Made by a program: the position numbers and the translations under genes. DNA of 32,000 nucleotides from Candidatus Velamenicoccus archaeovorus (GTDB lineage: Bacteria; Omnitrophota; Gorgyraeia; Velamenicoccales; Velamenicoccaceae). The notes below the pieces were generated by a model that had not been told where the DNA came from, did not search any database, and saw only the letters and a program-made list of their open reading frames with translations. This document shows, in pieces, positions 1-32,000 of this stretch (position 1 is its first letter; each line of letters begins with the position of its first letter). The stretch lies in the NCBI RefSeq assembly GCF_004102945.1, contig NZ_CP019384.1:780001-812000 (forward strand). The letters run 5' to 3'.

Positions 1-359
1 ACGGAAGGATCATCATTACGACTCCGAATCTGTATTATGAAAAATACCTTCAACCGCTTAAAATGGCGCTGGATCTTCCATTTCGATTTTTAAAATGGAC
101 ATTCCGGGTCATAAGGGGCAAGTATCGGCCCAAAAGTGCCGGAGAATTCCTAGAGAATGCGTTAAAGGTCAGGGTTGTTGGAAGAGGCGAGGCCGGCAAG
201 GCCTTGCATGTCAATGTTTCCACGCCGCGCAAGATCAGGGTGATGCTTAAAGATTTTAAAGTGGATATTTGGTGCGAAGATCCGTCGTGGGCGCCCATCA
301 GCCTTATCGCAAAAAAATGGTGGGGAAGGCAGATTGTTGCTGTGGCGCAGTACAAATAA
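1..359 (+). CDS. 3' end of an unidentified protein-coding gene (open to the window edge)
   Basis: The frame of the 63..359 ORF stays open back to nt 3 (..GRIIITTPNLYYEKYLQPLK then MALDL..), so the gene probably starts upstream of the window. No family recognised. Confidence 0.4.
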   Translation, partial: GRIIITTPNLYYEKYLQPLKMALDLPFRFLKWTFRVIRGKYRPKSAGEFLENALKVRVVGRGEAGKALHVNVSTPRKIRVMLKDFKVDIWCEDPSWAPISLIAKKWWGRQIVAVAQYK

Positions 360-425
360 TTTTTTTGGTCCAAATGTTTCATAATTGGAATATAAAATTT
401 ATAAAATGAAACAAAAGGAGGAATT

Positions 426-1247
426 ATGAAAAGTTGGCGAAGTGTAGAACGATGGGGTGTATTTTTGATCTTGAGTTTTCTGTGGACATCGGAAGTGTCA
501 GCGGCGATTCCACGAGCGATTAATTACCAAGGGCGCTTGACGGATTCAAGCGGGATTCCTTTAACAGGCGCCTATGATGTTACTTTCAAGATTTATGATG
601 CGCAAACAGCTGGAAATCTATTGTGGCAGGAGACGCATGCCGGAGTTGTTGTGGACAAGGGGCTGTTTAATGTGATCCTGGGATCTGTTTCTGGTTTGAA
701 TATTGCCTTTGACAAGCCGTATTATCTTGAGATCAAAGTTGGTAGCGAGGTTATGGTTCCCAGACAACAAGTCACAAGCTCCGGTTATGCCATACGGTCG
801 GAGATCGCCGATGATTCTGTTAAGTTCTTGGGTAAAGGCTTAGGTGATTTTGTTCTTTCCGGCGATATTACGGCAGTACCGACGGCCAATAAGGCAGTAA
901 AGCTCGACGGTAATGCGAAACTGCCTACAGCGGCCTTGAAGACATTTGATAGCGGTTGGTTCGTGGTCGTCCGTAACGCAGCTTATCTGAAGACGCATAA
1001 CCTGGGGACAACGAAATGTATCGTCGTCGGTTATCTTGCTGAAAATAGTGATGGCTCCGGCAGATTTGCTTGGGGGCTAGGACAGAACCAGCAGTATGGC
1101 GGCGGCGTTTTTGTTGCCGAGATGACGCCGACGACTGTAACCATACGGACCGATCCAGATCATTTGGGCAGTGTCAGAGACAAAAATGGCAATGCCTGGA
1201 ATCCGACGTCTGGTTACGTAAGAATTATTATGTGGGCACTGGAATAA
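426..1247 (+). CDS. Secreted protein with a tail-fibre-like N-terminal repeat motif
   Basis: Strong SD (AAAAGGAGGAATT-ATG). Signal peptide ends ..EVSA|A. The N-terminal block INYQGRLTDSSGIPLTG..YDVTFKIYDA..LWQE..GLFNVILG resembles a module I recall from tail-fibre/adhesin-like secreted proteins. The middle has KLDGNAKLPTAAL. The C-terminal domain is not recognised. Confidence 0.75.
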   Translation: MKSWRSVERWGVFLILSFLWTSEVSAAIPRAINYQGRLTDSSGIPLTGAYDVTFKIYDAQTAGNLLWQETHAGVVVDKGLFNVILGSVSGLNIAFDKPYYLEIKVGSEVMVPRQQVTSSGYAIRSEIADDSVKFLGKGLGDFVLSGDITAVPTANKAVKLDGNAKLPTAALKTFDSGWFVVVRNAAYLKTHNLGTTKCIVVGYLAENSDGSGRFAWGLGQNQQYGGGVFVAEMTPTTVTIRTDPDHLGSVRDKNGNAWNPTSGYVRIIMWALE

Positions 1248-1298
1248 TAGAGAGATAGGTGCTGTTAAAAACAGTTGTATTAACAAGGAGGAAGGAAT

Positions 1299-1568
1299 AT
1301 GTCTTTTGAAATCAAGGTCAATAGGATCCATCGCCTGGATCCGCAAATCAGGAATATCAAGGCATTTGCGGATATCGAAATCAGCGGCGCAATTCTTGTC
1401 AAGGGGTTGCAGGTGTTGGATGGCAGGAATGGTCTGTTTGTTTCTATGCCGCGACAAAAAGGTAAAGATAATAAATGGTATGAAACAGTCAGGACGATGA
1501 CGCCGGAAGCGAAAGATAAAGTGATGTCTGTGGTTTTGGAGGCGTATGAAGCCAAGACGAGCGAATAA
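1299..1568 (+). CDS. spoVG: SpoVG family protein
   Basis: SD AAGGAGGAAGG upstream. 89 aa. Has the SpoVG pattern: KAFADIEISGAILVKGLQVLDGRNGLFVSMPRQK..KWYETVRTMTPEAKDKV. Confidence 0.9.
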   Translation: MSFEIKVNRIHRLDPQIRNIKAFADIEISGAILVKGLQVLDGRNGLFVSMPRQKGKDNKWYETVRTMTPEAKDKVMSVVLEAYEAKTSE

Positions 1569-1688
1569 CTAAGAGAGTTTGAGAGGTGCTCCGTTTAGGT
1601 GTCCGGGATTAACCCCGCAGTGGATGGATTTCTGTAATTTTATGAAGGCGGAGGGTTTGATTCCGTCTGATGCGCGGTTGAGGAGGAT

Positions 1689-1892
1689 ATGGCGATGCAA
1701 ACAGATAAGGCAATGATATTGAAAAGGCTCCAAGGCAGACGAAATGTGCTCAGAGAGAAGCTTAAAAAACATTTTAGTTCGGCTGTTTCTGAGCGGGATT
1801 ATAAGGAGTTTGAAAAGATAGTTGACGAGCTTGATGAGTTAAGAATGAAGATTCGTTTTTTAAAAATGGAGAATGTCGATGATAAAGGGTAG
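1689..1892 (+). CDS. Small charged coiled-coil protein, unknown function
   Basis: AGGAGG at 1681-1686. The ATG at 1695 is better spaced than the one at 1689. Helical, charged sequence. Its 3' end overlaps the start of the next gene, suggesting coupling. Confidence 0.5.
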   Translation: MAMQTDKAMILKRLQGRRNVLREKLKKHFSSAVSERDYKEFEKIVDELDELRMKIRFLKMENVDDKG

Positions 1893-3423
1893 GGTTTTGA
1901 TAAAAAAGCTGGGCCTTGCCGGCGTATTTTTAATCATGATGGGATTTTGGGGGTATTGTTATGTCTACGCCGGTGATTTTGAGCGTCTTGATTCAAGGGG
2001 ATTGGAGGGGCGCAAACCTTTGTCGATTAGCTCGGACGAAACGGGAGGTCAGGTTGTTTGGGTCGGGACTGATGGGGGTATTTTTAGGAAGGAACTTTCG
2101 AAAAACGGAGCATGGCAAAAGATTGTATTAGAGGATGTTGCCGATGTTCGTGTCAACCGCATAGAATTTTCTTCTTATGTACCTTTTGGATATGCCGCTA
2201 CTTCGAAAGGGGTATATGAAATAGATCCCGTTTCTTCCTTGACCTGCAAGATATATTCCAGCGACCAGGATGCTGAAAATGAATGTTATGGTGTGGCAGT
2301 TGACGTTGGCCAGAACATTTATATCGCCACAAAAGGAGGTCTCTTCGTGAGACCCGGGAAGGGAAAAAGATGGACAAAAAGCATTGCTGTCTTGGGAAAT
2401 AAGACGATTGATTATGTTTATGCCGCAGGAACGGTTCTTTATGTCGCGGCATCCGACGGGCTCTATCGATCGAGAGACAAAGCAAAAACATGGGAAAAAG
2501 TTTTTTCTTTGAGTACGGGTTCAAGCCGTGAGGAAGCGGCTGAAGATGAGGAAGAAAACGCCGAGGAAGGTGTGTCAAATCGTATTTATGCAGCCATGGG
2601 GGAGAAGGGGACGCCGTCCACGATCTATCTGGCAACATCGCTTGGGGGATTCCGGAGTCGGGATGAAGGAGAAACTTGGGAGTCGCTGCCTTTGACAGGA
2701 TTGGATTCAAAGGGTATTCTTGATTTGATCCTGTCTGTATCTCGAGGGGCACTGTATGCTGCGACAAAAAATGGAGTGTTTCGAATGGATGGGGATGGTT
2801 GGTCTGTGATTGCTCCATTAAATGCTTGCCATGGTCTGGTTTTGATTAATGAAAAGATTTTCGTCGCAACGTCTATGGGGATCTATGCTTTTGAAGTGAA
2901 TGATGGCAATGACGAAATCAGGATCTCTATAAACAAAGATACCAAACAAGATTCTGAATATGAACCAACTATCCAGGAAGTCCAGCAAATGGTCATACGA
3001 TATTGCGATGTCAGCAATGATAAGATTGCCTCTTGGCATAAAGAGGCCAGAGTTAAAGCGTTTTTACCGGATTTGTCGTTTGGATATGGCAATAATGTCT
3101 ACGGATCCTATAATGGGATTTTCGCCGTCGGTCCTAACGATTGGCAGGTGAATCTGTCCTGGGAATTGGGTGATTTGATATATTCCCCTGATCAGACAAG
3201 CATTGATGTGCGTTCACGTTTGATGGTGCAGTTGAGGAATGATGTGCTCGCTGAGGCAACGCAATTATATTATGAACGTAAAAGACTTCTGATTGAGCTT
3301 TCCGACGGTTTTTTAAGCTCAGAAGACCTTTCTAAAAGAAAAATCAGACTTGAAGAAGTTTCTGCGCTTCTCGATCGATTGACGGGAGGAACTTTTTCAA
3401 AAGTTTTAAAAAGCTCACCTTAG
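1873..3423 (+). CDS. Membrane-anchored/secreted BNR (Asp-box) beta-propeller protein with a TolC-like C-terminal segment
   Basis: Hydrophobic N-terminus. Asp-box motifs SRDKAKTW and SRDEGETW, plus degenerate copies (GKGKRWTKS, SKNGAWQKI). An acidic linker EEAAEDEEENAEE. The C-terminal ~140 aa (..WQVNLSWELGDLIYSPDQTSIDVRSRLMVQLRNDVLAEATQLYYERKRL..) resembles one repeat of outer-membrane efflux (TolC/OEP) proteins. The ATG at 1879 has better spacing from GGAGA (1868-1872) than the one at 1873. Confidence 0.8.
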   Translation: MSMIKGRVLIKKLGLAGVFLIMMGFWGYCYVYAGDFERLDSRGLEGRKPLSISSDETGGQVVWVGTDGGIFRKELSKNGAWQKIVLEDVADVRVNRIEFSSYVPFGYAATSKGVYEIDPVSSLTCKIYSSDQDAENECYGVAVDVGQNIYIATKGGLFVRPGKGKRWTKSIAVLGNKTIDYVYAAGTVLYVAASDGLYRSRDKAKTWEKVFSLSTGSSREEAAEDEEENAEEGVSNRIYAAMGEKGTPSTIYLATSLGGFRSRDEGETWESLPLTGLDSKGILDLILSVSRGALYAATKNGVFRMDGDGWSVIAPLNACHGLVLINEKIFVATSMGIYAFEVNDGNDEIRISINKDTKQDSEYEPTIQEVQQMVIRYCDVSNDKIASWHKEARVKAFLPDLSFGYGNNVYGSYNGIFAVGPNDWQVNLSWELGDLIYSPDQTSIDVRSRLMVQLRNDVLAEATQLYYERKRLLIELSDGFLSSEDLSKRKIRLEEVSALLDRLTGGTFSKVLKSSP

Positions 3424-3454
3424 TTTTTTCAAGAGTATAACCCTCTGATTTTTC

Positions 3455-3483
3455 TTGACTTACCTCACATATGTTTGTATAAT
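3455..3483 (+). promoter_or_regulatory. Sigma70-type promoter for the REC-OMP-HD-GYP-MshEN operon
   Basis: TTGACT (3455-3460), a 17-nt spacer, then TATAAT (3478-3483). AGGAG follows at 3505-3509 and the ATG at 3519. Confidence 0.7.
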
Positions 3484-3518
3484 TTATTTTCTTAGATTTT
3501 CATTTAGGAGCAAAGATT

Positions 3519-3884
3519 ATGCCCAAATTGATGGTGGTCGATGACGAAGAAGACGTCAGGGAATACCTCAAGAGTTATTTCAGAAGGCGCAAGATTGACG
3601 TTGTGACAGCCGAGAGCGGTGAAGAAGCCCTGAGCCTTCTTAAAAGCCTGGATCCTGATCTGATGCTTTTGGATATCCGGATGGGGGGCATCGACGGCAT
3701 TGAGACATTGCGCAGAATGAGGGAAGCCGGGAAGCAGACAAAAGTGATCATGGTGACGGGTGTCGAGGAGCAGAAGATACTGGACCGTCTGGCTGAATTC
3801 AACGTCCTGGCTTGCGTGCATAAGCCTTTGATGCTCGATGAGCTTGAAAAGCAGGTATTGCAGAGAATCGTTATCGATCCTTAG
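3519..3884 (+). CDS. Single-domain response regulator (CheY-like receiver)
   Basis: Acidic pocket VVDDEED, phospho-acceptor context DLMLLDIRMGG, VIMVTG and HKP motifs. 121 aa with no output domain. Confidence 0.9.
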   Translation: MPKLMVVDDEEDVREYLKSYFRRRKIDVVTAESGEEALSLLKSLDPDLMLLDIRMGGIDGIETLRRMREAGKQTKVIMVTGVEEQKILDRLAEFNVLACVHKPLMLDELEKQVLQRIVIDP

Positions 3885-3942
3885 TTCCGTTTACCAGAAT
3901 TCCCTGTCCGCCGTAAGCGGCGGGCGAGGGCTCCAGACATCT

Positions 3943-6714
3943 ATGTTGATGCTCAAAAGAACGTTGTCATTGTTGATCGTTGCTGCGATCATCATCCCGC
4001 CCCAGGCCGCTTTTGCTTTTTCTCCGACTTCCCAGTATCTCGTAGAGACAGCCATGACGTATTACAGCATGGGCTGTTACCAGGAAGCTCTGCATGAATT
4101 CAACAAGGCGCTTCTTGTCGATCCGGAGAATGCCGATGCCCAATATTATATCTCTAAAATAAATGCGACAAATGAAATGGTGGGTTCGTCGCGTAGCGCC
4201 GTCATTGCCGAAATGCTGGATGCGCAGGAGGGCGCGGCATCCCAAAAACGGGTTCAGGCAAGCCGCGAAGAGATTGTCAACCGTCAATTAGCGGAGTTCT
4301 CAAGAAGGCCGGGATCCGAGGCGGCGCCATCTGGCCGAGGGGCACAGCACGCCGGCGAAGAGGGCCTTTCGGGGCAGCAGGTTTCGGATTATGCGACTAT
4401 TTCAGGTGAATATCAGGCGGCCATGGGGGTGCGTTCGCCGGATGAGTTTATTTGGAAAGAAGCCAATGCCGATTTGAATGAGCGTAACTACAGGATTCTT
4501 TTCAGCGATACGCGTTATAACACGTTCGACCCCGCCATCTACGATCGCCTTCGTTTTATCATCGACACCAAGCCTCAGTCAGTTTCGGATGGCTTGTTGA
4601 CGGCCCACACCAATCTGACGATTGATCCCTGGAGTTTTACGGGGAAGTCCGACAAGTTCACGGTCACCGGCGCAGGCGGTGATGCCGTCGAGGTGGAATT
4701 GAAATACTGGTCAAATACCGGCAGGACCATCAATGAAATCTATAACACGTTGAGGAATGGCGACGGCCTGGCCCTGCCGGAAATCAAGGTGATTGATGGA
4801 ATGACGTCCCCAACGACCGTTACCTCTACCTTCAAAAATACGTTTACCATCCCATCCCAGAAGATTGATAGGACTTTTATGCCCATCAGGGAATTCTGGC
4901 TGGATTACAAGGAAGAGTCCTTGAGTTTTCGATTTTTCCCCATGGGCTTCCAGGATCAGGCGTTGACAAGCGACGATCCCCTGAATGTTTCCAATCATCA
5001 TACGTGGTGGGAGGAGAGTCCTTGGCTGGCGGATTGGAAGCCGGGGCAGTTGAATGCCGGCGCCACGCCCGTTGATTTTACAAAAGGCCAATGGGACGAT
5101 TCTCTGGCATTTTACACCCGCGACAGCGACGGGGTTCGCCTCACGGCTTTGAGGGGCGGGACGCTGGCCTATGACGGCATCGATTTTAAGCTAAGGTCCA
5201 CCATTGCCAGCCCCAAGAACCTCTGGGCGGATTATGACCAGTTCGAGACCTATGCGGCGGCGACAAGGATGACGTATGATCTTTTGTATAACGTCGGAAT
5301 CGGTTTTACGCATGCCGGACATTACGGCTTTAATGAGAGTAATTTAGACGGCCTAAACAATGTCTTTTCCTTGGACGGCAAGATGGAGCCGATCGTCGGC
5401 ACCAAGTTCGTGATCCAGGCGGCGACTTCGGAATCTTCTTACGACCTTTCCGACGATGTTTATGAAACCCATAAAAGTGGCCAGGCGTATTTCGTTTCCA
5501 TGGTCAATAGATGGCCCTCCGAAGATCTTTATGAGCAGGATTACGGCGCGGTCAGACGCAGCCAGGATGAGGCGTGGTTTTTGAAGAGCCGGTTGCGTGC
5601 CGTCCGCATGGCCCAGGGGTTTGATGCAACCCTGTCCAATTACAGCCAGACGAGGGATGATGAGTATTGGTCCCGTCATATTTCTTTCCGTAAGCACCCG
5701 TTGTACATTTACACGGGTCTGACCAAACCCATGAAGTTCGAGGATATCGAGGCCTTTGCCATCGGCGATGGCATCGACAGCGGTCGTTCCGTCGTCAGCT
5801 GGCGGCTAGAGGGGGAAAAGAAAATATTCGATCATTATCTCAAAGGTCTCTTTGATGTCCGTAACGTGCATAATTCCCAGACGGGCAGGTTCATCGAGAA
5901 TGTCGCGCGCCTCCAGATGGAATATCCTGTGACGGACAAATTAATGACAAAATTTCTTGGTATCCGTCATAATCTGCATAAGACGACGGCGGGCGTGGAT
6001 CCATTCATTTATAACGAAGACCTGGATGCGTATGTGGTGAATTCTTCAATCGTCGGCGGACAGGACCCCTCCCTGGGAACCGTTTCCGTAGGCCTGGAAT
6101 ACCAGGTGAATGAAATGGTTGCCGTGAATACGGTATATGAGCATACCAACGACTCGACGGTGGCCACGGACAATTATCCCCGGGGTCTGTTCAATGATTC
6201 CAGCTACACGACCTATGTCGAGAACGGAAAGGTTTACCGTGAGGCCATCCCCTTCCTTTACAGCCAACAGTATTTTCCCCTGCCCCCCTATGACTACTTT
6301 GATATTTATAAATTCGGCTTCAGCTTTCAACCAACTCCTCAGCTGGAATTCTATCTTGATCTTGCCATGAACCAGTTCAAAGAAGCCGGCCAGATCGACG
6401 ACAACATGAACCATTACGGCTTGGAGATCGCCTACGTCCCTACGGCCAAGTTGTCTTTTTTGTTCAAGTATGTCTATTCCCGGTGGATCGATATGCTGAT
6501 GCTGAATGCGACAGGGGAGAGGATCTTCGAGTGGCACAACAATTTTTTCCTTGAGACGCGCTACAAGATGGAAAAAGATGCGGAATTGATCTTCGATTAC
6601 GGTGTCGGTGGCATCACGCCGCTGGGGTCGTCTACTTATGATCCTTTCGGCGGTTCGCTCGCGGTACTGGACACTCAGCATATTTTTAGGTTATATTATA
6701 GAAAGAGGTTTTGA
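3943..6714 (+). CDS. Large secreted TPR-containing protein, putative outer-membrane beta-barrel
   Basis: Start taken at M36 of the track ORF because it begins a signal peptide (MLMLKRTLSLLIVAAIIIPPQAAFA|FS). TPR-like YYSMGCYQEALHEFNKALLVDPENADAQYY, then a low-complexity linker, then ~750 aa rich in aromatic and alternating residues. The C-terminus is ..HIFRLYYRKRF with a terminal Phe, which looks like an OMP beta-signal. No named family recognised. Confidence 0.75.
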   Translation: MLMLKRTLSLLIVAAIIIPPQAAFAFSPTSQYLVETAMTYYSMGCYQEALHEFNKALLVDPENADAQYYISKINATNEMVGSSRSAVIAEMLDAQEGAASQKRVQASREEIVNRQLAEFSRRPGSEAAPSGRGAQHAGEEGLSGQQVSDYATISGEYQAAMGVRSPDEFIWKEANADLNERNYRILFSDTRYNTFDPAIYDRLRFIIDTKPQSVSDGLLTAHTNLTIDPWSFTGKSDKFTVTGAGGDAVEVELKYWSNTGRTINEIYNTLRNGDGLALPEIKVIDGMTSPTTVTSTFKNTFTIPSQKIDRTFMPIREFWLDYKEESLSFRFFPMGFQDQALTSDDPLNVSNHHTWWEESPWLADWKPGQLNAGATPVDFTKGQWDDSLAFYTRDSDGVRLTALRGGTLAYDGIDFKLRSTIASPKNLWADYDQFETYAAATRMTYDLLYNVGIGFTHAGHYGFNESNLDGLNNVFSLDGKMEPIVGTKFVIQAATSESSYDLSDDVYETHKSGQAYFVSMVNRWPSEDLYEQDYGAVRRSQDEAWFLKSRLRAVRMAQGFDATLSNYSQTRDDEYWSRHISFRKHPLYIYTGLTKPMKFEDIEAFAIGDGIDSGRSVVSWRLEGEKKIFDHYLKGLFDVRNVHNSQTGRFIENVARLQMEYPVTDKLMTKFLGIRHNLHKTTAGVDPFIYNEDLDAYVVNSSIVGGQDPSLGTVSVGLEYQVNEMVAVNTVYEHTNDSTVATDNYPRGLFNDSSYTTYVENGKVYREAIPFLYSQQYFPLPPYDYFDIYKFGFSFQPTPQLEFYLDLAMNQFKEAGQIDDNMNHYGLEIAYVPTAKLSFLFKYVYSRWIDMLMLNATGERIFEWHNNFFLETRYKMEKDAELIFDYGVGGITPLGSSTYDPFGGSLAVLDTQHIFRLYYRKRF

Positions 6715-6747
6715 AGGGCCCACTCACGCTTAACAGCTTGGTTGCCT

Positions 6748-7929
6748 ATGAGGGTCAATTATAAAAAAGAACTGGAAGAAGCGGCGAGGAACATGATCCT
6801 TGTCCATAAGCCGCATACCCTCATCCGCATGATTCTGCGGACGATCGTGCGCAAAGTTAAGATTGAGCACGCAGGCACCCTCCTTTACGAAAAAACCCGC
6901 AACAGCTATATCGTTACCATCACTCGCGGCCAGGTTGGCGCAAAATTGCCGGCGGGCTTTATCCGCCTGGATCCCGATGCGCCGATCATCCGCTTTTTCC
7001 GCCACAAAGAAGCATACCTCAGTTTTTTTGAAGATGGCGCCTTGATCCTCAGCCGCGTCAATTATCTCCTGCAGAAAAAAGAGCTTTTCCATAATGATCC
7101 GGAAACGGAAAAGCTCCTGATTGCCATAAAATTTCAAATGAAGAGTTTCGATGCCGTTGTGAGCGTGCCATGTTATTTCCAGAATGATCTTCTGGGCGTT
7201 CTGATGCTGGGAGAGAAGGTCAGCAAGAAATGTTTCAAGGACGAGGAAATCGATTTTTTTATCGCCTTGGCCAACGACGTGGCCATGGCCCTGCGCAATG
7301 CCTTCCTTTTCGAGGATTTGCAGCTGGAGATTGAGCGCAATAAACGCCTGTTTTTTGAGACGACGATGGCCTTGGCGGCGGCGATCGACGCTAAAGACCA
7401 TTATACGCGCGGGCATACCAGTCGGGTGACGGAATACAGCCTGGCGATCGCCAAGCTGATTGCGGCCGATGCGAATGGAAGGAGCGACGATAAATTCTTC
7501 GAGGAGCTTCATATCGCCAGCATGCTTCACGATATCGGTAAAATCGGCGTGCCCGAGTCTATCTTGAACAAGAACGGTCCCTTGACGGAAGAAGAACGCA
7601 AAAAGATCAACGAACATTCCCTCATCGGCGCAACGATCTTGGGCCCCATCAAGAATCTGGATGGAGTGATTCTGGGCATCAAGCATCATCATGAGCGCCA
7701 TGACGGCAGGGGGTATCCGGAAGGCCTAGGCGGTGAGGCTATTCCCTATGTTGCCCGCATTATTTCCGTGGCGGATTCTTTTGATGCGATGACAACAGAC
7801 AGGCCTTATCGTAAAGCTTTTACGCGGGATTATGCGATCGTGGAACTTGAGCGTTGCAGCGGTTCCCAGTTCCATCCCCAGATCGTTAAGGCAGCCGTGA
7901 CCTTGTACAAAAGGGGGGAGCTTAAGTGA
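6748..7929 (+). CDS. GAF domain-containing HD-GYP phosphodiesterase (c-di-GMP hydrolase family)
   Basis: HD-GYP signature: HYTRGHTSRV..HDIGKIGVP..HHERHDGRGYPEGL..ADSFDAMTTDRPYRKA. The N-terminal ~190 aa are GAF-like (..LGVLMLGEK..). The track ORF starts at TTG 6742; the first ATG is at 6748. Confidence 0.9.
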   Translation: MRVNYKKELEEAARNMILVHKPHTLIRMILRTIVRKVKIEHAGTLLYEKTRNSYIVTITRGQVGAKLPAGFIRLDPDAPIIRFFRHKEAYLSFFEDGALILSRVNYLLQKKELFHNDPETEKLLIAIKFQMKSFDAVVSVPCYFQNDLLGVLMLGEKVSKKCFKDEEIDFFIALANDVAMALRNAFLFEDLQLEIERNKRLFFETTMALAAAIDAKDHYTRGHTSRVTEYSLAIAKLIAADANGRSDDKFFEELHIASMLHDIGKIGVPESILNKNGPLTEEERKKINEHSLIGATILGPIKNLDGVILGIKHHHERHDGRGYPEGLGGEAIPYVARIISVADSFDAMTTDRPYRKAFTRDYAIVELERCSGSQFHPQIVKAAVTLYKRGELK

Positions 7930-8375
7930 GCGCGATCCAGAATAATGACCGTTACATCGGTGCATTGTTGGTCAAAGACGGCGTCATTACAGAGGGAGAC
8001 CTGCAAAGAGGTCTGGATGAACAAAAGAAAAACCGCGATTTTCTGTGCACGATCCTTGTACGGCTGGGGATGGCCAGCGAAGAAAAGATATTTTCTATCC
8101 TGTCTCTCCAAATAGGCGTCCCTTATTTAAGTTTAAAAGAACTTGCTATCGATCCATTTATTGTCAATCGGCTGCCCGGCCATTTGGCGGCTTCTTGCCG
8201 TTGCCTGCCGGTTAAAGAGGTCGGCGGAACGATGTATGTCGCCATGGCGGACCCCCTGGATTCCCGGGTGATTGATGAGATCCGCAGCTATTTGGGGGTT
8301 GAACGCATCAAGGCTTTCCTGACAGGGGATGACGACTTGAGCTCGGCTCTCCAGAAATACTACCACCTTCCTTAA
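7926..8375 (+). CDS. Stand-alone T2SSE_N / MshEN-like domain protein (putative c-di-GMP receptor)
   Basis: The GTG start overlaps the HD-GYP stop (GTGA, 7926-7929). Two tandem 24-residue motifs, YIGALLVKDGVITEGDLQRGLDEQ and FLCTILVRLGMASEEKIFSILSLQ, are separated by the 5-residue spacer KKNRD. After them, ..LPVKEVGGTMYVAMADPLD.. is typical of the GspE/PilB N-terminal domain. No ATPase domain. Confidence 0.8.
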   Translation: MSAIQNNDRYIGALLVKDGVITEGDLQRGLDEQKKNRDFLCTILVRLGMASEEKIFSILSLQIGVPYLSLKELAIDPFIVNRLPGHLAASCRCLPVKEVGGTMYVAMADPLDSRVIDEIRSYLGVERIKAFLTGDDDLSSALQKYYHLP

Positions 8376-8390
8376 AACTCACAAATTATC

Positions 8391-8419
8391 TTGACAATCA
8401 GGGAATACAGGCATATACT
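8391..8419 (+). promoter_or_regulatory. Sigma70-type promoter of the marR-efflux operon
   Basis: TTGACA (8391-8396), a 17-nt spacer, then TATACT (8414-8419). Confidence 0.7.
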
Positions 8420-8451
8420 TAACTTTAGAAATAGTTAAGTTAGTTAACTAT
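8417..8451 (+). promoter_or_regulatory. Nested inverted repeats, probable MarR operator
   Basis: ATAGTTAA (8431-8438) / TTAACTAT (8444-8451) form a perfect 8-bp inverted repeat with a 5-bp spacer. ACTTAACT (8417-8424) / AGTTAAGT (8434-8441) form a second perfect inverted pair. The site lies between the -10 box and the SD of the marR gene. Confidence 0.6.
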
Positions 8452-8465
8452 TAGAGAGGTTAAAT

Positions 8466-8912
8466 ATGACCCAAGAATCTTTAAGGGAATTCACCCGGCA
8501 GATGAGTCAGTTGATGCCGACGATCATGAGGGGGATCCTGAAACGCCATGCCGATGAGGTGACCAGCGGAGAGATCACTATCTCTCAGTATCTTGTCATG
8601 GAGATGCTAAGGCGCAAGGGGGCCATGAAGATGACACAGATCGCGCTGGAAATGGGGATCACGTTGCCGGCAGCCACGGGATTGATCGACCGGCTGCATG
8701 GCACGAAGATACTGGATAGATTGTATGATCAAGATGACCGTCGGGTGGTCCGTATCCATTTGACGCCCAAAGGCTGCAGACTTTTTTTACAGCTCAGCCG
8801 CAAAAGGGAAAAGATGGTCAAGCATATTTTTGGCAAGATCAGCGAAGAAGAGAGGCAGACCTACTTGAAGATTTTGAGGAAGATACGAGATGTTATTTAT
8901 GAGAAACCATAA
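8466..8912 (+). CDS. MarR family transcriptional regulator
   Basis: 148 aa. Winged-HTH region ISQYLVMEMLRRKGAMKMTQIALEMGITLPAATGLIDRL..DRRVVRIHLTPKG. First gene of the efflux operon. Confidence 0.9.
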   Translation: MTQESLREFTRQMSQLMPTIMRGILKRHADEVTSGEITISQYLVMEMLRRKGAMKMTQIALEMGITLPAATGLIDRLHGTKILDRLYDQDDRRVVRIHLTPKGCRLFLQLSRKREKMVKHIFGKISEEERQTYLKILRKIRDVIYEKP

Positions 8913-10455
8913 ACCGGCCGCCGCTGTTTTTTTGCTGCTGTTTTTTCTGGGAACCGTGTCATGTCTTGCGGCAGAGAAACAGGAACAAGAAAAGCCCGCA
9001 GTTCCGGGCAAGGAAGAGTTCATCAAAACAGCCAAGCAAAAGAAGACATTGACGCTGAGCGTCTATGATTGTATTCTTTTGGCTTTGAAGAACAATTCCG
9101 AGATCAAGATCGCCAGCGTCAACCCGAAGATCAAGGCCGATGACGTCCGTATTGCCCGGGCGGAGTTTGAGCCGACTTTGAATCTTGATTATATGCTGAC
9201 AGACACTACGGAACAGGCGGCGAGCACGCTTTTGGGCGCCGGGGTCTCTGCATCCAGGGAATTGAATCTTGATCTTAACGTCTCCGGGAAATTGATCACC
9301 GGCACTGAGTACAGCCTTGATTTTTTAAATAGCAGGGATTCCAGCAACTCATCGTTTCAGACGATAAACCCTTCTTATACCACAGAGCCGAAAGTGACGA
9401 TCACCCAGCCCTTGCTTAGAGGGTTCGGCATCGCGGTCAACAAGGCAGATATTTCGATCGCCGCCAATGACGAGAAAGTCTCTGAGCAGAACCTGAAGAG
9501 CATCGCCATGGACATTATCACAAAGACCAAGACGGCTTATTATGATTATTTTTACTATCGCGAGGCCTATAAGATCGCGGACGATTTCGTGCAGATGGCG
9601 TTGGACCTATTGAAGATCAACAAGCTTCGGTACGAAAAAGGCCTTGTAAGTTCCGTGGACCTTCTTGAGACAGAGACGGCCGTCTTGACGAGACGCAGGT
9701 CTTTGATCCTGGCTGAGACGGAACTGAAAAAAGCCGAGGATGAGTTGAAATACGTTACGAATATCGTAGATGATCCCCGGATGTGGAATGCGGTCGTTGC
9801 GTTGACGGATGAACCACTGTTTGACGACCAGGAAGTCGACCTCGTCGACAGCCTGGTAGCTGCTTTCAAAAACAGGCCTGACTATGAGGCCAAGCAAATC
9901 GAGCTGAAAAACAAGGACATCAGGATCAAGGTGACCAAGAACGCCCTGTTTCCTACTGTTGATCTGATCGGCAGTTTCGGGCTGAACGGCCTTGGGACGG
10001 ATTATTCCGACAGTCTGTCGAATGTCAGCTCGGATTACAAAGATTGGAGCGTGGGTGTTTCTTTAAGTCTTCCCTGGGGCGGTGCGGAACGGGCTGACTA
10101 CAATAAGTCCATCCTGGAAAAGGCCCAGGGACTGATGGAACTCAAGAGGCTGGAACAAAGTATTATTCTGGACGTCAGGGACAAGGTTAGAGGGGTTGAT
10201 TTGGCCATACAGCAGGTGGAGGCGTCTCAATTGGCGAAAGAGTCTCAGTGGAAGAACTATGAGGCGCAGAGGGAGAGGTATGCCGCAGGCCAGATCTCCA
10301 CGCATGATATGCTTGATTATCAGGATAAATATGCCAGGGCGGACCTCGATTATCTTAAAAGCCTGATCGACTACAACATTGCCCTAGTCGATTTGGATAG
10401 GAGCGAAGGTTTGACTTTGATGAACAATAATGTGAAGTTAGAAGGAGCCAAATGA
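8899..10455 (+). CDS. TolC-family outer membrane efflux protein
   Basis: Signal peptide MRNHKPAAAVFLLLFFLGTVSCLAA. The opening LTLSVYDCILLALKNNSEIKIA is typical of OEP proteins, and the two OEP repeats are present. An ATG at 8890 is an alternative start. Overlaps the marR 3' end and the MFP start (ATGA at 10452-10455). Confidence 0.9.
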   Translation: MRNHKPAAAVFLLLFFLGTVSCLAAEKQEQEKPAVPGKEEFIKTAKQKKTLTLSVYDCILLALKNNSEIKIASVNPKIKADDVRIARAEFEPTLNLDYMLTDTTEQAASTLLGAGVSASRELNLDLNVSGKLITGTEYSLDFLNSRDSSNSSFQTINPSYTTEPKVTITQPLLRGFGIAVNKADISIAANDEKVSEQNLKSIAMDIITKTKTAYYDYFYYREAYKIADDFVQMALDLLKINKLRYEKGLVSSVDLLETETAVLTRRRSLILAETELKKAEDELKYVTNIVDDPRMWNAVVALTDEPLFDDQEVDLVDSLVAAFKNRPDYEAKQIELKNKDIRIKVTKNALFPTVDLIGSFGLNGLGTDYSDSLSNVSSDYKDWSVGVSLSLPWGGAERADYNKSILEKAQGLMELKRLEQSIILDVRDKVRGVDLAIQQVEASQLAKESQWKNYEAQRERYAAGQISTHDMLDYQDKYARADLDYLKSLIDYNIALVDLDRSEGLTLMNNNVKLEGAK

Positions 10456-11348
10456 ACAAGATGCGCGACATCCATGGGGTTTTGTGTGTATGTATGGCAA
10501 TAGGCCTTTTTGCTATCGCCGGCTGCGGGTCTAAAAATGCGGAAGCCGTCAAAGAAAAAGAGGTCATTCCGGTCAAGGTGATGAAGGTGGAGACAAAAGA
10601 CTTGGAGAAGACCCTTGATTATGTAGGTAATATCAAAGCGAAAGACGAGGCCGGCGTTTACCCCAAGGTCAGCGGGAAAATCATAGAGAAAGTCAAAGAG
10701 GAAGGCAGCCCCGTTAACAAAGGGGATGTGATTGCATATATCGACAGAGATGAGGTCGGTTTTACGTTTGAAAAGGCGCCTGTCGAGAGTCCTTTGACGG
10801 GGGTCGTCGGCAGGATCAATGTCGATATCGGCGCTAATGTCGAGCCGACAACGCAGATAGCTTTTGTCGTCAACATGGAAAAGATGGAGATCGATCTGGA
10901 TATCCCTGAAAAATATTTGCCTTTTGTTGCTCTGGGGCAGGAGGCGAAGATCACGGTCGACGCCTATCCGGGTGTGGTCTTTATAGGCAAGGTGACGCTG
11001 ATCAGTCCGGTGGTGGACTTAGAGACCCGCAGCGCGCCCATTGAAATCACCATTGACAATAAGGAGGGGCGTCTGAAATCCGGGATGTTTGCCGATGTCG
11101 GGCTTATCATTGAAGAGCACAAGAATGTCCCGGTCGTTCTTAAAGAGGCCCTGATGGGAAAAGGGGACAATCTTTATGTTTATGCCGTTGAAGATCACAA
11201 GGCTTCGATGAGAATCGTCAAGGCGGGCATCCGTTATGGAGAATTCGTGGAGATCACAGAAGGCGTCAAGAGCGGCGATGTCGTGGTGGTGATGGGGCAG
11301 CAGAGGTTGCGTGACGGCGTTTCTGTCGAAACCGAGGAGTTGAAATGA
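10452..11348 (+). CDS. RND efflux periplasmic adaptor (MFP/HlyD family) lipoprotein
   Basis: Lipobox LFAIAGC. Barrel-sandwich/lipoyl motifs (VYPKVSGKIIEKVKEEGSPVNKGDVIAYID). ATGA overlap with the RND gene at 11345-11348. Confidence 0.9.
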   Translation: MNKMRDIHGVLCVCMAIGLFAIAGCGSKNAEAVKEKEVIPVKVMKVETKDLEKTLDYVGNIKAKDEAGVYPKVSGKIIEKVKEEGSPVNKGDVIAYIDRDEVGFTFEKAPVESPLTGVVGRINVDIGANVEPTTQIAFVVNMEKMEIDLDIPEKYLPFVALGQEAKITVDAYPGVVFIGKVTLISPVVDLETRSAPIEITIDNKEGRLKSGMFADVGLIIEEHKNVPVVLKEALMGKGDNLYVYAVEDHKASMRIVKAGIRYGEFVEITEGVKSGDVVVVMGQQRLRDGVSVETEELK

Positions 11349-12460
11349 GTCTTCCTGAATTTGGAGTCAGAAAACCCGTCAGCAATCTGATGATATTCAG
11401 CGCCATCATCATCCTGGCTTTTTACAGTCTGACGAGGATCGGCATTGATATCATGCCGGAGATCGAACCGCCGATCATTTCCGTTATCGCCGCTTATCCG
11501 GGCGCCAACCCGCAGGATGTCGAGATCAAGGTGACGGAACCGCTGGAAAACCAGCTGGCCACGACACCCGGACTGGAGAAGATCACATCGCGTTCCATGG
11601 AAGGAGCTTCTGTTATCTCCTTGAAGTTTAAGTGGGGGACAAACCTGGATGAGGCATCCAACGATATCCGCGACCGCATTGAACAGGCCAAGCGTTATTT
11701 GCCTGATATCCCCGATGAGATGGATAATCCGTTTCTCTATAAGTTCAACACAGCCAATATTCCCATTGTTTTTTTCGGCATCACGGCTAACCAGACTTAT
11801 CCTGAGCTTTACGACCTTATCGATAATTCGGTAGGCGATGCCCTGAGACAGCTACCGGGCGTCGGGACGGTCAATCTTTTTGGCGGTCTTCAGAGACAGG
11901 TTAATGTGTGGATCGACAGGGAGCGGCTGGAAGGATACGGTTTTTCCATCCTGGACATAACAAATGCGCTTGATAAGGAAAATATCACTCAGCCTGTCGG
12001 CAACATCAAAATGGGCTTGACGGATTATCTTCTGCGCCTTCCGGGAGAATTTGCGACTCCTGATGAGATCAATTCCGTCATCCTGGGCAAGAGCGGCGGC
12101 AAGATCGTTTTTCTGAAAGACGTCGCACGCGTTGAGGACGGCTTCAAGGAAGTCACGATGATCGTGCGTATCAACCGGAACCCAGGGCTTCTGATGCAGG
12201 TGCAGAAGCAGACAGGCACCAACACGGTCGAGGTGGCTGAACGCGTCAAGAAGAAGATCGCGGAACTCGAGAAGACGCTGCCCTCCGATGTGCATATGCA
12301 GATCATTTTTGATACTTCCGAGGATATCATCAATTCGGTCAATAGCTTGACGTCTTCTGTTTGGGTGGCTATTGTTTTGGTTATTTTTGTCGTGTGGTTT
12401 TTCCTGAGGCAATCCGCTCCCAGCATGATCATTGCTTTGACAATTCCCTTTTCTCTTCTA
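11345..12460 (+). pseudogene. RND (AcrB/HAE1-like) efflux pump, N-terminal 372 codons, truncated by an IS insertion
   Basis: Typical RND N-terminus (RKPVSNLMIFSAIIILAFYSL..). The reading frame runs into IS sequence after ..TIPFSLL and stops at 12487. Confidence 0.85.
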
Positions 12461-13003
12461 ACTCAGCGGGAGTTCCCCGCCTGTTAAGGCGGGGGTGAGA
12501 GCCCGTTCCTGTGTCTTCCGGAGGTTATGATATACTGAATCCATGCGATTAAAGCGATCCGCCCACGCGGTCTATCAGACGCAGTACCACATTGTATGGG
12601 TTACCCGGTATAGACGAAAAATCCTCAACAAGGGTGTCGCCAAGTACCTGAGAACGAAACTTCAAGAGGCATGCGAGTATTATCCTGATTGGGAGTATAT
12701 GGCGATCGGGATCGCCGAAGACCATCTGCATCTGCACATGGTCATTCCGCCGAAATACGCTGTGAGCATGGTTGTTGAGACATTGAAGAAAAATACGTCC
12801 CGGGAGCTGAGCTTGAAGTTTCGTTTCCTCAAGAAGTTCTACTGGGACAATGAGGGTATGTGGTCCACGGGATTTTTCGTCTCAACAGTAGGCGTCAATG
12901 AGGGTGTCATCAAGAAGTACGTTGAGATGCAAGGCAAGGAAGACACAGGACAAGCGGAGCTTGGCTTTTAACAGAACCCCGCCTGTAAAGGCGGGGGAAT
13001 CTA
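12461..13003 (+). mobile_element. IS200/IS605-family insertion sequence (tnpA-only, IS200 type), 543 bp
   Basis: Carries a Y1/HUH transposase gene flanked by near-identical subterminal hairpins in the same orientation: CCCCGCC-TGTTAA-GGCGGGG (12475-12494) and CCCCGCC-TGTAAA-GGCGGGG (12977-12996). TCTA sits just 5' of the left junction (12457-12460) and forms the last 4 nt of the element (13000-13003). Because of that shared TCTA, the boundaries are uncertain by up to 4 nt. Confidence 0.85.
12543..12971 (+). CDS. tnpA: IS200/IS605 family transposase TnpA (Y1 HUH)
   Basis: YQTQYHIVWVTRYRRKIL, the HUH motif EDHLHLHMVI, WSTGFFVSTVG, and C-terminal KKYVEMQ carrying the candidate catalytic Tyr. 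142 aa. Confidence 0.92.
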   Translation: MRLKRSAHAVYQTQYHIVWVTRYRRKILNKGVAKYLRTKLQEACEYYPDWEYMAIGIAEDHLHLHMVIPPKYAVSMVVETLKKNTSRELSLKFRFLKKFYWDNEGMWSTGFFVSTVGVNEGVIKKYVEMQGKEDTGQAELGF

Positions 13004-15010
13004 TTCACCTTTGTCTATCTATTTTTAAGCGGCAAGACCATCAACACGATCAGTCTTTCTTCCGTTGCCATTGCGAGCGGCATGGTCGTAGATAATGCCA
13101 TCGTCATTGTCGATAATATCCATCGCCGTCTGGAGAAGGGAAACAGGCCGCAAGAAGCGGCGATCTTCGGAGCCAACGAGATGTTCCTGGCGATTGCCGC
13201 CTCGACGATGACAACCGTTGTGGTCTTTTTGCCCATGTTGTTCATTTCGGGTGTTGTCGGTATCATGTTTGGTGAATTGGCGATCATCGTTATCGTAACT
13301 CTCCTGGCGTCTCTCTTTACGGCCGTTACTTTCAGCCCGATGCTTTGCGCCAAATGGTTAAGAGTAAGTTCTCCGTCGCAGAAAAAACAAGGCATCTTCG
13401 CGAAGTTTTATGATTTTTCCGAGAAGATCTTTACTTCATGGGAAAATTTCTATGCTCATGCTCTTGAGCGGTGTCTGAGGCATAGGAAATTTACCTTGAT
13501 CGGCTTTTCCATTGTGTTTGCATGCAGTCTTCTGTTGGCGCCTTTTGTCGGCAATGAATTCATTCCTGAGGAGGATTCCGGCGACGTCAGGGTGACAGTC
13601 GAGCTTCCTATCGGGACCCGGGTCGAAGAGTCTGACAAGGTGGCAAAAAGAATCGAAGATATTTTTGTCAAAGAGGCGCCAGAGAGACGATATCTATTCG
13701 TTAGGAGCGGCCAGGTAGCCGGTATCGGCAGGACGTCTGGTCAGGCGGCCGGAAGCCATGTTGTTTCTGCCGGCGTCAAGCTTGTGTCCAAAACAGAACG
13801 AAAGCGTTCCGTCAAGGAAGTCGGCCAGGTTATAAGAAAGCAGATCGCCAAGATCCCGGGTGTCCTGAAGGTGGATATCACGACAGGCAACCCTCTGGGG
13901 CAGTTGATCACGGGAACGGGGGGCAAGAGCATCCAGGTTGAGATCATCGGTCATTCTTTTGAGGCGACGGATGCCGTTGCCAACCAACTCAAAAATATCA
14001 TGGAGAAGGTCCCCGGCGCTGTCGATGTCTCCATCTCGCGCGAGCTGAAGCGGCCTGAACTGGTCATCAAGGTCGACAGAGAAAAGATAGGGGTCCTAGG
14101 GATTGATATGGAAACGATCGCCGACAGTGTTAAGACTTATATCGAAGGCTCGGTGGCAACAAAATACCGTGAAAAAGGCGAGACCTATGATATCTATGTC
14201 AGGCTGGAGGAGTCCAACCGCCAAAAGATCGAAGATGTTGAGAATCTGGCCATCGCATCGCCTTATTCCGGCAAGCAGATAAGACTGGGCAATATCGCGA
14301 CGATCTCGGAGACCGTTGGTCCCGAAGAGATCGAGCGCCAGAACCGCGAAAGAGTGGTGCGTGTTTCCTGCAATACTTTTAATAGGTCATCCGGGAAAGT
14401 CATTGAGGATATCAAAAAGGAAACAGACAAGATGGTATTGCCGGCCGGCATCTATATAAATTTCGGCGGCGAGGCGGAAGAGCAAACCAAGGCTTTTAGG
14501 GATCTGGCCCTTCTTTTGGCCTTGGGTATTATCCTCGTCTATATGGTTATGGCGGCTCAGTTCGAATCTCTGCTGGACCCTTTTATTATCATGTTTGCGG
14601 TGCCTTTTACATTTACGGGCGTTATTCTCGGTCTTTTGGTGACCCGCAGCACATTGAACGTTATCAGTTTTCTTGGCGTTGTTATGTTGATGGGCATTGT
14701 CGTCAATAATGCCATCGTTTTGATCAGTTATATCAATATCCTGCGCGCCCGCGGAATGTCGATGGAGCAGGCCATCACCCAGGGCGGCAAAGAGAGACTG
14801 CGGCCCGTCCTGATGACGACGATCACGACCCTTGTCGGTCTCCTGCCGTTGGCTCTTTCGAGAGGCGAGGGTTCGGAGAGCTGGCAGCCTTTGGGTGTGA
14901 CTATGGTTGGGGGGCTGCTGGTATCTACGTTTATTACGATGCTTTTTGTCCCTATACTGTATGCCGTTTTTGAGAATAGGCTCAAGAAGAATGGAGGGGC
15001 GAAATCATGA
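13004..15010 (+). pseudogene. RND efflux pump, C-terminal 668 codons, downstream of the IS
   Basis: In the same frame (mod 3) as the N-terminal fragment. Reads FTFVYLFLSGKTINTISLSSVAIASGMVVDNAIVIVDNIHRR.. (a conserved RND TM4 region) and continues to a typical C-terminus. Joined to 11345-12460 it gives ~1040 aa. Confidence 0.85.
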
Positions 15011-15109
15011 ATCCCGTTAGACAAAGTTTTTGATGGGATGATATGAAGATTGAGCCACAGGAGTGCCAAAAAAGGAAATTTCGGCGAACAGAGAAAAGGT
15101 GGTGGAGAT

Positions 15110-15412
15110 ATGTCTAACGGGATGAAGATGGTCATGATCTGTTATAACGAAGCCATTGACGCCGAGGTGATGGAGGCCTTGCGAGTGTGTTCTTTAAAAA
15201 ATTATACAAAGGTTATTGGTGTTTTCGGCAGCGGAGAGACATCGGGGATTCATCTGGGAAATGATATCTGGCCTGGGAAAAACAATGTTCTTTATGTGGC
15301 CTGCGAAGATAAAGACGGTGCGCGTCTCCTTGCCTGTGTCAAAGAGCTGCGCAAACAGATCGGAAAAGAAGGCGTCAAAGCGTTCGTCCTTCCTCTGGAA
15401 GATCTTAGCTGA
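15110..15412 (+). CDS. PII-like (GlnB-fold) small transporter-associated protein
   Basis: MKMVMICYNEAIDAEVMEALRVCSLKNYTKV..GSGETSG.H.G....PG.N.VLYVACEDKD resembles small PII-like proteins I recall being encoded downstream of RND/heavy-metal efflux pumps. An AAGGTGG SD lies upstream of ATG 15110. The start is uncertain (15110, 15122 or 15128). Confidence 0.6.
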   Translation: MSNGMKMVMICYNEAIDAEVMEALRVCSLKNYTKVIGVFGSGETSGIHLGNDIWPGKNNVLYVACEDKDGARLLACVKELRKQIGKEGVKAFVLPLEDLS

Positions 15413-15568
15413 AATACCAAGATCCCCCACTCTTATTTTGCAGGTTGCCGATTTCCACGATCCCTGCGCACTAATAAAATTCCTTTTACAAAAGTTTGTT
15501 TATTGAGTAAACTATTTTTGTGCGTTTTGCTTCTTCCTTAGAAAAAAGGAGTCCCAGACTTAAAGTCT

Positions 15569-15579
15569 GGGGGGGGGGG
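15569..15579 (+). repeat. Homopolymeric G11 tract fused to an 8-bp hairpin
   Basis: CCCAGACT-TAA-AGTCTGGG (15553-15571) runs directly into eleven Gs (15569-15579), 88 nt upstream of the ATG at 15667. Confidence 0.9.
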
Positions 15580-15666
15580 ATTCTACGGAAGTAAACTTTT
15601 TTGCAAGACGTTCGTCTAAACAGACGCAAGGATTTTTGGGTGTTCGTGGCGAAAAAAGGAGGAATT

Positions 15667-16635
15667 ATGAGAAAAAGAATGATTCTGCTGTGCATGAGCG
15701 CAGGTGTCTTGTGTTTGACGGGCACCTTGGCTATGGCGCAGGAAGACGAGACGACCTCCGATTCCGGTACGAATCTGAAACAAGAAATCGGCTCTGACAA
15801 GCAGGAGCTGAAAGGGCAGCAGGACCAGATCAGGCAGAACGCCCAGTCTGCCAGGCAGGAAGAGAAAAATCTGCGAGACCAGATCCATCAGGCTGTGCAG
15901 TCCGGCGATGAGGAGACGGCCAAGCAGCTTCGTCAGCAGCTTCACGAAGTTCATCAGGGGAATATCCAGCAACGCCAGCAAGATATGGAAGATTTGCAAT
16001 CATCACGCCAGGAATTGAAAGAGGACATTAAGGGTGCGCGTGAGGAAAGAGGGAATCGGCCCCCAAGAAGAGGGCCCGTTGGGGAACAGCCGCCAGGCGG
16101 TCAGGTGTCTTCGGGAGAAGGGGCGCCAGGACTGCAAGGACCGGAAGGGGGCTATAGACATCGCCCTCCCAGAGAATTTCGTGAGGGCCCCCGCGATCTG
16201 AGGGAAGACCGTAGGGACAGAAGAGAGGATGTCCGTGACCGGCGGGAAGACAGATGGGACAGGAGGGAAGATGTCCGTGACCATAAGGAGGATGTCCGGG
16301 ATCGCAGGGAGGATATTCGTGATCGCAAGGAAGACGCCTGGGATGCCAGACACAATCCCCCTAAAGGCACGGAGGCTTGGAAGAGAGATAAGATGGAAGA
16401 CATCCGCGACCGGCGGGAGGATGTAGCGGACCGTCGCGAAGACAAGCGCGATCATAAAGAAGACAGGATTGATCGGCGCGAAGATAGGCGCGACAGGCAT
16501 GAAGACGTGCGCGACAGGAAAGAAGATGTTCGCGACAAGCGGCATCATTCCGGAAGTCCTGCAAAAAAGGGGAGTCCGAAATCCATGTCTGGTAAAAGTG
16601 ACAAAAATCCCAAGAAGTACAAACCAGTTGAATAG
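15667..16635 (+). CDS. Secreted Gln-rich coiled-coil protein with 14 D-R-R-E-D-x-R heptad repeats
   Basis: SD AAAAAGGAGGAATT-ATG. Signal peptide MRKRMILLCMSAGVLCLTGTLAMA|QE. Q/E/K-rich helical region (residues ~35-125), a Pro/Gly linker, two blocks of 7 heptads, and a Lys/Ser-rich tail. No family recognised. Confidence 0.85.
   Translation: MRKRMILLCMSAGVLCLTGTLAMAQEDETTSDSGTNLKQEIGSDKQELKGQQDQIRQNAQSARQEEKNLRDQIHQAVQSGDEETAKQLRQQLHEVHQGNIQQRQQDMEDLQSSRQELKEDIKGAREERGNRPPRRGPVGEQPPGGQVSSGEGAPGLQGPEGGYRHRPPREFREGPRDLREDRRDRREDVRDRREDRWDRREDVRDHKEDVRDRREDIRDRKEDAWDARHNPPKGTEAWKRDKMEDIRDRREDVADRREDKRDHKEDRIDRREDRRDRHEDVRDRKEDVRDKRHHSGSPAKKGSPKSMSGKSDKNPKKYKPVE
16195..16533 (+). repeat. 21-nt-periodic coding repeats (7 + 7 heptads separated by a 15-aa spacer)
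   Basis: Block 1 (16195-16341): DLREDRR DRREDVR DRREDRW DRREDVR DHKEDVR DRREDIR DRKEDAW. Block 2 (16387-16533): DKMEDIR DRREDVA DRREDKR DHKEDRI DRREDRR DRHEDVR DRKEDVR. Codon choice differs between units (cgt/cgg/agg/aga/cgc for Arg). Confidence 0.9.
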
Positions 16636-16685
16636 CCCGGAATGGGACTAAAAACAAGATAATACAAGATGATAAGAGAAGAAAA

Positions 16686-16713
16686 AGCCCCCTGAGGAAC
16701 GAGGGGGCTTTTT
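16686..16713 (+). terminator. Rho-independent terminator after the repeat-protein gene
   Basis: AGCCCCCT (16686-16693), an 8-nt loop, AGGGGGCT (16702-16709), followed by a T run. Confidence 0.8.
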
Positions 16714-16726
16714 CTTGCCGAAAGCA

Positions 16727-16755
16727 TTTACTTCTTGGCAGCGATTTCGTATAAT
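16727..16755 (+). promoter_or_regulatory. Candidate sigma70 promoter of the pilin gene
   Basis: TTTACT (16727-16732), a 17-nt spacer, then TATAAT (16750-16755). Confidence 0.5.
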
Positions 16756-16763
16756 ATGTGCCT

Positions 16764-17198
16764 ATGGAGATGAAAAAAATTGACCATAAAGGGTTCACGC
16801 TGGTTGAGATCCTGATTGTTGTCGCCATCATTGTCACGGTGGCCGCCATCGCGATCCCAAATCTTGTCAGGGCTAGGATCAATGCCAATGAGGCGTCTGC
16901 CGTAGCTTCTTTGAAAACGTTGACGTCCGCGGCAGAGGCTTTTAGGATGGCTCAGATTCCGGCAAGATTTCCAGGGAATCTAAGCGAAATGAGCGGGACA
17001 GAGCCGCCTTTTATCGATGTGGTTCTTGCCAGCGGCAATAAGTCTGGTTACAGTTTTGCTTGGACAGGGGGCACGAATACCTATTCCGTTGTTGCCGCAC
17101 CCCAGACTCCTAATGTGACAGGCGTCCGGGAGTTTTTCCTGGATCAATCCGGTGTCATCAGGGTCGGCAACACCTCATCAGGAGCGCCCATCGAATAG
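16764..17198 (+). CDS. Type IV pilin / prepilin-type N-terminal cleavage-methylation domain protein
   Basis: Class III signal MEMKKIDHKG|FTLVEILIVVAIIVTVAAIAIPNL with Gly-1, Phe+1 and Glu+5. The track ORF begins at GTG 16758; ATGs are at 16764 and 16770. Confidence 0.9.
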   Translation: MEMKKIDHKGFTLVEILIVVAIIVTVAAIAIPNLVRARINANEASAVASLKTLTSAAEAFRMAQIPARFPGNLSEMSGTEPPFIDVVLASGNKSGYSFAWTGGTNTYSVVAAPQTPNVTGVREFFLDQSGVIRVGNTSSGAPIE

Positions 17199-17225
17199 CC
17201 TTTGTATAATCGAGATAATGGTTGG

Positions 17226-17254
17226 AAAAACGGCCTTTTTTAAGGCCGTTTTTT
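17226..17254. terminator. Rho-independent (bidirectional-looking) terminator
   Basis: AAAAACGGCCTT-TTTT-AAGGCCGTTTTT: a perfect stem flanked by an A run and a T run. Confidence 0.85.
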
Positions 17255-17591
17255 GTTGTATTTTTTGTTTCTTTTGTGGAACAAGAAAGCCATTAGGCTA
17301 GTTCTTAAAGATTGCTTGAAGGAGGCAGAAAACGAAAAAATAAGCGATTTTTTTGAAGGTCGGTGTAGCCCTAAAGAAATTATAACCTTTTGGTGTTTTT
17401 TGAAGGTTGTCTGCCCGGCTAAAATCATCCGGCATGATTTTCTTTGTCCCATCGATTTATATTTTTTCCTCATAGTTTATCTCTATATTTTTGATCTAAA
17501 GATTTTGGATAAAAGGGATATTTATCTGGCAAAAATTCAATCTGGAAGCTCTAAAAACAGCTTTATTTTACCATAAAAACAAATCTCTGCA

Positions 17592-17619
17592 AGTTCCTAT
17601 AATATATATTATGTTAACT
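17592..17619. other. dif-like XerC/XerD chromosome dimer resolution site
   Basis: AGTTCCTATAA-TATATA-TTATGTTAACT, i.e. an 11-6-11 architecture with partially inverted arms. It matches 25/28 positions of the B. subtilis dif and 22/28 of the E. coli dif, both sequences as I recall them. It lies exactly at the convergence of + and - gene orientation. Confidence 0.8.
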
Positions 17620-17800
17620 TGAGCATATATGAAAGATTGACGCAGACAAGCGGTATTATAATAGGTTATGAAAAATGATATTCAGACACTTATTTTGAGT
17701 ATTTGGTTTTACCTGGTTTTAATTCCTTTAAAATATGTCCCAAAAGCCCTACTTTATCTTACTCGGGATGAATTCCGGTCAGGACGGCCGGTGAGATGGT

Positions 17801-18809
17801 CTAGCCGCCATATCTGGCGTTGATTTTATCCTGGGCCATGAGGAGGGCCTCCCTTCTTTTTTGTTCAGGCAACAAGGGAGGGGTTTCATCAAAAACGAGG
17901 CCGGAGAGGGTGACACCGAGGGCTCTGACAGGCCTAAAAATGCCCTTCTTTTGGCCAAAAATGGCCCTAGAATGCATGAATATCTCCCAGCCGTTAAAAG
18001 GGGTATTGAAAAGGTTTTTTGTCTTACAAAAGACTCATTTTTGGAATTGATCCATAGGCTGATGGTCTTTCCTTGGCACCTGTTTTTTCTGGCGCGCCGG
18101 GCGACCATTTCTGACAGCATTCTGAGCCATGAAAAGACAACATTCCGGTTACATATTTCTGCTGACAGCGTGTAGGAATGGCCGATGGATTTTAGAGGTT
18201 CGGCTGTGTCGGTTGCGCCTTTTCTGTAGGATGGATTTCCATCTGTCCTTAAAGCTTGGTACAGCCAGGATCCAACGGTCCGGCCGAAATTCGCAACCAG
18301 CATGCTTTCGGGTGTGGTTTTAAGCTGGCCGCAGATGGAACAGGCTGATCCAAAACCTCCTTTATTTATGTATTTATGCGTTTTTTATCCGCCTTCGCGC
18401 AGCCGCCTTGGACGATCCAGAGCCTCTGGCGGGAAAATCATGGGCGTGAACTCGTGGATGCCCGCCGGCTGTCAGCCGGCGAGGTCTCGGCAACGGCGGA
18501 AATGCAGACAGGCACTACGGGCTCGCCTCTCGGCAAAGCCGAGGGCTGTAAAGCCGCGGGGGCTCCATAGTTTTTCCAAGCTCCAAGGGGCGGTCCGAAA
18601 ATGGGGTCCAGGCTGTGCGGATGCCCGATTGAATTCTTCGATACTTACACAGTTCTACAAAGGGTGAGAATTCTGCAACGGATCGGATATTTTGTAGGTA
18701 TATCTGGGGAGGAATCGTGATTCTTTGTGTTGGACGCCGCGGTGGTGGGTACCTGAAGAATGCCACACATTTGTGTGGATATCAAGGCAGGTAAGGAATG
18801 GGTTTACAT
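17801..18809 (-). pseudogene. dinB: Y-family DNA polymerase IV (DinB-like) pseudogene with multiple frameshifts and stops
   Basis: The track ORF 17779..18303 encodes ..FGRTVGSWLYQALRTDGNP..KSIGHSYTL..VARRARKNRCQGKTISL..RQKTF (DinB thumb/little-finger pattern) and then loses similarity. A different frame continues ..NTPFNGWEIFMHSRAIFGQKKGIFRPVRALGVTLSGLVFDETPPLLPEQKRREALLMAQDKINARYGG*, with its stop at 17801-17803. Upstream, palm-domain remnants (FSPFVEL, VSIEEF, PLELGK) are scattered over different frames. An ATG with an AAGGAGAG SD at 18809 is followed immediately by TAA. Confidence 0.7.
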
Positions 18810-18837
18810 TTGTGCTTCTCTCCTTTTTTTCTTTCTT

Positions 18838-19320
18838 TTAAAAAGCCGCCTTTTTGGCCGTATTCAGCATAAAATTAATCACGCGGTTGCTGACGCCTTC
18901 CTTGACCAGCGTGCTGACTTCTTCGGCTGTGAGCTTGAAGACGGCGCGCGTTATGGCGATCTTGTCAATGATGACGTCATCGTTGATTCCGGCTTTGCTC
19001 AAAAAGATGATGTCTGAAATGCCAAGTTTTTCCTGATCTGAAAAGATCGCTTGTTTCGGCTGGACTTCGATTGTCTTTTCGATTGTCTTGATGACGGTTT
19101 GCGTATAAACGCGGGTGTGAGGCCTGGGAGGCCAGTAATAATATCCGTGAGGATAGTGACCGTAGTTGGTGTAGAAAAGACGGTCTCTTCCATGTCTCTT
19201 GCCGTAGATAGGTCTGTCTGCGTTGGTGAAACCAAGACTGACGACATAGTCTGCCCTTGCCGCAGGAACGCACGTGAAAAACACTGCCATGACGATCAGA
19301 ATGCCTGCCCTTTTTTTCAT
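18838..19320 (-). CDS. Secreted protein, unknown function
   Basis: SD AAGGGGAG. Signal peptide MKKRAGILIVMAVFFTCVPAARA|D. A Tyr/Pro/His-rich segment (YGHYPHGYYYWPPRPH). A C-terminal helical module ISDIIFLSKAGINDDVIIDKI..LTAEEVSTLVKEGVSNRVINFML. Confidence 0.7.
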   Translation of the reverse strand: MKKRAGILIVMAVFFTCVPAARADYVVSLGFTNADRPIYGKRHGRDRLFYTNYGHYPHGYYYWPPRPHTRVYTQTVIKTIEKTIEVQPKQAIFSDQEKLGISDIIFLSKAGINDDVIIDKIAITRAVFKLTAEEVSTLVKEGVSNRVINFMLNTAKKAAF

Positions 19321-19506
19321 AATTTTCTCCCCTTATTTACCCCGTTAGAGAAAGCCGCCGTTTTCAAGCGGCGGTTACCCCGATTGAAGTCGACGGTGGT
19401 CTAAAACCACTATCAGCGTAGACCGGTTGTAGAACAGACTTCCCTGATGGGGGTTTCCTTATGATGTTTTATATATTAGACGATTTCAGGGGTGAAAGGT
19501 TTACCT

Positions 19507-19542
19507 TTGCTTAGGTATTTTTAGTTGCTTAGGTATTTTTAG
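19507..19542. repeat. Perfect 18-bp tandem duplication
   Basis: TTGCTTAGGTATTTTTAG occurs twice (19507-19524 and 19525-19542), in the intergenic region between two - strand genes. Confidence 0.95.
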
Positions 19543-19601
19543 TTCGTATCTGCAAAAAAGGATGGCCGGAAGGGGCAGGATGAAATATCGATCGGGAGCA
19601 G

Positions 19602-19925
19602 TCAGATATCTGAAAGTTTCTTTTGGGTGCTCATCAATTGGAGCCGGTCTTTTGTATCCCAGCGCGTCTGATTGAGTTCTTTTTCCTTTTGATCCTGCAG
19701 GAGGGTCTCATGGGATTGGAGGGTTTTTATTTTCTCGTTGTTCTTTTCCAGTAAGGACCTGTAACCCGCTCCTTGCTGTTGGGTGTGGATGGGCGCGATG
19801 TCTTTCTGCGATTCTTCGTATTTAATGGTCCCCGTAGAGGCTAACCAGATCAGAAGAAAACCAAGAGATAGAAACGATACGACACCTATGGAAATGAGTA
19901 GCCAGTTTGGGAGCTTGTTTTCCAT
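19602..19925 (-). CDS. Small membrane-anchored coiled-coil protein, unknown function
   Basis: N-terminal TM helix (WLLISIGVVSFLSLGFLLIWLA) followed by a charged helical region. No clear SD. Confidence 0.5.
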   Translation of the reverse strand: MENKLPNWLLISIGVVSFLSLGFLLIWLASTGTIKYEESQKDIAPIHTQQQGAGYRSLLEKNNEKIKTLQSHETLLQDQKEKELNQTRWDTKDRLQLMSTQKKLSDI

Positions 19926-19994
19926 TGCAGTGCTTTTTAGAGAGGCCTTTTGCCGATTTTTTCAGAAGGTGGACAAGTTTACAAGAGAATCAAT

Positions 19995-20477
19995 CTAGGC
20001 AATGATCTTATAGACTTTGTCGTGTTCGTGGACAGGATGCGCTACTTTGATGCCGACAGCATCGCCTTTTTTGGCTTCTTTGACATCGGCATGCTCGATC
20101 TGCATGGATTCCACCTTTTGCATGAAATCATCGTGCGCGCCTTTGATATGGATCGTCTCTCCGGCTTTGAGGGTATCGTTCAGGGCGATGATGCCGACGG
20201 AGACCTTCCCGAAATAGTGCGAGATGACGCCGATTTCTTTTTCTGCCATGGTTCCTCCCTTTTGTTCACGTTTCCCTGTTTTGCCGCCACGAAGCTCTTC
20301 AAAGAAAAGGATGATGATTTTTCCCAGGAGCCAAATGGAGAAGATGACCAGGGCGAGGACAATGAGGATCCTTAAGAATAGAACGAGAAGCATCAAAAAC
20401 GGAAAGAGGATGATGCCGGCGCATAGCAGGAAACCGAGGACAAAAAGAAAAAGCAGGCCTATCAGGAAAGCTTTCAT
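19995..20477 (-). CDS. Membrane-anchored protein with an EF-Tu-domain-2-like beta-barrel (translation elongation factor-like small protein)
   Basis: The C-terminal 84 aa (MAEKEIGVISHYFGKVSVGIIALNDTLKAGETIHIKGAHDDFMQKVESMQIEHADVKEAKKGDAVGIKV..) match a stand-alone small protein family as I recall it. The N-terminal 60 aa are extremely hydrophobic. SDs precede both ATG 20477 (AAAGGAGGGACC) and the internal ATG 20249 (GGGAGGAACC). Confidence 0.7.
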   Translation of the reverse strand: MKAFLIGLLFLFVLGFLLCAGIILFPFLMLLVLFLRILIVLALVIFSIWLLGKIIILFFEELRGGKTGKREQKGGTMAEKEIGVISHYFGKVSVGIIALNDTLKAGETIHIKGAHDDFMQKVESMQIEHADVKEAKKGDAVGIKVAHPVHEHDKVYKIIA

Positions 20478-20578
20478 GGTCCCTCCTTTTGCGGTGACGT
20501 TCCAGCTTTTACTATTTATCAGAAATGTCTCTTTGTCAAGGGGTGATCTTGGAGGAACGTCCGGAGGGCGGTGCGGGG

Positions 20579-21841
20579 TCAGCGGTGATGGGAAAACCGT
20601 CTGCCGGCATGATGATGGTGTCCGGATGGTTTGCCCTGGGGTTTGTGTCTGGCCGCCTGTGACTCCTGGGTAAACTCTTCCGAGGGGATCTCCGGATGCC
20701 GTGAAACAGGCAGCGTTGCCCGTATCAGTTTTTCGATATCCCGCACGTCCCGGCTCTGGTCGGGCGTGGCAAAGGAGATGGCATGCCCTTTTTGTCCGGC
20801 CCTGGCTGTGCGGCCGATGCGGTGGACATAGTTTTCCGCGTCTTCGGGCAGGTCGTAATTGACGACCACCTCGATCCCCGAAACATCGATGCCCCTGGCG
20901 GCAATATCCGTTGCTACCAAGATCCTGTATCTTCCGGATTTGAAGCCTTCCAGGGCTTCGCGTCGTTGGTTGAGGGAACGGTCAGAATGGATCTCGGCTG
21001 CGCGGTGCCCCATCCCGCGGATGGATTGTGTGATCTTGTGCGCATAATGTTTGGTGCGGGAGAATAACAGGACCGAACCACGGTATTGCCTCAACAGCTT
21101 GTCCAGAAGCTTCATCTTGGTTTCTTTTTTGACGATGAATAATTCCTGCGTGACACGCTCGGCGACGGTCCCGGAGACGGCGATCTCGACGCTCACGGGC
21201 AGTTTCATGTGATGCGTCGCCATTTCCATGATCTCTTTGGGCATGGTGGCGGAGAAGAGCATGGTCTGCCTCTGTTTGGGGATGTATTTCAGGATCATGT
21301 TGATCTGGGGAGCAAAACCCATGTCCAGCATGCGGTCGGCTTCGTCGAGGACGAGCATGGTGACATCGTCGAGGATGATGTGCCATTGCCTCATGTGGTC
21401 GAGAAGTCTGCCTGGTGTCGCGATGACGATGCGCGGGTTTTTATGCAGGGCTACCGTTTGGGGTTCCATGGGCGCGCCTCCGATCAGACAGGCTGTTCTC
21501 ATGTTGAAGGGGTGCGCAAGGACGCCGAAGGCTTCATCGATCTGGATCGCGAGTTCACGGGTAGGCGCCAGGATCAGGCCCATGCCTTTTGTCTGACTGA
21601 GGCGCTGGATCATGGGAATAGCGAAAGAATGGGTTTTGCCTGTTCCCGTCTGCGCGATCCCGACGACATCCTTACCTTCCATAGCTAAAGGGATCGCCTT
21701 TCGCTGGATAGGCGTGGGGGTAATGAAATGGATGCGTTTGAGGATATCGAGGATGCCCGGGGCGATGCCCAGTCCATAAAAACTATCAGGGGACGCAGCA
21801 GGCTCCTGGGGGGTTTTGTTTGTCGTTGAATGATTTGTCAT
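20579..21841 (-). CDS. DEAD-box ATP-dependent RNA helicase (RhlE/CsdA-like)
   Basis: Q motif (TPTPIQ), AQTGTGKT, PTRELA, DEAD, SAT and HRIGRTARAG. Basic His/Arg-rich C-terminal tail. Start set at ATG 21841 (AAGGAG upstream); the track ORF starts at GTG 21871. Confidence 0.92.
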   Translation of the reverse strand: MTNHSTTNKTPQEPAASPDSFYGLGIAPGILDILKRIHFITPTPIQRKAIPLAMEGKDVVGIAQTGTGKTHSFAIPMIQRLSQTKGMGLILAPTRELAIQIDEAFGVLAHPFNMRTACLIGGAPMEPQTVALHKNPRIVIATPGRLLDHMRQWHIILDDVTMLVLDEADRMLDMGFAPQINMILKYIPKQRQTMLFSATMPKEIMEMATHHMKLPVSVEIAVSGTVAERVTQELFIVKKETKMKLLDKLLRQYRGSVLLFSRTKHYAHKITQSIRGMGHRAAEIHSDRSLNQRREALEGFKSGRYRILVATDIAARGIDVSGIEVVVNYDLPEDAENYVHRIGRTARAGQKGHAISFATPDQSRDVRDIEKLIRATLPVSRHPEIPSEEFTQESQAARHKPQGKPSGHHHHAGRRFSHHR

Positions 21842-21889
21842 CTTGGAAAATCTCCTTTGAGGAAAAAGCACGGCAGGATAGGGTGTGAA

Positions 21890-21931
21890 GAGAAAGAAAT
21901 AAAGCCCGGCATCACGCGGACGCCGGGCTTT
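21890..21931 (-). terminator. Rho-independent terminator downstream of the cold-shock gene
   Basis: AAAGCCCGGC (21901-21910) / GCCGGGCTTT (21922-21931) form the stem. On the - strand a T-rich tract follows (ATTTCTTTCT). Confidence 0.75.
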
Positions 21932-21946
21932 AAGCGTGGTTAAAGA

Positions 21947-22147
21947 TTACAGCTTGACGACGTTAACCGCCTGCTCGCCCTTGGGGCCCTGTTCGATGTC
22001 GAACTCGACCTGCTGACCTTCATCCAAAGACTTGTAACCTTCGCCCTTGATCGCGGTGTGATGCACGAAGACATCCTTGCCGTTTTCAGGGGTGATGAAT
22101 CCGTAACCCTTCTGGTTACTGAACCACTTCACAACTCCTTTTGCCAT
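21947..22147 (-). CDS. Cold-shock protein, CspA family
   Basis: 66 aa. RNP1 KGYGFI and RNP2 VFVHH. SD AAAAGGAGG. Confidence 0.95.
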
Positions 22148-22349
22148 AGCTTGTTACCTCCTTTTCTTAAAATTATAGTAAACCCCGTTAGAAATCCTGT
22201 TCACTTTTACCTGTTTGCGGGATCTCCAACGGGGTAATAATGACACAGATAAAAAACCGCAAGGTTAGATTTCTCCTCCTTGCGGCCTGAAGACTTCTAA
22301 TCTTTGTTTACTACGGAACTCATTATAGCAAGCTTTCCGTTTTTGTCAA
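22148..22349 (-). promoter_or_regulatory. Structured csp upstream/leader region with candidate promoter(s)
   Basis: On the - strand: TTGACA (22349-22344), a 16-nt spacer, then TATAAT (22327-22322). A 16-bp stem pairs 22220-22235 with 22182-22197 (14 Watson-Crick pairs plus 2 G-U). A second TATAAT (22177-22172), without a good -35, sits 25 nt from the ATG. Confidence 0.5.
22251..22285 (-). terminator. Intrinsic-terminator-like hairpin (purF-like gene terminator and/or csp leader attenuator)
   Basis: - strand RNA: CCGCAAGG, a 13-nt loop, CCUUGCGG, then UUUUUU (stems at 22278-22285 and 22257-22264, U run at 22251-22256). Confidence 0.7.
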
Positions 22350-22356
22350 ATAATAT

Positions 22357-23823
22357 TTATTTTTGTTTTTTTGTCGTTTCCTTGCCCGCTTCAGCTGATC
22401 TTTTATGCGTCGCCGCCTCAGCCGGATATTCGCCGGTCCAGCAATAAAGGCAGAGCTTTTCTTTCGGCAGGCCGATGGCCTTGATCATGTCGTCGATGGT
22501 CAGATACCGTAAGGTCGTCACTTCCAGGTCCCGGGCGATCCACTCTACCATCTTGGCATATTTCTCGGAATGCGGCACCAGATATTCCGAGATATCCTCG
22601 ATATCGCGGCCTTCGATGGCCCGGATGGCGCGGCGGGCGACCAGCTCCTGCGTGGTGCGCGTCGAGAGGCAAAAACGGCATGGAAATAGCAGCGGTGGAC
22701 AGGCCGGCCGGACATGGACCTCCTTGGCGCCGCAATCCCAGAGCTTGCGGATGGCGAAATTTTTCAGTTGCGTGCCTCGGACGATGGAGTCTTCGCAGAC
22801 GATCATGCGGTTGCCTTCGATGATGGAACGGATCGGGATGAGTTTCATCTTGGCGACAAGGTCGCGGGTTTCCTGTGATGGCGGCGTGTAACTGCGGCCG
22901 TAGCCGGCCGTATATTTCACAAGGGGCCTGCGGTAAGGCTTTTTGGATTCCATGGCGTAGCCGATAGCATGGCCGACGCCCGAATCCGGCACGCCTGAGA
23001 CGACGTCTGCTTCGATGTCTTTGTCTTGTCGCGCCAGCGCCTGGCCGCAGCGTTCGCGTACGAGCTCCACGCCGATGTTTTCATAACTGGACGCCGGGAA
23101 TCCCGTATAGATCCACAGGAACGTGCAGATTTGCTGGTTGGGGCGTCCGGGCGTGCGGCTGACGAGGCCGTTGTTTTCGTTCAATAAGATAATTTCTCCC
23201 GGGGCGAGGAACTTGACGGTTTCAAACCCCAGATTCGTGAAAGCGGTTGTTTCGCTTGCGACCGCCCACATGCCGTCGTTTTTTCCGAGCGCCAAAGGGG
23301 TATACCCTTTGCGGTCGCGAGCGGCATAGATGCCGTCTTCATGAAGGATCAGAAGCGAACAGGATCCCTGTATTTTTTCGAACATGCTTTCGATGCCATG
23401 GATCAGGTTGTCGCCGGTCGTGATGAGTTTGGCGATAAGCTCGGATGTATTGACCCCTGTGCGGCTGGGTTCGCTGAAGGATATCCCTTTCTCCAGGAGG
23501 TCCTGCACGAGGTCTTCTTTGTTTTCGATGAAGCCGGCCGTCACAATAAAGAACGAACCAAAACGTGAATGCGTAAAGATCGGCTGTTCGTCCGTGTCGC
23601 TGATGGCGCCTATCCCCTTTTTGCCGTTCATCTGATGGTGGTCTTCGAAGAATTTGGATTTGAACTGCGTTTGATTGATTGCGTGGATTTTGTGATGGAA
23701 TTTCTCGCCCAAGACGGCCATGCCTCCGAATTCCGTCCCGAGGTGGGAGTGGTAATCCGTTCCGTAAAACAGGGCCTGATTGCAGTTCTCGTTGCTGGAA
23801 ATGACGCCGAAGAGTCCGCTCAT
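22357..23823 (-). CDS. purF: Amidophosphoribosyltransferase-like protein (PurF family, divergent N-terminus)
   Basis: Class II amidotransferase-like N-terminal half. PRTase motif MIVCEDSIVRGTQ. Cys-rich segments PACPPLLFPCRFC and CLYCWTGEY resemble those of Fe-S-type PurF. The N-terminus is MSGLFG rather than MCG.. Confidence 0.8.
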   Translation of the reverse strand: MSGLFGVISSNENCNQALFYGTDYHSHLGTEFGGMAVLGEKFHHKIHAINQTQFKSKFFEDHHQMNGKKGIGAISDTDEQPIFTHSRFGSFFIVTAGFIENKEDLVQDLLEKGISFSEPSRTGVNTSELIAKLITTGDNLIHGIESMFEKIQGSCSLLILHEDGIYAARDRKGYTPLALGKNDGMWAVASETTAFTNLGFETVKFLAPGEIILLNENNGLVSRTPGRPNQQICTFLWIYTGFPASSYENIGVELVRERCGQALARQDKDIEADVVSGVPDSGVGHAIGYAMESKKPYRRPLVKYTAGYGRSYTPPSQETRDLVAKMKLIPIRSIIEGNRMIVCEDSIVRGTQLKNFAIRKLWDCGAKEVHVRPACPPLLFPCRFCLSTRTTQELVARRAIRAIEGRDIEDISEYLVPHSEKYAKMVEWIARDLEVTTLRYLTIDDMIKAIGLPKEKLCLYCWTGEYPAEAATHKRSAEAGKETTKKQK

Positions 23824-23898
23824 AACAAGTACTCCTTTGTATTTGTGTCTGCGCGTGATGCCGTCTGGCGCCTCTGGTGAAGAGGTCCAGCGGCGGGG

Positions 23899-24078
23899 TT
23901 AATCTTTCGTCAGCTCGCTGATTTTTTCTTCGATCTTCTTTTTATGTTTGTATTCCTCATTGAGAAGGTCCGAGAGAAGATCGGCGATCTCCGGATGAGC
24001 GTTGGTGAGTTTTTTATAGAGCGCGATGGAACCATTTTCTTTCTCCAGAGCGAGCTTCAGGGCTTCTATGGCCAGCAT
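23899..24078 (-). CDS. Small (59 aa) ferritin-like/rubrerythrin-type helical protein (below the ORF-track cutoff)
   Basis: GGAGGGACC-ATG. My translation is MLAIEALKLALEKENGSIALYKKLTNAHPEIADLLSDLLNEEYKHKKKIEEKISELTKD. The pattern ..E....Y....(spacer)..EE..H resembles one half of a ferritin-like four-helix-bundle metal site. Fits exactly between pip and the purF-like gene. Confidence 0.55.
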   Translation of the reverse strand: MLAIEALKLALEKENGSIALYKKLTNAHPEIADLLSDLLNEEYKHKKKIEEKISELTKD

Positions 24079-24087
24079 GGTCCCTCC

Positions 24088-25026
24088 TTATGTTGCGGCG
24101 ACGTTGGTGGATGAAAAAAGACGCTTTGTCTGCGCGCAGGATCTTTTCTTTTCTTCCGTCGACCGCAGAAAGGCCCGCAGCAGGTCCGTGTAGTCATGTT
24201 TTTTTTCGAGGTAGTGCATATGCGACGCATCTTCAAAAATGACCATGCGGCCGTTCGGCAGGAGGCTGCGGTAATGGTTCGTGGTTTCGACAGACGCTTC
24301 GTCATAGCGTCCGCAGGTCAATAAGACGGGAATGCGGATATCCCTGAGCATGGCCGTGCAATCGGCATTTTTAAGGGTTCCGCGGATCGTGAATTCGCTC
24401 GGCCCCCACATCCTGCCGTAAATATCCATGTTGAGTTTTTTAAAGGCTTTCTTCAGGCATGCGGGCCAGGGTTGGAGACGGCAGACGTGGCGTTGGTAAT
24501 AGGCCGTCATGGCCTCTTGGTATTCCGGCGTATCGAATGATGCATCCTTCTCGGCATTAAGAATGATGTTTCTGATCTCCGCAGGGAATTGTTCGATGCA
24601 GCGTCGCTGGTCCTTGTGCCACAGGGACGAGCTGAGATAGGGCCCAGAAAGGGTCAGACTGAGAATGCCCTTTGGGTGTTTGAGCCCAAGGTAAGTGACG
24701 GCGAGCATCGTTCCCCAGGAGGCGCCCATGAGGTGAAACCTTTTGAGTTTTAGCGCCCGGCGTAGTTCGGCAAGTTCTTCAACAAAGCGCTCAATGGTCC
24801 AGAGCGCCGGGTCGTTGGGTTTTTCGGAGAGGCCGCAGCCCAGTTGGTCGTAGAAGACGACCGGCCGTTCGTCGGCCAGGGCCTCCAGGGGTTCTAGATA
24901 ATCATGGGGCGAGCCGGGACCGCCGTGAAGTGTCACGAGGGGCGCCCTTGTTTTGTTTTTCCCGGCGATTTTATACCAGATTTTTCCTCCGGGTACGGCT
25001 ATGAGACCTTTGGAATATGCGGACAT
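24088..25026 (-). CDS. Proline iminopeptidase-family alpha/beta hydrolase
   Basis: HGGPG oxyanion motif, GASWG nucleophile elbow, and the usual W.YKI.G..K..PLV.LHGGPG opening. Start set at M58 of the track ORF (MSAYSKG), because the upstream part overlaps ubiE. Confidence 0.85.
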   Translation of the reverse strand: MSAYSKGLIAVPGGKIWYKIAGKNKTRAPLVTLHGGPGSPHDYLEPLEALADERPVVFYDQLGCGLSEKPNDPALWTIERFVEELAELRRALKLKRFHLMGASWGTMLAVTYLGLKHPKGILSLTLSGPYLSSSLWHKDQRRCIEQFPAEIRNIILNAEKDASFDTPEYQEAMTAYYQRHVCRLQPWPACLKKAFKKLNMDIYGRMWGPSEFTIRGTLKNADCTAMLRDIRIPVLLTCGRYDEASVETTNHYRSLLPNGRMVIFEDASHMHYLEKKHDYTDLLRAFLRSTEEKKRSCAQTKRLFSSTNVAAT

Positions 25027-25031
25027 TGTCG

Positions 25032-25721
25032 TTAGGGTTTTACGGCGACGTAAAGATGCGCGCCGGCGCCTAGGTATCGTGTCGTGACGTCGCTCAGGGC
25101 CGCTTCCCTCATCATGGAGCAGACCTCTTGGGGGGACAGGAACGATATGATGGAAGAAGCCAGATAGGCGTAAGCCTCGGCCGATCGGCTCATCCATCCC
25201 CCGATGATGGGCACGATACGGCTAATGTAGAAGCGGACAGGTGCCGAAAAAATATTTTTTTTCGGCGGGGAAAATTCCAGGATCAGGATCTTCCCTCTTT
25301 TTTTGGTGACGCGGCGCATTTCCCGGAGCCCCCGGCTGCGGTCCGGGATATTTCTGAAGCCGAACGCTGTGGCCGTGATATCGAAAGAAGAGTCTTCAAA
25401 CGGCAAATCCAGCGCATTGCCGCGGCCAAGGAAGATGTCGGGCCGTCCACGCTTGGCGTTGATTTTCGCATTCCCGAGATCCAGCATGGCCGAAGAGAGA
25501 TCGATGCCGGTGACGCGGCAGTGGGGTTGCGTGTTAAAAAAACTCAAGGCCAAGTCTGCGGTACCTGTGCAAATGTCGAGAATGCGGCTGCCGGCGCGCG
25601 GGCATGCGGCTTCTGCCGTTTGCCGGCGCCATTTCTCATCCAGTCCCCAGCTCAGGATTTTGTTGAGCAGGTCGTAGCGGCGGGCGATGGCAGAGAACAT
25701 TTCTGTCGTTTCGTATGCCAT
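25032..25721 (-). CDS. ubiE: Demethylmenaquinone/ubiquinone C-methyltransferase (UbiE/MenG family)
   Basis: MFSAIARRYDLLNKILSWGLDEKWRR, SAM motif I ILDICTGTADLA, and ..FGFRNIPD...L.EM.RV.K..G...ILEFS.P. Confidence 0.88.
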   Translation of the reverse strand: MAYETTEMFSAIARRYDLLNKILSWGLDEKWRRQTAEAACPRAGSRILDICTGTADLALSFFNTQPHCRVTGIDLSSAMLDLGNAKINAKRGRPDIFLGRGNALDLPFEDSSFDITATAFGFRNIPDRSRGLREMRRVTKKRGKILILEFSPPKKNIFSAPVRFYISRIVPIIGGWMSRSAEAYAYLASSIISFLSPQEVCSMMREAALSDVTTRYLGAGAHLYVAVKP

Positions 25722-25728
25722 CGTCTGT

Positions 25729-25863
25729 TTACGCGGTTTTTTTCCGTCGCCGCAGGGCCTTTTCCATGCGTGCGGCAGCCTGGGCCGCCGTCTTGCCTTC
25801 GGTCAGATGATCGCAGCAGATGGCAGCATATCCTTTACGGTTCTTGATCTTGAAAATATGCAT
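25729..25863 (-). CDS. Possible small ORF (44 aa), unknown function
   Basis: My translation is MHIFKIKNRKGYAAICCDHLTEGKTAAQAAARMEKALRRRKKTA. It fills the gap between the endonuclease-V-like gene and ubiE and ends 7 nt before the ubiE ATG. No good SD. Confidence 0.35.
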   Translation of the reverse strand: MHIFKIKNRKGYAAICCDHLTEGKTAAQAAARMEKALRRRKKTA

Positions 25864-25898
25864 CTTGGATTTTACCACGTCTCCCCCCCCATTTTTCG

Positions 25899-26228
25899 TT
25901 AGACGTCACAGTCACATTTTTTGAGCCTGAGGATATGAATTTGTTGATGAGACGAAGCGAGCAAGATATCCTGTTTATTCCTTCCTGTCGCCAACCGCGG
26001 GGGCAGAGGGCTGCGGTGGGCATAGTGTCTTTTGTCCATTTCTTTGACGAGCGCCTCATGCCTGAGGAAGAGCGCTCGAAGTTTTCCTTTCCAGCGCAGG
26101 GTTTCCGGATGCCGCGAGTATCCTTTTTTATGGCGCGTCAGGATGGACCAGACGGCATGGAGCTCCCGATGTTCTCCAAGAAGATGGTTGCGGCAGAGTC
26201 GGCATGGGTTGAGGTCCCAGATTCTCAT
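25899..26228 (-). CDS. Pyrimidine dimer DNA glycosylase / endonuclease V-like protein
   Basis: MRIWDLNP..L....LLGEHRELHAVW......KGYSRHPETLRWKGKL.AL..RH..LV.EM..R.Y.H.SPL matches the T4 DenV-like (Pyr_excise) pattern as I recall it. Confidence 0.7.
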   Translation of the reverse strand: MRIWDLNPCRLCRNHLLGEHRELHAVWSILTRHKKGYSRHPETLRWKGKLRALFLRHEALVKEMDKRHYAHRSPLPPRLATGRNKQDILLASSHQQIHILRLKKCDCDV

Positions 26229-26243
26229 GCTACAGGTTTGTCG

Positions 26244-27209
26244 CTATTTGAGCTTGTCCGAGATGCGTTGCAGGATTTCTCCGGCAGCCTGGGGTTGGGG
26301 TAAGAGCAGGCGTCTGGCCAGGATCACGATCTGTGTTGTTTTCTCCGTTACGCTTTGGATCTTGATGGTTACGTCATTTTTATCGATGAGGGCCTTGATG
26401 GTTCCGTTTGTCTTGTCTTCTGATTTGATTTCTCCGAGCGTTTTAACAGTGCCCAAAGCCACCGTATAGACTTTTTCGAAAGGAATATCGAAATTGTCCT
26501 GAGCGCTGTCTTTGCCCATCAGGGTGATGGCAACGCCTGCCGGCAGGAAACCGACGCCTAAAATGGAGCTGACGGCGTAGATGTTGGCGCTTTTGATGGC
26601 CGTATTTTTCATGGCTTCCGAGAGGATGAGCGCAACAAGCTGTTGGGCGCTGGTGATATTGCGATACGTCTTTTGTTTGTAACCCAGGTCATAGATCTGG
26701 ATCTTTGGTGTTTCGCCTTTGGAGTAATCTTTATAGACGATTTTCCCGATGCTGAGTTTTAAAAGATCGATCTGCAGGGGGAGTTGTCCTGTCGGTTGTT
26801 TTCGCGTCGTTTCTCCTTTTGGCCTTTGCGGCGCTTCGGCGACCTTGAGGGCATCCACGTTCATCTTTCCTTCCTTGTCCTTGATGATCACGAGCTCTTT
26901 GAGCGCGATCTCAATTTCTTTGAAGTGGATCTTTTTTTTGAGGATGTCGCCGAGGACAAACGCAACGTGGACGGTAGGCATATCGACGAAGAGCTCTTTG
27001 GGGAATCCGGGCGGGTTGTAAAGTTTGAAACCTTTGATGGTGACGGTTTGTCTGATGACGCCCAGAGAGAAGCTGTCAATGGATACAGGTGCGCCCGTAA
27101 CCTGAGTTGTAGTTATGGTAACGGTGTTCTTGATGATCTGGTCCCTGAGGACGGCGATGACCGGCAGGGCGATGAGAACGATAACCACAATCAGGAGAAT
27201 CTTTTTCAT
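26244..27209 (-). CDS. Membrane-anchored AsmA-like/DUF748-like protein with a DUF3568-like C-terminal domain
   Basis: SD AGGGAGG. N-terminal TM helix. The N-terminal half resembles AsmA-family N-termini (..VSIDSFSLGVIRQTVTIKGFKLYNPPGFP..). The C-terminal ~100 aa resemble small lipoprotein-like DUF3568 domains. Family names are from memory. Confidence 0.65.
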   Translation of the reverse strand: MKKILLIVVIVLIALPVIAVLRDQIIKNTVTITTTQVTGAPVSIDSFSLGVIRQTVTIKGFKLYNPPGFPKELFVDMPTVHVAFVLGDILKKKIHFKEIEIALKELVIIKDKEGKMNVDALKVAEAPQRPKGETTRKQPTGQLPLQIDLLKLSIGKIVYKDYSKGETPKIQIYDLGYKQKTYRNITSAQQLVALILSEAMKNTAIKSANIYAVSSILGVGFLPAGVAITLMGKDSAQDNFDIPFEKVYTVALGTVKTLGEIKSEDKTNGTIKALIDKNDVTIKIQSVTEKTTQIVILARRLLLPQPQAAGEILQRISDKLK

Positions 27210-27496
27210 GGGGCGACCTCCCTTTAGGGTGGGGGAAATGTTTTCTGCAACTAAAGTGGAGTATAAAGGACTTTATGGACGAGGTCAACTTGTTTTCTTG
27301 GATGGATTTGCCGTTCGAAAATCCAAATTCGCAGTCTTTCAAGGAGGCGCGAGGTTTCTTCCCTGGAGACCTGCGCATCGTAAGATATCGGAAAAATCTC
27401 CGGGCAAGGCCAGGGCCGGGGGCAGGTCCGTGGGGCTCCGGAAATAAACACTTTGTCGTTTTGCGGCTGGCAGCCGGAACAAAAATTTTTGTCTTT

Positions 27497-28708
27497 TTAG
27501 AGGTAGACAATGTCCTCTGGATGATAGAGGGATAAGAATAGGAGCATATATTCTTTCAGGTGCCGCGTGAGGAGGAAGTTATTTTTGATGTGCTGGCGTC
27601 CGTTTTCTCCGAGCTTCTTGGCATATTCAGGATTATTGAGGAGTTGTTTGATGGCAAAGGCGGCACCCTCGATGGAATGGCACATCAGTCCAGAAAATTT
27701 ATGTTTTACCTGCAGCGAGATGCCTCCTACATGGGAAGCGACGATTGGTTTGGCTTTCCAGAGCGCTTCGGCAACCGTCAGGCCGAATCCTTCCTTGAGA
27801 GATTTCTGGACGATGACGTCGGAAGCCCTTTGCAGGGCATTGATGAGGATATCATCTTGTGGCAGGAGAAGGACATGGATGTCCTTGTCTTTTTTTGCCT
27901 TTTCCTGGACTTCGGCCAGGACTTGGATGCCTTCGGGATCATCCGTGGCCGTTCCCCCCGCCAAAATGAGCTGACAATCAATGTATCTTTTGACTTGCAG
28001 GTAGGCGTCGATGACGCCTGAAGGGTCTTTGAGCCTGTCAAAGCGTGAGATCTGCGTGATGATGGGTTTGTCTTTGACGATGTTGTATTTGGCGAGGGCC
28101 GCGTCGATGACCTCCTGAGGGAGTTCCTTGTTTTTGTCGCTCAGGGGATCGATAGAAGGCGAGATCAGGTATTGACGGATCGGCAGGCGCTGCGAGAAGA
28201 TCGGCGATGAAAAGACAGCAGCGTCGTAGTTCGGAATGAACGACATCAGGAAATCCCAAACTTTTTTATGAGGATGCGAGACATCGATATGGCAGCGCCA
28301 CAACCATTTATTCCCGGCTTTCTTTTTGATGAGGCCGATCGGCTGGGGATCGTGGATGAAGACGACGTCGCCGTAGGTGTTCATGAGTCCTAGATTCGTC
28401 TCGGTGGTTTCCATGAAGATTTCCAGATCGTGGTCCGTAATGTCTTCAGGCCGGCCGTGCAGGGCGTTGTGGAATTTTTTTGTAACGTCAAAAAATTGGG
28501 ATCCCCCTTTGATCAGATCCCAGCGGCTGTCGACGCCGAGCTCGCCCAAGAGGGGCACCATGCGGTTGAGGATTTCTGCTACCCCTCCGCCGACGGACGT
28601 AGAATTGACATGCTGGATGACTTTGCCCTTGAGGCGTTCGGCAAGCAGCTTCAGGTCGTCGATCGTGGACTGTCCGACAATAGGGATGTAGTCGTTGATG
28701 TGCACCAT
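27497..28708 (-). CDS. GT4 glycosyltransferase, trehalose synthase (TreT)-like
   Basis: N-terminal HVNSTSVGGGVAEILNRMVPLLGELGVDSRWDLIKGGSQFFDVTKKFHNALHG is very similar to archaeal/bacterial TreT as I recall it. The C-terminal GT1/GT4 EX7E region is SLKEGFGLTVAEALWKAKPIV. Confidence 0.75.
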   Translation of the reverse strand: MVHINDYIPIVGQSTIDDLKLLAERLKGKVIQHVNSTSVGGGVAEILNRMVPLLGELGVDSRWDLIKGGSQFFDVTKKFHNALHGRPEDITDHDLEIFMETTETNLGLMNTYGDVVFIHDPQPIGLIKKKAGNKWLWRCHIDVSHPHKKVWDFLMSFIPNYDAAVFSSPIFSQRLPIRQYLISPSIDPLSDKNKELPQEVIDAALAKYNIVKDKPIITQISRFDRLKDPSGVIDAYLQVKRYIDCQLILAGGTATDDPEGIQVLAEVQEKAKKDKDIHVLLLPQDDILINALQRASDVIVQKSLKEGFGLTVAEALWKAKPIVASHVGGISLQVKHKFSGLMCHSIEGAAFAIKQLLNNPEYAKKLGENGRQHIKNNFLLTRHLKEYMLLFLSLYHPEDIVYL

Positions 28709-28711
28709 GGG

Positions 28712-29383
28712 TCAAGCCGCCAATCTTTTTTCGACGATCTTCAAGATCGTTTTTCTAAGACCGTCCAGCGTATATGTGTAGGGATCGAGCTTGGCAATTT
28801 TTTCGGCCAACGCTTTTTCCTGCAGTGACGTATCCAGCCAGTTGGAAAAGTCGTTGGTCCCTTTTTCCAGCCTCAGATGCGCCTCAAAGATGTGAAAGTA
28901 GATGGAATCGATCGTGACCTTCCTGAGCGCCTCGGCAAATTCCCTTAGGTCCGTCGCCGCCTCATTCGTGGGGGCGATAAAACTGACGGATTTGATGAAA
29001 TGAAATTGTTCGTCTTCTCCGGCAAAACGGAGGTTCGCCTTGGGATTGTGTTTGAGGTATTTCTCGATCGTCTCGACGATTTTTTCACGCAGGGAGCGGA
29101 TCGTCTTGTACTGGATCGTGTCGATGCTGGCCAGCCTCTCTCCCAGTTCATCGTCGCCCAGGACTTCCCTCACCCAATAGGCGAAGTCATTCGGAGGCTC
29201 CGGAGAGAGATACTGGTGCTGCTGCAGGAAGCGGTGGGTGTGATGGTAGATGCAAGAGCCAGGCACGCCTTTGATATGTTCCAGGAGTTGTTCTAAATTG
29301 GAAGCCTTGATGCCCAAGAGCTCCGAGAGATGCCACCGGGTGTAAAAGCGGAAAGGTTCCTTGGCCTTGATGGGTTCTGTCAT
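28712..29383 (-). CDS. Conserved hypothetical protein (possibly DUF5752-like) embedded in the trehalose cluster
   Basis: 223 aa, soluble and helical. Separated by 3-nt gaps from both neighbours, so it is in the same operon. The DUF name is from memory only. Confidence 0.6.
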   Translation of the reverse strand: MTEPIKAKEPFRFYTRWHLSELLGIKASNLEQLLEHIKGVPGSCIYHHTHRFLQQHQYLSPEPPNDFAYWVREVLGDDELGERLASIDTIQYKTIRSLREKIVETIEKYLKHNPKANLRFAGEDEQFHFIKSVSFIAPTNEAATDLREFAEALRKVTIDSIYFHIFEAHLRLEKGTNDFSNWLDTSLQEKALAEKIAKLDPYTYTLDGLRKTILKIVEKRLAA

Positions 29384-29386
29384 GAT

Positions 29387-30217
29387 TTATTTGGGAGATT
29401 TCAGCAATACGATGCGTTCCAGGAACTTGTGGACCTTGTCCGTGTTCGAGAGGTAATATTGCGCCGAAGACGTCCCCGGCACCCCGACGAAAACGGTTAT
29501 TCCCTTGTTCTTCAGCGCACGGAATGCGTCTTCGTCTGTTATATCATCTCCGACGTAGAGGGGCAAGACGTTTCTTCCTTTGGCAGTCCCTCTTCTTTTT
29601 TTCAGCAACCACAAGACGATCTTGCCCTTGTCCCAATCCACGGGCGGCTGGATTTCCAGGATCATCTTGCCGGTTTTCATGCGGATAAGATTTTTTGCGG
29701 CTGCCTCTTTTACAGTCTCCCGGAAGATCCCCCGGATACTCGGAAAGTTATTTTTCTCTGCGAGACGGTAATGGACGGCCAGGAAGGGTTTTTTGTTTTC
29801 AACGACGACCCCCCTTATTGTTTTGTATCTGTCTTTGAGCGTTCTTTCCAGACGGGCAATGACCCTGTTGTAGGCGGACGGGATGCGGATTTTGAACCTG
29901 ACACCGCTTCCCTCTGCCTCAAAACCGTGATTTCCGGAATAGACGATGTTTTTTAGGCCGATCATGGATTTGAGATCGGAGATCGCCCTGCCGCTGATGA
30001 CCGCCAGGAGCACTCCGGGGACAGCGGCAAGAGTTCGAAGGACCTGTTTTGTTTTTGTCGGCAGGACGGCCTGCGGGGGTGTCGGCGCGATTGGGCTTAA
30101 TGTCCCGTCATAATCCAGGCAGATGAGAAGCGGATGCTGCCGGATGCGCTGCCGGATGCGGTCCCAATCACGAAAGAGGCTCTTCATCATAGCAGCTGTT
30201 TTATTCCTTGAATTCAA
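29387..30217 (-). CDS. otsB: Trehalose-6-phosphate phosphatase
   Basis: HAD motifs LDYDGTL, VISGR, GNHG and YVGDDITDEDAF. Confidence 0.9.
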   Translation of the reverse strand: MNSRNKTAAMMKSLFRDWDRIRQRIRQHPLLICLDYDGTLSPIAPTPPQAVLPTKTKQVLRTLAAVPGVLLAVISGRAISDLKSMIGLKNIVYSGNHGFEAEGSGVRFKIRIPSAYNRVIARLERTLKDRYKTIRGVVVENKKPFLAVHYRLAEKNNFPSIRGIFRETVKEAAAKNLIRMKTGKMILEIQPPVDWDKGKIVLWLLKKRRGTAKGRNVLPLYVGDDITDEDAFRALKNKGITVFVGVPGTSSAQYYLSNTDKVHKFLERIVLLKSPK

Positions 30218-31679
30218 ATTTCAACAATTCGGAGATGATCTTTCCTGCCCAGCGGAAGATGTTGTTGTTTTGTACGATCTCCCGCATTTTTACCATGCGT
30301 TTCTGTTCTTCGTCTTCCGGAAGATTCAAAGCCACATAGATGCCTTCCGAAATGTTTTCCCGGTCGTAGGGATTGACGAGGATGGCGTCTGTCAGCTCGC
30401 GCGAGGCGCCGGTAAACTCGCTTAAAACGAGAGCGCCTTTGTTGTCGATGCGACTGGAAACAAATTCCTTGGCGACAAGATTCATTCCGTCGTGGAGGGA
30501 ACTCACCAGGCAGACGCGGGCATGGCGATGCAGGGCCAGAAGCTCCTGGAAATTTAAGTGGCGGCGCACAAGGATGATGGGTCTCCAGTTATCCGTTGAA
30601 TGTTTCCAGTTGATCTGTTCGACGAGGGCGTTGATTTCGTCGTTCAAGGCTTTATATCTGGGGATATGGAGACGGCTGATCTCGCCGACCTGGAAGAGCG
30701 TGATTTTTTCTTTGAGGTCCGGCACTTTTTCCAGGAGGCGGTCAACGGCCAGCATCCTTTCGGGGATACCTTTTGTGTAATCAATGCGGTCGATGCCCAA
30801 CAGCACCGTCTGGTTTTCCAGGTGGAACTCCTCGACCAGGGCTTCTTGTATTTTTTGGACGCTTTCGGATGCCGCAGCGGAACTAATACCTTCAAAATCG
30901 ACGCTGATGGGATAGGGGCGGATAAGCGTTTCGTGCCCCCCCTTGATAACGGAGAAGCGCTCCCTGTCGATTTTGCTTTCTAATTCCCTGTCGACGGCTG
31001 TCAGGAAATTATCGCAATGGTAACGGATGTGGAAACCAAGCAGGTCATTGGCGAGGAGCCCTTCAAGGATCTCCTTTCTCTGGGGACAGATGCGAAAGAC
31101 TTCGTGTGACGGCCACGGGATATGCCAGAAGTGCGCAATGATGAGCTGGCTGCCTGCTTTTTCTTTGAGATAACGGGGCAGAAGACAAAGATGGTAATCT
31201 TGGATCCAGATGAAGGCCTTTTTATCCCCTATTTCGTTTAAGATCGCATCTGCGAATTTTTGGTTAACCCCTTCGTAATGTTTCCAGTCCTCTTCGCGGA
31301 ATACCGGCCGTTGGAATGTCAAGTGGCACATGGGCCAGATGGCCTCATTGGAATAGCCGAAATAGTAGCCATTTTCTTCTTCTTTGGTGAGCCAGACGCG
31401 CTTGAGCGTGTAGGATGGGTTGTCGGGAGGGACGCGGAGCTTGCCGTCTTTGTCCGTTACTTTCCTGTCGGCATCTCCGGATCCCTGAGCAACCCATAAG
31501 CCGTTTGAGGCCTGCATGACGGGGTCCAGCGCCGTGATAACACCGCCGGCGCCGCGGATGTATTCAACTTTTCCTTTTTTAAACTGATGAACGTAGGGTT
31601 CCCTGTTGGAGACGACGATAAAAAGATAATCGCCCAACTTTTCGCCGACGAGTTGATGGAGGGTTTCTTTTGTCCACAT
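30201..31679 (-). CDS. otsA: Alpha,alpha-trehalose-phosphate synthase (GT20)
   Basis: VVSNREPY, GGVITAL, IWIQDYHL, FWHIPWP and VNPYD motifs. Overlaps the otsB start by 17 nt. Confidence 0.92.
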   Translation of the reverse strand: MWTKETLHQLVGEKLGDYLFIVVSNREPYVHQFKKGKVEYIRGAGGVITALDPVMQASNGLWVAQGSGDADRKVTDKDGKLRVPPDNPSYTLKRVWLTKEEENGYYFGYSNEAIWPMCHLTFQRPVFREEDWKHYEGVNQKFADAILNEIGDKKAFIWIQDYHLCLLPRYLKEKAGSQLIIAHFWHIPWPSHEVFRICPQRKEILEGLLANDLLGFHIRYHCDNFLTAVDRELESKIDRERFSVIKGGHETLIRPYPISVDFEGISSAAASESVQKIQEALVEEFHLENQTVLLGIDRIDYTKGIPERMLAVDRLLEKVPDLKEKITLFQVGEISRLHIPRYKALNDEINALVEQINWKHSTDNWRPIILVRRHLNFQELLALHRHARVCLVSSLHDGMNLVAKEFVSSRIDNKGALVLSEFTGASRELTDAILVNPYDRENISEGIYVALNLPEDEEQKRMVKMREIVQNNNIFRWAGKIISELLKFEFKE

Positions 31680-31682
31680 AGT

Positions 31683-32000
31683 TTATTTCTGTTTTTGGGC
31701 GTCTTCCTGCCTGTAGTTGATCGCCCGGATGGGATACGGGATATTGATATTTTCTTTTGCGTAGCGTTTATGGAGACGTTTGATGAATTCGTGTTTGACG
31801 AGATACTGGTCTGTGAATTCTTTTGCCCTCAAGATGACAGAGAAGTTGATGCTGGAATCGGCGAACGTATGGAAACGGATGAACGGTTCGAATCCGGGCA
31901 CCCCGCCGGGGACTTCTTTCATGACCTCTTTGGCGGCCTCGCAGGTGACGCGCTCGACCTTGTCGAGATCGCTGTCATAATGCACGCCGACCTCGACGAG
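31683..32000 (-). CDS. Mechanosensitive ion channel (MscS family), C-terminal part; the gene continues beyond the window
   Basis: The frame is open to the window edge (..LVEVGVHYDSDLDKVERV..PGFEPFIRFHTFADSSINFSVILRAKEF..NINIPYP), which is the typical MscS cytoplasmic C-terminal domain. Its stop is 3 nt before the otsA start. Confidence 0.8.
   Translation of the reverse strand, partial: LVEVGVHYDSDLDKVERVTCEAAKEVMKEVPGGVPGFEPFIRFHTFADSSINFSVILRAKEFTDQYLVKHEFIKRLHKRYAKENINIPYPIRAINYRQEDAQKQK

Follow-up and report, generated by a model that had tools for sequence, protein, structure and literature searches.

A conserved operon of Candidatus Velamenicoccus archaeovorus encodes cyclic-di-GMP-type signalling proteins and a predicted giant outer-membrane beta-barrel

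The predatory nanobacterium Candidatus Velamenicoccus archaeovorus contains a genuine, conserved operon of four genes, which encode a CheY-like receiver, a predicted giant outer-membrane barrel, a GAF-HD-GYP protein and a stand-alone MshEN protein. These are known signalling parts in a new combination with an outer-membrane protein family that has no characterised relative. We favour, with a probability of about 0.55, the reading that the operon is composite, i.e., that a known phospho-relay/cyclic-di-GMP cassette has been combined with the phylum's uncharacterised giant barrel gene.

The four-gene operon and its expression

The window, i.e., the whole stretch of 32,000 nucleotides that was analysed, stems from Ca. 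Velamenicoccus archaeovorus LiM (CP019384). The operon comprises BU251_03390, BU251_03395, BU251_03400 and the next gene, and the features of the locus are:

1873..3423, plus strand: gene upstream of the operon, 7-bladed, membrane-anchored propeller protein, QAT16843
3455..3483, plus strand: sigma-70-type operon promoter TTGACT-17-TATAAT, 11/12 consensus match
3519..3884, plus strand: CheY-like receiver (REC), BU251_03390, QAT16844, 121 aa
3902..3930, plus strand: GC-rich hairpin between the REC and barrel genes, centroid fold with a 12-bp stem
3943..6714, plus strand: 923-aa TPR and predicted beta-barrel protein, BU251_03395, QAT16845
6748..7929, plus strand: GAF-HD-GYP protein, BU251_03400, QAT16846, 393 aa as in the GenBank entry
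7926..8375, plus strand: stand-alone MshEN protein, QAT16847, 149 aa, GTG start
8391..8419, plus strand: next promoter TTGACA-17-TATACT, 11/12 match

A promoter, four genes, their spacing and their domains had been proposed in a preceding sequence-only reading of this DNA, and ORF calls, promoter scoring and Pfam/NCBIfam searches verified each of these claims. The REC and barrel genes are separated by 58 nt and the barrel and HD-GYP genes by 33 nt, while the HD-GYP and MshEN genes share 4 nt, exactly as had been stated. The barrel start was taken at 3943 as in GenBank entry QAT16845; a longer ORF begins at 3838. An alternative TTG start of the GAF-HD-GYP gene is found at 6742. A strong Shine-Dalgarno sequence (GGGGGGAG) lies 6 nt before the GTG start of the MshEN gene, and together with the 4-nt overlap it suggests that translation of MshEN is coupled to that of HD-GYP.

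About 20 contigs from a single Omnitrophota clade keep the gene order REC-barrel-HD-GYP-MshEN, which is present in every clade locus that is long enough, with a barrel identity of 54-90%. The conservation of the gene neighbourhood, which had been named as a check, is therefore found throughout this clade. The junctions are even tighter in relatives, with a REC-barrel gap of 6 nt in one locus and an overlap in another, and with overlapping barrel and HD-GYP genes in four further loci. The promoter is shared as well: CTTGACTTA...TATAAT/TATACT is present upstream of REC in 15 of the 16 clade loci, including the barrel-less locus L085, which keeps both the -35 and the -10 box. The surrounding spacer has diverged, so that the conservation of the boxes exceeds chance. 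Both the consensus promoter and the operon status that had been assigned to the four genes thus agree with the comparative data. The promoter at 8391..8419, which is followed by palindromic operator-like repeats (TTAACT.../AGTTAA) and a MarR gene at 8466, marks the 3' boundary of the operon.

Genes for an ATPase, a GGDEF protein or a secretin were not found in the neighbourhood, as had been noted from the sequence. A riboswitch or another RNA element was also considered and dropped, because the window contains neither a match to an Rfam family nor a tRNA. A putative internal promoter for HD-GYP at 6668-6697, in the 3' end of the barrel gene (10/12 match), was not adopted, because its -10 box is conserved no more than codon constraints would explain and because both genes overlap in several relatives. 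The REC-barrel hairpin was rejected as a terminator; its z-score is only -1.36, it is not followed by a T-run, and it is not conserved, with relatives having a 6-nt gap or an overlap at this site. It may be an attenuator, to which the fall of the transcript level across it (44.0 to 10.3 TPM) would weakly point.

Transcripts of all four genes were present in an enrichment culture at 10-44 TPM, with 44.0 for REC, 10.3 for the barrel, 17.4 for HD-GYP and 11.9 for MshEN. The level steps up at the promoter, from 13.9 TPM for the upstream gene to that of REC, and the MarR gene behind the operon has 4.0 TPM. Co-transcription of the four genes is well supported, and hence their amounts would be co-regulated; the profile of 44/10/17/12 TPM is also compatible with attenuation or additional internal starts. 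The barrel is the sole operon product that was detected as a protein (14.3 and 12.0 ppm riBAQ), and REC was not detected in the enrichment-culture proteome. Abundant proteins reach 400-10,000 ppm riBAQ, and therefore the barrel value fits a low-copy machine and not a major porin.

The signalling proteins

Pfam and NCBIfam searches with the four proteins yielded Response_reg, TPR, GAF_2 plus HD_5 and MshEN, in agreement with the domains that had been assigned without database searches. The first gene encodes, as proposed, a single-domain CheY-like receiver. PF00072 covers aa 5-113 of its 121 aa (8e-28), the residues D8, D9, D52, T80 and K102 are present, so that the acidic pocket, the phospho-acceptor Asp and the conserved Thr and Lys are intact, and an output domain is absent, which identifies QAT16844 as a single-domain response regulator.

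QAT16846 matches HD_5 (PF13487, 2e-37) and, at aa 108-184, GAF_2 (1e-7, 32.4 bits versus a gathering cut-off of 28.6). The motifs of an HD-GYP phosphodiesterase, namely HD, HHExxDGxGYP and the downstream Asp, are intact: LHDIGK, HHHERHDGRGYP and VADSFDAMT align with both PmGH and V-cGAP3. These two proteins are also the closest relatives in the PDB (V-cGAP3, 5z7c, 5e-33; PmGH, 4mcw, 5e-31). PmGH of Persephonella marina has the same two-domain build, its alignment with QAT16846 begins at aa 137, ahead of the HD-GYP domain, and all catalytic HD/HHE/D/GYP residues are shared. The sequence-only reading had described the GAF sensor as a departure from the usual REC; both domains are indeed there, but the combination is not unusual, because GAF-HD-GYP (the PmGH family) is a catalogued architecture that is listed in the literature among the common ones, alongside REC-HD-GYP and REC-GAF-HD-GYP. 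One difference from PmGH concerns the metal site. The KDHYTRGH of QAT16846 aligns with KDPETQNH of PmGH and places a Tyr at the position of Glu185, which has been described as the ligand of the third metal in the trinuclear subclass that fully hydrolyses its substrate to GMP. Therefore, QAT16846 belongs to the binuclear and not to the trinuclear subclass, and it would probably linearise a cyclic dinucleotide rather than degrade it fully to GMP.

The receiver and the phosphodiesterase resemble RpfG and the REC-GAF/PAS-HD-GYP regulators, which likewise join a receiver and an HD-GYP domain, in some cases with an intervening GAF domain; the 'RpfX' family of Galperin & Chou is REC-PAS-HD-GYP, with a central PAS or GAF domain. 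Unlike in the RpfG family, REC and GAF-HD-GYP are separate polypeptides at this locus, and in the clade the 2.8-kb gene of the outer-membrane protein lies between them. They are also separate in two distant Omnitrophota loci, L118 and L123, where the genes for a histidine kinase, REC and GAF-HD-GYP are directly adjacent, without barrel and without MshEN. The identity of L118 to the locus is 46% for REC and 56% for GAF-HD-GYP, and the cognate histidine kinase beside the orthologous pair is a further likeness to the RpfG-type systems.

MshEN domains contain two tandem 24-residue motifs, RLGxxL(L/V/I)xxG(L/V/I/F)(L/V/I)xxxxLxxxLxxQ, which are connected by a 5-residue linker. For the 149-aa protein QAT16847, PF05157 is the sole Pfam match (1e-18), and the protein does consist of the GspE/MshE N-terminal domain alone, as had been proposed. 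The NF053729 c-di-GMP motif scores 45.3 bits (cut-off 38). There are 59 orthologues of 145-159 aa, and the closest other relatives are the N-termini of PilB/PilF-type ATPases, from which the protein thus appears to derive. It shares the four-helix part MshEN_N, MshEN_C and the two motifs with the N-termini of MshE, PilB and PilF (PDB 5htl, 6f8l, 5zfr), but it stops at 149 aa and lacks the T2SSE ATPase domain; judged from this architecture, the GenBank name 'ATPase PilB' is a misannotation. Fusions of MshEN to REC and to HD-GYP have already been published.

A further difference from these N-termini is found at the ligand-contacting positions. Arg1 of motif I is replaced by Tyr, with the motif otherwise intact, and in motif II Arg1 is replaced by Phe and Gly3 by an invariant Cys. 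In 18 of 18 orthologues, the sites of Arg9 and Gly40 of VcMshE are occupied by Tyr and Cys, respectively, and that of Arg38 by Phe, Tyr or His, while other stand-alone MshEN proteins retain the Gly at the Gly40 position. In both motifs, all hydrophobic positions, Gly10 and Gln24 are retained, and so is the linker of 5 residues. The protein had been called a likely reader of c-di-GMP; this was too strong a claim, and in view of the invariant Gly-to-Cys exchange at a ligand-contacting position, c-di-GMP binding by QAT16847 is plausible but unproven.

The giant outer-membrane barrel and its genomic contexts

The description of the second gene product as a signal-peptide protein of about 920 aa, with TPR, an uncharacterised region and a terminal YYRKRF, proved accurate. 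QAT16845 has an N-terminal signal-like hydrophobic segment with AFA-F, a single TPR stretch (aa 32-98, Pfam/NCBIfam), a disordered linker and then a very large predicted beta-barrel, and it ends in LYYRKRF, with the final Phe invariant across 40 sequences. The AlphaFold2 model (pLDDT 78.2, pTM 0.72) has about 29 predicted strands with a length of 7 or more residues beyond aa 150. The top Foldseek matches are all outer-membrane barrels (probability 1.0) of generic large types, i.e., TonB-dependent transporters and LptD, with TM values not above 0.38. PF13505 gave a weak match in 11 of 40 homologues. The structure prediction that had been suggested as a check thus supports that QAT16845 is a large outer-membrane beta-barrel, with the hydrophobic N-terminus, the beta-rich model, the fold matches and the terminal Phe all in agreement.

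According to Foldseek and HMM searches, the protein belongs to none of the known porins, ushers or secretins, so that its placement outside the well-known families stands, and a PDB search with its sequence profile matched the TPR alone. TPR-porin exporters have a long multi-TPR periplasmic domain, a C-terminal porin of 16-18 strands, and a synthase in the operon. QAT16845 has one TPR stretch and about 29 long strands, its transcription unit lacks a glycosyltransferase gene, and HMM searches with the family models of PgaA, BcsC, PelB and NfrA gave no match. The best fold matches are LptD (26 strands) and TonB-dependent transporters (22 strands), with Foldseek E-values of about 1e-9 to 1e-12, but the TM values are only 0.2-0.38, and the OstA/LptD, plug and TonB-box signatures are lacking. 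For TonB-dependent transporters, with TM values of 0.2-0.35, neither the plug (PF07715) nor TonB_dep_Rec was matched in Pfam. A role as a substitute for LptD was considered, because LptD ranks first among the fold matches after target normalisation, and rejected in view of the low TM values and the missing HMM signal: OstA (PF03968) and the LptD barrel (PF04453) were not among the best 25 of the 32 families matched at E<=1 by 40 homologues. The LptD orthologue group K04744 has its own entries in the KO table for Omnitrophota (Seymour 2023, supplement).

The barrel family has more than 360 homologues and 172 genome matches, almost all labelled Omnitrophota, with one copy per genome among the 80 genome matches listed. 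It is thus phylum-wide, apparently single-copy and uncharacterised. About 65 other species-level Omnitrophota genomes have a barrel gene without any of the three signalling genes in the surrounding 6 kb, and its commonest context elsewhere is the housekeeping block tyrA-cmk-lepA-lepB-pgsA-plsY-113aa-barrel. Homologues of these usual neighbours (the 113-aa protein, a 1072-aa protein, PlsY, PgsA and LepB) are not present in the window. Conversely, the clade member L085 has REC-HD-GYP-MshEN without a barrel gene or a remnant of it. This layout may be ancestral or may have arisen by secondary loss; an NJ tree of REC and HD-GYP, which places L085 in a basal polytomy, supports neither over the other.

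The gene upstream of the operon is also associated with the cassette. QAT16843 is 100% identical to a V. archaeovorus 'BNR repeat' protein, and its AlphaFold2 model contains a transmembrane helix (6-28), a propeller (about 45-341) and, at the C-terminus, a helical/coiled domain. The top fold matches are periplasmic sensor propellers of Bacteroides hybrid two-component systems. The gene is conserved beside REC in the clade, adjoins REC-HD-GYP in L085, and is found near them in L118 and L123. It encodes an envelope protein like the barrel gene, so that two envelope genes are interleaved with signalling genes, which counts against a composite nature of the operon.

Co-expression and possible functional links

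According to the composite reading, the orphan REC and GAF-HD-GYP would represent a split form of the known REC-(GAF)-HD-GYP regulators. An unlinked histidine kinase would phosphorylate the receiver, which in turn would modulate the phosphodiesterase, and the GAF domain would receive a small molecule as a second input. In the clade, the cassette would have gained the translationally coupled MshEN protein, which would most likely sense a nucleotide locally and serve as an adaptor or decoy, with a pilus or secretion ATPase, or the cytoplasmic platform of such an ATPase, as its target. The gene of the barrel with its short periplasmic TPR is lodged between those of REC and HD-GYP in the Velamenicoccus clade alone, where it is expressed from the conserved promoter of the receiver. 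The evidence to date favours co-expression only, and it does not support that c-di-GMP or MshEN controls the barrel directly. An argument against the composite reading is that the gene order is kept, often with overlaps, while the barrel falls to 54% identity, which could indicate selection for a functional link and not mere inertia.

Such a link had been proposed in the form of a dedicated c-di-GMP-controlled envelope module, in which the phospho-relay sets the HD-GYP activity, MshEN reads the c-di-GMP level, and as the output the barrel is gated, assembled or displayed at the surface. The tight operon in about 20 contigs speaks for it, as do the facts that the receiver's promoter is the only one detectable for the barrel in relatives and that the c-di-GMP-activated NfrB-NfrA-DgcJ system for an Escherichia coli exopolysaccharide sets a precedent, since it likewise unites an MshEN sensor (the C-terminus of NfrB matches the MshEN protein in an HMM search), a large TPR-barrel protein of the outer membrane and a dedicated c-di-GMP enzyme in one operon. 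However, the operon discussed here encodes a phosphodiesterase instead of a cyclase and lacks a glycosyltransferase, an inner-membrane component and an ATPase. Its barrel has about one TPR, is apparently far larger than NfrA, and did not resemble NfrA, PgaA or BcsC in HMM searches; an NfrA/NfrB-like exopolysaccharide system was rejected because of this lack of similarity and of the missing glycosyltransferase. Moreover, the REC, HD-GYP and MshEN proteins are cytoplasmic and lack a membrane segment, and therefore none of them can contact the outer-membrane protein directly. Across most of the phylum (about 65 genomes), the barrel family does without these partners, and the cassette occurs without the barrel in L118, L123 and L085. 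The dedicated module is thus not supported, and we regard it as improbable. We regard as still less probable an extended version, in which a new second-messenger circuit, maybe with cGAMP or pGpG, tunes an outer-membrane machine at the switch between the free-living and the prey-attached state, and which needs an envelope-spanning link. This version includes, for this clade of predatory or parasitic Omnitrophota, the only copy of the barrel of about 28 strands, placed among the cassette genes under the cassette promoter, and a new MshEN variant with an invariant Cys at the guanine-contacting Gly as the reader.

Two other readings concern the ligand of the MshEN protein. It may have lost c-di-GMP binding and mimic the N-terminus of PilB, competing for or scaffolding a partner of a pilus or secretion ATPase, with HD-GYP and REC acting separately on the global c-di-GMP pool. 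The deviating Arg9, Arg38 and Gly40 sites fit this idea, all the more as other stand-alone MshEN proteins keep the Gly, and it has been reported that G40I and G11L abolish c-di-GMP binding of VcMshEN and that the non-binder XpsE carries R38G and G40L. On the other hand, mutation of Arg9 shifts the affinity less than fivefold, Cys has far less bulk than Ile or Leu, the remaining motif positions and the linker are retained with NF053729 above the cut-off, and coupled translation with a cyclic-dinucleotide hydrolase points to a nucleotide link; we consider the loss of binding unlikely. The ligand may also be another nucleotide, such as 3'3'-cGAMP or linear pGpG, and an asymmetric molecule would suit an MshEN whose two guanine sites differ, one being canonical and the other altered. 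The best solved HD-GYP relative is the cGAMP-specific V-cGAP3, marginally above PmGH, and it shares with QAT16846 the Tyr at the Glu position of the trinuclear site. In addition, VcMshEN binds cGAMP weakly, and the changes at base-contacting residues are confined to motif II. Yet no cGAMP synthase (DncV or Hypr GGDEF) was noticed, the difference in E-values between V-cGAP3 and PmGH is trivial, and the substrate specificity of HD-GYP domains cannot be read from sequence, so that we give this reading the least credence of all.

A literature search found no mention of the locus tags BU251_03390 etc., and neither c-di-GMP nor this outer-membrane protein is mentioned in the Omnitrophota literature examined. 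Omnitrophota form a widespread phylum whose ultra-small members are often predatory, and, to our knowledge, neither their second-messenger signalling nor the biogenesis of their outer membrane has been described. The giant barrel family is phylum-wide, has been seen as protein, has no characterised relative, and in one clade it is tied to the promoter of a response regulator. The pair of a stand-alone MshEN variant and an HD-GYP protein could show how MshEN domains act outside of ATPases and whether a Gly-to-Cys exchange affects the choice of the ligand. If the barrel were indeed under the control of a cyclic dinucleotide, this would represent a new class of output for c-di-GMP.

Operon structure and expression

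The source strain, LiM, has a closed genome (CP019384, 1,974,201 bp) and is placed by GTDB in Omnitrophota; Koll11; UBA1572. Exact protein matches were QAT16844 (BU251_03390), QAT16845 (BU251_03395), QAT16846 (BU251_03400) and QAT16847. The ORFs, their spacing and the promoter are the same as had been described in the sequence-only reading, and HMM searches confirmed all of its domain calls.

The operon and its neighbors (TPM from the enrichment culture, PMC12583861)
1873-3423: upstream gene, QAT16843; 13.9 TPM
3455-3483: promoter TTGACT-17-TATAAT
3519-3884: REC, a CheY-like receiver, then a 58-nt gap; 44.0 TPM
3943-6714: barrel, a 923-aa TPR/beta-barrel outer membrane (OM) protein, then a 33-nt gap; 10.3 TPM
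6748-7929: GAF-HD-GYP phosphodiesterase, 4-nt overlap with MshEN; 17.4 TPM
7926-8375: stand-alone MshEN, GTG start behind a strong Shine-Dalgarno sequence; 11.9 TPM
8391-8419: second promoter (11/12 match), then palindromes and a MarR gene; 4.0 TPM for MarR

Comparative data argue that the four genes are, as had been proposed, a real operon; it is conserved in the Velamenicoccus clade. The motif CTTGACTTA...TATAAT/TATACT is kept 5' of REC in 15 of 16 relatives, with the remaining spacer divergent. The REC-barrel junction shrinks to 6 nt in one related locus (L001) and to an overlap in another (L086), the barrel and HD-GYP genes overlap in L008, L010, L012 and L013, and the HD-GYP/MshEN junction is overlapping or abutting throughout. 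The second promoter, together with the palindromes and the MarR gene, marks the end of the unit.

According to the published metatranscriptome and metaproteome tables of an enrichment culture (PMC12583861), all four genes are transcribed, and the TPM rise at REC is consistent with the promoter. However, TPM tables fall short of proving a single transcript. TPM drops from 44 to 10 across the REC-barrel spacer, which contains a GC-rich 12-bp hairpin (3902-3930) that may cause this fall; the hairpin is statistically weak and is absent in relatives, where the REC and barrel genes abut. The barrel is the sole protein of the four that was detected (14.3, 0 and 12.0 ppm riBAQ in three fractions, compared with 400-10,000 ppm for the organism's abundant proteins).

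The following MarR-TolC-MFP-RND unit has a near-consensus promoter of its own, and its nested palindromes TTAACT...AGTTAA / AGTTAAGTTAGTTAACT (8391-8465) look like a MarR operator. Its AcrB-type RND efflux gene is split (11345-12487 and 13082-15010) by an IS200-family insertion (12460-13004) encoding a Y1 transposase (tnpA, 12543-12971; PF01797, 3e-29). Every part is still transcribed at a low level in culture. The 545-bp insertion is absent, and the RND gene intact, in L087 and L088, whose DNA is 95% identical. Further along are genes for a 344-aa protein (15601-16635), whose signal-like N-terminus is accompanied by a long, strongly charged stretch of RREDxRDRxED repeats, and, both unlinked to the operon, a lone prepilin-type (N_methyl) pseudopilin (16758-17198) and an AsmA/DUF748-like envelope protein (26244-27209, minus strand).

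The barrel protein and its genomic contexts

An AlphaFold2 model of the 923-aa protein, built with a 40-sequence alignment (pLDDT 78.2, pTM 0.72), begins with a signal sequence, followed by helical TPR-like repeats to about residue 120 and then a disordered linker. Residues 150-923 form about 29 strands of at least seven residues, interrupted by short-strand insertions (approximately 228-400 and 557-614). In the PDB, Foldseek matched large OM barrels only, namely TonB-dependent transporters and LptD, with E values down to 3e-12 but low TM-scores (0.20-0.38). Profile searches against PDB and Pfam found only TPR, plus the generic OMP_b-brl in 11 of 40 homologues. The invariant residues include many Trp, Asp, Asn, Arg and His as well as the C-terminal Phe. 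Taken together, these results point to a phylum-wide, low-abundance, uncharacterised family of predicted OM barrels; the OM assignment agrees with the sequence-only reading. The presence of the LptD orthologue group among the KO table entries of an Omnitrophota supplement (Seymour 2023) makes an LptD-like role less likely.

With the alignment of 40 homologues, one genome per species was scanned, and every ORF in the 80 loci listed, out of 172 matches, was then compared with the window proteins. The 80 listed loci lie in 80 different genomes, and therefore the family looks single-copy among them; weak paralogues occur in L051 (E 1e-11) and L055 (E 4e-9). Wherever a listed barrel is at least 54% identical (13 of 13 loci), the order propeller protein-REC-barrel-HD-GYP-MshEN-MarR(-TolC-MFP-RND) is shared within contig limits. 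A metagenome scan with an MshEN alignment added about a dozen contigs, and all with enough upstream DNA have REC-barrel-HD-GYP-MshEN. In none of the other approximately 65 listed loci, with barrels 38-48% identical, does an orthologue of REC, HD-GYP or MshEN lie within 6 kb. The arrangement seen most often there is tyrA-cmk-lepA-lepB-pgsA-plsY-(113 aa)-barrel; the opposite strand carries a 1,072-aa protein, and gatC-gatA lie farther along. Another arrangement comprises ROK, LacI and ribonucleotide reductase genes. The 113-aa and opposite-strand ~1,072-aa proteins are both conserved and flank the barrel in most other Omnitrophota (L018-L084; for example L018 8803-12024 and L019 54-392). The larger one has no Pfam matches.

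The signalling cassette with and without the barrel

REC has the full set of phospho-acceptor residues, the HD-GYP protein has all catalytic motifs, and REC, HD-GYP and MshEN lack membrane segments. From the GAF region onward, HD-GYP aligns to the Persephonella marina protein PmGH (4mcw), and no less well to V-cGAP3 (5z7c), which is cGAMP-specific. PmGH carries Glu at position 185, in contrast to Tyr in HD-GYP, which places the latter in the binuclear subclass. The GAF sensor had been regarded as unusual, but both GAF-HD-GYP (the PmGH family) and REC-PAS/GAF-HD-GYP are catalogued as common architectures. The sensor is therefore not unusual, and the neighboring REC and GAF-HD-GYP genes can be read together as a response regulator split in two.

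Both MshEN sub-domains are present in the MshEN protein, and its score in the c-di-GMP motif model exceeds the curated cut-off. Compared with the published 24-residue motif, motif I is kept except that Arg1 is an invariant Tyr; in motif II, Arg1 is Phe, Tyr or His, and an invariant Cys replaces the Gly that makes a backbone contact to guanine. G40I abolishes binding in Vibrio cholerae MshEN, and the non-binding XpsE carries R38G and G40L. In an exhaustive profile search (21,067 MshEN representatives) the family formed a single 50% cluster; other genuine stand-alone proteins of about 150 aa exist (P0445, P0448 and P0467) and retain the Gly. In the metagenome scan, the next-nearest relatives (40-45% identity) were the N-terminal ends of PilB/GspE-type ATPases about 570-600 aa long. 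As the 149-aa protein has no ATPase domain, its GenBank name, 'type IV fimbrial assembly, ATPase PilB', is a misannotation via N-terminal similarity. Published fusions of MshEN to REC and to HD-GYP support the triad as a self-standing unit.

Upstream of REC lies the gene for QAT16843, a 516-aa protein that carries the annotation 'glycosyl hydrolase, BNR repeat'. Its predicted parts are a transmembrane helix, a seven-bladed propeller, which in fold is closest to the periplasmic ligand-sensor propellers found in Bacteroides hybrid two-component systems, and a helical/coiled C-terminal domain. With 565 matches across the phylum, it is, like the barrel, a phylum-wide envelope protein. It adjoins or lies near REC-HD-GYP in three lineages (L085, L118 and L123), and is found without them in L119-L122. 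Also upstream, and kept in close relatives, is the gene for a 273-aa signal-peptide protein (426-1247), with RHS/Tc-toxin genes farther upstream in related contigs. The N-terminus of this 273-aa protein has a below-cut-off match (3e-11) to NF053851, the Bdellovibrio 'mosaic adhesive trimer' fibre family, which is a suggestive likeness in a predatory bacterium.

The order in L085 (CAYRDK010000002.1) is SpoVG-61aa-propeller protein-REC-[245 nt]-HD-GYP-MshEN, and tblastn found no trace of the barrel. In the distant Omnitrophota L118 and L123, whose propeller proteins are about 30% identical, genes for a histidine kinase, REC and GAF-HD-GYP are direct neighbors, a few genes away from a propeller-SpoVG-RHS block; barrel and MshEN are absent. 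In L118, REC is 46% and HD-GYP, over its full length, 56% identical. These barrel-free loci argue that REC and GAF-HD-GYP are the older unit. The barrel gene between REC and HD-GYP and the MshEN gene downstream are specific to the Velamenicoccus clade; a neighbor-joining tree did not separate an ancestral L085 from secondary barrel loss.

The operon is real and conserved in the clade. Direct control of the barrel by the second messenger, as had been suggested, is possible but less likely than co-expression, and gene order is the only positive evidence for it. The best-supported reading is that the locus holds a phospho-regulated cyclic-dinucleotide cassette of a known kind, which would consist of a split REC/GAF-HD-GYP regulator and a PilB-derived MshEN adaptor, and through which, in one clade, the uncharacterised giant barrel of the phylum would also be expressed.

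Follow-up and report, generated by a model that had tools for sequence, protein, structure and literature searches.

A conserved heptad-repeat protein exported by an Omnitrophota bacterium, with a predicted charged two-helix hairpin that recurs in many phyla

Introduction

The ER/K single alpha-helix (SAH or CSAH) domains, such as those of myosin VI/X and caldesmon, are highly charged, approximately neutral, helical and repetitive segments of low hydrophobicity that can serve as spacers. Antiparallel coiled-coil alpha-hairpins, for example those of MFP/AcrA-type adaptors, the seryl-tRNA synthetase arm, p85 iSH2 and PspA/Vipp1, consist of a long helix pair joined by a tight turn, with heptad periodicity and variable length. 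Spy, CpxP and ZraP (the LTXXQ family) are small, exported, all-helical, hairpin-based proteins with a highly charged surface, which are induced by envelope-stress regulons, and spy of E. coli is co-regulated with RND pumps by BaeSR. Here we describe a gene of Candidatus Velamenicoccus archaeovorus whose product shares the charge, near-neutrality and repetitiveness of the first group, the periodicity, variable length and predicted helix pair of the second, and the size, export and helical build of the third; at some loci, genes of its family pair with ECF sigma factor genes, and this copy adjoins an RND operon.

Gene structure and export

The features below were located on the plus strand of a 32,000-nucleotide stretch of DNA (hereafter, the window).

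15591-15619, plus strand: ECF-class promoter; -35 element GTAAAC (15591-15596) with a T-tract, -10 element CGTCTAA (15613-15619)
15656-15662, plus strand: Shine-Dalgarno sequence AAGGAGG, 4 nt 5' of the ATG, read directly in the sequence
15667-16635, plus strand: coding sequence of 322 amino acids plus stop codon (ORF and translation; 149 homologues)
15667-15738, plus strand: putative signal peptide, residues 1-24, with a basic n-region (MRKR), a hydrophobic core and a cleavage-type site between AMA and QE
15772-16050, plus strand: N-terminal Q/E-rich alpha-hairpin, helices at residues 36-79 and 82-128, turn at S79-G80-D81, UVR-like motif QIHQAVQSGDEETAKQLRQQL
16051-16188, plus strand: disordered Pro/Gly-rich linker, residues 129-174 (AF2 pLDDT below 50 at residues 139-168)
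16195-16341, plus strand: arm 1, seven DRREDVR heptads, residues 177-225, ending in Trp225 (translation; AF2 helix)
16342-16386, plus strand: turn or hairpin tip DARHNPPKGTEAWKR, residues 226-240 (AF2 non-helical at residues 230-235)
16387-16533, plus strand: arm 2, seven heptads, residues 241-289, first unit DKMEDIR (translation; AF2 helix)
16534-16632, plus strand: disordered basic Lys/Ser-rich tail, net charge +7 (translation; AF2 pLDDT below 50)
16679-16716, plus strand: intrinsic terminator, UUUUUCUU after a GC-rich stem-loop (fold energy -26.5 kcal/mol; z = -5.3 relative to shuffled sequences)

The gene is real and conserved, and it encodes an exported protein. Translation agrees with the architecture proposed in a first-pass annotation of the window, viz., a signal peptide, a Q/E-rich helical region, two blocks of seven heptads around a 15-residue spacer and a Lys/Ser tail. 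The GGAGG core is kept at the same place in the aligned intergenic regions of the orthologues. Export, also proposed earlier, is borne out by the homologues, which keep the signal peptide: the N-terminus reads MRKRMILLCMSAGVLCLTGTLAMA followed by QEDE, Ala24 is invariant, the family alignment repeatedly shows A-Q-E behind a hydrophobic segment, and 190 of the 205 proteins that carry the repeat module have a hydrophobic signal-like segment upstream of it. Neither Cys of the signal peptide is preceded by a lipobox in our reading of the sequence, and a lipoprotein was rejected. An alternative TTG start at 15601 was likewise discarded, the orthologues starting at an ATG with a Shine-Dalgarno sequence, and two minus-strand ORFs over the repeat (16003-16548 and 16361-16888) are unsupported and stem from the composition of the repeat.

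The N-terminal hairpin is predicted by AF2 with a pLDDT of 94-98 and turns at SGD; the invariant columns of the family (A76, G80, A85 and L88) lie within it. Its tip, QIHQAVQSGDEETAKQLRQQL, aligns with the UVR motif and with the helix-loop-helix of the P22 scaffolding protein, both helix-turn-helix hairpin motifs. Against the PDB, the full-family profile gave a weak match through this tip motif only (P22 scaffolding helix-loop-helix, E = 0.003; UvrB C-terminus, E = 0.5-0.7), and Pfam UVR (PF02151) matches 5 of 23 family members at E <= 1 (best 1.8e-5), the window protein not being among them. UVR motifs are cytoplasmic protein-interaction elements, whereas the hairpin here is exported, and the likeness concerns the N-terminal domain alone and not the heptads. 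In the linker that follows, relatives carry NPPGYNPPGAG repeats, and most of them end in a Gly-rich basic tail (GVRDHGAGVGAGKGQGG...RR) instead of the Lys/Ser tail.

Repeat units and selection

The units of the first block are DLREDRR, DRREDVR, DRREDRW, DRREDVR, DHKEDVR, DRREDIR and DRKEDAW, and those of the second DKMEDIR, DRREDVA, DRREDKR, DHKEDRI, DRREDRR, DRHEDVR and DRKEDVR; the Trp, Ala and Ile substitutions noted earlier in units 3 and 7 of block 1 and units 2 and 4 of block 2 are confirmed at exactly those places. None of the 14 units, each of exactly seven residues, departs from D1, E4 and D5. Such exact heptads also make up the 2,456 units collected from relatives, where D1 and E4 are 100% conserved and position 5 is Asp in 89% and Asn in 11%. 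The consensus unit is charge-neutral, as had been stated, and the repeat region as a whole has a net charge of -2, Asp outnumbering Glu by 29 to 15.

The first-pass annotation had taken codon variation between units as a sign of selection on the peptide. Between units the DNA is 60% and the protein 66% identical, identical residues use the same codon in only 41% of unit comparisons, and TRF detects only short arrays of 77-86% in the repeat DNA. Compared with orthologues, the heptads have a pN/pS of 0.16-0.22, in keeping with that proposal, against 0.24-0.45 for the whole coding sequence; the linker spans 0.19 to 1.0, and the Lys/Ser tail is weakly constrained (0.5-1.0).

Charge geometry and predicted fold of the heptads

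Structure prediction, suggested in the earlier annotation, returned a helix-turn-helix for the repeat region. With the family alignment, AF2 places helices at residues 175-229 and 236-289 with a pLDDT of about 90 (block means of 89-94 in arm 1) and a six-residue break between them; modelled alone, the module has helices at residues 4-58 and 65-121 with a pLDDT of 84.6 and a pTM of only 0.40. Foldseek searches of the PDB found no matches to the module-only model and only insignificant ones (E > 0.1), to antiparallel hairpins, for the full model.

The turn is conserved in two forms, a 15-residue consensus D-A-x-H-N-P-P-x-G-T-E-A-W-[RK]-R in 32 modules and a shorter 9-residue variant, DAxHDGGxx, in 142. 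The number of heptads per arm ranges from 2 to 10, and the two arms have the same number in 76% of the 142 modules with the 9-residue turn and in 69% of the 32 with the 15-residue turn, where permutation predicts about 20% (maxima of 0.32 and 0.50 over 10,000 shuffles). Arms are also equal in 74% of 239 non-redundant related modules from many phyla, although, as related sequences are not independent, the statistic overstates the number of independent events. Next to the turn, arm 1 ends in Trp, Tyr or Ile in about 42% of modules, and the first arm-2 unit has Leu, Ile or Met at position 3 in 65%, compared with at most 10% in other units, the DKMEDIR unit of the window protein being one with such a tip-proximal residue. 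In 76% of all units a single hydrophobic residue occupies position 6 or 7, most commonly near the turn, and in 8% both positions are hydrophobic; position 6 is Val or Ile in about 60%. The hydrophobic a and d positions of a coiled coil are not found, since position 3, three residues before the hydrophobic one, is Arg or Lys in about 75% of units. Unit-by-unit covariation between the arms is positive at all offsets, a composition effect, with no register-specific peak. We also observe that, with Val at the core position, Arg flanks it on both arms, which fits poorly with a simple antiparallel pair of coiled-coil helices.

Acidic and basic residues had earlier been described as paired at i/i+3-4, whereas it is like charges that pair there. 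Per residue, like-charged contacts at i+3/i+4 number 0.41-0.45 and opposite-charged ones 0.18-0.22, a ratio of about 2:1. Attractive and repulsive contacts at i+4 are 0.20 and 0.43 in block 1 and 0.18 and 0.41 in block 2, in contrast to 0.92 and 0 in the E4K4 SAH model, and the helical charge moment is 0.43-0.53 where that of SAH sequences is about 0.01. Since the charges at these spacings are mostly of like sign, each helix would carry its acidic residues (D1, E4, D5) in one stripe and its basic ones (R2, R3 and R7, around V6) in another. Two points count against the helical models: Asp-rich sequences with like charges at i+3/i+4 are intrinsically poor helix formers, and AF2 may predict too much helix in repetitive sequences.

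From these models, the charge geometry, the equal arms and the conservation of the turn, the 7 + 7 heptads most likely fold back as a long two-helix hairpin rather than forming a single stiff rod; with the spacer as a conserved Gly/Pro turn and the blocks as paired arms of equal length, the hairpin would be about 8 nm long, and not a rod of about 17 nm. Each arm would be a 'Janus' helix, with the acidic stripe on one side and on the other the basic stripe, which would hold the only hydrophobic seam (Val/Ile at position 6, or Trp/Phe/Ile at position 7). Owing to the like charges at i+3/i+4 an isolated arm should be unstable, and the arms would be held together by inter-arm salt bridges, the thin Val/Ile seam and, at the tip with its conserved turn W-DAxHNPPxGTEAW, a small hydrophobic cap. 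The length of the hairpin would be tuned by gain or loss of heptads in both arms together, and the protein would contain two long antiparallel alpha-helical hairpins joined by the disordered Pro/Gly linker. The true assembly of the arms may be an oligomer.

Two other readings of the repeats have to be weighed against this hairpin. One is an intrinsically disordered polyampholyte, hydrophilin/LEA-like or 'Hero'-like, whose unfolded repeats would solubilise or hydrate the periplasm. The extreme hydrophilicity of the repeats, the disfavouring of an isolated helix by like-charge spacing and Asp content, the AF2-predicted disorder of linker and tail, the low pTM of the module and a trehalose-synthesis cluster in the same window, a hint of a lifestyle with osmotic stress or desiccation, all agree with it. 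However, position-by-position conservation is strict down to the choice of Asp at position 1 and Glu at position 4, the turn and tip cap are conserved, the arms are equal, the hydrophobic seam recurs and purifying selection on the heptads is strong, which together are unusual for sequence-tolerant disordered protectants, and the period of 7 residues (21 nt) differs from the 11-mer of LEA proteins; neither such repeats nor sequence-tolerant disorder was found in the window protein, and we regard the disordered reading as unlikely. The other is the ER/K-type SAH of the first-pass annotation, of which the helicity of the repeat region stands in the AF2 models and the ER/K assignment fails on charge pairing, turn and arm length. 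That each block or the whole region forms a stable monomeric rod serving as a periplasm-spanning ruler would suit the very high charge density, the neutral unit, the predicted helicity and a variable heptad number, yet it is highly improbable, as the heptads have the opposite of the dense opposite-charge i/i+4 pairing of SAH domains, are richer in Asp than Glu and are split by a conserved, predicted non-helical Gly/Pro turn into equal arms that a single unbroken rod without a partner helix leaves unexplained.

A module found in many phyla

The earlier annotation recognised no family and proposed a search for homologues; 149 were found, with no characterised repeat family among the matches, and Pfam, NCBIfam and the PDB gave no match to the module. 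With the window protein, Pfam and NCBIfam returned only sub-threshold coiled-coil noise (FapA, DUF1771, Rad50), and the module profile had zero PDB sequence matches at E <= 10. Searches of the literature did not find the peptide strings of the repeat, those covering bacterial SAH domains and charge zippers returned nothing that describes it, and the publications retrieved for DUF3106 contain only unrelated mentions.

A profile search with the module among 1.84 billion representatives retrieved 590 clusters (50% identity level) at E <= 1e-3. We propose to define the module as n x D-[RK]-[RK]-E-D-[VI]-R, a turn of the form (W)-D-A-x-H-[DN]-G-G-x-x or D-A-x-H-N-P-P-x-G-T-E-A-W-[RK]-R, and n more heptads, behind a signal peptide. 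The window protein has all of these elements (n = 7/7 with the 15-residue turn), and its module aligns with 33 others at 53-86% identity. Carriers belong to Omnitrophota, Planctomycetota, Bacteroidota, Proteobacteria, Nitrospirota and others, and some copies of the module stand by themselves while others accompany EF-hands, DUF6600 or barrel-like domains; in some proteins the module is N-terminal to an OMP-like barrel ending in GLGWAF. Judged from these sequences, the predicted heptad hairpin is a mobile, previously undescribed extracytoplasmic module of many phyla, now defined through about 590 sequence clusters.

Promoter and ECF sigma context

ECF promoters have AAC at -35, as in tGAAACnTTTt, and CGTC or CGTA at -10 (PMC5758882). 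Upstream of the window gene lies GTAAAC-N16-CGTCTAA, with 16 nt from AAC to CGT where a spacer of about 16-17 nt is expected. When the intergenic regions of five orthologous loci are aligned, no block other than GTAAAC and CGTCTAA is free of variation. A strict form of the motif, AAACYTTT-N10-14-SGTYTAA, has two occurrences in the window, where 0.00 are expected, and a relaxed form precedes 10 of 81 heptad genes, where 0.8 would be expected.

Genes for ECF sigma factors, zf-HC2 anti-sigma factors or DUF3106 proteins lie within 3.5 kb in 17 of the 81 loci, from at least five phyla, and are concentrated near the heptad genes: comparing the first 3.5 kb with an equal amount of sequence at 3.5-8 kb, sigma genes number 14 versus 5 and DUF3106 genes 10 versus 0. 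About half of the loci have neither an ECF nor an RND context, and no ECF sigma gene was found in the window. The motif precedes only 1 of the 14 ECF sigma genes that adjoin heptad genes, which does not point to autoregulation. The DUF3106 (PF11304) proteins, whose genes directly adjoin heptad-hairpin genes and ECF sigma/anti-sigma pairs, are, like the heptad proteins, exported, charged, helical-repeat proteins of no assigned function, but they differ in repeat and sequence, and Pfam searches detected no homology. The module is linked to an uncharacterised neighbourhood of ECF sigma, anti-sigma and DUF3106 genes.

The window copy would be an independent transcription unit with an ECF-sigma-type promoter, which places it in a putative extracytoplasmic stress regulon; both the ECF dependence and the stress role are inferred from sequence.

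Function and alternative explanations

We lean, by a little, towards a Sec-exported, non-enzymatic periplasmic hairpin protein in which the heptads are the two arms of a hairpin and which, under its ECF-type promoter, has a binding or scaffold role in a stress regulon. The module probably takes part in cell-envelope stress responses, and as our best guess it is a periplasmic element under ECF control that binds or scaffolds, a charged counterpart in the niche of hairpin-built periplasmic stress proteins such as Spy and CpxP; the hairpin may respond to ionic strength or divalent cations, and its ligand is a matter of guesswork.

Binding or buffering of Ca2+ or Mg2+ by the continuous D1-E4-D5 ridge, with cation-dependent folding or association of the hairpin, is a less probable role, and one we doubt. 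EF-hands (PF13202/PF00036) are absent from the window protein and present in many relatives with the same hairpin module. Such repeated fusions of the module to EF-hand pairs in exported proteins, including gammaproteobacterial and Nitrospirae copies beside ECF sigma genes (loci L014, L022, L072 and L062), the replacement of arm 1 by an EF-hand pair in protein P0048, and a strict discrimination of Asp from Glu that tolerates Asn at position 5, as in ligand geometry rather than plain charge, speak for it; yet typical low-affinity Ca2+ buffers are not net-neutral as this module is, an Arg partner lies near every acidic residue, Pfam matches no known Ca-binding motif, and the fusions could equally mean that the hairpin is only a scaffold. 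More speculative still, and improbable in our estimate, is that the DRREDVR hairpin is an almost core-less 'charge-zipper' fold acting with DUF3106 as an ion- or pH-reporting partner of an ECF envelope-stress pathway. As inter-arm salt bridges would provide its stability, it would report periplasmic ionic strength, pH or divalent-cation level; were this true, a widespread, uncharacterised ECF sigma/anti-sigma pathway would have the hairpin as its sensory or modulatory partner, with a response threshold fixed by the number of heptads per arm (2 to 10).

The hairpins could also act in trans as an accessory subunit of the adjacent RND pump, bridging a hairpin-less MFP adaptor and the outer-membrane channel. 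The gene order MarR-OEP-MFP-RND-(PG0541-like)-heptad gene is shared by the window and loci L001, L003, L004, L005, L008 and L016, and a more divergent RND operon lies 5' of the heptad gene in L010, L017 and L027. The lipoyl domain of the window MFP (residues 75-137) is uninterrupted, and the MFP therefore has no hairpin insert, and the hairpin, at about 8 nm, falls within the range of MFP hairpin lengths. The heptad protein, however, is encoded by a separate gene, has no lipoyl, HlyD or beta-barrel domain, whereas an MFP alpha-hairpin interrupts the lipoyl domain of an adaptor with further beta-barrel and membrane-proximal domains, and has its own ECF-type promoter and terminator; its gene is intact and under purifying selection, while an IS200/IS605 transposase interrupts the RND gene of the window; and about 20 other full-length homologues, as well as every cross-phylum module, lack an RND neighbour. 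Hairpin-less adaptors such as BesA are moreover reported to function without a hairpin (PMC3807786). We consider this role very unlikely, and the RND efflux operon is probably a neighbour and not a partner of the heptad gene.

Implications and comparison with known systems

If the structural reading is true, the module is a natural helical hairpin with essentially one hydrophobic position per heptad in an otherwise fixed D-R-R-E-D-x-R ladder, whose arm length is tuned in matched heptad pairs; it would be a model for electrostatic helix pairing and for the design of salt-, pH- or cation-switchable hairpins. The promoter motif, the candidate sigma factors and cultured carriers (Lacihabitans soyangensis, Emticicia) provide testable entry points. 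The analysis also corrects a tempting mis-annotation, as high charge alone does not imply an SAH.

Compared with SAH domains, where opposite charges face each other at i/i+4, the module has like charges at i+3/i+4/i+7, segregated into stripes, and is Asp- and not Glu-rich, with one hydrophobic position per strict heptad, a conserved turn and two equal arms. Relative to Spy, CpxP and ZraP, the class of regulator differs (an ECF sigma factor in place of a two-component system); the window protein has no LTxxQ motif and no match to Pfam LTXXQ (PF07813) or Metal_resist (PF13801), the latter matching 1 of 23 family members at E = 0.027. Unlike coiled-coil hairpins, the heptad module has no hydrophobic a/d core, the a-equivalent position being Arg or Lys and only position 6 (or 7) hydrophobic; it has no sequence relationship to any PDB chain and is not embedded in an adaptor protein. 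A related idea is the 'charge zipper', put forward for TatA and for pestivirus Erns, in which complementary charge ladders hold a helix hairpin together, a model contested in vivo for TatA (PMC5601993); those segments are short and membrane-associated, whereas the predicted heptad hairpin is long, soluble and exactly periodic.

Architecture and constraint of the heptad protein

The open reading frame at 15667-16635 (+) is real, with an AAGGAGG element 4 nt 5' of its ATG. The layout proposed in the first-pass annotation, i.e., a signal peptide, a Gln/Glu region, 7 + 7 heptads of consensus DRREDVR around a 15-aa spacer and a Lys/Ser tail, is present in full in the translation of the 322-aa product:

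N-terminus: signal-peptide-like, MRKRMILLCMSAGVLCLTGTLAMA followed by QEDE
After the signal-like N-terminus: Gln/Glu-rich region
Between the Gln/Glu-rich region and the first heptads: Pro/Gly-rich stretch
aa 177-225: heptad block 1 (arm 1), 7 units
Between the blocks: 15-aa segment, DARHNPPKGTEAWKR
aa 241-289: heptad block 2 (arm 2), 7 units
C-terminal to block 2: Lys/Ser tail, net charge +7

All 14 units keep D1, E4 and D5 invariant (unit positions D1 to R7), and the Trp, Ala and Ile substitutions lie where the first-pass annotation had placed them. Its remark that synonymous codons vary among units also holds, as identical residues share a codon in only 41% of comparisons. Units share 60% of their nucleotides and 66% of their amino acids, TRF detected nothing in the repeat beyond short arrays of 77-86%, and, as DNA, the repeats are old. 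In comparisons with five orthologues, pN/pS came to 0.16-0.22 for the heptads, 0.27-0.41 for the N-terminal domain and 0.5-1.0 for the tail. The heptad values bear out the earlier suggestion of selection on the peptide and the gene is therefore constrained and, judging from these ratios, expressed.

Proposed pairing of the heptad arms

The repeat had been read as a possible ER/K-type single alpha-helix (SAH) with opposite charges spaced at i/i+3-4, but at i+3/i+4 the like-charged pairs (0.41-0.45 per residue) outnumber the opposite-charged ones (0.18-0.22); in an E4K4 SAH model the attractive pairs at i+4 come to 0.92 and the repulsive ones to 0. Projected onto a helical wheel, the residues D1, D5 and E4 line up as a single acidic stripe, and R2, V6, R3 and R7 as a single basic one, in the middle of which lies the sole hydrophobic position. 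The heptads have a helical charge moment of 0.43-0.53 vs ~0.01 in SAH sequences, and the repeat region is Asp-rich (29 D, 15 E). By its like-charge pairing, charge moment and Asp excess the repeat is not an ER/K SAH, and a lone arm should be electrostatically unfavourable and in need of a partner.

Using an alignment of 23 family sequences, AlphaFold2 models the full protein with an N-terminal pair of helices (36-79 and 82-128; turn S79-G80-D81; pLDDT 94-98), a heptad pair (175-229 and 236-289; pLDDT ~90) with a break at NPPKGT, and disorder in the linker 139-168 and in the tail. The module alone, modelled from an alignment of 34 diverse modules, gives helices 4-58 and 65-121 (pLDDT 84.6, pTM 0.40). 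Foldseek matched the full model to antiparallel coiled-coil hairpins, all insignificantly, and returned zero matches for the module-only model. Such predicted models do not by themselves prove arm-arm contact, and natural variation in arm length is more telling about pairing.

When every module was parsed from the retrieved proteins and loci, the heptad counts of the two arms agreed in 76% of the 142 modules whose turn is 9 aa long (consensus D-A-x-H-D-G-G-x-x) and in 69% of the 32 whose turn is 15 aa long (consensus D-A-x-H-N-P-P-x-G-T-E-A-W-[RK]-R), against a permutation expectation of ~20% and maxima over 10,000 shuffles of 0.32 and 0.50, respectively. Matched states range from 2/2 up to 9/9, the window protein's own subfamily contains 3/3, 5/5, 6/6, 7/7, 8/8 and 9/9, and equal arms are found in 74% of a larger set of 239 non-redundant modules. 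A paired antiparallel hairpin predicts that heptads are gained or lost jointly in the two arms; neither a single rod nor a disordered chain predicts such concerted change.

Arm 1 ends in W, Y or I in ~42% of modules (W225 in the window protein), and position 3 of the first unit of arm 2 is L/I/M in 65% of modules (M243 in the window protein) vs <=10% elsewhere. A single hydrophobic residue occupies position 6 or 7 in 76% of units, both together being rare, and V/I at position 6 peaks near the turn and declines toward the open end of arm 2. Across modules D1 and E4 are each 100% conserved and position 5 is 89% D and 11% N; side-chain geometry is under selection, beyond mere charge. Covariation between paired units showed no register-specific peak. 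The protein comprises two helix-turn-helix elements and is exported and constrained; the second element is a heptad module with charge stripes, arms of equal length and a tip that is conserved, and we consider it probable that the heptad region is a hairpin.

The tip of the N-terminal hairpin (QIHQAVQSGDEETAKQLRQQL) bears some likeness to the P22 scaffolding helix-loop-helix and may be UVR-like, Pfam UVR matching 5 of 23 family members. Some relatives carry an 'SGDxET' element at the heptad-arm tip. In these an alternative tip, an insert of 37-40 aa such as KANRLGNLEERLANTDDPKEKARLERQITHLKKNIHR or ...AFESGDRETVKELTQKINYL..., takes the place of the short GG/PP turn (proteins P0055, P0070, P0071, P0072, P0098 and P0103; loci L027, L056 and L068) and is similar to the 'SGDxETAK' motif found in the N-terminal hairpin of the window protein. 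Arm numbers are equal in 0/11 alternative-tip modules.

Distribution of the module

The full-length order (signal peptide, Q/E hairpin, PG linker, heptad hairpin, basic tail) occurs chiefly in Omnitrophota, the closest genome locus being that of 'Candidatus Omnitrophica bacterium UBA6210' (L004, 67% identity). The homologue search proposed earlier also recovered the module in many other architectures. It is the sole element after the signal peptide in Bacteroidota (Lacihabitans soyangensis KCTC 23259, 132 aa; Chitinophagaceae; Emticicia), is fused to EF-hand pairs in Planctomycetota, Gammaproteobacteria, Nitrospirae and Victivallales, to DUF6600, or to an unnamed C-terminal domain (...AISGFKNEGQFLAALHASKNLNIPF...), and is present in multiple copies in proteins of 750 to 3,000 aa. 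A hydrophobic signal-like segment precedes it in 190 of 205 proteins with enough N-terminal sequence, and most of the proteins lacking one seem to be gene calls that are truncated or start at the wrong site. The module is mobile and extracytoplasmic. A profile search among 1.84 billion representatives retrieved 590 clusters (50% identity level) at E <=1e-3 and 214 at E <=1e-10. As the first-pass annotation had it, no recognised family applies: no Pfam or NCBIfam model covers the module, no PDB chain resembles it, and a literature search did not find it described.

Very large proteins of 1,250 to 2,990 aa (P0121, P0151, P0166, P0179) hold 3-7 module copies, and in P0086 and P0112 the module is N-terminal to a small OMP-like beta-barrel with a GLGWAF end. 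In the Omnitrophota paralogues L013 (6968-8155) and P0048, the N-terminal Q/E hairpin is joined with an EF-hand pair, which lies ahead of a full heptad hairpin in the former and in place of arm 1 in the latter; it seems from this that either partner, EF-hand or heptad arm, can take the place of the other.

The adjoining efflux operon

The following genes lie 5' of the heptad gene (Pfam/NCBIfam assignments):

8466-8912: MarR
8890-10455: OEP
10452-11348 (+): MFP (periplasmic adaptor), 298 aa
11345-15010: RND permease
15110-15412 (+): P-II-like 100-aa protein, NCBIfam 'PG0541 family transporter-associated protein' (E = 5e-24)

The order MarR-OEP-MFP-RND-PG0541-heptad recurs in L001, L003, L004, L005, L008 and L016, the PG0541-family gene lying 3' of the RND permease in the window and 6 orthologous loci, and a more divergent RND operon is upstream of the heptad gene in L010, L017 and L027. 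Since its lipoyl domain is uninterrupted (aa 75-137), the window MFP is without the usual alpha-helical hairpin, as is Borrelia BesA, and Pfam found no helical-hairpin match in the MFPs of the L001 and L003 operons. Such a hairpin-less adaptor invites the idea that the heptad protein supplies a hairpin to the pump in trans. However, several observations speak against a role in the pump: RND genes are absent beside ~20 other full-length homologues, an IS200/IS605 transposase splits the window RND gene while the heptad gene is intact, and the latter is its own transcription unit, with the promoter GTAAAC-N16-CGTCTAA (15591-15619) upstream and a strong terminator at its end.

The TnpA insertion (12470-13000; ORF 12543-12971 (+)) separates permease segments at 11345-12487 (model positions 5-370) and 13082-15010 (positions 396-1008) and is flanked by near-identical hairpins, ccccgcctgttaaggcggggg and ccccgcctgtaaaggcggggg. 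The adjoining pump is probably inactive in this genome.

Promoter and regulatory neighbourhood

15591-15619 (+): promoter GTAAAC-N16-CGTCTAA, upstream of the heptad gene
16679-16716 (+): intrinsic terminator of the heptad gene, -26.5 kcal/mol, z = -5.3

GTAAAC and CGTCTAA are the sole invariant blocks in the alignment of five orthologous intergenic regions, and the strict motif occurs twice in the 32-kb window vs 0.00 expected. It fits the ECF-sigma promoter class, which has a -35 AAC, a -10 CGTC/CGTA and a -35-proximal T-tract, 'tGAAACnTTTt' (PMC5758882). A relaxed motif precedes 10 of 81 heptad genes vs 0.8 expected, Bacteroidota and Vampirovibrionales copies included, and lineage-specific variants are visible upstream of others. 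As a line of evidence separate from the promoter, in 17 of the 81 loci (Omnitrophota, Gammaproteobacteria, Nitrospirae, Micavibrio, Vampirovibrionales and others) an ECF sigma, zf-HC2 anti-sigma and/or DUF3106 gene, as confirmed by Pfam, adjoins the heptad gene, usually as sigma / anti-sigma / DUF3106 / heptad or heptad / sigma / anti-sigma. As an internal control, the nearest 3.5 kb were compared with the next 4.5 kb at equal total sequence: sigma genes number 14 near vs 5 far, and DUF3106 genes 10 vs 0. The heptad gene has an ECF-class promoter, and its family has ECF / anti-sigma / DUF3106 neighbourhoods. A scan of the window found no sigma gene, and the ECF sigma genes beside heptad genes mostly have no motif upstream; ECF dependence is therefore only what we infer, and membership of an ECF regulon is rather more plausible than its alternative.

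A second motif copy, AAACCTTTCACCCCTGAAATCGTCTAA (19476-19502 (-)), lies upstream of ORF 18838-19320 (-), which encodes a 160-aa exported protein without a Pfam match. The same gene is found in L001, L008 and L017, the motif preceding it in L001 (11217-11243 (-)) and L008 (12630-12656 (-)), and it is likely a second member of the regulon. Between the PG0541-like gene and the promoter, a stem-loop (cccagactttaagtctggg; 15553-15580 (+)) is followed by an 11-G run that is absent in orthologous intergenic regions; the scan calls it a terminator on the minus strand only.

Other genes of the window

Directly 3' of the heptad gene is a pilin/pseudopilin gene with prepilin-type N-terminal methylation (GFxxxE; 16758-17198 (+)) and its own sigma-70-like promoter (TTTACT-17-TATAAT, 16727-16755), conserved in position in 6 orthologous loci. 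A DinB/IMS-family DNA polymerase IV remnant (17762-18333 (-)) retains only orthologue residues 218-408, without the N-terminal half, and has a frameshift near 18005; the gene is intact (~400 aa) in L001, L003, L008 and L010. A trehalose-related cluster spans 27497-31679 (-) and points to an organism that makes compatible solutes and is adapted to osmotic stress or desiccation:

27497-28708 (-): TreT-like GT1
28712-29383 (-): DUF5752
29387-30217 (-): trehalose-phosphatase
30201-31679 (-): GT20/OtsA-like

Possible function and relation to known systems

We propose that the heptad arms would pair antiparallel, held by inter-arm salt bridges between stripes, a thin V/I seam and a tip cap, and that the gene would belong to an extracytoplasmic stress regulon. 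The hairpin could be a charged element for binding or scaffolding, filling the same functional niche as the periplasmic stress proteins of the Spy/CpxP type. Because a two-helix hairpin cannot satisfy two stripes per helix, it may self-associate; it might also be sensitive to ionic strength or to divalent cations, and a link to cations would agree with the recurrent fusion to EF-hands, the strictness of the D/E geometry and the acceptance of N for D at position 5. Hairpin, stress regulon and role taken as one statement are favoured by a narrow measure, and any specific biochemical role is doubtful at best.

The window protein is not a canonical a/d coiled coil, and it belongs neither to the LTXXQ family (Spy/CpxP/ZraP) nor to the LEA, MFP-hairpin or EF-hand proteins. 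Neither its fold class (alpha-hairpin) nor its regulatory class (ECF regulon) is new; what appears to be undescribed is the chemistry of the heptads, the matched variation in arm length, the motif at the tip and the module family itself.
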